A stretch of 64,000 nt of DNA from Chara braunii (GCA_003427395.1 BFEA01000013.1:403326-467325), one strand, 5' to 3'; shown: positions 1 through 64,000, counted from the first letter of the stretch. The notes: generated from the sequence alone by a model not told the origin. Program-made: numbers and translations.

Positions 1-32
1 CTTATACACATCTAGATGTGTATAAGAGACAG
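1..32. other. Nextera mate-pair junction adapter (Tn5 mosaic ends), partial; library/assembly artefact
   Basis: CTTATACACATCT+AGATGTGTATAAGAGACAG matches the junction adapter CTGTCTCTTATACACATCT-AGATGTGTATAAGAGACAG. Confidence 0.97.
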
Positions 33-1059
33 CTTCCCACCCCACCTTTTCTCCCACCACCCACTATTTTACTCTTTTTTTTTTTTTTTTTTTTTTTTAT
101 CTCCTCTTTTTTTCTCTTTGCTTCTTGTTCCCTGTCAACCTTTCCCATCCATTTCTCTCTCATTCTCTCCCCCTCCTCTCCCCCAACTACATTCCCATCA
201 TCCCCCCACCTTCCACTTCCATTTTTTTCTCTCTCACCTATATCTCTCTTTTCTCCTTCATTTTTTCATCTCCTTCCCTCCCAACTTCGAAATTTTTCTG
301 TTTTCCCCTTTTTTTTTTCCTTGATTTATATTTCCTCTTTTTTCCAAAAATTCGAATTATCTTACTCCCCACCTTTTTTTCTCATTTCTTGATTTATTTC
401 ATTTTATTTTTATTTATTCAGAAAATTCAAATTTATTTGCGGCACCCTTAAATCTGATTAGGAGTTAGTCATTCTTGCTTTCGACACACATTTTGACCCC
501 GTAGGGGTAACGAAGTGTTGCCAAAATTTTATCATTTTAGCCTTGCTTCTTGACGGCACACGTCGACCTCATGGGGGTAATGAAATGCTGCTGAACTGTT
601 TATAAAATCGAACACTTAATTTTTATTCACCTCCTTGTCTACTTATTTATTTATTTATTTCTCTAGTTCTTTATTTTTATTTTTTTATTTATTATTTCTT
701 TATTCATTATTTCTTTATTTATTATTTATTTATTTATTATTTTTTAGTTATATTTTGAAATTTTTAATTTGCGCCGTCTTGAAACTTAGTTTGCTTATCT
801 TGGTCTCTCATTTCCCTTGGCACATTCTTGACCCCATGAGGGGTAGGGAAATATTGTCAAAAATTCCAAAAAAAATAAATATTATTTATCTCTTCACATT
901 TTGTTTTCTTATTTTCTTAATTATTTTCATTCGTTATTTATTTATTTATTTACTTATATCTTTCACTCGAAATTTCACTATTTATTTATTTTTCCTTCCG
1001 CCTCCCCTCGATTTTCTTGATTAGGTCACCGGTACCCTACTCTAACCACTCAAACTCCT

Positions 1060-1108
1060 GTTAGGGTTTTCTTAGGGTTTTTCTAGGGTTTAGGGTTTTC
1101 CTAAACCC
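1060..1108 (+). promoter_or_regulatory. Cluster of telomere-like/telo-box motifs upstream of the chromovirus gag
   Basis: Four (T)TAGGGTTT units followed by CCTAAACCC, about 180 bp before the ATG at 1283. A promoter role is inferred from plant telo-box (AAACCCTA) biology. Confidence 0.4.
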
Positions 1109-1282
1109 CCTACTTCCCCTTTCCATTCGGGCATTCTGAACCCGAGCCACCCTTCCTCCTTTGTGAGCGGCCGCGCTCGACTCACTAGCGTCGCCCGTCG
1201 TTTTCTACCGCGGAACCCCCCCTACGCCCTTCGCTCACGTGGACCTCCTTTGGCCCCCTCCAGTCCGGCCCGTCACCTCCCT

Positions 1283-2262
1283 ATGGCCGACGGCGTGTCA
1301 CAAGCCGACGATGCGGCGACAACCTCGGCACCGGGTTCCATACCCGTGCCAGCGGACAAGGGCCATCATCCCCAGGGGGATCTGCACACCCTCCTCACCT
1401 CCCTCCTTGCACCCTTACAGGCGCAGATGACAACTCTTGCCGCTGGCCTGCGGCAACTCCAGAACGTTGGCCGTCCTTCCTCTCCTCACTCTCTCTGTTC
1501 CCATGGCTCCCAGTTCGGGTCCCCCGTCCTCTGACATGGTGGCGACGACGGAGCTTCCTCCTCCACGGCCCCCGACCCGGCCATCCTGGTGACCGTCCAT
1601 GCTCCTAGCGCGACGGCCGCCACGGGCCACGCCTTCCCTCACTCTACGGGCGCACCCGCTCGTACTTCGGTCACTACGGCCACGGGACCTCAGCCCTCTG
1701 CCGCGGTCTCAGCTTTTCCGGGTGCCCCACTTCTCCCTCCCCTTCGCACGACCGCAACGCCACTTGGCTCTCCCCCTTGTCGGATGCCCCGCGCTGCACG
1801 TGCGTTCAGTTCCCCCACTCTTCCACCTGCCACTCCTCGCTCGATCTACATTCGATGTCTCGAGGACAAGCTTGCCCAGACCCAGGCCGACCCTGCCCTC
1901 TTAGGCCTCCAGCCACCCCTACCCTCACAGGTGGCCGCGCCTTCGCGCGCACCCCCTTCTTCATCTACTCATCCATCCATGCAGGCTCGCTTTCCCCGCC
2001 CTGCACCCCCTCCACCCGCAATCTACCTCCTTCTTACTCCCTCGGCTGCTGCGACCTCTTCGAATGTAGCTCCCTCGCAGTCTGCCGCTGTTGCCCCCGT
2101 TGCTCCACCATGCGGCCCGGGCGTACAGTCAGTTGTGGCCCCTTCTCCAGGATCTGCGCCGACTTACTCGACCGTAGCGCAGGCTTTTGCTCCGCGATCT
2201 CCTCGCCGCCAAAACGGTGGCGCACCACTCGTCCGCTTGACGAACATTGCCTTCTATGACGG
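1283..2262 (+). pseudogene. gag: Chromovirus gag, N-terminal Pro/Ala/Ser-rich part (interrupted by insertion)
   Basis: MADGVSQ... through ...VRLTNIAFYDG. The frame resumes at 24894 as TGIRVSRWLQSATRTL once the nested element and one TSD copy are removed. Confidence 0.75.
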
Positions 2263-3595
2263 TGTCGGGGAAACCCCCCCTCTTAGTCGGGGACTGCCCG
2301 GCCCCCCGCCTTTTGCTCTTTACTTAGTGCCCGCCTTCTTTCAGTTTCTCCATCCCTGCGAGTTTGCAAGACCGCTCTCCATTTCACACCGGGCGAGAGC
2401 CCGTCTGGATGACCAGGTTTAACTGCTCGTTCTTTAGTTCGGAGCAGAAAAGCTTCGCCCTGCAGGTCGGTTAGGTGCCTTACCCCCACTCAGCGCGGTG
2501 CCAACGAACTCTAGGAACGGGGGATTCAAGTGAAAGCATGCACACACAAAACCGGAGATCTTGATTCCGCTTCTGCCAATCTTCAGGGTAAGTACTGTCA
2601 AAGCGAGCAGGCTTCTTCCTGGCTTTCACTCCCGTACGAAGCCAAAGAACTTTTTAGGATATTAGAGCACAAGTATCTTTGCACACACGAAGCCAGAGAA
2701 CCCGGTTTCTGCCAACAGTAAGAACGAAAACTGGTATTCCAGTCTGGCATAAGAAGCTGGTGTCTTCCCCCCCCTTCGCTCAAGCCCCCCCCCTTCTTGG
2801 TTTTCGTCGGCACCCTCCCGGAAAGCGGTACGGATTAGGAGTATTCGTCAAGCGATCTGCAAAAAAAAAGGAAAAGAAAAAAAGAAAAAAAGTATATCGC
2901 AAACAAGATCCGAAAGCAAAGGATCTGAATCCTCGCACAGGTTCACCGAGAACAAGACCCGAAAGCAAGAAGTCCAAATCCTCGACCCGATTTCCCGCGG
3001 ATACCACTCCCCACTCGCTCTGCCCAGGGCCTGCGATCATGCGAACGGTAACGGAAGGATTTTACCTGAGAGAATCACGGGAAACAAAAACATGCAGCGG
3101 AAAGAGGGACCAACAAGCGAACCCAAAAAGGGGCGGCCCGCTGATCGGGAGTTTGGGCCAGGCGGACAATCTAGACGACAGATCGAAAATCGAGCATGGC
3201 TATTCGTCGAGCGAGTGGCCAAAGCGATCGGCTTGCCGTCGATCAGGGACAGTCCTTTCTTCCCTTCTTCCCAACTTCTCTCTCCCCTCTCCCGTTCTCT
3301 CAGCCTCTCCCTCTCTTTCTCTCTTTCTCTCCGTCTCTCTTTCTTCCTTTCCCTCCCTTTCTCACAGCCCCTCCTGCGCTCTCGAATGAAGAGGTGACAT
3401 TAAGCTGTGTGGTGCACGAGCGCTAGCTCCTTCTGCCGCGCGCTTTCCCCTACCTTTCGTGCGCCCGAGCTCCCGGACTCACGGCGCAAAAAAAACTTCC
3501 CCCACCCCTCTCCTCTTCTCGGTGCTCTCCTCCCCTCTCTCGATCAACCCGCTTCAGTGTCGTTCATGCCCGTACTCGCCCCCTCCTCCTGACTA

Positions 3596-3632
<37 letters not shown>

Positions 3633-6533
3633 ACAGGGAGGTCCTCTCTATCCCTCCCCCGCCCTCTCTCTCTTTCTTTCCCTCTCTCTCCCTCTCTCCC
3701 TCTCTCTCTTTTTCTCGAACTTGTTTGGCTCTCTTCACGGCTCTTGCACCCGATGTCGCTTCCCGCAGAGGCCTCGAGGTCCCCTGTCGGCAGGTCTTGG
3801 TGTCGGACGCTAGTGCGCTCTGGTGGAGTAGCTTCAACTCCCTCTCCTTCTCGCCCTCTCTTTTCTCTGGCCAGCTCGCTCGTCGAGCGTCCCTCCCCGC
3901 GTGCGGAGTTCGCCACTTCGTGTCGTTTGGCCACGATCTCTTCTCTTCTTCCGCTCTGCTCTTCTCTATCTCTCCCTTTTTCTCTTCCCTGCGCCCGACC
4001 CTCTTCCTGGCACCAGCGTCTCGAACTTGTGCACAAAAACGCGAGCTCTCGAGCTCTCACGCTCTCCTACCCGTGCTCTCCTTCCCCAAAGGATCTCCCT
4101 CCACTCTCCCCTCTCCCTCGCCCACGCGGACGCAGCCGGGCCCACTCACCGTCGAACCTTCTCGCTCTTTCCCTCGCTTGTGGGCGAGCTGGCAAGCTTA
4201 CTAGCCCCTCTCGCGAGCGATGTGCGGCTGAACCGGTCCACATGCGTACGCCTAGAGAACCCTTCTTCGAAGTGGCGTGACGACCACCGAATCTACTCCG
4301 TGCGCGCTCCTTCTGCTCTCCTCCTCCCTTCCTACCTCTTCCCCATCCCTTCTCTCTTCCTCTCCTCATGCCCTCAGACCATCTCTGACATGTCGGGCGC
4401 TTCCTCGGGCGCAATGACGCAAGCCTGATCAACCCGTGCGCTAGAACGTAAACCAAATCCCCGTGCGTGCCCGTAGCTCCCTCGACACTAGCACTTCTCC
4501 TCTAGTTCCAGCCCCTGCGCTCTCCATCTCGGCCTCGCTTTCTCTTTTTCTCCTCGGAACGAGCGCAGACGAACTCTAACATCCTTCGTGCGAGGGAAAG
4601 AGTTTCTTCTTCGAAGTTCCCTCCGTTTCCCCTTCTAACGGTCCTCCTCACTTCGCGATTATCCCTTCCCTTCTTGTTAATCGGATTGCTCGCTTCGCCC
4701 AGCAGGAAAACCGACTATACTTCGGCCCAGTCCCCGCTCAGGTACATTAGCGGAGCTTACCTCCCGCCCTCGTCGCTTGCCCTTCCCTGCGAACCGCCTC
4801 CCTTTTCCCTTCCATGCTTCCCTTACTCCCAGGTCCTCCTCGCCCGCTTAATCCAGCCTGTTATGCCCGCAGGAGCTCCCACGCTCTGCCTGGCCAACTC
4901 CAATTTCAAGTCCCCGTTGATGCGCTCGCGATTGTCATCTCTTCTCCAATCCCATCGTTCGTTTTTCCCCTTTCCGGATCTTTTCTCCTTGCTCATAGTT
5001 GGGGACAAAAGCCCGCGCCGCTCTTCTTTTTTTTCACAATTATCAAGAACAGAATACCCGCCTCCTCTTTTCCCAACTGTTTCAGTCGCTGCCCCAGATT
5101 ATTTCCTCGCGTCCCTCCGTCTCCCTCTTTTTCGACTGGCCGTACTGCACCCTATCGAAGTCTCAGCCCGATACACACTGAATAAGGCTCGAGCCAAGGC
5201 TCCTCTTTTGTTTCTTGACCCCTCAGTCGGTTCCCTGCTCCTCATCCCCCTTTTTAGAGCATGTCTATCCGTGCCCAGTGTCTTTTACGGGAATCTACCC
5301 TGCTAGCAACGTGACTGCAATCATCTGCATTTTCCCATTTCAGTTCTATGTCTGCAAACCCTGGCTGCTGGCGCTTTCCGGCCTGCTCCTTTGTCGGAAT
5401 TCACATCATCGGTCGTTTGCCGCGCATGGTCTGCTCTGAGTTGGAGTCGCCCATCTCGTGCCCCCCCCCCGACCCGCTTTTGCGCTTAGCATTGGTTGTC
5501 TCTCTCCCTGCTCCTTAAAGCGTCAGCAAAAATTTAGAGAAGCAATTTCTCCCCCCCCCCCCCCGAAAATTTCTAAGTCTCTTGCATCCACACACCAATA
5601 CGCAAAAGCAAAGACAACCTATACCGTCCTCCTTCATACCTGTCTCTTATACACATCTAGATGTGTATAAGAGACAGGGCCCTCTCTCCTCCAGCAGGCT
5701 TGCTGCAGCGAAGGCCAAGACCCTCCTGGTCTTGGTATACCTTGTGCCCATGGAGACACCAAGTGCCAGGTATCACCTCCCTCTTCCCTCTCCCTANAAA
5801 ATTTCTAAGTCTCTTGCATCCACACACCAATACGCAAAAGCAAAGACAACCTACACCGTCCTCCTTCATACTGTGGCCCTTACGGGAAGTCCAGATCCCT
5901 TTGCCGCTGTTTTCGATTGACCGACCGCAGCCGACACGTCCAGGTACCCGCCCTCTTTTCGGTCAGCGCGCCATATCCCAAGCCAGTCTACGCCCCAACT
6001 ATGAGAAGCCTCAGCTGCCGATTTTTGAAACCACGACTTTTTTCAGAAATCGGAGCATTCTCACGTGATTGTCGTAGCGGAATAGCCTCGGCCTTATTTC
6101 GCGACAAGGGCCATTACGTCGAACCTGATCTTTCAGTACCGTCTTCTTGGCCAAGTGAGAGCAAACCCCACCACGTGCACCCGTGGTAGCCCGGCGGTCA
6201 TACGTAACCGAGGTCTAGCGCCTTCACTGGTTCTCCGTTTTAGGTCCGACCAAGGCCCATTCCGATGTACATCCTTCGCCCTGTATTTCCAGATTTTGAC
6301 ACCCCAACTCCGATCTTTTATGATCCGCCCGAGCCCACTTGCGACCAAGTTTTGGATCCTCACTTCAGCCAGCCGAAGGGTTAGTACGAAGACCCAGACG
6401 CCCGAGGACATCCACAAACGCCATATCCATATGCACTCATACGTCAAAACCAAGCAAAAACTGCAAAAAAAAAGGGAAAAAATATTTTTTATGTCAAAGC
6501 AAAACCCTTCGGCCGTTAGACAGCCGCCCGACA
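2263..6533 (-). repeat. 3' LTR of the nested gypsy element
   Basis: Colinear direct repeat of 20643-24889. Lacks about 200 bp present in the other copy (~22965-23180). Contains adapter-associated artefact sequence at 5640-5870. Confidence 0.95.
5640..5677. other. Complete Nextera mate-pair junction adapter; assembly artefact
   Basis: Exact CTGTCTCTTATACACATCTAGATGTGTATAAGAGACAG, followed by ~120 bp absent from the sister LTR, an N, and a re-read of 5566-5639. Confidence 0.97.
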
Positions 6534-6555
6534 ACCAGCCCACACCCCATTTCTC
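6534..6555 (-). promoter_or_regulatory. Polypurine tract (PPT) candidate
   Basis: Minus strand reads GAGAAATGGGGTGTGGGCTGGT immediately before the 3' LTR; G-rich but imperfect. Confidence 0.55.
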
Positions 6556-6865
6556 GCCGTCCTCGACGAGCATTTCCCATTGTATGTCCTCTCTCCTTAT
6601 TTTAGTCTATCCCATTTCTCCGGGTCCCTCTGGTTGCCCCTTCCCTTTTTCCGTATACACACCCGTTGGTGCCCCTTTTTTTCTAACTATGCCCGTTTTC
6701 CCTAACTACGGTACAAAATTCCCTCCGGAGTCACAACATATCGCCCTTTTCCAACTCACATTTTCCTAACCATGGTACATCCTTCCCCTCGGTCCCGTGG
6801 CACATGTCCCTCTCTAACTATGGTACAATCACCCTCCCTAGGATTAGGACTCATGGCGCATCATC

Positions 6866-7111
6866 CTATGACCGTCTCCGTCTCCTCTTCCTCTTCTCGT
6901 GCCTCTCTCTCATCCGTTCCCTCTTCTTTCTTTCCAGTTCGATTCTCACGGCTTTCCTTAAGGCTCTCCTTCTCTTTCTTAGCCTGCGTTTCCCTAACCG
7001 GTCGGTGCCACCTTCATCCTCTCTAGGTCTTTTCTTATTCCTTGGGGTCTTAGGTAGGCAAGGCTTCCGAACCTTGTACCCCTTCCTTTTTAACCGTAGC
7101 CCCTTGCTCAA
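6866..7111 (-). CDS. Small, highly basic Arg/Lys-rich ORF; duplicate of 7351-7653
   Basis: RKGYKVRKPCLPKTPRNKKRPREDEGGTDRL...RRRRRS; TTG start only, so expression is uncertain. Confidence 0.45.
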   Translation of the reverse strand: MSKGLRLKRKGYKVRKPCLPKTPRNKKRPREDEGGTDRLGKRRLRKRRRALRKAVRIELERKKRERMRERHEKRKRRRRRS

Positions 7112-7350
7112 TGAAAGGTTTCTCCCTTTTTAACCCATTTCCCAGACTTGACCCTACTGTCTCGTCACGACGGTATCCATGCCCCGCGACACATCCCTGC
7201 CTTATGACACCGGTCTACGGTACAATATCCTCTCAGGATCCCGAACCCTGTTTTCTAACTTTTGTACATTATGGTACAAATTCCCCTTCGACATATCACT
7301 TTTTCCGGACCACGTTTTCTAACTATAGTACACCATTCTCCTCCCCCTTT

Positions 7351-7653
7351 TTACGCCCGTCTCCGTCTCCTCATCCTCTTCTCACGCCTCTCTTTCTTCC
7401 GTTTTCTCTCCTCTCTCTCACGTTTGAGTCTCAGGGCCTTTCTTGACGCATTCCTCCTCTCATTCAACCTGCGTTTCCTCAATCGGTCAGTATCTCCGTC
7501 ATCCTCCCTCGGTCGTTTCTTTTTCCTAGGGGTCTTTGGTAGGGCAGTTTTCCGGACCTTATACCCTTTCCTTGGGGGTCGAGAAGAGGCTCCTTGTTTG
7601 GAGGTCTCCCCTTTTTCGTGGGTTACGCTCACCTTTGTGTCAATAACTTCTTT
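7351..7653 (-). CDS. Highly basic ORF in frame with integrase, separated from it by one TGA
   Basis: ...CAG AAA TGA AAA GAA GTT ATT GAC ACA AAG GTG AGC...; encodes RKGYKVRKTALPKTPRKKKRPREDDGDTDRL. Confidence 0.55.
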   Translation of the reverse strand, partial: KEVIDTKVSVTHEKGETSKQGASSRPPRKGYKVRKTALPKTPRKKKRPREDDGDTDRLRKRRLNERRNASRKALRLKREREERKRKKERREKRMRRRRRA

Positions 7654-8958
7654 TCATTTCTGACACAGCTCTTCCCCAAGGGTCCCTCTTGCTCGGAAAA
7701 TTTTGAGACGAGCCCCCGCGATAGGGTCCCTTAGCCTGCTCCCGTCTAATTCCGTGAGCATATAAGCCCCCCCATCCAATCTCTTTAGGACCTTATAAGG
7801 CCCCATCCATCGGTTCACCAATTTCCGGCTCCAGGTCTTTTCTAGCGACGAATCGTACATCAGAATTAGGTCGTTAACCCCTATCGGCGCTTTTCTGACC
7901 CGCAAATTTTTGTCCCACCTATCTTTTTTTTTCACCCTTTTTCTCTCGACGTTCTCACTGGCCGCGGTTACCCTGGTATCCAAGTTTTCGGCTATCTGCT
8001 GTATCCTTGCCTCCGACAGTTCAGCCCTGAACATGTTGGTTTCCCACGAGACACTCGTCCAAGTGTCAATGTGGAATTCGATGGGTAGGGGACAGTGCCT
8101 ATCGAACCAAAGGGTGTAAGGAGGGTATTCCGGACTGAACTTGACTGTGATATTATCGGCCCAAACCGCGTACCGCAAGTATCTCGGCCACTGTTCCGCG
8201 CGGCCTTTGCACCTCTTCGCCAGAGCGTCCACTGCCTTTTCCAATAACGCCTTAACCTTTTGGCTCAAGAACTCGACGCCCCTATCCATGACTATTCTCC
8301 CGACACACCCGTACCGCATGATATATTCCAAGAGAAACTCACTTACCTCTTCTGTCGTCTTCTTCTTAATGGCCTTTGCCTCTACGAATCCCGTGAGGTC
8401 ATCCCGGGCGTTGATTATATACCGAAGTCCGCCGACCCCTTTCGGCATGGTCACTAAATCTACATGGACCTTCTCGCCCGGAACCGTGGGAAGCGACGAG
8501 ACTAAGGGGTCTTTGTACCGTACCGTCGCCCTCTTCTGGCAGGCTTCACATGTAGAGCAGTACTTTTCCACTTTCGTGTACTGTCCGTCCCACCAATAAA
8601 GCCTACGGACCTTGTCGAAAGTACCCTTCACCCCCCTATGACCTCCAACGACCCCATCGTGTAACTCCTCTATGACCGCCCTTCTCTCCTCCGGATCGCA
8701 CAATACCCTCATGGGTATCGCAAATTTGGTGGGTCTTTTGAAGAGATGGCCTCCCCGCATGCAATACCCCAGCGCCTCTTGCTGGATTCTTTCAGTCCCT
8801 GTTTCCCTACCGGCCAAGTACAGTCCTATGTCCCGGTACTTCCTGTCGTAGAGGTTTGCGAGAAAAGTCCTTGGGCCCCCTTCTTCCCCTCGGCTGCTCC
8901 CCGCCGTTTGCGCCCTATTAGCGGTGACTTTCATTATCCCCCCCTCGACCATTGTCAC
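7654..8958 (-). pseudogene. pol: Retrotransposon integrase (HHCC zinc finger, DDE core, GPY motif)
   Basis: LHDGVVGGHRG...CSTCEACQ, VHVDLV, VMDRG, WMGPYKV. The catalytic E region appears deleted. Confidence 0.93.
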
Positions 8959-8989
8959 TGCTTCCTCCTTAAGCCTAGGTAAGTCCTCC

Positions 8990-9511
8990 TCACGAATGGT
9001 CGGAGCTATAGTCGTAAAGCCTAATGTGTATCATCCATCGGGCAATGGTCGGATCGGTCAGTGATAAATCCTTTTGAAGGAATGGCGCTACTGCAGTTGG
9101 ATCTACTCTCAGGAGAAATCGTCGCCCGTATAGGTAATGACGGAAGGCCTTTAGGCAATGCAGGACCCCTAACACCTCCTTTTTGAATTGGCTGTAATTT
9201 CTCTCGGCGGGGTTCAATGTCCGGCTCTCGAATCGCAACGGTTTCTCTTTCCCTTCTCCGTCCTTTTGTGACAGGATGCCTCCTACTGAATGAGGTCCAG
9301 CGTCCGTGGACACTATGAACGGGCGACTCTCCTCGTCTTCGAAGAACGGAACTCCTAGGACCTCTCCACCTTCGCGGAACTCCTCCTTCAAAGCTTCCAT
9401 GGCCGCGACTTGTTCTTCTCCCCAAACCCATCCTTCTGATTTCCTGAGGAGTCTTCTTAGGGGTTCTGCTTTCTCTCCATAGGCTTTTATGAAGATCCTC
9501 CAGTAGCCCAC
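8990..9511 (-). pseudogene. pol: RT thumb and Ty3-type RNase H
   Basis: GYWRIFIK, STDAGPHSVGGILSQ, NYSQFKKEVLG, FLLRVD, IARW. Confidence 0.93.
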
Positions 9512-9532
9512 AACCCCTAGAAACTGTCGGAC

Positions 9533-10400
9533 CTACGTTATGGATTTGAGCGGCGATGGCCAAGTCATCAACTTTACCAATTTCTCGGGGTCAGGCCTCC
9601 GCCCCTCCTTATCGCAAATAAACCTTAATATCTTGATGGAGGAAACTCCCCAACGACTCTTAGTCCCGCTTACCATGAGGTTGGCATCATCTAGTTTCTC
9701 GAGGATGTTCCTGACATCTCTCATGTGGTTGGCCACAAACCTTTTAACCCCCGGGAAAACCTCGGTCTCATCTCGCTCGACCGGCCCTTTTATCGGGAAG
9801 TCATCCAGGAAGACCTCCACCTTCTCCGGTATGAACTCCTTGAGGACCGCGATCATGGCCCTTTGGAACATTGCTACCCCATTCGTCCAACCCATCGGTA
9901 CTACCATCATTTGAACCAGCCCTAAAGGCGTATGCATGGCGGTCATGTGCCTGTCCCGGTAATCTAAGGGAATTTCATCATACCCTGAGAAGAGATCGCA
10001 GATAGAGTATATTGAGCGGCTTGCCGATCCTTCCGCTAGCAAGTCGGCCTCAGGTATAGACCCCACATTTCTTATGGTGACCGCATTGGTCCTCTGGAGG
10101 TTCTGAATCCATCTCAGTTTGTTGCTACCCCCCTTCCTCATAAAGAACTACTTATTGGAGTAGGCACTCTCGCAAGGCTCCGCGACAAACGTCCTTATCT
10201 TTTCCTTGATAAAGACCACTATCTCCTCTTTCTCCTTTTGAGCGTACTTCGACTAAGGCCTATCCTTCCAAGGCATGTGCGGGACCATGTGGATCTGTGC
10301 CGGCTTAGCGTACCTTGGGTCGATCCTCCCTCTCTCCAAGTCATCAAAGGCAATGGCCTTATCGCACCCCCTTAGGGTCATTGCTATTAGCCCCTTCTCT
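9533..10400 (-). pseudogene. pol: Reverse transcriptase (gypsy)
   Basis: CDLFSGYDEI, PMGWTNG, FLDDF; the upstream part is disrupted by stops. Confidence 0.94.
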
Positions 10401-10899
10401 TCCTCCGTGAGGTTCCCATCTCCTATATCCATTTTGCGGCCGTTATCCTTTGCCCTTCCGTCTCTTTCCTCTTCCGAATGATATCGGCTATCTCCTCTTC
10501 CGATATTGTAGCTTCCCCCGTTCTATCCCGGATGATTGCGGCATGTTTTACTTTTTCCGCCACGGTTTTATGTTTCTTGACTCCGCCGGCTAGGGGGATA
10601 CCTCCAAAAAAGACACACTCACGCATCCACCGAACTCCTCCTCCTCGTCCTCCTTCTCGTACCCCATACCATTAATTAGAATCCTATCCCCCACGTCCTC
10701 GACCTCCAATTGGTCGCTCTTGGGTCCCCTATCTGTCAAAGGCACCTCCTCCTGACGGACTCGGCACACCCTCGACTGACTCACCTTGCGTCTAGCAATG
10801 CTGGTCCGGTTACGTTCGTCTTGCGCGTCTACGGTCTTCAGGATCACTCGAATTTCATCGGGACTTTGTATCGAGAGGGTCTGATTCCCATCCGGCAAA

Positions 10900-11200
10900 T
10901 CAACCGTGGGTGCGTGTACTGTGCTCAGCCAGGTCCTCCTGAGGATCAATTCGGAGGAGCACTCTTATCGGGACCGTGGTCTCTACGCCAGCAACCTCGA
11001 TCACGGGGCTATGACACACCCCTTCCGCCGGTTGCAGCTTGTTATCGGCCACCACCATTGACATTGAGACCCCTCGATCTATCTCCAAGCCCAGCTCCCG
11101 TGCGATGGAGTCCCTACAAACCGTAGACTTGGGCCCGTTGTCTACTAGAGCCCTCATCTTCTTCCCACTTACTACCGCCTGGAACTGACAACTACCTAAC
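10900..11200 (-). pseudogene. pol: Aspartic protease
   Basis: MRALVDNG active-site-like motif; downstream ILxR motif in a shifted frame. Confidence 0.8.
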
Positions 11201-11654
11201 ACATTTAATTTCTTAGCCTCTTCTATCGAGAAGAAGTTGGCAGGTAGTTCCTCCATGGTAATGCGGGAGGCCTGTACTTCTTCCTTGGCTGGACCCTCCA
11301 CCGGCACCGTGGGTCCCCCTACGATCGGGACTCTTACCTTCCTTGTGATGCTTAGGAGCTCCTCCTTGGCGCTTTTGCTCGCGGCTAGATATTCCAAAAG
11401 TGTGCACTGCATAGGTTGCATCAGGGTTCTCCTAAGGGGTGCTACCGTGTCTATCTCATCTAGAGTGCACTTCATTTCGAACTTTATGAACCCCCTTTTC
11501 TTAGGCGATTTTGGCGAGGTGGGCTCTTCGTTCTTTTCTTCCACCGCTTTCGCATCGGCCATAGGCTGGTCATTGTCGCCGCTTCTCACTTCCGTTCCTT
11601 CCGGCACGCTTGCTTGGTTCTCGGACGTCTCGGTCCCGACCTGCGTCCTCACCC

Positions 11655-13814
11655 TTAGGCAGGGCCTCTCTTCCTCGGGCTGGTTCTATGAACTTGATGC
11701 TTGACACTGGGGGTTCCCTTGGACAACCCTCCCGGTGACTCCACCATTTGAATGTGAGTAGTGTTGGAGGAGCTTACGACTTTCGGTTTCTTCCCCAGTC
11801 TAGCCTCCTGAAGGGCTACTCTGTTGTCCACGTTCACTTTCATTGATGGGTAAAAGGAGACCGCCTCTTCGCAATCTTCCCACACAACCCGTTTGTTCTC
11901 ATTAAGCTTGACCACCCCCAACCTTAAGGCCTCCGTGAGATAAGGGCCGTCCCTTTTGATGTGATTTTCTTCATTGCAGTAGACACACCCGCTTCGAGCT
12001 TGGGGATTGTTGGGGCGCGGACCCCCTTGTGTGGCCGCCGCTAGGGGTGCAGGCGGAGCCGGCGGTGGTGGTGCTGGTGGTGGTGGCGCTTTAACCTCCG
12101 GTCGCGGCCCAATGGCCCTTTCTTGAGGGGAGTCTCCCCACCTTCCATCCCTAGCATCCTTCCAATGGGAACCCCCCCAATCGGAACCACGATTCCCCCC
12201 TATCTCCCGGTCGTTCCTCCAACCTCCTTGGCCACTTGATTCACTCCTCCATCCGGTCGGCCGTTCTCCCAACCGGGGAACCGGCGGACCAGGGGGCGGT
12301 CTATCGCTCCCCCTTGGACCATCGCTCTGCGTGCCTCGCATGTTGCGGAGTGTCATGTCTAAGGTCTCCTTCATGTATTCCCTCACGTTTACTCCTCCTC
12401 CTGTGAAAACCACCTCCGCCACTTTTTCGAAATCGGCGGAATCCCTCGGGGCCTTTCAAGGACCTCTTTCCGTTTCTCCTCGGGCAGGTGCAACATGAAC
12501 ATCACGCACCTATCCACTTCAGACAGCATCTCCCTATCCACTAGGGCTTGGGACAGGCGTTTGAACCTTCAGGTGAAGGCCACCAAGCTTTCCCGCTCCC
12601 CCTTTGTAATTCGTCGCAAGCCTTCCACGGTCGGGATCAGGTCATCACAGGCGAAAGTCTGCAGTAGGCTCGCCCTGAAGGTCCTCCACCGCCCGTCTGA
12701 GGGGTAGATAGCCCGGATCGCGGTGTCTAACTCGGGGTCCGAGTGCTGGATGAAATAGTCGATCCACTCCCTTTCGGAGAATCTCTTCCGGTAAGCGTAA
12801 CTTTCTCATTTCTCCACGAACCCAGTCACATCTCGTCCGTCGAAGAAAAGTGCCTCCAGACCCAGGTTGACGTCATAGTAAGGGACTCGTCTGTCGTCGT
12901 ATCGGCGAAAATCGGGATCCTCCATTGGTCCATCGATTGTCGGGTCGTACGGCTTGTACCATGAGGGATCCGGCTCCTCTACCCGGCCCCGAGGTCTCGG
13001 TGGTTCCCAGGGGTCTTCCCCGTAGCGGCCCCGCTCATCCGGCCAATCCGCCTCCCACCGAGCGTGGCCCGACCCTCTTAAGCTTCTTCAGGCCTCCACC
13101 CCTTGACTCCTGCCCGTCATCTCGCCGGGAGCCCATGCAGCATCCGCTTCTCTTACGGCCCATCTCCGTGGCCTACTGCCAGCCTCCGCCGGCCTCTTGT
13201 CTCTAAGGCCCCTTCTACTCGGTCCCCCTTCCTCTTCTCTCCGGGGTGGTCGGTACCCCCCCCTATCTCTTGGAAATTCTAAGGCTTCTCCCATTCTTGC
13301 GCCCGGTGAATCCCCCCACCGAGATTCTATAGGAAGGTCCCTCGAGCCCTCGATCGCTCCTTTCCGCGCAGGCATTCGCATCTCGGTACCAGTTCTCGGT
13401 ACCAGTTCTCAGTCCCACTAAGGCCTGTCTTTCACCTGTGACAGCCTCCGGTACCCTTTCGACCCATCTCCGCGGCCCGCCGCCGACCTCTGCTGACCTC
13501 CCCTCCCTCAGGTCCCTCCTGTCCTGACACTCCTCTTCCTCCCTCCTAAGTGATCGATACCCCTGTCTATCTCCAGGAAATCCCCGCGCTTCTTCTAACC
13601 TTGCTTCCGCATTCATTAGGTGAGCCCAACGGGACTCCATCGGAACGCCTCTCGCGGCTTCGGCGACCCCTTCGTTTACCGGCACCCGCGGCCCCACATC
13701 CCTGTGCACTCGCACTTCCGTGCCAGCCCTTTGCCCCTCCGAGGCTTGTCTCTCCCCCGGAGCCATTTCCGGACCCACCTCGGCCCTATCTAGCGTCTCC
13801 GCCCCTTCTGTCAT
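11655..13814 (-). pseudogene. gag: Gag of the nested element (fragmented)
   Basis: Degenerate zinc knuckle CVYCNEENHIKRDG. FFDGRDVTGF capsid-like motif near 12830. Candidate ATG at 13814. Confidence 0.8.
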
Positions 13815-13904
13815 TTCTTCTCTATCCCCCTTCTTTCAGTGGCTTCCGGCGGACTTGAGAGACCAGCCTCCACTTCACTCTCCATGCACCCCTATTGGCA
13901 ATTT

Positions 13905-14794
13905 CTAGTCGCTTCCCTCACTATCGCCCGTGTTACTTCCCGGCTCATCCTTCTCACTATTGTCCCCGTTATCTTCCGAGTTCTTCTCCTCCTTCGATCC
14001 CCCCTTCTCCTCACTAGAATCCTCGTCAGTACCTTCCCCTTCCGACTCCTGGCTGGTCACCGTCCACCAGGAATCCCTTCGTTTCCTCTCCTCGTTGGCG
14101 GCCAACGCAAGATTCACGATCTCAAGGTCCGAGACGCCCCTAATCCCCTCTTGCGCGCACCTCCTTATCAGATCTCGGTCCACATCACCCGCCTGCCCGG
14201 AGAACAGGGGCTTGATAAACTCCCCAACGCGTGCCCACCACTCAAAGTCGGTGTCCTTTCTCGACTCCCAGCACTGGGTGAACAGTTTGTGGCCCCCTTC
14301 TTCACCCAGAGGGAATTTTTCTATCACTTGACCCCTCAATCAGACTCTCCTCACGGTCTCGTCGTAAGCGTAGAGTAGTCAATAGGCCCAGGTAGGAATG
14401 GTCCAAGTTCTCCCGTGGGCTGCCCTCGGGACTTCCGTCCTCCCTCGGTATTCTACCTGGTCGATCACAAGGTCCCCGGTGCCAACTCTTCTTAATCTTT
14501 GCACTCGTTCTAGGGCTCTTTCGGCGATGCCTAGAGGATCTTTCCCTTCCGCTAATTCAGTTGCGAAGATTAGCCGAGCGTCAGGGGACAAAAATATTTC
14601 CGCCTTTCTCGTGCAACTATTCCCCTCGGATGCTACTGAGAACCTGACCACTGTCTCCTGCTCGTAGATTTTGAAGAACTCGGTAGTTACCTCTCCTTCT
14701 CCTCTAACTTTCGGAGAGTCACTCCATATCTCCCTCCCCACGTCAAAACCCTATCCAAGGTACCGTAAGGGTCCCCCCTTTCGTATCTAATCAT
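13905..14794 (-). pseudogene. Accessory ORF, family 2 paralog, with acidic tail
   Basis: Track ORFs 14379-14741 and 13905-14339 are in frame across two TGA codons. Motifs IFLSPDA, EVPR, IPTWAY, HKLFTQCW. ATG at 14794 is out of frame by a frameshift. Confidence 0.65.
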
Positions 14795-14801
14795 AGGAGC
14801 A

Positions 14802-15278
14802 TCACCTCACGCCTGCCAACCTCAGGGCGGCCTCGACCAATGAATCCTTGCACTTAGCACGACCGGCCTCTCTGTCCCCTCTCAGAGTTTGGCGCAAAAC
14901 CTCCTCGTATTCGCCCGTTCTATCCCAAAATCGGGTCTGCACAAGGTGTGTCCTAGATGTCAGCGGCGTTCCTAGATACCTAGGATCCTCCTCGAACTTT
15001 CTTTCTACTTCCAGCAAAGGCTCCCTCCAAGTCCTAGAGAATCTCACGCCACTCGCGTCTCTAATGTGGAATGAAAAGGTAGCTAGCATGGTCCAACTTC
15101 TCTTTTTCCACAAGGCCATCCTTCAGACTTCCACTAGAAATTTTGTCTCGGCGCGGACTATGCGGTCCTCTCCCAATTCCGGGTTAAGCTCGGCACCCCC
15201 CTCGATCCGAACCTCGCTACCGTCCTCGTAGGTCTCTAATTCCCAACGAATCCTATTGGAGACGAACGAGGCTCTCAT
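14802..15278 (-). pseudogene. Accessory ORF (~158 codons, one internal TGA); possible distant family 2 member
   Basis: ATG at 15278 lies 4 nt after the previous stop and is in frame with track ORF 14802-15119. Confidence 0.55.
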
Positions 15279-15282
15279 CCCC

Positions 15283-16210
15283 TCACCACGAGAGAAGATC
15301 TATAGTGACCTTGTCGAGGATAGCGATCGTGGCCGTCTCAAGTAGCTTGATCCTGGCTAAGGACCCTGGCCTAGCCCTCCTCTCTTCTTCCCAACACAGA
15401 GCAAGGAACCGGTGAACTTCCTCCCTTACGCTATCCAACCCCACAAGCTCCTCAAGGTCCGACTCGGTCATCCCTTAACTTTCGTCGACGACACGCAATT
15501 GCTATCCGAATTGAGTCAGAGGGGTCCAACCCCGCTAGCTCTCCCTCGGAGATCTTACCTAAGTATCTCCACGATATTGTAGACTCCCTCGCGTGTCGAC
15601 CCCACCCTTCAAAGGCGTAACCCAGGTCCTCTAGCGTCGACCAATCGTGTCTACAGGAGTCCCGAAAACACCAAGTTAACAAGGTGTGAAGGTCCGATCC
15701 CGTGAACCTGAACTGACTTAAGATGGAAACCCGTCTTCCTACCGCCCTTTTGACAACCTCGGAGGGGTAAACTCGCTCAAAAATGAAACAGGGGACCTCC
15801 ACAAGCTCGCTGGAGAGGAACCGCGGTATCTCTTTCAAACCCCCGTAGGTCACTAGATATACCTCGTCGCACCCTTCGTGAGGTCTCATCTCCTCTACTA
15901 ACTCCCCTAGCCGGCCCCTCACAGCTCGAGCGTCCCAGAGAGGGTCCTGCCCAATCCGTAAGCTACGCGCTATCTCAACAAGCCCCTCCCTCGAGAGGAA
16001 TATTCGGGTTTCTCCCACTACAACCTCCCCCTGGCGACTCACCGCAAATCGTATGAACGCCTTACCGCGCCGGATCTCCCCTTCTTCTCGCAGGAGAGTC
16101 CTTGTCAGTTCAGTCAACGAGGCCCTAGGTAGAGTGACACTGATAACCTCCCCGGTATCCTCTACGGGCTCTATGGACGCCCAAAGAGTTCTCGGAATCC
16201 TCCTTATCAT
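15283..16210 (-). CDS. Accessory ORF, family 2 paralog (252 aa, plus an overlapping or frameshifted 62-aa tail)
   Basis: IFLSREG, EIPR, VPCFIF, LHTLLTWCF. Confidence 0.7.
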
Positions 16211-16287
16211 CGGCCCTCGAAACCCCTCCGGTTAGCCACCTGCTCTTCTCCGAAGAGGCGGGCGTACGGAACGTCCGCGATGAGAGA

Positions 16288-16935
16288 TCAGAGTCCCTCA
16301 AACTCCCTCAATCTTCCGAATATGGCGGATAGCTCACTCCTTGGGGGAATTCCCGCGTCCACGCACCGAGTATAAAGCGAGAACAAACCCCTAGCCCGTA
16401 CCCCGGATTCTCGAGCCGTCCTAAGCACCGCTACTACCTTCTCCTCCGGGTCTCTTAGGAAAGAGCTGGCCACAAACTGGGGCAGATTAGTGTGGAGGAC
16501 CCCGGACGAGCGAGGGACCTCGCCGGGCTCAGCGAAGGGCAGTAGCGTCCACGATTCGAAAGTCCCTTCCTCATAGTCAGCTAACACTAGGTCGTTTGCC
16601 AACTGCCTTGCGAACTCACGGTATTCAAAATGCGTCAATTGTTCGGTTACCAAGCCCCTCCAGACTTCGGCCCACACCTCTTCGTTAAAAAAAATTGTAG
16701 CCCGAATCTCCAGGAAACGACCGAGGTCGGGTGAGCCTCCTCTCTCCACACCTTCCTTCCAAGTGAGCCTTCGAGCTCGAACCCACACGTAGGCCCCTTC
16801 TCGGATCAGTCCCCCTTTCTCAACGCTCATCCAATAAGGGGTTACTTGAGGGTCACCTGGAACCAAAACCTTCTCGGTGTCACTGACCTCTATTGATTCC
16901 ACCACCCCGTTTTCACTGAGCTCGAACTTCACCAT
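16288..16935 (-). CDS. Accessory ORF, family 2 paralog (215 aa)
   Basis: LGRFLEIRATIFFNEEVW, EVPRSS, LFSLYTRCVDAGIPPR; open frame with ATG. Confidence 0.78.
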   Translation of the reverse strand: MVKFELSENGVVESIEVSDTEKVLVPGDPQVTPYWMSVEKGGLIREGAYVWVRARRLTWKEGVERGGSPDLGRFLEIRATIFFNEEVWAEVWRGLVTEQLTHFEYREFARQLANDLVLADYEEGTFESWTLLPFAEPGEVPRSSGVLHTNLPQFVASSFLRDPEEKVVAVLRTARESGVRARGLFSLYTRCVDAGIPPRSELSAIFGRLREFEGL

Positions 16936-17599
16936 CTGCTATCGTCGTTCTAAAGGCTGACCTGCGATATTTTTCAGGAGAGAGAGTGAAGGGCTTTTCT
17001 AGGGACCCTAGCCTCCGGAAAATACCCCAGAGTTTTTTGCGCGGCGGAATTCCCTGATCGATGCAGTGCGTATACAGCACCCACAGGGCCCTGAAGGTAA
17101 GCCCCAAACCCCTACCCCTCTCTAGAAGACACACTATCCTTCCCTCGTTTGCCCTAGGGAACATGTAAGACGGCACCCTCACAGTTAACGGGTAACTTGA
17201 CCTTGGAAGCTCTCTCTCCCTCGCGAACCTCTCCCTTTCCACAGACAAGAATGCAAGTCGCTCTCTAACCTTACTTATCCACTCCCCTCTCACTTCTCTC
17301 GCCTCGCGTAACAACTTTTCCATCCCACCCCCTTGTCCCAGAATTAGGGGTACTACGAGCTTCGCCCAAGCCTCAGGTGCTACGAAAATTATCGCTGTTA
17401 CTTCAAGACTCCGCCCAAGACCTTGGCCTTCTACCTCTTTGGACTCTACCCACACGAATTCCCCACTAACCGTGGACTTCCCTCCTTCTATCCTTTTCCA
17501 ATCAGGAACTTCCCCGTTGCTAGGGACCAGCCTAAGGGCCTCGCGGTCTTCTAAGGAGGACTCTACGAAGCATCCCTGCTGTCTATCATGGAACACCAT
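16913..17599 (-). CDS. Accessory ORF, family 2 paralog (228 aa)
   Basis: LGRSLEVTAIIFVAPEAW, ELPRSS, VPSYMF, LWVLYTHCIDQGIPPR; open frame with ATG. Confidence 0.78.
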   Translation of the reverse strand: MVFHDRQQGCFVESSLEDREALRLVPSNGEVPDWKRIEGGKSTVSGEFVWVESKEVEGQGLGRSLEVTAIIFVAPEAWAKLVVPLILGQGGGMEKLLREAREVRGEWISKVRERLAFLSVERERFARERELPRSSYPLTVRVPSYMFPRANEGRIVCLLERGRGLGLTFRALWVLYTHCIDQGIPPRKKLWGIFRRLGSLEKPFTLSPEKYRRSAFRTTIADGEVRAQ

Positions 17600-17603
17600 T
17601 CAT

Positions 17604-18343
17604 TTAGAAGATCCTTTGTGGCACCCCGAAGACTCTTTGGTATCCGTAGTCCCTTCCTCCCTCGCGGTCTTGGGTAGACTCCCTAAAGATCCCGGCACGA
17701 ATCCTACACGCCTTGATCCCGTATGGCACCGGGTTATCCACGCAATAGTTGTAGTACCAATGGAGCGACCTAAGGGAGAGCTGCCACCCCCTTTCTCGTA
17801 CTATGGACTGCACAACCCTGTCGTACCACTTCTCCTTCCCGCTCACCCTTCGGAAAACGAACGATGGGAAAATGGCTCTGACGCACCCTGTGGCGCGAGG
17901 GTATTCTTCGTCTCGCACGCAGGTCACCCTTACCTCAATGGGCGGGCTGTGTCTAAGGGGTTCAGCCTGAAAGATCTGCCTCAAAATTGGACCCGCTCGT
18001 GCCTCCCAATGATCCGTACAGTACCACCACAGGTCCAAATGTGTGACGTAATCGATCCAGGCCTCCTTACTTAAGTAGACAGTTCCTTCCGCACGGATCA
18101 CCGTTCGCCTGGGTCTCTTCCCGTTCTGGGGCCTGTTCCGGGACCACATGTCCCCCTCCCAAGTTCCTATCGCGAAACGAGCCCAAAGAAAAAACCCTCG
18201 TTCTAGCTCTAACCCCCTCTTGCGACCGGCTAGATACCTCTCCGTGCGGTGGTCTAAGGGACGCTGAAGAACTCCCTGTCTTTGCTCAAATCCGCCTTCT
18301 CTATCCGAACTCCTTCCTTAGTACCCTCGACGATCCTAACCAT
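17604..18343 (-). pseudogene. Accessory ORF, family 2 paralog (N-terminus disrupted)
   Basis: VYLSKEAW, EYPRAT, FPSFVF, LHWYYNYCVD. The original start is probably ATG 18343 (MVRIVEG..DREFFSVP), which overlaps the upstream ORF end. Confidence 0.68.
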
Positions 18344-18701
18344 TCCCTTGGACTATCTCTTCTATGATTTGAACCAGCGCCCTCCAATCGTGCGACCCGT
18401 CTAGGAAAGCGTTCGGAATAGTGGGGACAGGCCTACCCCCTCGTGAAAACGTCCTACACCCCAACAAGTAGAAGTAGTTAATCTCGTAAGCCCCCAGCAA
18501 TTGCCTCTCAAGTTGTGCATGACCGATCGCTTCCTCCCAGCTATCCAAATATCATGCCTCCCTATTAACACCCTCTTCTACGTACAAGGCTATGTCGAAG
18601 TGGCCGGTCCATCAGTAGAAGGTATAGCACCACACGTTTACCCCGCCTCGATCACCTACAGTAATCCCTGCGGGCTCAAACTCCAAAGGCCTCAAGCTCA
18701 T
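18336..18701 (-). pseudogene. Accessory ORF, family 1 copy 2 (~121 codons, two internal TGA)
   Basis: My translation: MSLRPLEF..VNVWCYTFY*WTGHFDIALYVEEG..YFYLLGCRTFSRGGRPVPTIPNAFLDGS. Confidence 0.72.
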
Positions 18702-19055
18702 GTATTCGCCGCTCCCACCACTCTCTCCACAATCCCAACTAGCACTTTCTATTCATCCGACCCATCGAGATAAGCGTCCGGAATTACCGGCGTCGGGCGA
18801 CCACCTCTGGGGTAGGTTCGATATCCTAGAGAGTAGAAATACTTGTACCCATAACCCGTTAATTCCTCACAAGTACCGCGGGAATGTCCTATCGCCTCTT
18901 CCCAATAGAAGGAAGTCCTCTCCTTGATCTTGTCCCTCCTCTACATAGACACCTACATCAAAGTCACCCGTCCATAGTCGAAAGGAGTAAAACCACACGT
19001 CAACACTACCGTACGTACACACACTAATCCATTCTGGAACGACTTCTAGGCTCAT
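18698..19055 (-). pseudogene. Accessory ORF, family 1 copy 1 (~118 codons, frameshift and stop)
   Basis: MSLEVVPE..VDVWFYSFRLWTGDFDVGVYVEEG../YFYSLGYRTYPRGGRPTPVIPDAYLDGS. Its TGA overlaps the next ATG (ATGA, 18698-18701). Confidence 0.72.
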
Positions 19056-20621
19056 GGAGTATAATCAAAGGAAAATTTCTTAAGTTCCTATTTCCTTTTG
19101 GCCACCCGAGAGACCACCTCTATCCCGCAAGGAAAAGAAGCCTGTGACCTCAGAAGGATCAAATGGACCAGAGAAGGAACGTCGTCTCACTCGGCTACCT
19201 TCCTGTCCTCCCCCGCTGAGAGACTCCTCCCCACTCCCGGCCGAGAGACTAGCCGCGGACACAGGTTATCCCCGAGGAAGGGTGGCAACCCCCTCCCCGG
19301 AGTCGGACCGAAGTCACACACCCGGGCCCTATGTCTCCCACTGAACCGACCTCTAGTCCTAAGTTAGCCTATCCGGCACCACGCCTCTACTCGGCCCACC
19401 TCAAGCGTGGAATTACCCGGGTCCCAGGACAAGATCCACCTATGTATCAGAAATCACTAGCCTATCTACTCCCTCCCCATTCTCCATATCGTGAACTCTT
19501 CGCAATTCGTCATCTTCTCCCTTTTTCCGCCTCCTGCTGCCTATTTTCTCTCTTGGAATCACCGGAAGATCGGGGAATTAGAAAAAGGGGTGGGAAGAGC
19601 GGAGCTTTAGGAAGAGGCTCTCAGGTGAGGTAGATAAACATACGTACCTTAAGTCTTCAATATTCGTTATCATAGTCGCAATAGTCCCCCAGATCCGAGT
19701 CCGACAAATTGGCTAGACACCGGTCCACCCAGGAGTCGGTCTCCGATCCCTCGTCCAAGGTCCCCCAAGTACCCCCTTCTTCTCTAACGCCCTCGCTAAG
19801 ACGGGTAGGTGAGCCTCTCTCTCCCCCTCGCCCCGGCACCCGTAACACCACTCTCCTCTCCCCCAAGTCCCGAACCAGTCCCGTTTGAGAGTCCCGCTCC
19901 CCTGTGGGAGTAGGAACCGTCGTCAGCCCCCGCGGGTCGAGAACCGAAGCCCCTAACCCCTCTCTAGACACCCTCTCTCGTGCGGGACTTTGCCCCCGGG
20001 TAGGCGCCCTCCACAACCCGTGCGGATCAAGAATACTTGGCGACCCCCTCGGGTCCCAAATAGACAGCGCCCCCGGACCCTCTCGGACCCCTCTCTCCTC
20101 TCTTTCCCTCCCCCTCTCTCTTTCTCCCCCTTGAGCAGACCCCCTTACGCTATTTTCCCGGACTATTATTCTTCCCACCCTTTTGCCGTTCTTCACCCTC
20201 ATTCAGCCCCCTCAAGCAAACTGTGCTCCCCCTTCGTTTTCAACTTTTCATAAATAAACACTCGTAAAAATCAAGCACTCAAAAGGAACTGACCTGTTTA
20301 CCCCTTCGAAGGCCGGAAGTGGGAGCCAAGATCGCAAGCGGGTCGGAGTGGACCTGCAAAAGCCAAGGAGACGAACCCAACACCCAAAACCCCTCGCACC
20401 GGACAAAACCCAACAACAAACCCCACCCCAATAAACCCCTCGCCGACATCACCGTGATCACCGTGGAGAATCCGCTGGAGACTACCTTGAAGACGTGTGT
20501 CGAAGAGCTCGATGCCAAAATTTTGAAGAACACCGCAAACTCACTCCACCGCTGCATGTCACGCTGGTCCTCCCTCACCCCGTAGTTGTTGAGCCGGCCG
20601 CGGCCGCGGGAGAAATGCTCA

Positions 20622-20639
20622 TCCCTGGCAACGGCGCCA
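20622..20639 (-). promoter_or_regulatory. Primer-binding site complementary to plant tRNA-Asp 3' end
   Basis: Minus strand TGGCGCCGTTGCCAGGGA, 3 nt inside the 5' LTR; one mismatch to the Athila-type PBS TGGCGCCGTTGCCGGGGA. Confidence 0.88.
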
Positions 20640-20642
20640 CTT

Positions 20643-23600
20643 TGTCGGGGTAACCCCCCCCCTTAGTCGGCGATTGCCCGGCCCCCCGCCTTTTGCTCTT
20701 TACTTAGTGCCCCCCTTCTTTCAGTTTCTCCATCCCTGCGAGTTTGCAAGACCGCTCTCCGTTTCACACCGGGCGAGAGCCCGTCCAGATGACCAGTTTT
20801 AACTGCTCGTCCTTTAGTTCTGAGCTTTGCCCTGCAGGTCGGTTAGGTGCCTTACCCCCACTCAGAGCGGTGCCAACGAACTCTAGGAACGGGGGATTCA
20901 AGTGAAAGCATGCACACACAAAACCGGAGATCTTGATTCAGCTTCTGCCAATCTTCAGGGTAAGTACTGTCAAAGCGAGCATGCTTCTTCCTGGCTTTCA
21001 CTCCCGTACGAAGCCAAAGAACTTTTTAGGATATTAGAGCACAAGCATCTTTGCACACACGAAGCCAGAGAACCCGGTTTCTACCAACAGTAAGAACGAA
21101 AACTGGTATTCCAGTCTGGCAAAAAAAGCAGGTGTCTTCCCCCCCCTTCGCTCGAGCCCCCCCCCCTTCTTGGTTTTCGTCGGCACCCTCCCGAAAAGCG
21201 GTACGGATCAGGAGTATTCGTCAAGCGATCTGCAAAAAAAAGGAAAAGAAAAAAAGAAAAAAATATATCGCAAACAAGATCCGAAAGCAAGGGATCTGAA
21301 TCCTCGCACTGGTTCACCGCGAACAAGACCCGAAAGCAAAAGTCCAAATCCTCGACCCGACTTCCCGCGGATACCACTCCCCACTCGCTCTGCCCAGGGC
21401 CTGCGATCATGCGAACGGTAGTGGAAGGATTTTACCTGAGAGAATCACGGGAAACAAAAACATGCAGCAGAAAGAGGGACCGGCAAGCGAACCCAAAAAG
21501 GGGCGACCCGCTGATCGGGAGTTTGGGCCAGGCGGACAGTCTAGATGACAGACCGGAGATCAAGCATGGCTATCCGTCGGGCGAGTGGCCGAAGCGATCG
21601 GCTTGCCGCCGATCAGGGACAGTCCTTTCTTCCCTTCTTCCCAACTTCTCTCTCCCCTCTCCCGTTCTCTCAGCCTCTCCCTCTCTTTCTCTCTTTCCTT
21701 CCGTCTCTCTTTCTTCCTTTCCCTCCCTTTCTCACAGCCCCTCCTGCGCTCTCGAATGAAGAGGTGACATTAAGCTGTGTGGTGCACGAGCGCTAGCTCC
21801 TTCTGCCACGTGCTTTCCCCTACCTTTCATGCGCCCGAGCTCCCGGACTCACTGCGCAAAAAAAACTTCCCCCACCCCTCTCCTCTTCTCGGTGCTCTCC
21901 TCCCCTCGCTCGAGCGACCCGCTTCAGTGTCGTTCATGCCCGTACTTGCCCCCCCCTCCTGACTACGCCCCCCCCCTCTTGCGCTCTCCCAGCCTCTCAG
22001 ACAGGGAGGTCCTCTCTATCCCTCCCTCGCCCTCTCTCTCTTTTTTTCCCTCTCTCTCCCTCTCTCCCTCTCTCTCTTTTTCTCGAACTTGTTTGGCTCT
22101 CTTCACGGCTCTTCCACCCGATGTCGCTTCCCGCGGAGGCCTCGAGGTCCCCTGTCGGCAGGTCCTGGCGCCGGACGCTGGTGCGCTCTGGTGGAGTAGC
22201 TTGAACTCCCTCTCCTTTTCGCCCTCTCTTTCCTCTGGCCAGCTCGCTCGTCGAGCGCCCCTCCCCGCGTGCGGAGTTCGCCACTTCGTGTCGTTTGGCC
22301 ACGATCTCCAGCCTCTTCTTCCGCTCTGCTCTTCTCTATCTCTCTCTTTTTCTCTTCCCTGCGCCCGACCCTCTTCCTGGCGCCAGCGTCTCGAACTTGT
22401 GCATAAAAACGCGAGCGCTCGAGCTCTCGCGCTCTCCTACCCCGTGCTCTCCTTCCCCAAAGGATCTCCCTCCACTCTCCCCTCTCCCTCGCCCACGAGG
22501 ACGCAGCCGGGCCCACTCACCGGCGAACCTTCTCGCTCTTTCCCTCGCTTGTGGGCGAGCTGGCTAGCTTACTAGCCCCTCTCGTGAGCGACGTGCGGCT
22601 GAACTGGTCCGCATGCGTACGCCCAAAGAACCCTTCTTCGACGGGGCATGACGACCGCCAAATCTACTCAGTGCGCGCTTCTTCTTCTCTCCTCCTCCCT
22701 TCCTACCTCTTCCCCATCCCTTCTCTCTTCGTCTCCTCACGCCCTCATACCATCTCTTACATGTCGGGCGCTTCCTCGGGCGCAACGGCGCAAGCCAGAT
22801 CAACCCGTGCGTTAGAGAACTTCAACCAAATCCTCGTGCGAGCCCGTAGCTCCCTCGACACTAGCACTTCTCCTCTAGTCCTAGCCCCTGCACTCTCCCC
22901 CTCGGCCTCTCTTTCTCTTTTTCTCCCCGGAACGAGCGCAGACGAACTCTAACATCCTTCGTGCGCATCCGTACTCGCACGCCCCCCTTTCACTCTCCTC
23001 TCCCCTTCCTTTTATACCTTTTTCTCTCTCGTACATCGATCCTTCCTTCCTCTTTTCTGCCAATCTGCGTTCCCTTCTCTTCGATTCATGACGCTCTCCT
23101 TTCCTCTTCATTCTCGCGCCAACAGTCTTGCCAAATTTTCGATTTTTTCGCAAAGTTCCTGTCACTTTTCCATTCTCCTGCTTCTTCTTCGAAGTTCCCT
23201 CCGTTTTTCCCCCGAACGCTCCTCCTCACTTCGCGATCTTCCCTTCCCTTCTTGTTAATCGGATTGCTCGCTTCGCCCTGCAGGAAAACCGACTGTACTT
23301 CGGCCCAGTCCCCGCCCAAGTACATTACCGAGAGCTTACCTCCCGCCCTCGTCGCTTGCCCTTCCCTACGAACCGCCTCCCTTTTCCCTTCCATGCTTCC
23401 TTTACTCCCAGGTCCTCCTCGCCCGCCTAATCCAGCTTGTTATGCCCGCAGGAGCTCCCACACTCTGCCTGGCCAACTCCAATTTCAAGCCCCCGCTGAT
23501 GCGCTCGCGATTGTCATCTCTTCTCCAATCCCATCGTTCGTTTTCCCCCTTTTCGGATCTTTTCTCCTTGCTTATAGTCGGGAACAAAAGCCCGCGCCGC

Positions 23601-24889
23601 TCTTCTTTTTTTTCACAGTTATCAAGAACAAAATACCCGCCTCCTCTTTTCCCAACTGTTTCAGTCGCTGCCCCAGATTATTTCCTCGCGTCCCTCCGTC
23701 TCCCACTTTTTTGACTGGCCGTACTGCACCCTACCGAAGTCTCAGCCCGATACACACTGGACAAGGCTCGAGCCAAGGCTCCTCTTTTCTTTCTTGACCC
23801 CTCAGTCGGTCCCGGACGGTTGATGCCATGGCTTGCCTAGCTTCACCGCTCCTCATCCCCCTTTTTAGAGCATGTCTATCTGTGCCCAGTGTCTTTTACG
23901 GGAACCTACCCTGCTAGCAACGTGACTTCAATCGTCTTCATTTTCCCATTTCAGTTTTATGTCTGCAAACACCGGCTGCTGGCGCTTTCCGGCCTGCTCT
24001 TCTGTCGGAATTCACTTCATCCGTCTTTTGCCCCGCATGGTCTGCTCTGCATTGGAGTCGCCCATCTCGTGACCCCCCCCCCGCTTTTGCGCTTAGCATT
24101 GGTTGTCTCTCTCCCTGCTCGTTAAAGTGTCAGCAAAAATTTAGAGAAGCAATTTCTTCCTCCCCCCCCCCCGAAAATTTCTAAGTCTCTTGCATCCACA
24201 CACCAATACGCAAAAGCAAAGACAACCTATACCGTCCTCCTTCATACTGTGGCCCTCACGCGAAGTCCAGATCCCTTTGCCGATGTTTTCGATCGACCGA
24301 CCGCAGCCGACACGTCCAGGTACCCGCCCCCTTTTCGGTCAGCGCGCCATATCCCAAATCAGGCTACACCCCAACTATGAGAAGCCTCAGCTGCCGATTT
24401 TTGAAACCACGACTTTTTTCGCGATTGTCGCAGTGGAATAGCCTCGGCCTTACTTCACGATAAGGGCCGTTACGTCCAACCTGATCTTTCAGTACCGTTT
24501 TCCTAGCCAGGTGAGAGCAAACCCCACCACGTGCACCCGTGGTAGCTCGGCGGTCATACGTAACCGAGGTCTAGCGCCTTCACTGGTTCTCCATTTTAGG
24601 TCCGACCAAGGCCCATTCCGATGTACATCCTTCGCCCCGTATTTTCAGATTTTGACACCGAAACTCCGATCTTTTATGATCCGCCCGAGCCCACTTGCGA
24701 CCATGTTTTGGATCCTCACTTCAGCCAGCCGAAGGCTTAGTACGAAGACCCGGACGCCCGAGGACATCCACAAACGCCATATCCGCATGCACTCAGACGT
24801 CAAAACCAAGCAAAAAATGCAAAAAAATAAGGAAAAAATATTTTTTATTTCAAAGCAAAACCCTTCGGGTGTTAGAGAGCCGCCCGACA
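20643..24889 (-). repeat. 5' LTR of the nested gypsy element
   Basis: Direct repeat of 2263-6533, adjacent to the PBS, TG...CA termini. Confidence 0.95.
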
Positions 24890-24893
24890 ACGG

Positions 24894-25951
24894 TACAGGG
24901 ATACGCGTGTCTCGGTGGCTGCAGTCTGCCACACGCACGCTCCAGCTCATGGGCGTCCCACCCGACACGTGGGTGGCTTACCTCTCCACGCGCCTGCCCG
25001 ACAGTCCTTTCGACGTCTGGGAGGCACGCACTCCCTTCGTAAGGGTCGGACTCCGACCTTCCTAGATTTTGAGGCGTTTCTCGAGGATCGCTTCGGAGCT
25101 CGACATGACATGACCGACGCCTTCGAGGCTTCGAGCGTGTCGTCACTACACGTTGGTCCGACTTTGGTGGCGCTGCCGGCCTGGACCGCCACATCCAAGT
25201 CTTTTAGGACGCCCGCCTCATTTGTAATGTGGCGTTCCTCCCCGAGGCTGCCCTTATTGATCGCTTCTTGGCCAACCTTTCCCTTGAGTACCACTCTGAG
25301 CTATGGCTGTATAATTTCACATCGGCCCCGCATGCGTACGAGGCTTCCAAGGTTAATGGGCGGATTCGGGCCTGTCGTCACCCCACTTCCTCCTCCCAGC
25401 CCCAGCGTACTCGTTACGCTCCCTCCTTCTCTCATGACACTCCTCAGCGCTGTTCTTTTTTCCACGGTCGCCCCTGCCGTTCCACGCAGTAGGGCCGCCA
25501 CTTCTCGCGCTGCTTCAGCACGCTCGAGTGTGGTGAGAAGGACGTTGTTGCCCCGTTGTCGCCTGAGGATGACCATAGCGATGACCTCGACCTCTGCGAG
25601 GCTATCCACTATCACCTTGAGGACTTTACCCTCCCTATAGCCGAGCGCCTCCAGCTCGCCCTTTCCACCCTCTCTCGGGCACGCAGCCGCTCTGGTCACA
25701 TTGGCGCATCGCCCCTTGAGGTCCCTAAGGAGGACCTCCCTCAGGGCTTCGTCCCTCCTCGCGGTGTCCTTTCCGCTGAGGAGCATGCGTCCATTTTGGG
25801 CCGGCGTGGGTGTTTGCGCTGCCACCAGGAAGGTCATACCTCCTCGTGGTGCCCTTACACCGCCGCCCTCGACCGCTACTATGTTGAGCTCTCTCGCCAG
25901 CGTCGTGCTCAGTCCCCCCCAGGCACCTCGCATCCCTGTGACGCCTCCTAG
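24894..25951 (+). pseudogene. gag: Chromovirus gag, capsid part and CCHC zinc knuckle
   Basis: VSRWLQSATRTL..TWVAYLSTRL, LIDRFLANL, CLRCHQEGHTSSWC. Confidence 0.82.
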
Positions 25952-26299
25952 CCACGGTGCAGTGTACACCTGCGCCCTCCTCAGAAGTCGACTTCCCGAC
26001 ATCTCCGTCACGGTTTGCCACGATCACTACTGGAGTTGAGGTATCGCAGGACCTACATAGTGTACTCAACCCTCTGTCGCAGTACCGTCTGCGCCTCCGC
26101 AGACCACCGTCTCCCCTCCTTCCTCTGCGTGACTACCGACGCGTCGAGCCATTCACTCAGCCCATTGCAGCGAGCAACTTGGGACTCGCGAGGACGATGT
26201 GTCCTCCCTTTTGGACTTGAGCATGCTTAGGCTCGTAAGGAGCGACTCACCCTCCTTGTCGCCGCACTGCGTCGCCTTCTCACCATCCTCTCTGACCCT

Positions 26300-29200
26300 G
26301 ATCGCGCCCTCCTGATCATTCCAGTACGACTGGGGACCTCCACGAGGGTGTACTCAGCGTTGTGGGATTCTGGTTCTCAGGGCGACTTCATTCACCCACG
26401 TGTGGCGAAAGAAGCTCGCTTACCCACGACAGGGTCACCGACTCCCATCTCCGTCACCCTAGGGGATGATCGTCCCCAGACGCCTCATCGTCACTGACCT
26501 CCCTTTCCTCCTCACTCTCGAGGCGACTGATCGTCCCCAGACGCCTCGTCGCCACCGCTCCTCTGCAAATTTCGATGTGATGGAGACGGGGTACAATTTC
26601 ATTCTTGGTACTCCGTGGTCTCGTCGGTTCCACAGCACCGAGGCCGATTGGGCGACCAACACTCTCGTTTTCAGAACGAAGTGTGGACAGACGTATCGCG
26701 TACCTTTTATAGGTACCACCTCGACACCACGCTTCGATGCTCCTCCCCCGGAGCCTTTCGTGCCCACACCATCTCCTACTGTCACCGTCACCTCGACTCG
26801 GCAGTTCGCCTACTTCATCTGACAGGACAACGTCACCTTCTTTACGGTGAACGTTACGGATCTTTTGCACTATGATCCACCCTATCCAGACGCCTAGCTC
26901 ATCTCTCTGGACTTGGATCCTCCTTCTATCTCTATGGCTTCCATCTCTACTTCCCTCCCTCCGTCGTCAGTTTTCACCCCGCCGTCGCGCGCTGATGCTG
27001 ATGCCGAGGAACTCGCACGCTATACGGCCGACCTGGAGCCCGCAGTTCATGACGTCATTCGAGAGTACCACGACGTTTTCCCATCGTCGTTCTCGTACGC
27101 CGGCATCCCATCGATGCGCGACGTCGAGCATCTCATCCAGCTTGTGCCTGACTATCATGTTCACCACAAGACACCCTACAGACTCTCGATCCCCAAGGCC
27201 AACGAACTCAAGCGTCAGCTTGAGGAGCCCCTTAGACTGGGTTTCATTAAACCCAGCTACTCCTCGTGGGGTGCACCCGTCCTTTTTTCTCGCAAAGCGG
27301 ATGAAACTATCTGTCTCTACATCGATTAGCATGGCCCCAACCGCTACACGGTCAAGAACAATTACCCCATGCCTAGTTCCAATGAGTTGTTCGACCGCCT
27401 AGCAGGCAACCGCTTCTTTACGAAGATTGATCTTCGTAGCGGTTACCATCAGATTTGCATCGCTGCAGCGGACCAGCCGAAGATAGCGTTCCGATTGCGC
27501 TTCGGCCACTATGAGTTTACGGTGATGCTATTCGACCTCACCAACACACCCGCTACCTTCCAGAGGGCGATGAACGACATCTTCAGGGACATCCTAGAGC
27601 AGTACTTTCTCGTCTACCTCGACAATATCTTGATCTACAGTCGTACCCTTGAAGAGCACATTGGACACCTTCGCGATGCCCTTGACCGCTTGAGCAGACA
27701 TGGCTTCTACGCCAAGCTGAGCAAGTGTCGCTTTGCACATAAAGTGAATTTCTTAGGACACTATGTGTCTGACCAGGGTCTCCACAAGGACGACGCGAAG
27801 ATCACTGCTATTGCGAAGTGGCTCATCCCCACATCGGCCAAGCAGCTTCGCAACTTGCTAGTGAGTGTCGCTTTGCCCAGTGCAAAGTGAATTTCTTAGG
27901 ACACTACGTGTTTGATCAAGGTCTCCACATGGACGACGCGAAGATCACCGCTATTGTGGAGTGACTTGTCCCCACATCGGCCAAGCAACTTCGCAGCGTC
28001 CTAGACCTCACTAGTAATTTCATACAGGGATACGCTAGGTATTCCTACGTCCTTACCTCCACCCTCCTCCGGAAGAACCCGCCATGTGTTTGGACACCCC
28101 TTCACGAGGACGCGTTCCGCGCCCTCAAGAAGGTGGTGACATGTGCACCGGTTTTGCACCTACCCGATTTTGATCGCTCTTTTATCCTTACCACCATTGC
28201 GCCAGACTTTGCTGTAGGAGCAGTGCTATCTCATATTTTCCCCTCCTCCCCTGATTCCTCTCATCCTCGCATCCCTCGCTTTCCACCCCCTACCCCTACC
28301 ACTGCTTCCCGCTTTATGCCTACTCGTCCAGCTACTGACGAGCCTTCTATTGACTATTCTCTTACCATCGTCGAGGACGGTACAGTCGAGTCTTTCTAAG
28401 GTGATTGTCCGATAGCCTTCTACTCCCGTCAGTTCCTGTCTGCCGAGATAAACTACATTGTTGATGAACGTGTGGTTCTCGCAGTAGTTTATGCTACTTG
28501 ATACTGGCGTCACTACCTGTATGGGACACCATTCACGGTGCGCACAGACAACTCTGTTGTCCAGGGTTTTATGACAAAGCCGGAACTCATTCCTCGACAG
28601 ACTCGCTGGTGACGCGACCTATCCGAGTTTAGTTTCACCACTGAGCACATCAAGGGTGAGATTAATCGGGTCGCAGATGTTTTTTCCCGGCGCCCTGACC
28701 ATGATCTGGGGCAAATCCAGCTTGCTACCATCTCTGTCACCACCGTCCACCACTCGGTGATCAAAGAGTTTCGCACCCAGTACCGCCGCTGCCCCGACTA
28801 TCGTGACATCCATGCGACCGTTCGGAGTGGCAAGACCATCCCGAACTACTCTCTCGGGTACAATGGTCTTGTGTACTGGCACGGTTCACAGGGCACCAAA
28901 GAGCCTCATATTTGCGTTCCCTCCACTGGACAGCTACGTGTCCGGGAAGTAGCAGAGTTCCATGACCAGGCAGTTGCCGGTCATATGGACTTCCACAAGA
29001 CATTGACTCATGTGAGCCGCCTGTACGTCAGGCCGAAGCGCAAGGACTTTGTGAAGGACTACCTCGCAGTGTCTCACTTGTCAGGAGGTGAACAGTGTGA
29101 ACCACCTGCCTTATGGGTTGCTCCAGCCTCTTTCTATCCCTGAGGGTCGTTGGCAGTCCATCTCGATGGACTTTATCGGTCCTCTTCGTCCTTTGACACC

Positions 29201-29793
29201 CCGCAGTCATGATGCTATCCTGGTCGTCGTCGACCGCTTCGCGAAGCTTGCACGCTTTGTTCCGTGCCGCTATGCCATCAGTGCACATGTGGTCGCCAAC
29301 ATCGTGTTTGACCGAGTCGTGCATCACCACGGCTTATCTCTGAGCATCATATCTGACCGTGACCCGCGCTTTATTAGCCAATTCTGGCGACGGCTCCACA
29401 AGGTTTACGGCACCTAACTCCACTTCCCCTCATCTTACCATCCCCAGATCGATGGTAAGACCGAGGTCAGGAACAAGACTCTCGGCGATATTCTCCGAAG
29501 GATTGTTCGTGACGACCAGAAGTGGGATCTCCATCTTGCCCACGCGGAGATAGCCTACAACCATGCAGTCTTGCCACCCACGGGGATGTCGCCTTACTAT
29601 TGCGACCTCGGCTCTCACCCTCGTATTCGTGGACTCCCTTCGACCGTCACAGATGCACCCCGATACGAGTTGTCCCGTGCTAGATGATTGGGTTGCGCAC
29701 ATGACGTCGATGATGAAAACCGCGCATGAGCATATAGCCGCTTCCCAGACTCGCATGGCCGCACGTGCGAACCGATCGAGGATGGATCATCCA
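26300..29793 (+). pseudogene. pol: Chromovirus pol: protease, RT, RNase H, integrase core
   Basis: ALWDSGSQGDFI (26357-26392), KIDLRSGYHQI, YLDNI, APVLHLPDF, WQSISMDFIGPL, IISDRDPRF. Includes a ~135-bp tandem duplication at 27724-27995. Confidence 0.93.
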
Positions 29794-29874
29794 CGCAACA
29801 TCGATGAGCTGAAATGGCAAAACTAAAGTGGATGGAGTATCGAGAAGTCAAAGACGTGGGAAGATAAGTCAGAG

Positions 29875-30495
29875 TTAATCGTCGTATCGAGCAGGACGAT
29901 AACGAGTGCGCTGTGGACGCTCAGAAGCATCCGGCTGCTGCTGAAGGTCTACCTCAGATGGAGCAGGCTTGACTTCAGCGGTCTTCTCAGCTGAGGGAGA
30001 AGGAAGAGGGTCAGTGGGCTGAGGAGGAGCAGTCAACCCAGCACGACAAGCACGGTCGTAGGCACGCACCAACATGCGAGCGTTTGTAAGTACTCGAGGG
30101 GCTCCCTAGTAGTCTCCTCATTAGGGTAACACTTCCAACGTACGAGATACTCGACATGAGGAGGGTTGTCGTCGATAAATCGGCGACCAATGATGTATAA
30201 AACGAGGAACTCCTCGTGGCCATCCACCATGATGGGTGGAGGGCGCTCGTATAGTCGTCTAATGAAACGCTCAGACGGAGCGGTAGGAAGAAAACGTGGT
30301 AGACATCGTGCACACGAGCCTGACGTAGGTTGTCGGGCAGCTCTACACGGAAGTTGACCGGGCTAAAAGTAGTCTCAGCACCGACGGCCTTAAGAATGCG
30401 GCATGGTCCAAAGAAGCCACGCCGAAACTTGCGAAGCGTGTCCGCTTCGAGCTTTAAGTGGCGGGCGTCGATAAGCACATCATCAATGACTTTGA
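29875..30495 (-). pseudogene. Inverted integrase C-terminus (GPY/F-like region) and chromodomain of the host chromovirus
   Basis: KVIDDVLIDARH..FFGPCRIL..VHDVYHV and EEFLVLYIIGRR..EYLVRWKCYPNEETTREP lie on the minus strand, while the integrase core is on plus. Confidence 0.85.
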
Positions 30496-31625
30496 TGCAT
30501 GATTCCCTTACCCATCACATTTTTTACCCTATGTCGGCCCTCATGCCCTAGTTAGATAACCTTCTATCCTTCATCTAGGTGCGCCCTGTATACCAAGCTC
30601 CCGTATTCCCTTGCATGGTCGACCCTCCGTGGTGGTCACACCCCTTTGGTCGAGCATTACCCGCCCTGATGGTCTATCTCTTAGGGTCATTGGTTTTGTT
30701 CGCTCCCAGTTCCTTACCCTCATTGAGCCTGATGACATATGCCTCCCTGTCATTATGTGTGGATGCCTTTAGGAGTTTATCGACCCCTAGGCTACATTCG
30801 CCATCCGTGGAGACCATCACACTCTTTGGTTGCGACACACTTCTCCTGTGAGATATGGTTGTCTTGTTGTTGCTTTATTGATATCAGACTGAGGCTATTG
30901 CCTCTAATATTACTAGGATTTAGTTGTTTTTTCTTTTGTTGTTCTGATGACTTATACACTAGTCAGTTGTTTCCAGATTGAGGTTATTGCCTCCAACATT
31001 TTAGGATTTAGTTGTCATTACTTGTTATTTTCCTAGGACATGTACTAGTTAGTTGCTTCTGCTTTCACTTAGGCTGTTAGCTGTGACATTGCTGCCTTGT
31101 GACATTTTCTATCCTAGATTGCATCGCATGGACTCGGCATTGAGCTTGCTCCGCATCCTAGACTACTCGGGTTTTCTTTTTCTTTGGTAGAGTTCCGCTT
31201 CTTGGCGAAAGAGTGCTTGTATCTAGGCGATCCATCACATGTCGAGGATCGTGTAGCGGACCTCTGGTTGGCCTGTGAGACCAGCCCCTTGGCCTGTTCT
31301 CACAAGCCTGTGTTGTATTCGGGGTAGTCCAATCCAGGCCGGTACCTCTGTGGGTACGAGCCAGTCCAGTCCAATCCAGCCAGTCCGTTGGGGCACCCCA
31401 GCTAGAGTCTGTAGCTGCACTGTGCCATCTTGCTCCACCCTCATCCTCCATTTTCATCTCTATCCTAGGCAGAGCACCTCACCCAGTGGGTCCGCCACAT
31501 TTTACCTACTGATTCCACGATTCTGACTTGGCTCGTTTGGTATAATAAAATGAGCCAAAAAACAAAAAAAAAAAGGTTTTTGGATTCCTTTTATTTGTTT
31601 CATATTTGAGAAAAAATGTGTTATG

Positions 31626-31804
31626 AACCTAAGAGTCTAGCTCAGTGGGTACACCCATGAACTGTTGAAATACACATCTGTGTTTGAATCCAGATGATGA
31701 AATTTGACGAGTAAAACCAACTAGTAATGAATTGTTTGGGGCCGGTCAGATCAATGATAATATCTCAAGGCGATCGCCATTTTTTTTGTTAAAAAAAAAA
31801 AAAA
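31626..31804 (+). mobile_element. tRNA-derived SINE (~180 bp)
   Basis: A box TAGCTCAGTGG (31638-31648), B box GTTTGAATCC (31682-31691) within a CATCTG/CAGATG stem, poly(A) tail, TSD GTGTTATG at 31618-31625 and 31805-31812. Confidence 0.78.
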
Positions 31805-32499
31805 GTGTTATGCCCTTCAAAGATGTGTGTATTTGTTGTATGCCCCTAAAAATACCAACTTCCCCTATTGTGGCCTAGGGGCCCAAAAACTTTTGGGTAG
31901 ACCCCTGTCAAGAGGGGGGCCAGCTTTGCGCCAAGCTCTTGTTGGATTGACGATTGTACATCCAATCATGTGGAAAAAGGGACAACGACGTTAAAGAAAA
32001 TTGTGTCGTGACGCCAACACATGAGAACGTAGCATGCGATAGAGGAGGGCATCTGAATACGGCATGAAAAGAGTCTAAGAACCATGAACTGAGCAAGGGA
32101 TATGAAGAACGGTCTAGTAGGTGCCACCCGAGTAAGTGTCGAGCCACGACCAACCTGAAAAATAAATAGTCTTGACTGCCATAATAAAAAGGGCTAGAAA
32201 GAGAAAGGCGAGGCTTAAAGGGGGTGCAACGAATTGCAAGGGCCTTGAAAATGAAAGGCCCAGGTACGTTGGACCTGAAAAATAAGACCCTAATGTGATC
32301 CGGAGAAAAACGAACAGCAAATGTGAGAACAGAAAAACCCAGGGAGAGATTGAGAAAGGTAGGCGAGCATGGGAATAGAAAAAGGGCAAGTCGCCACATC
32401 ATGGCCAACATGCCCTTCCCAAAAGAGGCCTAGGGGCCTTGAACACGCCATTAAGTCTAGATGCAGTTGGGAAAGAAATGAACGAAAATGGACACCTAG

Positions 32500-33514
32500 A
32501 GCAAAAGAAAACACATGTTTTACATACATTTTGTGACTGGATTCATCCCAAGATGAAACGGTTACAAAATGTTTCCATTTTTTTATTATTTTCAAAGATA
32601 AAATTTTAAAAAATCAAGGAGGAGGAAGACCGAGATGCAACAGACCACAAAATGTAAAGCGAAAACATGTTTCAAGTACATCCAGAGCCAATATTGAGTC
32701 CGAATGCACTTGGGGATGTGTTGTTTTAATTTGTTTTCGTTTTGGTCAAGCATGGTGGCAGTGAGACTAGGAAAAAGGTCACCATTGCACTTTGAGATCT
32801 AACGGACAACAGAGTGTCAAGGCTATAAGAAAACAGGCCTTGACGACCGAGGGTACTACAAAAAGGGGCCCCAACGAGGCCAAGAATAACCGGTACACTT
32901 AGATGTGTCAAAAGGAGGAAATTGGGATTGCGCGGACAAAGGAGTCCCAAATAAAATTGGGACGATATGTGGAGTGGCGCTGGGGACCGTGAACGACCAA
33001 GTAAAAATAATGACAGTTTGGGACGTGTGTCGACGGGACCACCGACGGGACAAGTGTCGGAGACTACTACGGGATGAATGCTGGGGACTTGGGTTGCCCC
33101 AAGAAGAACTATGGAGCGGCATGAGGAATAAATACGAAAGAGCAAACGGAGTCGTCAAGATCAAAATTTTAACGACCGAAAATATTAGCATTACTAGCAA
33201 ACTGAAGAGTCGTAGAGGAAGAAAAGAAGCAAAGAACTAGGATGTGGACTGCAATCCGAAATATATCGGACCAACCACCCTAGAGAAAATGGAGCCTCGA
33301 GAGGCCCCATGAGAAAAATACGGTAACAAGAGAAAATCGAAGTAGGAGGTGCCACAATTTGGTGCAAACGGTGACAAAACGGGGCTTCCGTGAGTAAAGA
33401 GGTACCATAATTGCAGTCTGAGAATTAACGGACTGCACCTTGGGCATGGGCTAGGCCAGAATCAAGAGGTAGGGGCTAAAAAAAGTCTCAACAGCAAGTT
33501 GACACTTGAGATGT

Positions 33515-33561
<47 letters not shown>

Positions 33562-34800
33562 NAAAAAAAAAAAAAAAGAAGGGAGAATGAGTCAAAAGGG
33601 GATGAGAGGGAGTGAGTGAGTTGACCGTCCATAGAGACGGGCAAGTCCCTACTGCCCGAAGTTGGAGGGAAAAAGAAAATAAAAGAAAAAAAAATGAAAA
33701 AAAACACTAACGGTAAAAATACATCACTTGGGAGATATATTTGTGACTAGATTCATCCGAGGGTGAATCAGTCACAAAATATCTTGATTTTATTTAGATT
33801 TTACTGAGAAAATCAATGCCCCATGCAAGCAAGATGCAACGGAGTAAAAGAGGGAAGGAAAACGCATGTTTTTGGTTTATCATGAACCAATACTGAGCCT
33901 GGATGCACTTGGTAATTAACCGCTTCATTTTGTTTCAGTTTGGGGTAAGTTATGGGGCAATGAGATTAGGAAAAAGACCATTACCGCAGTCTGAGAAATA
34001 ACGGGCTACATATGGGTACCAAGTCCAAGGGAAAATGAGCCTTGGCACACTCAAGACACTAAAAAGAAGATTCTCAAGCTTGAAGCAAGTGGAAATGGTA
34101 AATAACAATCGTGAGATGAGGATCTCGTGACAGAGAATACTCAAGGCCTTTACATGGGAAGAAAAAATTGAGACTGTCGAAGACTTGAGAGTCCCACATA
34201 AAAATTAGACGTCAGCGAGAACGATGCAGGGGACTAAATGAGTCCCAACAAAAATAATTGAAATTGAGACATGTACCGGCGGGAGTGTCGGTGAAACTAG
34301 AAAGTGAAAGTTGTGTGGGATGAGGGTCGGGGACTTGAGTGTCCCAAGGAAAACTGTGGGCTCCACATGGAGAATGAACGCGCGAAGAAAGTGACACCGT
34401 CGAAATCAAGATCTTGACGGAGGAAAATACTGGCAACCGCTATTGCAATATTTGAGTGGGGCACATATAGAGGGAATTTGGAAGCAAAAAGAGATAAGAA
34501 ATGGTGATGGGAGGTCTGCCCTACAGTCCGAGACATCTCGGACTAACAAGGCATGAGAAAATAGAGCCCCAAGGGGTTCTTCGCGAAAAACGGGTTTGTA
34601 AAGGAAAAATTGGAGCAAGGGGGACAAAAAATGGAGACTAACGGAGACAAAATAGAGCCCCTATGAGTATGGGGGTTTCATTATTGTAATCCGAGAAATA
34701 ACGGTCGGTTGTTGGACCTGGATCTGGGTCTAGACCAAGACCCATGGTCTAGAAAAAGAGTTTATGGCTGCTTAACACTTGTCACAATAGAAATAAAAAA
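32500..34800. repeat. Old diverged tandem duplication, ~1.2-1.25 kb unit, each ending in a long poly(A) run
   Basis: Colinear blocks at 32529/33740, 32704/33903, 32762/33961 and 33084/34330; A runs at ~33516-33577 and ~34795-34895. Confidence 0.6.
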
Positions 34801-34859
34801 AAAAAAAAAAAAAAAAAAAAGAAAAAAAAAGAGAGAAAAAAAAAAAAAAAAAACTTAAC

Positions 34860-34897
<38 letters not shown>

Positions 34898-36488
34898 AAG
34901 AAAAGCAGGGAGAATGAGACAAAGGGGGAAAAAAGAGTAAATGAGGATGAACTGACCAGTTGGGACTGATACAGTAGAGACTAGCAGGTTTCTAATGTGA
35001 CCTCATCACTCCGGATTTAGTGAAAGGCAATCCAGAGTGAAGAGATAAGTGCCTTGGGGCATTATTATCTCAACAAAATCTGAATTAAAAAGACTAAAAT
35101 GAGATCAAAAACAAAAAGAAATAGAGCGTTTTTGTTTTGGGTCATGAATCTGAGATTTTGAGATTCAGATTTATGGAGGAGGTGATGAGGCCTTTTTTTT
35201 GTGGGGCCATCTCAAACAGCCAACTCTGGAATGAGTTGGCAACCCAAAATAAAAAAAAACAAAAAAGGAAAAAAGACGAAATAATAGATTTCGTCGAAAT
35301 GAAAGGCAAATGCACAAAAAACTTTAAAAAATGAGCCTTGGAGCTTAAATTTGAAGTTAAGGTCACCTGGGGGTAGCTCGGATAAATGATGGTCTTGGAC
35401 CTCAGCCGGATCCAAGGCTGAGGATCCCATGGCAAAAGAAAATGCCTCAACCTACCCAAATTGGGGTAGGACTAGGGAAAATCGAGAAAAAAGCTCGTAA
35501 GGTATTTTTCTTTCAGCGCCAAGGGCATCATCTGAAAGTGAAAATGAGGCATAAGAAGGCTCTAGAGGCTGGCCGAGTTGGTACGAACCACTCGTACCGC
35601 ATGTACCTAGCCAAAAAGAGGTCCGGGTGCTCCCGAGAGGCCTAGTGGAGAGGAAAAGCCTTGGGGGTACCTTGATTCACGATGGGGCAAAGGGAGAGGC
35701 CTATGGGCTGACCGGAGTGCTTTGTCCAGCCTATATAAGTTGGGGGAGCAGCCCACCACACTCAGATTTGCATGAGGCAAGTACAAGCTGCCCATATGAG
35801 CCCAAAAGAACTCTACTACACTCAACTGGAGTGAAAGGAGGGGATCCGCCGCCAGCTTGGGAACTTGGAGGAGGTTATAGGTCAGTAGGAGAGCCTGTTG
35901 AGGCTAGTGAAGGTAGTGTTAACCTAGGGGAGTGATCTGCCATAGCCCCCATGATGTGAGAGAGAAAGAAAGGCTAGTGGGGGTCCGCTTAGCCCTCCCA
36001 AAGGCAATGATTTCATAGCCTTAGTGGTAAGAGTTTGCCATAGCCTGAGAGAGGTCGAGGAAGGAAAGAGTTGCGGGCCTTAAGAAGAAGGAAGTCATAG
36101 CCGGGCTGCAATTGTGCAAGGAGAAGGTGAGTGAGAAAGAGAAGAATGTGTTCTTCTCCTGCTGCTTCTCTTCCTCTTCTTCTCTTCCTCTCCCTTTTTT
36201 TTTTTTTTTTTTCCCCCACCTTCCTCCCCTACCTTCCTCTTCTTCCTCCACTTCTTTCTCAATACTTCTTCCCTTTTTTAACCATCTTTCATTCTCCTCC
36301 ACCCTCTCTCCTCTCCATCTCCTTCTTCTTCTTTCTCATTCCTCTCTCTTTTCTCTCTATAACTAACATATCGAGCATGGGGAGGGTAGTAGGTAGCTCC
36401 TCCACTAGGGATTGTCCCCATCTAGTCCTTTTCTTCTAGTCATAATAAATCATCACTTTACTTTTTATGTTTTTTAGCTTGGGATTCA

Positions 36489-37600
36489 GTTTCATTCACT
36501 CTCCCTCAATCTTTTGCTCATCTTTTCACTTGGGTATAAATCGCAATTTTTCTTGTTCATTCTAGTATTGATGTCCTCATTTGCTCTTGTTTTCTCTATT
36601 TTCCTACATCAATATATTTCTCCACTTTGCATTTCGAGTTTCAATGCATGAGAGTGAGTTTCACTCACTCTCCCTCCATCTTTTGCTCATCTTTCCACTT
36701 GGGTGTAATTGCAACTCTATTTCTTGTTCATTATAGCGCGATGTGATCATGCGCTCTTGTTTTGACAGTTTTTTCACTTCAATGTATTTCGCCACTTTGC
36801 ATTTTGAATTTTCATGCATGAGAGTGAGTTTCACGCACTCTCCCTCCATCTTTTGCTCATCTTTCCACTTAGGTGTAAATTGCAACTCTATTTTTTGTCC
36901 ATTCTAGTGTTGATGTCACTATTTGCTCTTGTTTTGTATATCTTCCCACTTCAATGTATTTCTCCATTTTGCATTTTGAGTTTCCATGCATGAGAGTGAG
37001 TTTCACTTACTCTTTCTCCATCTTTTGCTCATATTTCCGTTTGGGTGTAAATAGCAACTCTATTTCTTATTCATTCTAGTGTCGATGTTATCATTTAATC
37101 ATGGTTTGTCCATTTTCCCACTACAATGTATTCGCGACTTTGCATTCTGGGTTTCCATGCACGGGATTGAGCTTCACTAACTCCCCCTTTCACTTTTTGT
37201 CCATCTTTTCACTTAGGTGTAAATCACAACTCTATCTCTTGCTCATTCTAGTGTTGATGTCATCATTTGCTCATGCTTTGTCCATTTTCCCACTTCAATG
37301 TATTCGTCACTTTGAATTTTGAGTTTCGATGCATGGAAGTGAGTTTCACTAACTCTCCCTCCACTTTTTGTCAATCTTCCCACTTGGAAGTAGATCGAAA
37401 CTCATATTCTTGTTTAATTTGGTATTGTGGGTTTCATGCATTCTTGCTTTGTCTATTTCCTCAATCCATAGTAAATCGTCACTTTGAATTTTGTTTTTCC
37501 TAGGCTAAGATTGGGTTTCACTCATTCTGCCTCTAGTTGTTGTCAATCTTTTCACTTGAGTGTAAAGCGTAACTTCAATCTTTGTCTATTTTGTTGATAT
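36489..37600. repeat. Tandem satellite, ~170-bp unit, ~6.5 copies
   Basis: Recurrent AGTTTCACTCACTCTCCCTCCATCTTTTGCTCATCTTTCCACTTGGGTGTAA at ~170-bp spacing. Confidence 0.9.
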
Positions 37601-38287
37601 GGTGATAAATACATAGCAAACCCTGAGTATTTGTGGCAGCTCACGCCCATGTGTTCTATTTGAATGGCACTTTAACCCGCTCGTGCTTTATTTGAACAAC
37701 ACTTCCCTCCCCCCCGATGCTTTACTTGAACGCGTTAGGGAGTGGAAGTGGATAGAAGACTGTATTTGCTTCTGTTACTGCTGTTATTGCTGCTGATAAT
37801 GAGACTGGTGCTTTTGCTGCTGATGTCTGGCCAAACTCTTGACTGCTGCTGCTCAGAAACCGCTGACTAAGCCTTAGGAAAGACTGGGCCGACATAACCG
37901 ACGGACGGGTACGGCTCGGGCTGTCGAAAACCAACTCCTTCAAACAAAGGATATGGGGGCTGAGACTGAACAAGCCACTTATCCTAGACACATACAGATG
38001 GCCTACAAAGCCACCAGATATACATAACTGAACTTCTCGAAACTGCTCGCTTGGAGTCCTGGGTGGTGCTCGAAACAGGCAGGTAGGGGCAAACGACAAC
38101 GGAATCATGACCAATTTTAGGAGGGTCGTAAATAGGGTGTGGACAAAGGGCCCAAAAAGTTTCGTGGCCATCAAACGTCGTTTAGGCCACCAAACGCAAA
38201 TCTGAGTTTTTCGGCTTTCCCAGCCATAGTAAAATTGGCCAAAACGGAAAGTCGCAAATCAGGGTTTTTCGCAGTCTGAGTTTTTTT

Positions 38288-38741
38288 AGAGAAGGTTAAC
38301 AACAGTCGTATTTTTCATCACCACTTTAGGTTGCAGCCTGCTTAAACAAGCGGTTTTCAGGGTCTTTGGACCTTTCACCACTTTAGGACCATTCAGGTAT
38401 GAAAATCCTAAATGGTCCTGAAGTGGTGAAAGCTCCGAAGACCCGGAAAACCACCCGTTTAGGCAGGCTGCATCCTCAACTTCAAGTAGTGAAGGGTGGT
38501 TTTCATGGTCTTCGGACCTTTCACCACTTCATGACCATTCAGGATTTTCAGCCTGCCCAAAACTCTCACTTGACCACTTCAGGACACCCTTCACCAGTTC
38601 AGGATGCAGCCTGCCTAAACAACTGGTTTTCAGGGTCTTCGGACTTTTCACCACTTCAGGACCTTTCAGGATTTTCAGATTGCCCAAAACCCTCACTTCA
38701 GAATTTTCATTCCTGAATTTTTAGCTACCCGATAACCGCTT
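38288..38741. repeat. ~455-bp direct repeat, copy 1, built from ~55-bp subunits in both orientations
   Basis: AGAGAAGGTTAACAACAGT...AGCTACCCGATAACCGCTT, matching 41554-42014. Confidence 0.88.
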
Positions 38742-38913
38742 GTGAGTTTTTCTTGCAAGTCTGAGTTCTGTGAAGTCTGAGTTTTTTTTGCAAGTCAGAG
38801 TTTTGTGAAGTCTGAGTTTTTCTTGCAAGTCAGAGTTCTGTGAAGTTTAAGTTTTTCTGATGCTTCGGACATTGAGACAACGCAAGTAGAGGGAGACCGG
38901 AAGCTTACGAACC

Positions 38914-40892
38914 ACCATAGTCAAACATGTTCACACCTTCTTCCACCTTCACCTCCTTCACCCATCCACCATAGCCAAGTATCTTCATCTCTTCTTCCAC
39001 CACCACCCTCCTTCACTCATTCGCCATAGCTAAGTACTTTCACGCCTTCTTCCTCCTCCACCTCCTTCACCCATCCGCCATACCCAGGTACATTCACACC
39101 TTCTTCCACCTCCGCCTCCTTCACTCATCCACCATAGCCAAGCACCTTAACACCTATTTCCACTGGCACTTCCACCTCCTTCATGCATCCACCATAGCCA
39201 AGTACTGTCACACCTTCTTCCACCTCCACCTCCTTCGCCTATCTACCATAGCCAAGTACCCTCACACACCCATCCATCCTCGTCAAGTACCTTTACACCT
39301 TCTTCCACCTCCACCTCTTTCAACCATCCACCATAGCCAAATACCTTCCCACCTTCTTCCACCTGCACCTCCATCCATTCTCCATAGCCAAGTACCTTCA
39401 CACCTTCTTCCACCTCCACCTCTTTCAGCCATCCACAATAGCCAAGTACCTTCATACCTTCTTCCGCCGCCACCTTCTTGATCCATCCACCATAGCCAAG
39501 TAGCTTCAAACCGTCTTTCACCTGCACCTCCTTCACCTATTCATCATAGCCAAGTGGTTTCACACCTTTTTCCACCTCCACCTCCTTCACCCATCCACCA
39601 CAACCAATTAGCTTCACACCTTTTTCCACCTTCACCTTTTCCACCCATCCACCATAGCCAAGTACGTTCATACCTTCTTCCTCTTCCACCTCCTTCACCC
39701 ATCCGCCATAGCCAAGCGCCTTCACACCTTCTTCCACCTCCACCTCCTTCACCCATCCACCAATACCTTCACACCTTTTCCCACCTCCACCTCCTTCACC
39801 CATCCGCCACATCCAAGTACCTTCACACCTTCTTCCACCTCCGCCTCCTTCATCCATCCGCCAAAGCCAAGTACCTTTACACATTCTTCCACCTCCACCT
39901 CCTTCACCCATCCATCATAGATAAGTACCTTCACACCTTCTTCCCCTTCTCGCTCCTCCTTCCATCCGCCATAGCCAAGTACCTTCACACGTTCTTCCAC
40001 CTCCACCTCCTTCACCCATCCACCATAGTTAAGTACCTTTACAACTTCTTCTCCTTCCTGCTCCTCCTTCCATCCGCCATAGCCAAGTACCTTCACACCT
40101 TATTGCACCTCCGCCTCCTTCCCCCATCCGCCATAGCCAAGCACCTTCACACCTTCCACCTCCACCTCCACCTCCTTCACCCATCCGCCATATCCAAACA
40201 CCTTTACACCGTCTTCCACCTCCACCCCCTTCACCCATTTGCCATAATCAATTACCTTCACACCTTCTTCCACCTCCACCTCCTTCACCCATCCACCATA
40301 GCCAAGTACCCTCACACCTTCTTCCACCTCCACGTCCTTCACCCATCCGCCATAACCAAGTACCTTTTCACCTTCGTCCACCTCCACCTCCTTCACCTAT
40401 CCGCCATAGCGAAGTACCTTCACACCTTTTTCCACCTCGACCTCCTTCACCCATCCACTATAGCCAAATACCTTCACACCTTCTTCCACCTCCATCTTCT
40501 TCACCCATCCACCATAGCTAAGAATCTTCACACCTTCTTCCACCTCCACCTCCTTCGCTCATCCAGCATAGCCTAGTACCTTCCTACCTTCTTCCGCCTC
40601 GGCCTTCTTCACCCATCCACTATAACCAAGTAACTTCACACCTTCGACCTCCAGCTCCTGTGAGTCACCATAGTGAAGTAGCTTCACACCTTCTTTCACC
40701 TTCACCTCCTCCACCCATCCACCATAGCCAAGTACCCTTCTTCCACCTCCACCTCCTTCATCCATCCGCCAAAGCCAAGTACCTTCACACCTTCTTCCAC
40801 CTCCATCTCCTTCACCCATCCACCATAGCCAAGTACCTTCACACCGTCTTCTACCTCCACCTCCTTCACCCACCCGCCATACCCAAGTACCT
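38914..40892. repeat. 54-bp minisatellite, ~36 copies (C-rich on plus)
   Basis: Unit CCATAGCCAAGTACCTTCACACCTTCTTCCACCTCCACCTCCTTCACCCATCCA. Confidence 0.93.
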
Positions 40893-40982
40893 AACCTAAG
40901 CTACCCACAACTTGTCCTACCGTCCTACCTACTACTCCTCTAACGATATACTTCCTTATATGCCTTAGACCGTGGTATTGGA

Positions 40983-41553
40983 TTGGAGAAGGAGGCGAAG
41001 GTGGTAGAAGGTGTGAAGGTGTTTGACTATGGTGAATTGGTGAGGAAAGGGAAGGTGGAAGAAGGTACGAAGGTACGTGGCTATGGTGGATGGGTGAAAG
41101 AGGTGGAGGTGGAAGAAGGCGTGAAGGTGGTTAGCTATGGTGCATGGGTGAAGGAGGTGGAGGTGGAAAAAGGTGCGAAGGTACTTGTCTACGGTGGATG
41201 GGTGAAGGAGGTGGAGGTGGAAAAAGGTGTGAAGGTGCTTGGCTATGGTGGATGGGGGAAGGAGGTGGAGGTGTAAGAAGGTGTGAAGCTACTTGAGTAT
41301 GGTGGATAGGTGGAGGAGGTAGATGTGGAAGAAGGTGTGACCGTACTTGGTTATGGTGGATGGGTGAAGGAGGTGGAGGTGGAAGAAGGTGTGAAGGTGC
41401 TTGGCTATAGCTGATGGGTGAATGAGGCGGAGATGGAATAACGTTTGAAGACACTTGGCTATGGCGGGTGGATGAAGGACATGGAAGGGGAAGAAGATGT
41501 GAAGGACCGTAGTTGTAGTGGATGGATGAAGAAGGTGGAGGTGAAAAAAGATG
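40983..41553. repeat. Same 54-bp minisatellite in inverted orientation, ~10 copies
   Basis: GGTGGATGGGTGAAGGAGGTGGAGGTGGAAGAAGGTGTGAAGGT.CTTGGCTAT is the reverse complement of the unit. Confidence 0.92.
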
Positions 41554-42014
41554 AGAGAAGGTTAACAACAGTTGTATTTTTCATCACCACTTCAGGACAC
41601 CCTTCACCACTTCAGCCTGCCAAAAAAGGTGGTTTTCAGGGTCTTCGGACCTTTCACCACTTCAGGACCATTCAGGTCTGAAAATCCTGAATGGTCGTGA
41701 AGTGGTGAAAGCTCCAAAGACCCTGAAAACCACATGTTTAGGCAGGCTGCATCCTCAAGTGGTGAAGGGTGGTTTTCATCGTCTTCAGACCTTTCATCAC
41801 TTCAGGACCATTCAGGATTTTCAGATTGCCAAAAACTCTCACTTGACCACTTCAGGACACCCTTCACCACGCTAGGATACAGCCTGCCTAAACTGGTGAT
41901 TTTCAGGGTCTTCGGACCTTTCACCACTTCATGACCATTCAGGATTTTCAGACTGCCAAAAACTCTCACTTCAGAATTTTCGTTCCTGAATTTTCAGCTA
42001 CCCGATAACCGCTT
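41554..42014. repeat. ~460-bp direct repeat, copy 2
   Basis: Colinear with 38288-38741. Confidence 0.88.
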
Positions 42015-43499
42015 ATGAAGAAGATGTGGTTTATGTACATGGGTCTTCCATATTCAAAGGTCTTGTGATCCGTTGCATCCCCGTTGAGTCCCTTCTCAAT
42101 TTCAAGGCCAGAAGCCTCGAAATTGAAACCCTCTTTTTTTTTTTTTCTGGTCCTTTGTATTTTGGTTCCCAAGGCCACTTATTTTTCAGGTCGCCCGTGG
42201 CTTGGCAATGGTTTGGGTGACACCTACCAGTCTTCTCTTTGCATTCCCCTTGCTTTTTCCATGGTCCATGGACTTTCGTTTCACCAAATTCAAGTCGGCC
42301 CCTCGGCCACATGTATCAATCTCTTGGGTCGGTGCCACTATATTATTTTTCTTGACGTCGTGACCCCCTTTTTCCTGCGGTACTCAGCCTCTGGGTTATT
42401 ATTTTTCTGACGGTCCTTCTTCTTCAAAAAGGAGGAACACCTTTAGTTATTTTTCGTGGTTTTTAACCGACCTCGATCACACAGTCTATTTCTGTTCCGA
42501 AGAAACTTTGATGATCTCGAACCTCCTCCTGGGTCCTTATCGTCGGTGATCTTACCTTAGTTCCTTATTCTTTTTTTTTTCTCTCGCCCTCTCATTTCGG
42601 ATTCCTATGTCGTGCACATCTTAGCCATATATCATGTTTCAAGTGTTGAGACTTGATTCGGGACCTACAGGTACCGACACATTCCTCCCACTCATTCACG
42701 ATGTCCTTATCTCGCACCAGTCCGTAGTTAATAGTGGAAAGCGTTGATTAGTGGGGTAGACAAGGGGGCAAGAGATGTGATAGGTAGTTAGTTTTCTAAG
42801 GTCTTTCTTGATATTTTTTCATATCTTTTCGTTGTTATTAAAATAATCAGTTTTTTTGTCCGTGCAGTCAATTTTTTTTTCCCCAAGCTTGACCACCTTC
42901 AATGCATCAAATAATCTGTTTTTCGGTCGGTGCAATTCATGTTTTTTTCTCAAGCCTTTGACCCCCTCAGTACATCAAATAATCTGTTTTTTTTGCCCAT
43001 ACAATCCATGCTTCTTTCCCAAGTCTTGGTCACCATCAATGCAGTCCATATTTCTTTCTCGAGGTTGGTCACTTTAATACATCATCTAATCTGTTCTTCG
43101 GCCCGTGCAATCTATGTTTCCTTCCCGAGGTTGGTCATCCTCGATACAGCAGATAATCTGTTTTTCGACCCGGGCAATCCATGTTCCCTTCCCGAGTCTT
43201 GTTACGCTTTCCTATTGTTTTGTCGTAGTTCGGCCCTTCGAGCCCCCTCGTGATCGTTTTTCTTCAGTCTTATGCTTTTCGATAGACCAGTTGTTTTTTT
43301 GGTTCTGGTTTGTTTCCTTCTTAGGTTCATGCTCAATCCGTCCTCGTGTTTTTCTGATTCGTTCTCATGGATTCCTTTCACCCTTTTTGTTGGGTTCTTC
43401 ATACTGAGTCTCGTGCAATTCCCTTGACCTCTTGTCAGGCTTTCCGAGTTCATTCCCAGAGATCCTCTCATACAGGTTTTATGGTCATTTTGCTACGTC

Positions 43500-44158
43500 T
43501 CTCAGGCTCATACTTAGGCTATTTCTCATGCAATCGCTTAAGCTGCATTGCCAAGTTTCTTCAAGCCCGATTCAGATAATCTCTCATAGAATATATCTGG
43601 ACATTTTGTCAGGTTTTTCAAGCCCAAACTCAAACAATCTCTCCATACAATTCCTCTTGTCATACTGTCAGGCCTACTCAAACCTTAACTTAGACAATCT
43701 CTCATACAATTCCTTAGGATATTTTGCCAGACTTTTCTCAAGCCCAAGCTTGGCTAATTTTTTATACAATTCCTCTGAACATTTTGCCAGGTTTTTCTCA
43801 AGCCCAAGCTTAGACAATTTCACATACAATTCCTTTGGACATTTTGCCAGACTTTTCTCAAGCCCAAACTCACACAATTTCTCATACAATTCCTCTGGAC
43901 ATTTTGCTAGACTTTTCTTGAGCCCACACTCACACAATTTCTCATACAATTACTCTGGACATTTTGCTAGACTTTTCTTGAGCCCAAACTCACACAGTTT
44001 CTCATACAATAACTGTGGACATTTTGCCAGACTTTTCTAAAACCCAAGCTCGTACAATTTCTCATACAATTCCTCTGGACATTTTCTCAAATTTTTCTCA
44101 AGTTAAAGCTCAAATAGTTTCTCATACAATTCCGTTGGACATTTTGCCGAACTTTTTT
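43500..44158. repeat. 60-bp minisatellite, ~10-11 copies
   Basis: Unit CTCATACAATTCCTCTGGACATTTTGCCAGACTTTTCTCAAGCCCAAACTCACACAATTT. Confidence 0.9.
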
Positions 44159-44560
44159 CATCTTCATAGATTTTTTTTCATTTACCTTTTGTTCTCTTTC
44201 ACACGTTGTTCTCATTAGGTAGATGGCACGCCTTCCCCTCACTCAAATGCGATGGCCCGATCGCACAATTGGTTCTCACTCGAAGGTACGCAAACTTTGT
44301 CTGCCGACCGAGTGAAGGATGTCAGCCCATCAACCCTAAAAGGAAAATGTGATCATTCCTTCCCTGCTGATAACTAACCCCATCCTTTCTACTTAGTCCG
44401 ATTGCGGCTTATCTGGAGATGGGCGTCATTATTGAGGTACCACCTCGCATCTGGCAGGTAGGTCATGTTCGTGCCTCCCAAGCACCCGTCTTACCGATAA
44501 TGCCCCCCTTGTGAATCGTTCCTCCCGAGTGGTGTTTTATTGGATCCGGCGTCTACCTTT

Positions 44561-45713
44561 CAAGAGATTAAAGATAGCGCCAAAGGAATGCTTAAGGGAT
44601 CAAACAACTTTGAACAGACGTACTCAGCATAGACCATGACATGCGACAAAACCGATTATCCAGCCCTTCATATGAAAGGTATACAACTCAGCGCAGAAAG
44701 AACCATTGCCACACGCGTCGCTCCGACGCGTTTCGTCGCCTGCGTGCAAAATACGAACTCTTCAGGGGGCTCCTCCTCCTCATCCCATACCGATCTCGTC
44801 GCCACGAAGTGTGGTTGGTGTCGGCCTCACCTCCTCTTAAATACCCTGTATCCTCTCAGCGCATTTGCTTCTCCCTCAATCTCCTAAGTGTTGTTCGTCC
44901 GTAACACGGCTACTTGTTTTATCTCTGCTCCTAGTCGTATCATCAAAAACTTCCCGCCTTTTTCTAAACTTAGGACTGTCCAAAAAAACTCTGTGTTACC
45001 CAACCTCTCCGACTTCGTATCTAGTTTCTCGTTGATACTCATCTATTCTAATCTTAGCACTAACTCTCTTACTTGCTAAATTCCTAAATTCCTGCATCCG
45101 ACCAACGTCCCGGAAGGTTCGCTGTATTCGGGTAAAATTGAACGTTGGTATCTTCCGCTGCTAACGAATCTTCGTGGTATTGCGGGCCCAGATACTTTGC
45201 AAACAATGTGTTTTCTGCCTCACACCCTCGTATCGGTCCTCATTCATTGCGAAGGCATCCATCATACCAGGAAAATACGCTACATACATTTGTTAATCCG
45301 ACACGTTACCCGTCTTTGCTCCTCCCAGCGTCCGTCTAGGACTGAGGAAAACCAAAAAAACTTTCCAGAAAAATACATTACATACATCTGTTAATCTGAA
45401 ACGTTACCCGTCTCTGCTCCTCCCAACGACCTTCTAGGACTGAGGAAAAACAGAAAATTTCAAAAAAAAAACTTCAAACAATCGTCCACCATCTCACTCC
45501 GTAGGGTCACGGACAAACCAAAATACTTAAACCTCAGGAAAAAAAAAAACCAAAAAGGTTTTTTCCGAGCAGGAAAATATCATAAGGAAACGAAATAGAA
45601 ATACATGCATTGCTCGGCTTTTAGCCTTCAAAAGTACTTAGTACAACCGGGGTACGCCTGTGAGAGAATATCTCTCTAGGGACCTTCGGATACTCTAGCG
45701 AACTTAGCTAGAG
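44561..45713 (-). repeat. 3' pseudo-LTR
   Basis: Direct repeat of 49984-51022 with ~110 bp extra (~45182-45292) and a ~100-bp internal tandem subrepeat. Confidence 0.92.
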
Positions 45714-48306
45714 ACCTCCGAGGGGTAGCGTCGGAGGCGAGACTTGAACATTGTTGCCGTAATCGCTGCCAGTGCTGCGTCATGTGAGCTCGATAGCCTG
45801 GACATCCTTAGGAAGCTTGCGAAGAGAGTCGCCTTCTTAGTGGATTTCTCCGAAAAAGACGCATAGTCTTGCATAGACTGGATCCTAGTCTTTCCTTCTC
45901 TCAGTAGATGAATTTGGTTTCTCGATCTTGGAAAGATATGTACTGTCACCGGATCCGTGGATACAATGATCCGTGTCCCCAGAAAATCGAAGGAATTATT
46001 TCCTTCGTCTTTCCATACCAGTGTCAAATTGTGATCGTAACACCCCTCGAAGACTGACATGATCTGTGTTGCCTTCTCGTATAACCTTGCTTGCTGCATG
46101 TTGCACGCATCGAATACTGCGATGTCATCCATCATTCTGATTCCCTTCACTAACGTCGCGTCTCTCCCCAGGTTCGTCAGGAAATCACTCTCGTCCTTAG
46201 GACACACCAGGCACGCAAGTGCCGGGCTGGAGCTTCGTCGCATAGGAATTTTGAATTGCTGTTTCAGAATCTCCCCCGCACATCTCACATATGTGTTGTC
46301 GAGCTCATACTCCACGCTCAGTTCAATCACCCTGAATGACGTGAAAACGAATCCATCCTGCTTTCTTCTGACCCTTGTCATAGCACATATCTTCCCCCTC
46401 TTGCTCACTTGGACCCCTACAAGCCCTCTGTCTTCATGGTATCAGACCAGCCATCTGACCAATTCTATTACCGCATGATGCGACAATCTAGCGAACATGT
46501 CTTTTATATCGTAGCTCCAAGCGATCGCATCCATCCCTCTCCTCCTGAATTGTTCCTGTATCTGTTCGCACTTGCTTCGCAAAGAATCTGTAGCTTTGAG
46601 ATCAAAATGGTAATTCCCTGTGAAGCCGAGCAACATGTATCTGATCGCCCGTCCCAACCTTGCTCCTGCTAGCCTTGCTGGGTCATGGACAGCTGGAGAT
46701 ATAGGTCTCCATCTGTCCAAATCCTTGTCTTTAGGCAAGACATAGGCTTGCCCAATTCTTCCGCCTATCCCCCACATCGCAGTACTCCCCAGTTCCCTTC
46801 TTTTGTACTCGTCCTTCATCTTCGACAGAATCTGCATCTCTGTCTCAGGTACCGGTATGAAACTGTGATCCAGTTGAATGTCATCTTGCACGCGTGCGAA
46901 TACAGCACCGGGCAGATGACCAGGGTCGCCCCGGGGTTGCGATCTAACGGCGCCCTCGCCAACTTCTCCAAAGTGTCAACCCAACTGGAAACTTATCGGC
47001 AGGTCATCGCCTGACTGGCCATGAATCCCCGGTTCGTCAGACACTTAAGTCCATCCTCTCTACTTATCTTTAGATTAGTCGTACCTGTCCATGCTTTCAG
47101 AGCACAGCCCAGGTACTGCTCCAAGTAATCTACGGACACATCATATTCAGATGTGACGTTTCTCGAGTTTTTCATAAACATCGGAATGCCAGGAATTTCT
47201 TCCAGTCTCGCTTTGACGTGGCCCCCCGTCCTGGGTAGATCGTACATTGCGCATGTGCAGTAACACGAGCTAGCCTCTGCACATCTCCAATGGTTATGCA
47301 TAAGTGAGGCGACCGATCTCCTTTTCGTAAACACTGCTTGTATCTTCTGTGCAATGAAAGCCGCTACGTATATGTCGCCTATTGCCCCGCGTATAATCGA
47401 GGATGCCAAATTTCGAACTTCGCGACTACTCACATTCACGGTGAAAGGTATCTTTACGTACGGCTTTCTTCGTACATCAATTCCGTAGCGAGTTGTAATA
47501 ACCTTTGCTATCATATTCTTTAGAGCATTTCGAGTCTTCATCTGTCTGAACAAGCCTGCTGTTCTATACAGTGCCAACAGCTCAGCGGAGTTATTTCTGT
47601 ATATCCCTCGGATCCTGTATGGCAGCTGCAAGAGATCCTGTAACACGTACTTCCGGTGTTGGACACTAGAAAACAGCACCCGCACACGATCCACTCGGAA
47701 CACCCCACCTTTTTCAAGCTCTTGCTTTGCATCTCTGATCTTCTTTCTTACACCACTCTTCAATATCACGCTTTCTCCCACCTTCATTTTCACTACTTTC
47801 CACTTATCAGCCCATATCGTCCCACCGTTCGATTCGAGTGTCTGAGCCGGACCTAGAATTTTCAAGGTGTCAATAATTGAGACACTACCGTTAAATGTGA
47901 TCATCTCGTCTTGGTGTGCATATCTACCCCTCGTTCCCCTTTCCCTCCTTCCTTTCCTTTTTCTTCTCTTCCTGGCTTCCCCTCTCCTTTGCGTATTCAG
48001 CGTCGGACTGCACTTTCGTATCAAAATCCTTTCCAACCCGAGCGAGTCTACGACACTTACTCCTACTGGGATAGCTAGATACTTCTCCCATCCAAATACC
48101 CTCATCCACGTATATAGTTTTGGCGCATGGTCTAGTTTTCCTTCGGTGACTCTCCTGACATGCTCTACCCATCTATAGCTGATCCCCCGCGATGTGCATC
48201 CCATGTACGCATGACGACACCATGGACTCACCAATACGTACACGCCAGGGTCATATAGGGACAGATTCCCCCCATCAGATTCCACCATAGCGAACCATTT
48301 CTTCAC
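45704..48306 (-). pseudogene. GIY-YIG endonuclease-reverse transcriptase ORF (frameshifts near 46890-46995, one TGA)
   Basis: GVYVLVSPWCRHAYMGCT..RWVEH..LERILIR..LN; CYCTC..GGHV; PLDRNPG; LPKDKD..WRPI; YDIKDMF; RMMDDI; FDFLG. Confidence 0.9.
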
Positions 48307-48460
48307 CTACGGAAAGGAACCGTTAATCACAACCAGTAAGAATATGCGGAGGATAACATTCTCTAATCCAATATCCAGTGATCAATGCTGCAAATTGTAC
48401 CTCTCTCCCCTTCGTCTCATTAACTCTTTGAGAACGCGTGAATAATTCATACTTACTTAC
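48307..48460 (-). other. Putative spliceosomal intron (154 nt) between ORF1 and the GIY-YIG-RT ORF
   Basis: Donor AAG|GTAAGT, branch-like ATTAAC, pyrimidine tract and acceptor TTCCTTTCCGTAG|G. Confidence 0.65.
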
Positions 48461-48461
48461 C

Positions 48462-49346
48462 TTATCTATCCGCTAATGGAGACAAATGATACGGAGTTCC
48501 CTCAAATCCCAACTTCATCCGGCACCTCACGAGAACGCCAATAGCCGTTTCACGTTTAGTCCACACTATTCCTTCGGAGCTGCACAAGTCCCTCAGTTCT
48601 GGGACCTTCTTGGTGGAAAATTTTCGATGCAGCTCTAGCGCGTAGTCGAGCATTTCACCCGTTCCACGATTCGTACTCGGTGGCGTCCGTAATTCTTCCA
48701 CGGGATCATCGACTATGATCGGAGTAGGTCTTGTCCCCCTTCTCTGCACCCTAGAGACTCTCATCTGGTGTTCCTCCTTTCGCTTCTTCCCTTTCCTCTT
48801 CTCGATCGCTTCTATAAGTCTCTCCGCTTCTTCTTTCACTTCCTCGCTCTCGTCTTCTGATTCCTCCAGGTAGCTAGTTATTTCCTTCAACATCCTTGCC
48901 TCGGTCGTCGGAGATTTCTTCTTGACAGTTGTGAAATTCGTATTCGTCGTCATCGTGTGTTGTGATAAAAGTCGTACCAGCCTGGCCTACAAACGAGCTT
49001 CCCTCGCTTCCGCCTCTCTAAAACGATCTGCCACCTTCCTCTCCTCTTCTTGCCTTCTCCTCCTTTCCTCCACTTCCTTCTCCCTCCTTTCTTCTTCCAG
49101 TTTCTGCTTGCGTACCTTCTTGCGGAAATATTCCATCATTTCCCTCGTTTCGTCATCGCCCTGGTTCTGCGTAGGAGCTTGGACTGTTGGAGGCTGCACT
49201 CTTCCGTTCCCCACACTCCAGCAGTTTCGGGCATAATGGCCAACTTTCCCGCATAAGTAACACGAAGCTGACCCAGGCTTACTTGCAAGTATACCAGTAC
49301 CGTATACCGGTGGAGGTACTCCCCCCATCGGTATCTGGTGAGCCAT
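48462..49346 (-). pseudogene. ORF1: CCHC zinc knuckle, coiled coil, SAP/HeH-like C-terminus (one in-frame TAG)
   Basis: Track ORFs 48987-49346 and 48462-48953 are in frame. CYLCGKVGHYARNC; E/R/K-rich helix; KKVPELRDLCSSEGI..KRETAIGVL. Confidence 0.75.
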
Positions 49347-49983
49347 CAGTCCAGATCGACTCCTCTCTCCTCCTTCTCCTCCTCCGATCCCTCACTATGC
49401 ACCCGATACTATATACCCTCCCTAAAACGTTCTCAAGTTCTGAATATAACTCCTCTTTAGTCGTTGTGTCCTGGAATTCTACTGCTACAAACACTAAGGG
49501 TGTTAATCGGTACAAGATAATTTTTTGAATCTCCAACCACTGCCTCTCTAGTTCTACGTCTCTGAAATTCCTACCCGACATTCCCCTTATCCCACTACGT
49601 TCTCAAGAGATAAACAGACGAGCTCTAAAGGACCAAGATTTCCTATCCTACCACGTCTTTACGACTTGGAAAATCGTATACCCACATACCATGGTCGTTA
49701 TAACCACGCCCAACTTCTTCAAGTTTGTCAACCACGTAGATCTCCTTCCGCTCATACTCAAGGAGAGACGATCACGCTCTCCTACTAGTATATCGTCCTA
49801 TCGTACTCCGAGGGTTCTTCACACATCAACTATTTTGCCAGCCTTAGATCGAAGTCGATCGACAACAACTCCTTCGCCTAGACCCCCAAACCGGAGGACG
49901 ACTGAAAGCTTGATGATGGCGCCACCGAAGGTGCCTTACGTAGCCACCGTCTCGAATGTCTACACATCCCGGTTACCACGCTA

Positions 49984-51022
49984 CAAGAGATTAAAGATAG
50001 CGCCAAAGGAATGCTTAAGAGATCAAACAGCTCTGGACAGATGTACTCAGCATAGACCATGACATGCGACAAAACCGATTATCCAGCCCCTAATACGAAA
50101 GGTACACAACTTAGCGTAAAAAGAACCATTGCCACACGCGTCGCCCCGACGCGTTTCGTCGCCTGCGTGCAAAAGGCGAACTCATTAGGGGGCTGCTCCT
50201 CCTCGTCCCATACCGATCCCGTCGCCACGAAGTGTGGTTGGTGTCGGCCTCAACTCCTCTTAAATACCCTGTATCCTCTCAGCTCATCTGCTTCTCCCTC
50301 AATCTCCTAAGTGTTGTTCGTCCGTAACATGGCTACTTGTACTACCTATGCTCCTAGTCGTATCATCAAAAATTTCTCGCCTTTTTCTAAAGTTAGGACT
50401 GTCCAAAAAAACTCTGTGTTACCCAACCTCTCCGACTTCGTATCTAGTTTCTCGCTGATACTCATCTATCCTAATCTTAGCACTAACTCTCTTACTTGCT
50501 AAATTCCTAAATTCCTGTATCCGACCAACGTCCCGGAAGGTTCGCTGTATTCGGGTAAAATTGAAAGTTGGTACCTGCCGCTACTAACGAACCTTCGTGG
50601 TATTAATCCGACACGTTACCCGTCTCTGCTCCTCCCAGCGTCCTTCTAGGACTGAGGAAAACCAAAAAAACTTTCCAGAAAAATACATTACATACATCTG
50701 TTGATCCGAAATGTTACCCGTCTCTGCTCCTCCCAGCGACCTTCTAGGACTGAGGAAAACCAGAAATTTCCAGAAAAAAACTTCAAACAATCGTCCACCA
50801 TCTCACTCCGTAGGGTCACGGACAAACCAGAATACTTAAACCTCCAAAAAACAAAAAAACAAAAAGGTTATTTCCGAGGAGGAAAATATCAGAAGGAAAC
50901 GAAAAAGCAATACATGCATTGCTCGGCTCTGAGCCTTCAAAAGTACTTAGTACAACCGGGGTACGCCTGTGAGAGAATATCTCTCCAGGGACCTCCGGAT
51001 ACTCAAGCGAACTTAGCTAGAG
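49984..51022 (-). repeat. 5' pseudo-LTR (5'-truncated upstream copy)
   Basis: Starts CAAGAGATTAAAGATAGCGCC as at 44561 and ends next to a (GA)n tract. Confidence 0.92.
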
Positions 51023-52191
51023 CACTGAGAGAGAGAGAGAGAGTTAAAGTTCTCTTATTAGTTTGCGAGTGCACTTACGAAATCCTAGCGGTTAGTTCCG
51101 GAGCGGTTTCAATGCTCCGGAAGGGCGGTGTCAATGCCCTGTGGTGGGTCGGACTCCATCCGGTACCTCGCCCGACCTCCCCCGTGGACAGTGCCGCTCG
51201 ACATAGCGTGAGCAGCCTTGGTCCATCCCAAACGGTCCCTCTACGACACAACGTGTGGTTGGAGGGGGTAAAAAAACTTAGAAGAGCAACTCTCGGTCCC
51301 TTTTGGGGCACCCTGGAGATTTAGGAACTCAGCGTGAAACGCAGTTCGAACTCTCCGACTGTAGCTCATTGTCGGAGTTGGTTCCAGACGTTGAGCACCG
51401 ACAACGATACCTTGATCTTTTAACCTCTGTCCTTTCCATGAGGAACAAGTCGCACTTGGACTTTCCCCCAAGGGGCAAAGGTTCTAGTGTCGCGGCGCGG
51501 ACGCCGATATTCCCCCTACCGCTAAGGCTTGAGACTAGATATAGAAAGGGAAAACTAAGTAACTCAAAACGTGATCTTTATAACTCAGGGATGCCTAGAG
51601 TCTCATGGTATGCAATATATTTTACAAATTCTCAGGCAAATGTTCAATCCAAATGCTCTTTCCAACTCTTTCTCAAGGTTGATTCTCATGACCGGTCAAA
51701 CGACCCCTTTTTAGTCCAATCTCAATTCATCAAAACTCAGTCTCACTCAGTCTTTATCAGACAATCATGCAAGCGGACCCTATTGACAATTTCTAATAAC
51801 CTTTTCCATGACGGTCATTTTGCTCTTTCGGATGGATCTAACGCTAGAACACGGGTATGTGCACTGGCATTACTATGTGCATATACGTGCGAGTATATGC
51901 GATTGTGCGTACATGTGAGAGGGGCGAGAGTGAGACCGTGTAAGTCCCCAATCTCGCGTCTGACTCTATGGTGCTTCTATTGATAGGATGAACTACATCA
52001 AGTGCATCTAACACTAAAACACATAAAATTTACACTATGACGCGCGCACGCATGCTAGTGTGAGAGAGAGATAGAGTGAGTATAAGGAAAACAGGAGAGA
52101 ACTATTACGTAGACTACTGACATCCTACCACAAGCATTTGTGTCTTACCAAAAAGATAGCTTATATACGTTCCTTATAATTAAACGATGTT

Positions 52192-52285
52192 CATTGTTGT
52201 TGTTATTATTATTATTATTTTATAATGATAATAATTATTATTATTAGTATTATTATTTTATAATGATAATAATAATAATTATTAC

Positions 52286-52328
<43 letters not shown>

Positions 52329-52358
52329 GTTATTATTATTATTATTATTATTGTTATT
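52192..52358. repeat. (TTA)n/(TAA)n microsatellite
   Basis: Seen directly. Similar tracts at 54180-54336 and 56440-56490; (GAA)n at 52585-52623. Confidence 0.95.
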
Positions 52359-52835
52359 TTCCCCGATAACAACCATGTAAATTTCGAGAAAAGAGAAAAG
52401 CGGGCTTAGGAAGGAGGTGGTGAGTGCAGTCAAGAAGAAAACCGCGAACGCAAACGGATGGATAAGCAAGAAGAAGGCCAAGCAGAGTAAGGAGGGAGAG
52501 GAGAAGCACGCAGAGGTAGCGAAAGTTGGCAGAAAGTACGCACGGGAAGAAAAGCGAGAGGGGGCAGAAGTAGCATGTGACAAAGAAGAAGAAGAAGAAG
52601 AAGAAGAAGAAGAAGAAGAAGAAGGGGAAGAAAGAGAGGGGAGAGGAGAGGACGACCTACCTCCCTTGCAGTTGATGATGACGACCGTTCAGGCGTATAA
52701 GCGGTGGCGCAGGTATTTGGCCCTGCATCTGCTACTTACAAGTGTACGAGGGTGAAGACTCGCGGGAGATGCGATGCGTGTGCCAATAGTGTCGTGAGGA
52801 TGGGCACCGCCCGACCGACTTGCTGGAATTCACAG

Positions 52836-53476
52836 TTGCGTCATTCGTTTCCTCATTGCTGTAACCTCGGTGTGTTGCACTTCGCAACTAGATTGCGTTG
52901 CGTTCGCAGAGAAGGAGAAAGTCAACAGGTAAGTCTCCAACCCTCGTGACTGGTTATACGCTACCTCCATCGAAGGCATAAAAATAATAATAAATAATAA
53001 TAGTAATAAGATGAAGAAAAATAAATAATAATAATAATAATAATAATAAATAAGCAGATAAAATCGTGTGAATCTACAGCTAGAACACGGAATATACACT
53101 GCCACAATCGTGTATTTGAGTGTGTGTGTATGTGTGAGAGAGTGTTTAAATATATACCTCACCACTTGCGTCATTCGTGTCCTCATTGCTGTGACCGCGG
53201 TGTGCTGCACTTCGCGACTAGATTACGCTGCGTTTGCAAAGAAGGAGAAAGCCGACAGGTAAGTCTCCAACCCTCGTGACTGGCTACACGCTACCTCCAT
53301 CGAAGGCATAAAAATAATAATAAATAATAAGAAGAAGAATAAGAATAAAAATAAATAATAACAATAATAATAAATAAATAGATAAAATTGTAGGAATCTA
53401 CCGCTAGAACACGGAATATACACTGCCACTCTCGTGTATGTAAGTGTGTGCATATGTGTGAGGGAGTGTTTAAACT
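52836..53476. repeat. Tandem duplication, ~330-bp unit
   Basis: TTGCGTCATTCGT...ACAGGTAAGTCTCCAACCCTCGTGACTGG...GAGTGTTTAAA at 52836 and 53166. Confidence 0.88.
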
Positions 53477-54288
53477 CGCGGCTGTCATCACGGTACTTCC
53501 ATAGGTAGGATGAGCGAAATCGAATGAATCTACAACTAGAATATGGAAGTGCACGCTTCTACACTAGCGTGTGTGCGAGCATGCGGACCTGTGTGAATGT
53601 GTGTATGTGTGTGTTAGGACTACATATATACATCTATATCTATATATATATATACATTTTTATAATCAGACTACATATATACATATGTATATATATATAT
53701 GACGATATATATATAAATATATACCTCGTCAAACCGAACTGCCCTACGCTATGGCGGATAGGGCACATTGTGGTTCTTGGGTGCATGTGGCATCTGTGAC
53801 TGGGGGATCGAGGTTGTGAGTGATGCGTGAGGCTTACCTGGCGCTTGAGGCGAATGACATTGGCCGAGATCCGCTCATACTTCGGGGAGTTGTTGACGTT
53901 ACCGGTGGCGTTGTAGATTAGGCTAGGTAGCATCTGCCATTCGTAGTCTGGGCGCTGAGCGCCGGATAGGAGGTCGACATTTGTTCTTTGTTGATGATGA
54001 TGAGACTATTCCGACATTGTCACTTATGAGCTTTTGCTGTGCTTTTATTTGGTGGAACTCGTGATGCAATTCTACTACTTATTCGAGGTCACGAGTATCT
54101 GGTCTCATGTGTATGATGCTGTTTGATTTCTGAAGTTCGTTATGACTCATTTTCCTTCATTTTGTTTGGTTGGATTTTGTTATTTATTTTATTATTATTA
54201 TTATTGATTGATTGGTATATTATTATTATTATTGTTATTATCATTATTATTATTGTTATTATCATTATTATTATTATTATTATTACTA

Positions 54289-54334
<46 letters not shown>

Positions 54335-54336
54335 AT

Positions 54337-54438
54337 CAGGGTTACCGGTGTTCGGGACGGGCCGAACGCTTGAACCCGAACGCTCGAACGTACGGGACCC
54401 TTCAGAAGGCGTTCGGTCGTTCGGGCCGAACGCGGACC

Positions 54439-54469
<31 letters not shown>

Positions 54470-55111
54470 TTGTCAAACAATTCTGGAAAAAACATATGTT
54501 ATGGAGAAAAATAAACTAAACAACATTTGCCTGGGCACTACATCCAAATTCTTTATCAAATTTGAATTAAAAATTAAATCCATAAAATAAATACTATGAT
54601 AAAAATAAGAAAAAATAAAAAGAGAATTAAAATGAGTAAGTGTGCCAGCACCTTTTCGACACCTCCATCTTTGCCGATTTTTAATTATTTTTTGGCATTG
54701 ACAACTGCCCTGAAAATTTACAAATATGTAGTTTACATAATCAATAACGCACTAAAAAGTTTTCAAAAAATAATAATATTTTTTAGGTTCCGAAATAAAG
54801 TGAAAACAAAAAGTTAAAAGTGAAAAAAAACAAAACAGTGAGTGGGCAAGCACATTTTGACATCCCCATCTTTGACGATTTTTAATGTTTTTGTGGCTTA
54901 GCAGAATGGCTTGAAACTTTATAGGCGTGTAGGTTACATCATAGAGAACTCACAAAAAACAATTCAGAAAAAAAAAACGTATTTTTAGGCCCCTAATTTG
55001 TTTTTGGCGGGGGCCGAACGTGGAGATGTTCGGCCCATGAACACGACCCCGATTGCCCGAACGTTTGGGGGCCAGCCCGGGGGCCCCCGAACGTTCGGTC
55101 ACGTAACCCTG
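54337..55111. mobile_element. Non-autonomous hAT-type DNA transposon (MITE), copy 1
   Basis: TIR CAGGGTTAC/GTAACCCTG, subterminal CCGAACG repeats, 8-bp flanks ATTATAAT/ATTATTAT within a (TTA)n tract. Confidence 0.82.
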
Positions 55112-56439
55112 ATTATTATTATTATTATTTTACTTGCAGACAGACTCACTTTCTTTCTTACTTCACAGGCATGCAAACAGGTGGCACACCAAACTGGCAG
55201 CCAACGCGCACCCAAAACTCAGAAACCGATAACACAGTCCAGATGCAAACTCGCTTCAGATAGACTATGGCGCTGTCACTAAACTCTTTGTTCGTCACTA
55301 TGGCCAACTCCGCGTTTCACACACACTCAGGTTAGGATCACCCTGGATATCCCACACACGACACTTTGTACACACACCCACACCCACACACTGTACTCAC
55401 GTACAACTACGGCGGTTACGGCCGCTGTCACCCACTACAGCTACGGCTAAGCTCTCTACTTTAGCCCACTTCTTCCTCGGGCAATAGCAAACCACCACTC
55501 ACAAGACGTTGTGGCAGCGTTTTCGCCGGGCTCATGCAACAATGAGTGAATGGTTGGATGCCACCTCTTGATTTATACTTCTGTTCGCTGCTGGTCTGTC
55601 CTCTTCCACCAGGCCCTGGTGCACACATTCCCACATGATACGTGCTGACTGGACTACGTGAGACTGGGACTTGGTAAGCTGACTCAGCAAGGGTGGACTT
55701 CACCACTTGCCCAACTGCTTCTGGTCTAGTGTGAGCAGCGTTTGAAGGGCTACTTCCAGACCTTCCGGAAGTCTGTGGACTTGGCCCTTCGACAATGTAG
55801 CAGCTACGACCTTGGCATTTCAAGACTGTAGCAGCTACGACCTCGACCTTTCAGAAGTCCTACAACTCCGACCCCACCTATAGACTTAACCCCTACGAGA
55901 CAAACCTATGGTTCAAGACCCGACAGACCAGACACAAACACACATGACAGACTGACAGACATAAATAGGAAAAACAGACAGAGACAAACAAACGAATGTG
56001 ACTCGCACACAGATACACGGTGACACATACATAATGATAGAGATACGTAGTGACACACAGGGATGAGGGTGATGATGTCACAAGGCATGTACCTGGTTTT
56101 GACAGTGGTCTGCATAGTCAACATATGCATGTACTTTGGTTCCGCTGCTGACGTCAACCGAATGCATTGTCAATTCGTAGTTTGATAATAGTTGCACGTA
56201 GTAGACTTGGCGAACGTTGAGCTTTGAACACTTATGTCTGGTGACAATGAAAGTATGATCTCATTAACAGTCTGACAATGAAAGTATGATCTCATTAACA
56301 GTCTGATGAAGTGTTTTGATTCTCCATTGGTATAGTAGCGGTGCATTATTATTTTTCGAACAGTGTCGGACCTTCTAGCTTTCAATGTGGCTTCACAATC
56401 TGGGATTTGTCATTTCGCCTTTGCACGCTTACCTTCTGA

Positions 56440-56490
<51 letters not shown>

Positions 56491-57236
56491 TGGTTTTTGT
56501 TTCACTATTTTTCCATCATGAGATAAGCAAGGGTCGGAAAAGGAAGAGATGCAGGGTAATGAAGAGAAGAGGGACATCATCACCATGTGACGATGCCTAC
56601 CTCCTCCATCCTTATCCCTTCTCCCTTGACCTGAACTCTTCATTTTCTTTTTCTCCATATTTATCCAATATTATTGTGATCATTATCGTTCTTAAGCGTT
56701 AGCTTGCAGTTCCTTATTGATTGCAATCAAAGGAAGTGAGGGAAGATCAGGTTTGGAGAGAGGTGAAGTACTGGAGAGGAGAAAGACGTCGTCACCGTGT
56801 GACGGTACCTACCTCCCCCATCCTTCTCCGTTTCTCCCGTAATCTAATCCCCTCAGTTCCTTATCTTTCACGAACTATCCGAAATGGTATGATCTCTCTA
56901 AATTGAAAGTCTACTCTATGGAAAAGGATGATCAAACAAACAGACACAACAGGGCGATTGTGGGAGCTCTGTCGGAGTTCAGGAGGAACTTTGGATGCAA
57001 GGAACTATAAGGTTCGCATGACTCGCTCCTTTTTTCCGTATCCCTTACTAGTTACAATTCTCTATTAGACTGCATGAGTGGATGTATGCTATACATCTTC
57101 TTGTTTCCTTCGGGAGTAAAACTTTCAGAAGAAGTGAATTAATGTATGCATGAAGTAAGAACCTTGCCTGAAGTAAGGAAGGAACTTAGGAGAACCGAGA
57201 AGAAACCTAGTCTGCTTGGGTTTAGGAGACAAAGCC

Positions 57237-58638
57237 GTGTGATGGAGGCTCCCATGGAGTCATCACACTGCTTGTATGAACTAACTCAGGTGAATGGTGG
57301 GATATTTTCAGGCAAATCACCCGACTAAGTAACAATTTGATGAAATATCCGTTTGACTCCAACATTGGTAACAAGAAGCTGCCGTGCGATTTCCTTGTTA
57401 CCTTATAGGCTAGATCTAAGAGGTAATCCAGTACTTCCGTGGGGTACATGTCTTCAACGACTAACGAAGGCAAAGGTAGTAGGAGGCTCCCGTGGGGCTC
57501 TCCGATCACCTATCGGACTAGGCTTGGAAGGGAAATAAGTATTCACCGGGTGAGTACACAAACTCCTAAGTCTAGGACGATCCATCCAACTGGAAAATGA
57601 GAAAAAGGGAGTTTCCCGTGGAAACTACCTTATCTCCAACTGAAAGGTCTGCTTGGTATGGGATAGTTCCTTATAAACCAATTCCACCACTAACTAAACT
57701 ATGCATAGCGAAAGTCACGTGACAAGAGGAATGAGGGCTTCCGTGGGGTTGGCATACCTCTTGCTCATTCGAGATGCATAGGCCAGGTAGGTGAATAGTC
57801 AAAACAACTTAACTAAGAGTTATTTTGACGGATCTCCTACGCATCAAACTAGTAGTAGGGTAACTCATATGGGGTCATTCTAATACCTGGTTGATTCGAG
57901 GGTCAACTAACGAGGGAAGAAATGAGATGATTGTGATTTGGGCAGTAGAGGGATACTACCGTGTGAGTAACCCTACTACTTGTTTGGGTATGACTGATGG
58001 ATGATATGAATAAGTACCAACGATCTATCTATTTAACATTGAATCAGGATATGAGAGGCTCCCGTGGGTTCATCCTATTGCTTGCTTGGCTCTATCTTAA
58101 CAAGCCAAGTAAGGTACTCCAGTGAAAGCAAGACCTGGTGTTTGCCTGAGTCCACAGACTTAGTCATAGTTCGTCTATCTTTGAAAAAGTGGTAGGGTAA
58201 CTCCCGTGGGGTCATCCTATTACGCACTTAAGGATGGGTTGAGGTAATAGGAGACTTCCGTGAAGAGCTACCTATTACTAACTTGGATTCTGTATTGATA
58301 CCCGGTCTAGAATGTTTTTTGAACATTGGAACAAGTGTTGAGATGCTTCGACAAGGGTCTCTTAACTAATTGTTTTAACTAATAAAGGGATACTTCCCTG
58401 TGAGTTATCTGGTCGCTTGCACAAGATTGCTTGAGCTGCTTGATTGCATGAGGACTGCATGGACTTTAAAGAGTGGTTGAGTGCTTCCGTGGGGCTACTC
58501 GACTACTCCTTTGACTAATCGACTGTATGGAATTGATCAAGTAGTGGAGGATTTCCGGGTGAATGAACCTACTACTTGCGTATGTCAGGACAAGAAGAAG
58601 CGAAAGAAAAAAGTGAGTACTCTGGCGTGAGTAACTTT
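57237..58638 (+). other. Array of 12 or more stem-loops with conserved CCGTG-type loops and unrelated stems (putative structured RNA region)
   Basis: Examples: GGTAACAAG..CCGTG..CTTGTTACC; GAGTGGTTGAGTGCTT-CCGTG-GGGCTACTCGACTACTC; GTAATAGG..CTT-CCGTG-AAG..CCTATTAC. No ORF of 60 aa or more between 57540 and 59250. Confidence 0.75.
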
Positions 58639-61022
58639 AGAGTCCTAAATGAAGCAGAATAAAAGACAAATACCGCAGAGATAAAAAATTAGAAAAGAAG
58701 AAGCTCCGCGTAGCCTCAGTTCATTTATAAACTCCTAAGGGAGAAACCGCCAATGGCATGAATTGATCTCAGCTAGACTACCGCTTAAGCACCAAAGGGT
58801 GTGCTTATCCGCAGGAGAGAAAATGCAAGGACTGAGAGTAAGGGGAAATATGAGTTCCCTAAGACAACTTAGGACATAGGCAAGAGACTCTTTGAACAAA
58901 AGGAGGAAGAGTGACAGACGACATAGGGTAGGTAGAAGCTAAGGGGTTAGACTTTGGGATGTTGATTCCAAAGCCTACATACCAGATCTAAGGGTTTGAC
59001 CCTAAGATATCAATATGTGGGAAATCGAGTAGGGATATTGAATCTTTGTTGACTTGTGTGTGTGCAGGTCCATGTTTTGATCTACTGCAATTGAAGGAGA
59101 AGTCCTACAAAGAGGACTCAAATTTTCTGTGATCTTTCCATAACAGGTCGGTCGTTGCCGATTTAACTTTTCCCCCTTGACTTGATACCCACGTCTAAAG
59201 ACAAAACTCTATGGACAGTAAACCTGTCAACTGTGGTCATTGTGTAAATGGTCCTAGTCACTCTCAAGGGTCCTTTGAAGAAATGTGACGGGCTTGGGCT
59301 TACGTCTCAGGAAAGATAAAGCTGCCACACATGGTCTGGGAAGTGAGGGACAATGTGTAAGGTGTGGATTGATGGTTGACGTCATTAGTGCATGGGATGT
59401 GAATTGTCTTTGCATTATTCTTTGCAGGTCTGTTTTGTTCGTGGTTTTGGATTGAACTGCGTTTGACTTCATGAAGAGTCTTGGACACATAACACTTGTG
59501 AAAGTGGGAAGGGTTACCAGCGATAATACCTCCATATTCATTATCAGTTCTATATAACTTCTATACTATCTGATGTTCAATCATATGTTAAGTAGAATAG
59601 AATGCCCTTTGTAGTGAAATGATTTGATTGGTACTTTGATCGTAGTGGTTAAAATAATAATATGTTTTGGGAGCAGAAGCTGAAATAGACGACCTTTTAA
59701 AAGTTCGACCTGAATATCTAGGAGCCCGAGCTAGGGAAACTACATCATGAACCTGACTAGACTAACGGTTCAGTCTTAGGGGTCTTACCGCGCGTACCTC
59801 GTTTTGTGCTACAACGATCGATAAAACGTTCTCGATCGATCTACCTCTACAAAGGCATTTAAAAGCCTTCGCAGGTTCCTATGTGAACGTACCTAGGTGT
59901 AGTTAAATTGAAGCATTTGCAAAACGACAAACGAAAGATAGGATAATATACAATTTCTATTTAGAAGGTAAGAGGACTGCTAAGGTTAATTGTCGGTTTA
60001 TTGATATGAGTTTTTGTCTAGGGTAGCTTTCATGAAATAGGACAAGTACAAGTTGTAGTATATAGTTGGTTAGTCTGCCTTATATGATTTTCTCGAAGCA
60101 ATAATTACTCCTGTACATGATTAAGGTGACATATAAAGTAACGACCAAGGATTGTGGAGACTTTTAAAAGCAAGTTGGTAGGAATAGCAGAAGAATACAT
60201 CAATATTATGTGATTTGGTTAGACTCATTGAATCTGTCGGGGAAGTGTTTTTTCTAAAGTATTATCTTCTTATTATAACGCTTACCGACCCGACAACAAC
60301 CACGTATATGTCTGAAGCCTTTATTCTTTTGTAAAACTGCGATATAAGTATCAAAAAGCTCGACACTACTTTAGGTGTCTCATCCCTCCAATCATGCCAC
60401 GTGGGACAAAAACTGGAAGGGGGAGAGGTGGCCGACAGGGGAAAGTAACAAAAAAACCTATTGATTTGACAAGAGAAAGAGAGGAGCGAGAGGAAGGAGA
60501 GGAGGAAGAGGAGAAGTGGGAGAGAGTAAGAATGCGTTCAGATCTAGAAGATCAACACGAATGAATGTCGTCTCCAGGGAAAATGACTTACTACTCTTAT
60601 AAGTACGAACTCTCCACCACCGCGTTTCGAGCCGCCTTCACATATGACATATCTTTCCCCCTCTTCTTCTATGGCACGACGACTTCAACAGTTGACTGTA
60701 TTTCCCCAACCACCTCGACCTGCTCTTCCACCTCCGCCTCTTAATGTGTCTGACCCTCCCGTGGCATCTCAGGTATCGCCCACTAATCATACACTCGTGG
60801 CCAATGGACCCCGGAAAATTTGGCGAACGGAGCACCGAAGCTTGTAAGCGAAAGGTTACCGAATTCGGTAAAACAAATTGGCGAAAGATGTCTCAAGGTA
60901 TGCCAAAGAAAAATATAGTTTTATATCTTCGGTCTTTATAAACACTGAAGTGTGGTTGTGCTATTATAGTTACCCAATTTGGAACGTTATATCCCATGAT
61001 GTGTTTTCCAAGTTAGATCCTA

Positions 61023-61931
61023 ATGCGCTTTCGGTGTTTCGATACCGAAAATGCACTTCGGGATTTCGGTGTTTTACTTAGTTTATTTTCTACTTATAAG
61101 ACATTATATCCTGATGCGTTTTCGGTGTTTCAGTATCGAAAACGCACTTCGGGATTTCGATGTTATTTTCTACATATGGAGCATTATATCCCGATGCGCT
61201 TTCAATGTTTCGGTAGTGAAAACACACTTCGGGATTTCAGTGTTTTACTTAGTTTATTTTCTACATATGGATGAGAATATCCCGATGCGCTTTCGGTGTT
61301 ACGGTACCGAAAACGCACTTCGGGATTTCGGTGTTTTACTTAGTTTATTTTCTACATATACTTAGTTTATTTTCTACATATGAAACATTATATCCCGATG
61401 CGTTTTCGGTGTTTCGGTACCGAAAACGCACTTCGGGATTTCGGTGTTTTACTTAGTTTATCTACTACATATGGAACATTATATCCCAATGCGCTTTCGG
61501 TGTTTCGGTACCGAAAGTGCACTTCGGGATTTCGGTGTTTTACTTAGTTTATTTTCTACTTATGAAACATTATATCCCGATGCGCTTTCGGTGTTTCGGT
61601 ACCGAAAATGCACTTCGGGATTTTGGTGTTTTACTTAGTTTATTTTCTACATATTAGTTTATTTTCTACATATGGAACATTATATCCCGATGCGCTTTTC
61701 GACATTTTGGTATCGAAAACGCACTTCGGGATTTCGGTGTTTTACTTAGTTCATTTTTTACATATGTAACATTATATCGCGACACGCTTTCGATGTTTCG
61801 GTACTGAAAACGCACTTCGGGATCTTAATGTTTTACTTAGTTTATTTTCTACATATGGCACGTTATATCCCGTTGCGCTTTCGGTGTTTCGGTACCGAAA
61901 ACACACTTCGGGATTTCGGTGTTTTACTTAG
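61023..61931. repeat. 91-bp tandem repeat, ~10 copies, each with a hairpin
   Basis: ATCCCGATGCG(C/T)TTTCGGTGTTTCGGTACCGAAAACGCACTTCGGGAT plus a constant AT-rich linker. Confidence 0.92.
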
Positions 61932-62351
61932 GGTCTCGCTACAGTACTGTCCAATGTTCAAATTGGCAAATTAATCCTTGCTTCACTTACTTTCCACTGT
62001 CCGTGTGCGAAATGGCTTGGGGCAGTGGTCGAAAACCGCATGGACAATGTACTGTCCACGAATGGACAAGTCCCAACCTGCAAAATTTGTTTCATGGATG
62101 ACTTTTCAAGGAACTCGTTGCGTGGTGTTGAATTTGCACATTGTAGCAGGAAAGGACTCTCTGGCGCCTGTGATGTCCGACCGGAAAGTATTGCGTTTTT
62201 TTTTCTAGGTTGTTTGATTGGACATCCAGGTTCCCCCTAACCGTCCGGGATGTCCGACCGAACGTCTGGTCGGACGTCGGACCGGACAGGGTATGTCCGA
62301 ACTAGCGCAAAAAAAATAAAAAAAAAAAATAATAATAATAATATATACATA

Positions 62352-62391
<40 letters not shown>

Positions 62392-62394
<3 letters not shown>

Positions 62395-63113
62395 GGTAAT
62401 CGGCGCTCGGGACGGGCGGAACGCCGGAACCCGAACGCCCGAACGTATGGGACCCCTTGGGGATGCGTTCGGCCGTTCGGGCCGAACGCGGACCCAAAAA
62501 AAAAAANNAAAAAAAGTCATCAAAAAAATATGAAAACAAGATATGTTATGGAAAAAAATAAATTAAATAAGATTTGCCTGAGCATTACATCCGAATCCCT
62601 TACCAAATTTGAAATAAAAATAAAATACAGAAAACATATACTAATAATAAAAATAAAAAGAGAATTAAATTTAGTGAGTGCGCGAGCATGTTTTCGACAC
62701 TGCCATCTTTGGCGATTTTTCATTTTTTTTTGGCATAGCCAAATGCCCTGAAAATTTACAGAGGTGTACTTCAAATAATACAAAACCCACTAAAAAAGTT
62801 TCAAAAAATAATAAAATTGTTTAGACCATGAACTAAAGTGAAAACAAAAAGTTAAAAGTGAAAAAATACGTGGGCGAACCCGTTTTGACACCGCCATCTT
62901 TGGCGATTTTTATTTTTTATTGGGCTCAGCCAAATGACTTGAAAATTTATAGGCATGTACCTCGCGTATTTGGCAAAACAACTATTTTTAGGTCCCGAAT
63001 ATTTTTTGGCGGGAGCCAAACGCCGTCGGGTTCGGACCTCGTACGGGACCCCGAACGCCCGTACGTATGGAGGTCTGCCCGGGGACCTCCGTTTGTACGG
63101 GCTAGTGACCCTG
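62392..63113. mobile_element. hAT-type MITE, copy 2 (same family as 54337-55111)
   Basis: CAGGGTAA...TGACCCTG termini, colinear interior (e.g. AAAGTGAAAACAAAAAGTTAAAAGTG), TATATATA flanks. Confidence 0.82.
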
Positions 63114-64000
63114 TATATATATATACATTTTGTTTTTGACACAAATCATGTGGCTTTCACCTCGCATTAGGTGTATGCCACCAAATTTTTGGATCATTTG
63201 GGCCAGTAGAATAAATAATAAAAATTTTCACAGATTCTAATCCCCACCCTCCTATCCCCACCAAAACCCATCTAACCCCCCCCCCCCCCCCTCAAATACC
63301 ACCATATCACCAAATGCTTAGAAAAATGCGAAACGTTTTGTGGGGGGTCTCGAGGATATGCGCAACACTGTGATTTTTTTTTATTTTTTTTTTTTAGTGC
63401 CAAAAAGTCGTTATCCGGAAATCCGGACGACGGGGGTACCTGACGTCCGGGGGAGACGTGCGGTCTCCGGACCATTGGTAACGTAGGTGTTTTTTCATTT
63501 CGTTTCTTTTTGCGAACCGATTGTATCCTTGCATTTGAGTGTCAGGCTACGCTGCCAGGCGGGCCGCACGGGTCATCTTTTTATTCCGGGGGGAAGGACC
63601 CTGCCCGACTCCCTGTGCCCTGCGAGCTTCACGGCCTGCTATGTGGTTGGTTCCCTACGTTGTTGCATGCCTGCCTGGACTCCTGCTTACCTGCATGCCC
63701 GTCTGCCCGCCCACCTTTTTGTATGTCAAACGTCCACAAACTCTATGTTTACCTGCATGGTTATCTGCCTCTACCTTGCCCTCTGTTCCTGGCTTGTGCG
63801 GAACCCCTTCGTGCATGGGCCGTTATCTGTGTGCCCAACCTGCCCCGGGCCTGTGTCTCACCCCTGCCTGGAGCCTGTGCCCCCGACCTAACCCGGGTCT
63901 GTGTCGCCGACTTGCCCCAAACCTGTCTGCTTGACTTATGAATGGCCTTGGCATGGGTGCAGGGAAGGATTCGCATCGGCACCTGGGCCTGCATGCCTGT

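Follow-up and report, generated by a model that had tools for sequence, protein, structure and literature searches.

A giant Ty3/gypsy retrotransposon lineage of Chara braunii carries an array of orphan genes upstream of gag

Introduction

Several plant Ty3/gypsy retrotransposons carry additional open reading frames (aORFs), namely, ORF1 upstream of gag in Ogre, env-like genes in Athila and Bagy2, and antisense frames in Grande, RIRE2, and Retand (PMC7264820). The most frequent position of an aORF is downstream of pol and upstream of the 3′ LTR, and each element in Figure 1 of that paper has one there, in sense or antisense orientation (PMC7264820). The element described here, from a 64,000-nucleotide stretch of the Chara braunii genome (hereafter the window), shares with these plant elements family-wide conserved extra coding sequence, homologues found only in the elements themselves, and giant size, but it has nine to ten sense-strand ORFs upstream of gag, two paralogue families among them, and operon-like junctions. 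In Ogre/Tat elements, the 5′ LTR and gag are separated by a single extra ORF, ORF1, which is homologous from one Ogre element to another, whereas the Chara element has ten ORFs. The Tat lineage is further recognised by RT/RNase H phylogeny, and Ogre by an intron separating protease from RT. No Pfam or profile relatives of this cassette were found outside Chara, the comparison with Ogre ORF1 being one by Pfam and profile search.

LTR retrotransposons of bdelloid rotifers contain, beside gag (ORF1) and pol (ORF2), an ORF3 encoding an env-like protein, a GDSL esterase, or a DEDDy exonuclease (PMC5408684). Rotifer and Chara elements have both acquired extra ORFs; those of Chara number ten, belong to no known type, and are in several cases paralogous. 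In retroviruses, accessory genes lie downstream of pol and are read from multiply spliced mRNAs. Like complex retroviruses (lentiviruses, deltaretroviruses, and spumaviruses), the Chara element has several small element-specific proteins besides gag-pol that are under selection and putatively trans-acting, but its accessory genes lie 5′ of gag, and the hint of splicing consists of one donor-like motif.

In plant pararetroviruses, leaky scanning or reinitiation accompanies two features, namely, junctions that are fused or short and upstream ORFs cleared of AUGs (PMC5902531). Among the Caulimoviridae, CaMV reinitiates through TAV, and RTBV and badnavirus use leaky scanning (PMC5902531). The Chara element is likewise reverse-transcribing and has short overlaps, fused stop-start codons, short spacers, a long leader, and AUG-poor upstream ORFs; this Caulimoviridae-like layout is present in seven copies, on what we assume to be one shared RNA. 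It differs in possessing LTRs and an integrase, both of which Caulimoviridae lack, and no Pfam family, including those of caulimovirids (whose typical proteins are a movement protein, a coat protein, or TAV), matched any cassette protein. By analogy the element may work like the Caulimoviridae; it is not a member of them. RTBV has two cistrons before the polyprotein, whereas Chara has ten. Green algae (chlorophytes) have bicistronic nuclear host genes translated by leaky scanning from a capped mRNA (PMC11291117). The likeness to these is the green-lineage host, whereas in Chara a ten-cistron RNA of a charophyte retrotransposon is concerned, with a mode of translation proposed from sequence.

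Results

The window contains a 22.6-kb Ty3/gypsy element on the minus strand (2263–24889), inserted in the gag of another element. Its LTRs have ends of the TG...CA type (TGTCGGG...CCCCGACA), and a 4-bp target duplication, CCGT, flanks the element at 24893–24890 and 2262–2259. Pfam matches on pol, all on the minus strand, follow the gypsy order of Asp_protease_2, RVT_1, RT_RNaseH, Integrase_H2C2, and rve. The terminal repeats, TG..CA ends, target duplication, and pol domain order place the element in Ty3/gypsy. The sequence upstream of the 3′ LTR is purine-rich, with no clean polypurine tract. The gag product has Arg/Glu-rich repeats, a capsid-like core, and a degenerate zinc knuckle, and the gene contains several breaks in the window copy. 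Every one of the seven full copies sampled is damaged somewhere, and the window element is an old, inactivated copy from a Chara-specific giant Ty3/gypsy lineage.

Table 1. Features of the element, in 5′ to 3′ order on its coding strand. Intactness refers to the window copy (W) or to other copies, given by L number.
Feature	Position	Strand	Product	dN/dS	Remarks
5′ LTR	20643..24889	(-)			4.25 kb; ~94% identical to 2263-6535
PBS-like TGGCGCCGTTGCCAGGGA	20622..20639	(-)			TGG-initiated 18-mer, 3 nt past LTR
ORF0	19657..20202	(-)	181 aa	0.33	Arg/Glu/Gly-rich, without internal Met; intact in W, open in L001, L002
Leader	19056..19656	(-)			conserved, non-coding; between ORF0 and F1a
F1a (family 1, copy 1)	18698..19055	(-)	119 aa if intact	0.15	one stop and one frameshift in W; intact in L001, L003
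F1b (family 1, copy 2)	18336..18701	(-)	121 aa	0.14	two in-frame TGA in W; intact in L002, L006, L007
F2_1 (family 2, member 1)	17604..18343	(-)	~246 aa	0.19	start overlaps F1b stop (ATGGTTAG); frameshifted near N-terminus in W
F2_2 (family 2, member 2)	16913..17599	(-)	228 aa	0.17	intact in W; ATG 4 nt past F2_1 stop
F2_3 (family 2, member 3)	16207..16935	(-)	242 aa if complete	0.13	start overlaps F2_2 by 23 nt; private TGA in W at 16290-16288 removes last 27 codons
F2_4 (family 2, member 4)	15452..16210	(-)	252 aa	0.18	intact in W; start and full-length F2_3 stop overlap as ATGA
x5a (singleton)	15283..15471	(-)	62 aa	0.19	intact in W, open in 4/7 copies; start overlaps F2_4 by 20 nt
c5 (singleton)	14802..15278	(-)	158 aa	0.20	one TGA in W; intact in L001, L003, L006, L007; ATG 4 nt past x5a stop
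c6 (family 2, member 5)	13905..14794	(-)	~295 aa	0.14	acidic (Ser/Glu/Asp) tail; in W, two TGA plus a frameshift; ATG 7 nt past c5 stop
gag	11655..13885	(-)		0.16-0.21	ATG 19 nt past c6 stop
pol	7654..11652	(-)		0.06-0.15	protease, reverse transcriptase, RNase H, integrase
3′ LTR	2263..6535	(-)	 	 	assembly join with adapter sequence at 5640-5677

The initial annotation had described ~8 small ORFs packed end to end between the PBS and gag. The position was correct, the PBS preceding F1a by ~1.6 kb (Table 1), and minus-strand ORFs indeed cover 19055–13905 end to end. The count was too low: this range holds nine ORFs (two of family 1, five of family 2, and two singletons) because x5a and c5 match neither family, and ORF0 upstream is a tenth on the same coding strand.

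The two paralogue families were confirmed by BLASTP, HMM, and profile-profile statistics, and the motifs quoted for them are visible in the alignments. The C-terminal halves of the two family-1 proteins (~120 aa) are 57% identical (BLASTP, E 1e-19), and a profile-profile comparison of the pair gave a probability of 100% (E 1e-48). For family 2 (215–295 aa), of which at least five copies had been proposed, exactly five members were detectable. Their HMMs hit one another across members, and hhalign linked F2_1, F2_2, F2_3, and F2_4, as well as F2_4 and c6, with 92–99% probability (97.6%, E 3e-12 for F2_4 and c6), but gave no relative for x5a. Neither a repeat finder nor self-BLAST of the cassette detected a DNA-level repeat, in line with the description of the DNA as not visibly repetitive, and the paralogues have diverged to 20–36% amino acid identity, in keeping with the old duplication proposed. 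Part of the cassette arose via ancient tandem duplication within the element.

For the analysis of selection, the window copy was compared with six other full copies and one fragment from Chara braunii assemblies. The gene order was identical in all of them, including the most divergent copy, in which cassette proteins are down to 55–76% identical; the array, being syntenic in seven full copies, is integral to the giant gypsy element, as had been claimed. Median pairwise dN/dS values of the nine cassette ORFs were 0.13–0.20, compared with 0.8–2.7 for the same alignments out of frame, 0.16–0.21 for gag, and 0.15 for protease, and cassette dN resembled the values for gag and protease. Each of the nine ORFs is kept as a protein by purifying selection, about as strongly as gag, which bears out the protein-level selection suggested initially. 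ORF0 is probably also coding, but its constraint is weaker (median dN/dS 0.33 versus 0.87 and 1.07 out of frame). No stop or frameshift is shared between copies, and for every ORF there is at least one natural copy with an open frame. Where the window copy has a stop, the other copies have a sense codon, in most cases CGA, TGG, or CAG, which fits the proposed origin of the TGA interruptions by deamination. None of the outcomes named beforehand as counting against the annotation was observed: dN/dS is far below 1, open frames exist, the paralogue alignments are significant, and no described accessory domain was matched.

The same data bear on whether the ORFs are genes at all, rather than mutated fragments of one long N-terminal Gag extension or chance frames in purine-rich DNA. 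The window copy is decayed, judging from its LTRs, and purine-rich strands yield long chance frames; the antisense strand, too, has a 292-codon open frame. However, this frame does not lower sense-strand dS, neighbouring ORFs are in different frames, and almost all of the seven copies retain their stops and ATGs. The sense strand of the cassette has open frames of 259, 237, 228, and 216 codons, and its frames of at least 100 codons total 1313 codons, above all 500 dinucleotide shuffles (mean 192, maximum 669). Being contradicted by dN/dS (0.13–0.20 in frame versus about 1 or more in other frames), by the conserved junctions, and by the shuffle test, an origin as fragments or chance frames was rejected, and we give it practically no credence.

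When 1.84 billion representative proteins were searched by profile, only four hits resulted, all of them Chara models representing pieces of the same element family. A word-based search returned ten hits, again all Chara braunii models, and the three for which DNA was retrieved (L005–L007) are element copies. No homologue outside Chara was found by sequence or profile search, and comparisons of the cassette proteins with Pfam, PDB, and known folds were likewise negative; AlphaFold gave poor models (pLDDT 54 and 49). The two families are new protein families without detectable relatives. We considered whether the cassette is passenger DNA, that is, host or viral genes captured once and kept by recent descent or for a host function, with no role in the element cycle. 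Gene capture by LTR retrotransposons is documented (PMC7264820), and the cassette proteins have no assignable function. By contrast, captured genes are typically present in one or a few copies (PMC7264820), and our searches returned nothing but Chara models, those retrieved being element copies. The same order and junctions also occur in subfamilies with saturated synonymous sites (dS about 1), which indicates selection during retrotransposition and not at a host locus. A passenger origin is thus very improbable.

The initial annotation had also interpreted the array as an anti-silencing or host-interaction "arsenal". This found no direct support, in that no fold, domain, or partner was identified, and the cassette proteins, whose rate of evolution is about as low as that of gag and protease, therefore show no sign of an arms race. 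A role in host interaction is a guess of low confidence.

Successive ORFs are joined by ATGA-type overlaps or spacers of 4–19 nt, and the stop/start distances are conserved across copies (-4, -8, +4, -23, -4, -20, +4, +7, and +19 nt from F1a to gag). The ATGA overlap of the F1a stop and F1b start is kept in six of seven copies; in the exception, L005, F1a ends at an in-frame TAA 5 nt ahead of the same F1b ATG. ATG triplets are scarce in the cassette (6.7–7.6 per kb) and leader (3–6 per kb) compared with gag-pol (17–20 per kb), and internal Met accounts for 0.3–0.5% of cassette codons versus 2.5% in gag-pol. Out-of-frame ATGs in the cassette were fewer than in synonymous-codon shuffles (15 versus 22.7, P = 0.012; 5 versus 12.8, P = 0.001), whereas those of gag-pol were not depleted (51 versus 48.9, P = 0.73). 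A pyrimidine occupies position -3 in 7 of 11 start codons. The depletion is strong but incomplete, at about 0.45 of expectation, with about 25 non-start ATGs left in 5.2 kb; by contrast, RTBV-type upstream ORFs have no internal AUG in any frame and start in weak contexts. With these ATGs left, leaky scanning by itself would probably not bring ribosomes through ten cistrons to gag-pol with any efficiency. The conserved junctions and AUG depletion suggest scanning-dependent polycistronic translation, a mechanism that we infer.

Discussion

The explanation we favour, and hold to be fairly probable, is that the cassette is an accessory module translated polycistronically into proteins that probably act in trans for the element. 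The template would be the unspliced genomic RNA carrying all cassette ORFs and then gag-pol. Leaky scanning would carry ribosomes past weak start codons, reinitiation would take place at junctions where stop and start overlap or lie close together, and gag-pol would be reached last. The products are predicted to be soluble proteins with no recognisable domain, probably acting in trans, and their candidate roles, at the level of a guess, are host interaction or counter-defence, RNA handling, or particle assembly. More tentatively, and with the balance of our judgement against it, all ten accessory cistrons and gag-pol could be translated from one capped RNA by leaky scanning and termination-reinitiation, perhaps with one orphan protein as a TAV-like factor. 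If true, no longer polycistronic translation unit would be known from a eukaryotic nuclear genome, and the element would supply an organisational link that has been missing between LTR retrotransposons and pararetroviruses. The conserved stop/start overlaps and AUG clearance predict many-cistron translation of one eukaryotic mRNA.

The LTR retrotransposons that we found in the literature with extra genes have one or occasionally a few, and the Chara lineage keeps ten under selection. Nine to ten orphan genes before gag, in a layout suggesting many proteins from one RNA, appear unusual for this class of element. LTR elements can assemble virus-like gene complements without turning into viruses, and giant elements of this kind appear to have partly shaped the repeat-rich genome of Chara.

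The mean pairwise identity of the leader is 87.7%, compared with 76% for the cassette ORFs and 84% for reverse transcriptase, its pseudo-dN/dS is 0.83, and its MFE z is about 0. Directly past the ORF0 stop, at 19650–19642, it contains a splice-donor-like AAG|GTACGT, kept in five of six copies. The genes could accordingly be real and be expressed from spliced mRNAs as in complex retroviruses, with this donor and acceptors before individual ORFs or gag. The highly conserved 600-nt leader downstream of the donor recalls the retroviral succession of donor, packaging signal, and first gene, and scanning alone would have many cistrons to serve, ten in all. Conservation of the donor-like motif is not specific, however, because the surrounding stretch is conserved throughout. 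No pyrimidine tract with AG was seen before the start codons, the single tract, ahead of F1a, having an AG only within ATGAG, and splicing leaves the all-frame AUG depletion and the conserved ATGA-type overlaps unexplained. We regard spliced expression as unlikely, though less so than a passenger origin, and prefer polycistronic translation. Splicing and polycistronic translation could coexist.

Structure of the 22.6-kb host element

The element carrying the accessory ORFs was delimited by its LTR pair, a CCGT target duplication on both sides, a PBS-like 18-mer, protease, RT, RNase H, and integrase in Ty3/gypsy order on the minus strand between the LTRs, and gag upstream of these. Read on the minus strand, the LTRs start with TGTCGGG and finish with CCCCGACA. 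The whole element interrupts the gag of a second gypsy element, which lies on the plus strand and is split into two flanking halves. A 217-nt repeat (78% alike) lies between integrase and the 3' LTR. The 3' LTR also contains back-to-back Nextera transposase adapter sequences with ~77 nt of LTR present on either side; this join is an assembly artefact with no biology, and the translated 'VSYTHLDVYKRQ' and 'MCIRDS' ORFs derive from it. The N-terminal third of gag consists of Arg/Glu-rich peptide repeats, which are under selection (dN/dS 0.21) and matched no Pfam family.

Features of the element and its surroundings (window positions)
Feature	Positions	Strand	Remarks
Whole element	2263-24889	minus	22.6 kb
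LTRs (4.25-kb direct repeat)	2263-6535 and 20643-24891	minus	~94% identical in window self-comparison
PBS-like 18-mer		minus	TGGCGCCGTTGCCAGGGA; 3 nt beyond upstream LTR copy
ORF0	19657-20202	minus	181 aa
Splice-donor-like site	19642-19650	minus	AAG|GTACGT, good 5' splice-site consensus; few bases past ORF0 stop
Leader	19056-19656	minus	~600 nt, non-coding
Cassette	19055-13905	minus	F1a to c6
gag peptide repeats	13090-13835	minus	N-terminal third
Antisense open frame	17196-18071	plus	292 codons
217-nt repeat	6872-7088 and 7357-7573		
Nextera adapter join	14-32 and 5640-5677		N at 5797
Second Ty3/gypsy element	1163-2262 and 24894 to ~30100	plus	gag, PR, RT, integrase

An ORF array containing two paralogue families

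The cassette coordinates 19055 and 13905 coincide exactly with the first family 1 ATG and with the stop codon of the final ORF ahead of gag. The interval is filled by minus-strand open frames of 259, 237, 228, 216, 144, 123, and 106 codons, and its frames of at least 100 codons total 1313 codons, compared with a mean of 192 and a maximum of 669 in 500 dinucleotide shuffles. The initial annotation had described about eight small ORFs in two paralogue families; the cassette itself stood, but nine ORFs were counted in the range, two of them, x5a (62 aa) and c5 (158 aa), falling outside both families. In family 1 (F1a and F1b), identity is 57% over the C-terminal halves (E 1e-19), alignment of the N-terminal halves has an E value of 7e-4, and the profile-profile probability is 100%. 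In family 2 (F2_1 to F2_4 and c6), F2_2 and F2_3 are 36% identical (E 3e-24; profile-profile 99%), F2_1 is linked with F2_2, F2_3, and F2_4 by profile-profile comparison at 92-96%, and F2_4 with c6 at 97.6%. The HMMs of the family 2 members also match each other. Pairwise alignment, profile-profile comparison, and HMM cross-matches thus bear out the two families, and the amino acid motifs originally quoted for them are clearly visible in the family alignments. As had also been noted, the DNA is not visibly repetitive: the window self-comparison detected no DNA repeat within the cassette.

Using hhalign, we found no relation of x5a, c5, or ORF0, the ORF upstream of the cassette, to either family or to each other. 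Probabilities against gag, protease, RT, RNase H, and integrase profiles were at most 4.4%, so the cassette genes are not duplicated pieces of gag or pol. On the opposite strand, an antisense frame overlaps F2_1 and F2_2 and is open (173-292 codons) in six of six copies checked. It was rejected as a gene because sense-strand dS is not lowered there; composition most likely gave rise to it.

Conservation and selection among element copies

The window copy was compared with six other full copies (L001-L003 and L005-L007) from GCA_003427395.1 and a 1.26-kb fragment (L004) from GCA_003427375.1; seven full copies represent few members of what is probably a large family. At the DNA level, the six full copies share 75-87% identity with the window copy or lie further from it, and all have the gene order ORF0, F1a, F1b, F2_1, F2_2, F2_3, F2_4, x5a, c5, c6, gag, PR, RT, RH, INT. 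L005 is the most divergent: identity with the reference copies is 55-76% for its cassette proteins, 81-88% for RT, and ~78% for protease. In L003, a ~12-kb insertion (L003:5951-18056) interrupts F2_1; its gene model includes a hAT-transposase-associated domain, DUF659, and the insertion led to the chimeric Chara gene model P0001.

Selection on the coding regions was estimated by the Nei-Gojobori method between pairs of natural copies, in the frame of a copy open for that ORF and with codons containing stops or indels skipped. Median in-frame dN/dS of the cassette ORFs was 0.13-0.20, against 0.8-2.7 for the same alignments in the two other frames and 0.83 for the non-coding leader; these pairwise values mix change during active life with post-insertion decay, so that true constraint is, if anything, stronger, and in the most distant copy pairs dS has reached saturation. 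This result agrees with the old duplication under protein-level selection proposed from the sequence: dN/dS is well below 1, the ORFs are open in natural copies, the paralogue alignments are significant, and no known domain was found. The evolutionary rates are like those of gag and protease and give no pointer to an arms race.

Median dN/dS of the coding regions and junctions with the next ORF
Region	dN/dS	Junction
F1a	0.15	ATGA
F1b	0.14	ATGGTTAG
F2_1	0.19	TAA-ATGA-ATG
F2_2	0.17	23-nt overlap
F2_3	0.13	ATGA
F2_4	0.18	20-nt overlap
x5a	0.19	TGA-GGGG-ATG
c5	0.20	TGA, 7 nt, ATG
c6	0.14	TAG, 19 nt, ATG (gag)
gag	0.16-0.21	
Protease	0.15	
RNase H	0.11	
RT and integrase	0.06	

Nearly all stops and frameshifts were private to a single copy, including an earlier TGA in F2_3 of the window copy, and the other copies had sense codons there, mostly CGA, TGG, and CAG. 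For every cassette ORF, between one and five copies have the complete frame open. These results indicate that the lineage transposed with intact ORFs, which decayed after insertion.

ORF0, the first ORF downstream of the PBS, encodes an Arg/Glu/Gly-rich protein without internal Met and is intact in the window copy, L001, and L002. Its dN/dS was 0.33, compared with 0.87 and 1.07 out of frame. Judging from these sequence comparisons, ORF0 probably adds a tenth gene, less tightly constrained, that forms part of the array though outside 13905-19055. No part of the element is better conserved than the leader between ORF0 and F1a, with a mean pairwise identity of 87.7% versus 76% for the cassette ORFs and 84% for RT; it could act as a signal for packaging, dimerisation, or ribosome landing. 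Its global folding energy was not significant (MFE z ~0), and a large stable shunt-type hairpin was not indicated.

Relatives and properties of the cassette proteins

In Pfam, neither the full set of window ORFs nor intact counterparts taken from other copies scored better than noise (E >0.04). A profile of four family 2 members matched four proteins, and no more, among 1.84 billion representative proteins, and a word search with one of these returned ten matches, all Chara braunii hypothetical proteins. The matched Chara proteins are chimeric gene models spanning copies of the same element, and every relative with a named source is from C. braunii. The DNA underlying such models supplied L001-L007. 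A word-based protein search with F2_2 and F1a was blank, its length window probably having left out the chimeric gene models, and none of seven window ORFs tried had an exact match in the protein collection.

The cassette proteins are soluble, having no hydrophobic segment of transmembrane strength, with pI values from 4.6 to 9.8, and the C-terminal tail of c6 is acidic (Ser/Glu/Asp). AlphaFold2 models built with alignments of paralogues and copies had mean pLDDT values of 54 (F2_2) and 49 (F1a), too poor for fold assignment. Foldseek against the PDB found nothing above background (best E 0.13, TM 0.16), and PDB sequence profiles matched neither family at E up to 1. In the ESM Atlas features, F2_2 had no usable match, and those of F1a (up to 0.86) were at chance level. 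A PPR/TPR-like match in the wide VIA-align search (best Z 6.0, a 50-residue helical hairpin) fell within the tool's stated background and was rejected. By analogy with accessory genes of other reverse-transcribing elements, our guess is that these proteins may have trans-acting host-interaction or RNA-handling roles.

Junction geometry and putative mode of translation

The stop/start geometry at the ORF junctions is conserved among copies. ATG density per kb is 6.7-7.6 in the cassette, 3-6 in the leader, and 17-20 in gag-pol, and each cassette protein has zero to three internal Met versus six to nine per half of gag. When synonymous codons were shuffled with protein sequence and codon usage held fixed, out-of-frame ATGs in the cassette were below expectation (15 versus 22.7, P=0.012; 5 versus 12.8, P=0.001); those in gag-pol were not (51 versus 48.9, P=0.73). 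Seven of the 11 start codons have a pyrimidine at -3.

Plant pararetroviruses, which rely on leaky scanning or TAV-assisted reinitiation to translate the pregenomic RNA, likewise combine junctions that are fused or short with upstream ORFs cleared of AUGs (PMC5902531). In green algae, leaky scanning also serves the translation of bicistronic host mRNAs (PMC11291117). From these likenesses in junction geometry and AUG clearance, we infer that the cassette would be expressed by scanning-dependent polycistronic translation. Weak points of scanning-dependent translation are the incomplete AUG clearance and the splice-donor-like site right after the ORF0 stop, which is kept in five of six copies and for which no matching acceptor was found.

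Comparison with known elements

Plant LTR retrotransposons with additional ORFs (aORFs) have been reviewed; the examples drawn there place the aORF after pol and ahead of the 3' LTR, given by the review as the commonest position (PMC7264820). Rotifer elements have an ORF3 of recognisable type on top of gag and pol (PMC5408684). The literature searched described neither a many-gene array upstream of gag nor the present Chara family. The Chara element is, like those of plants, an LTR retrotransposon with accessory ORFs, but differs from them in having ten such ORFs, two internal paralogue families, and a polycistronic layout similar to that of plant pararetroviruses.
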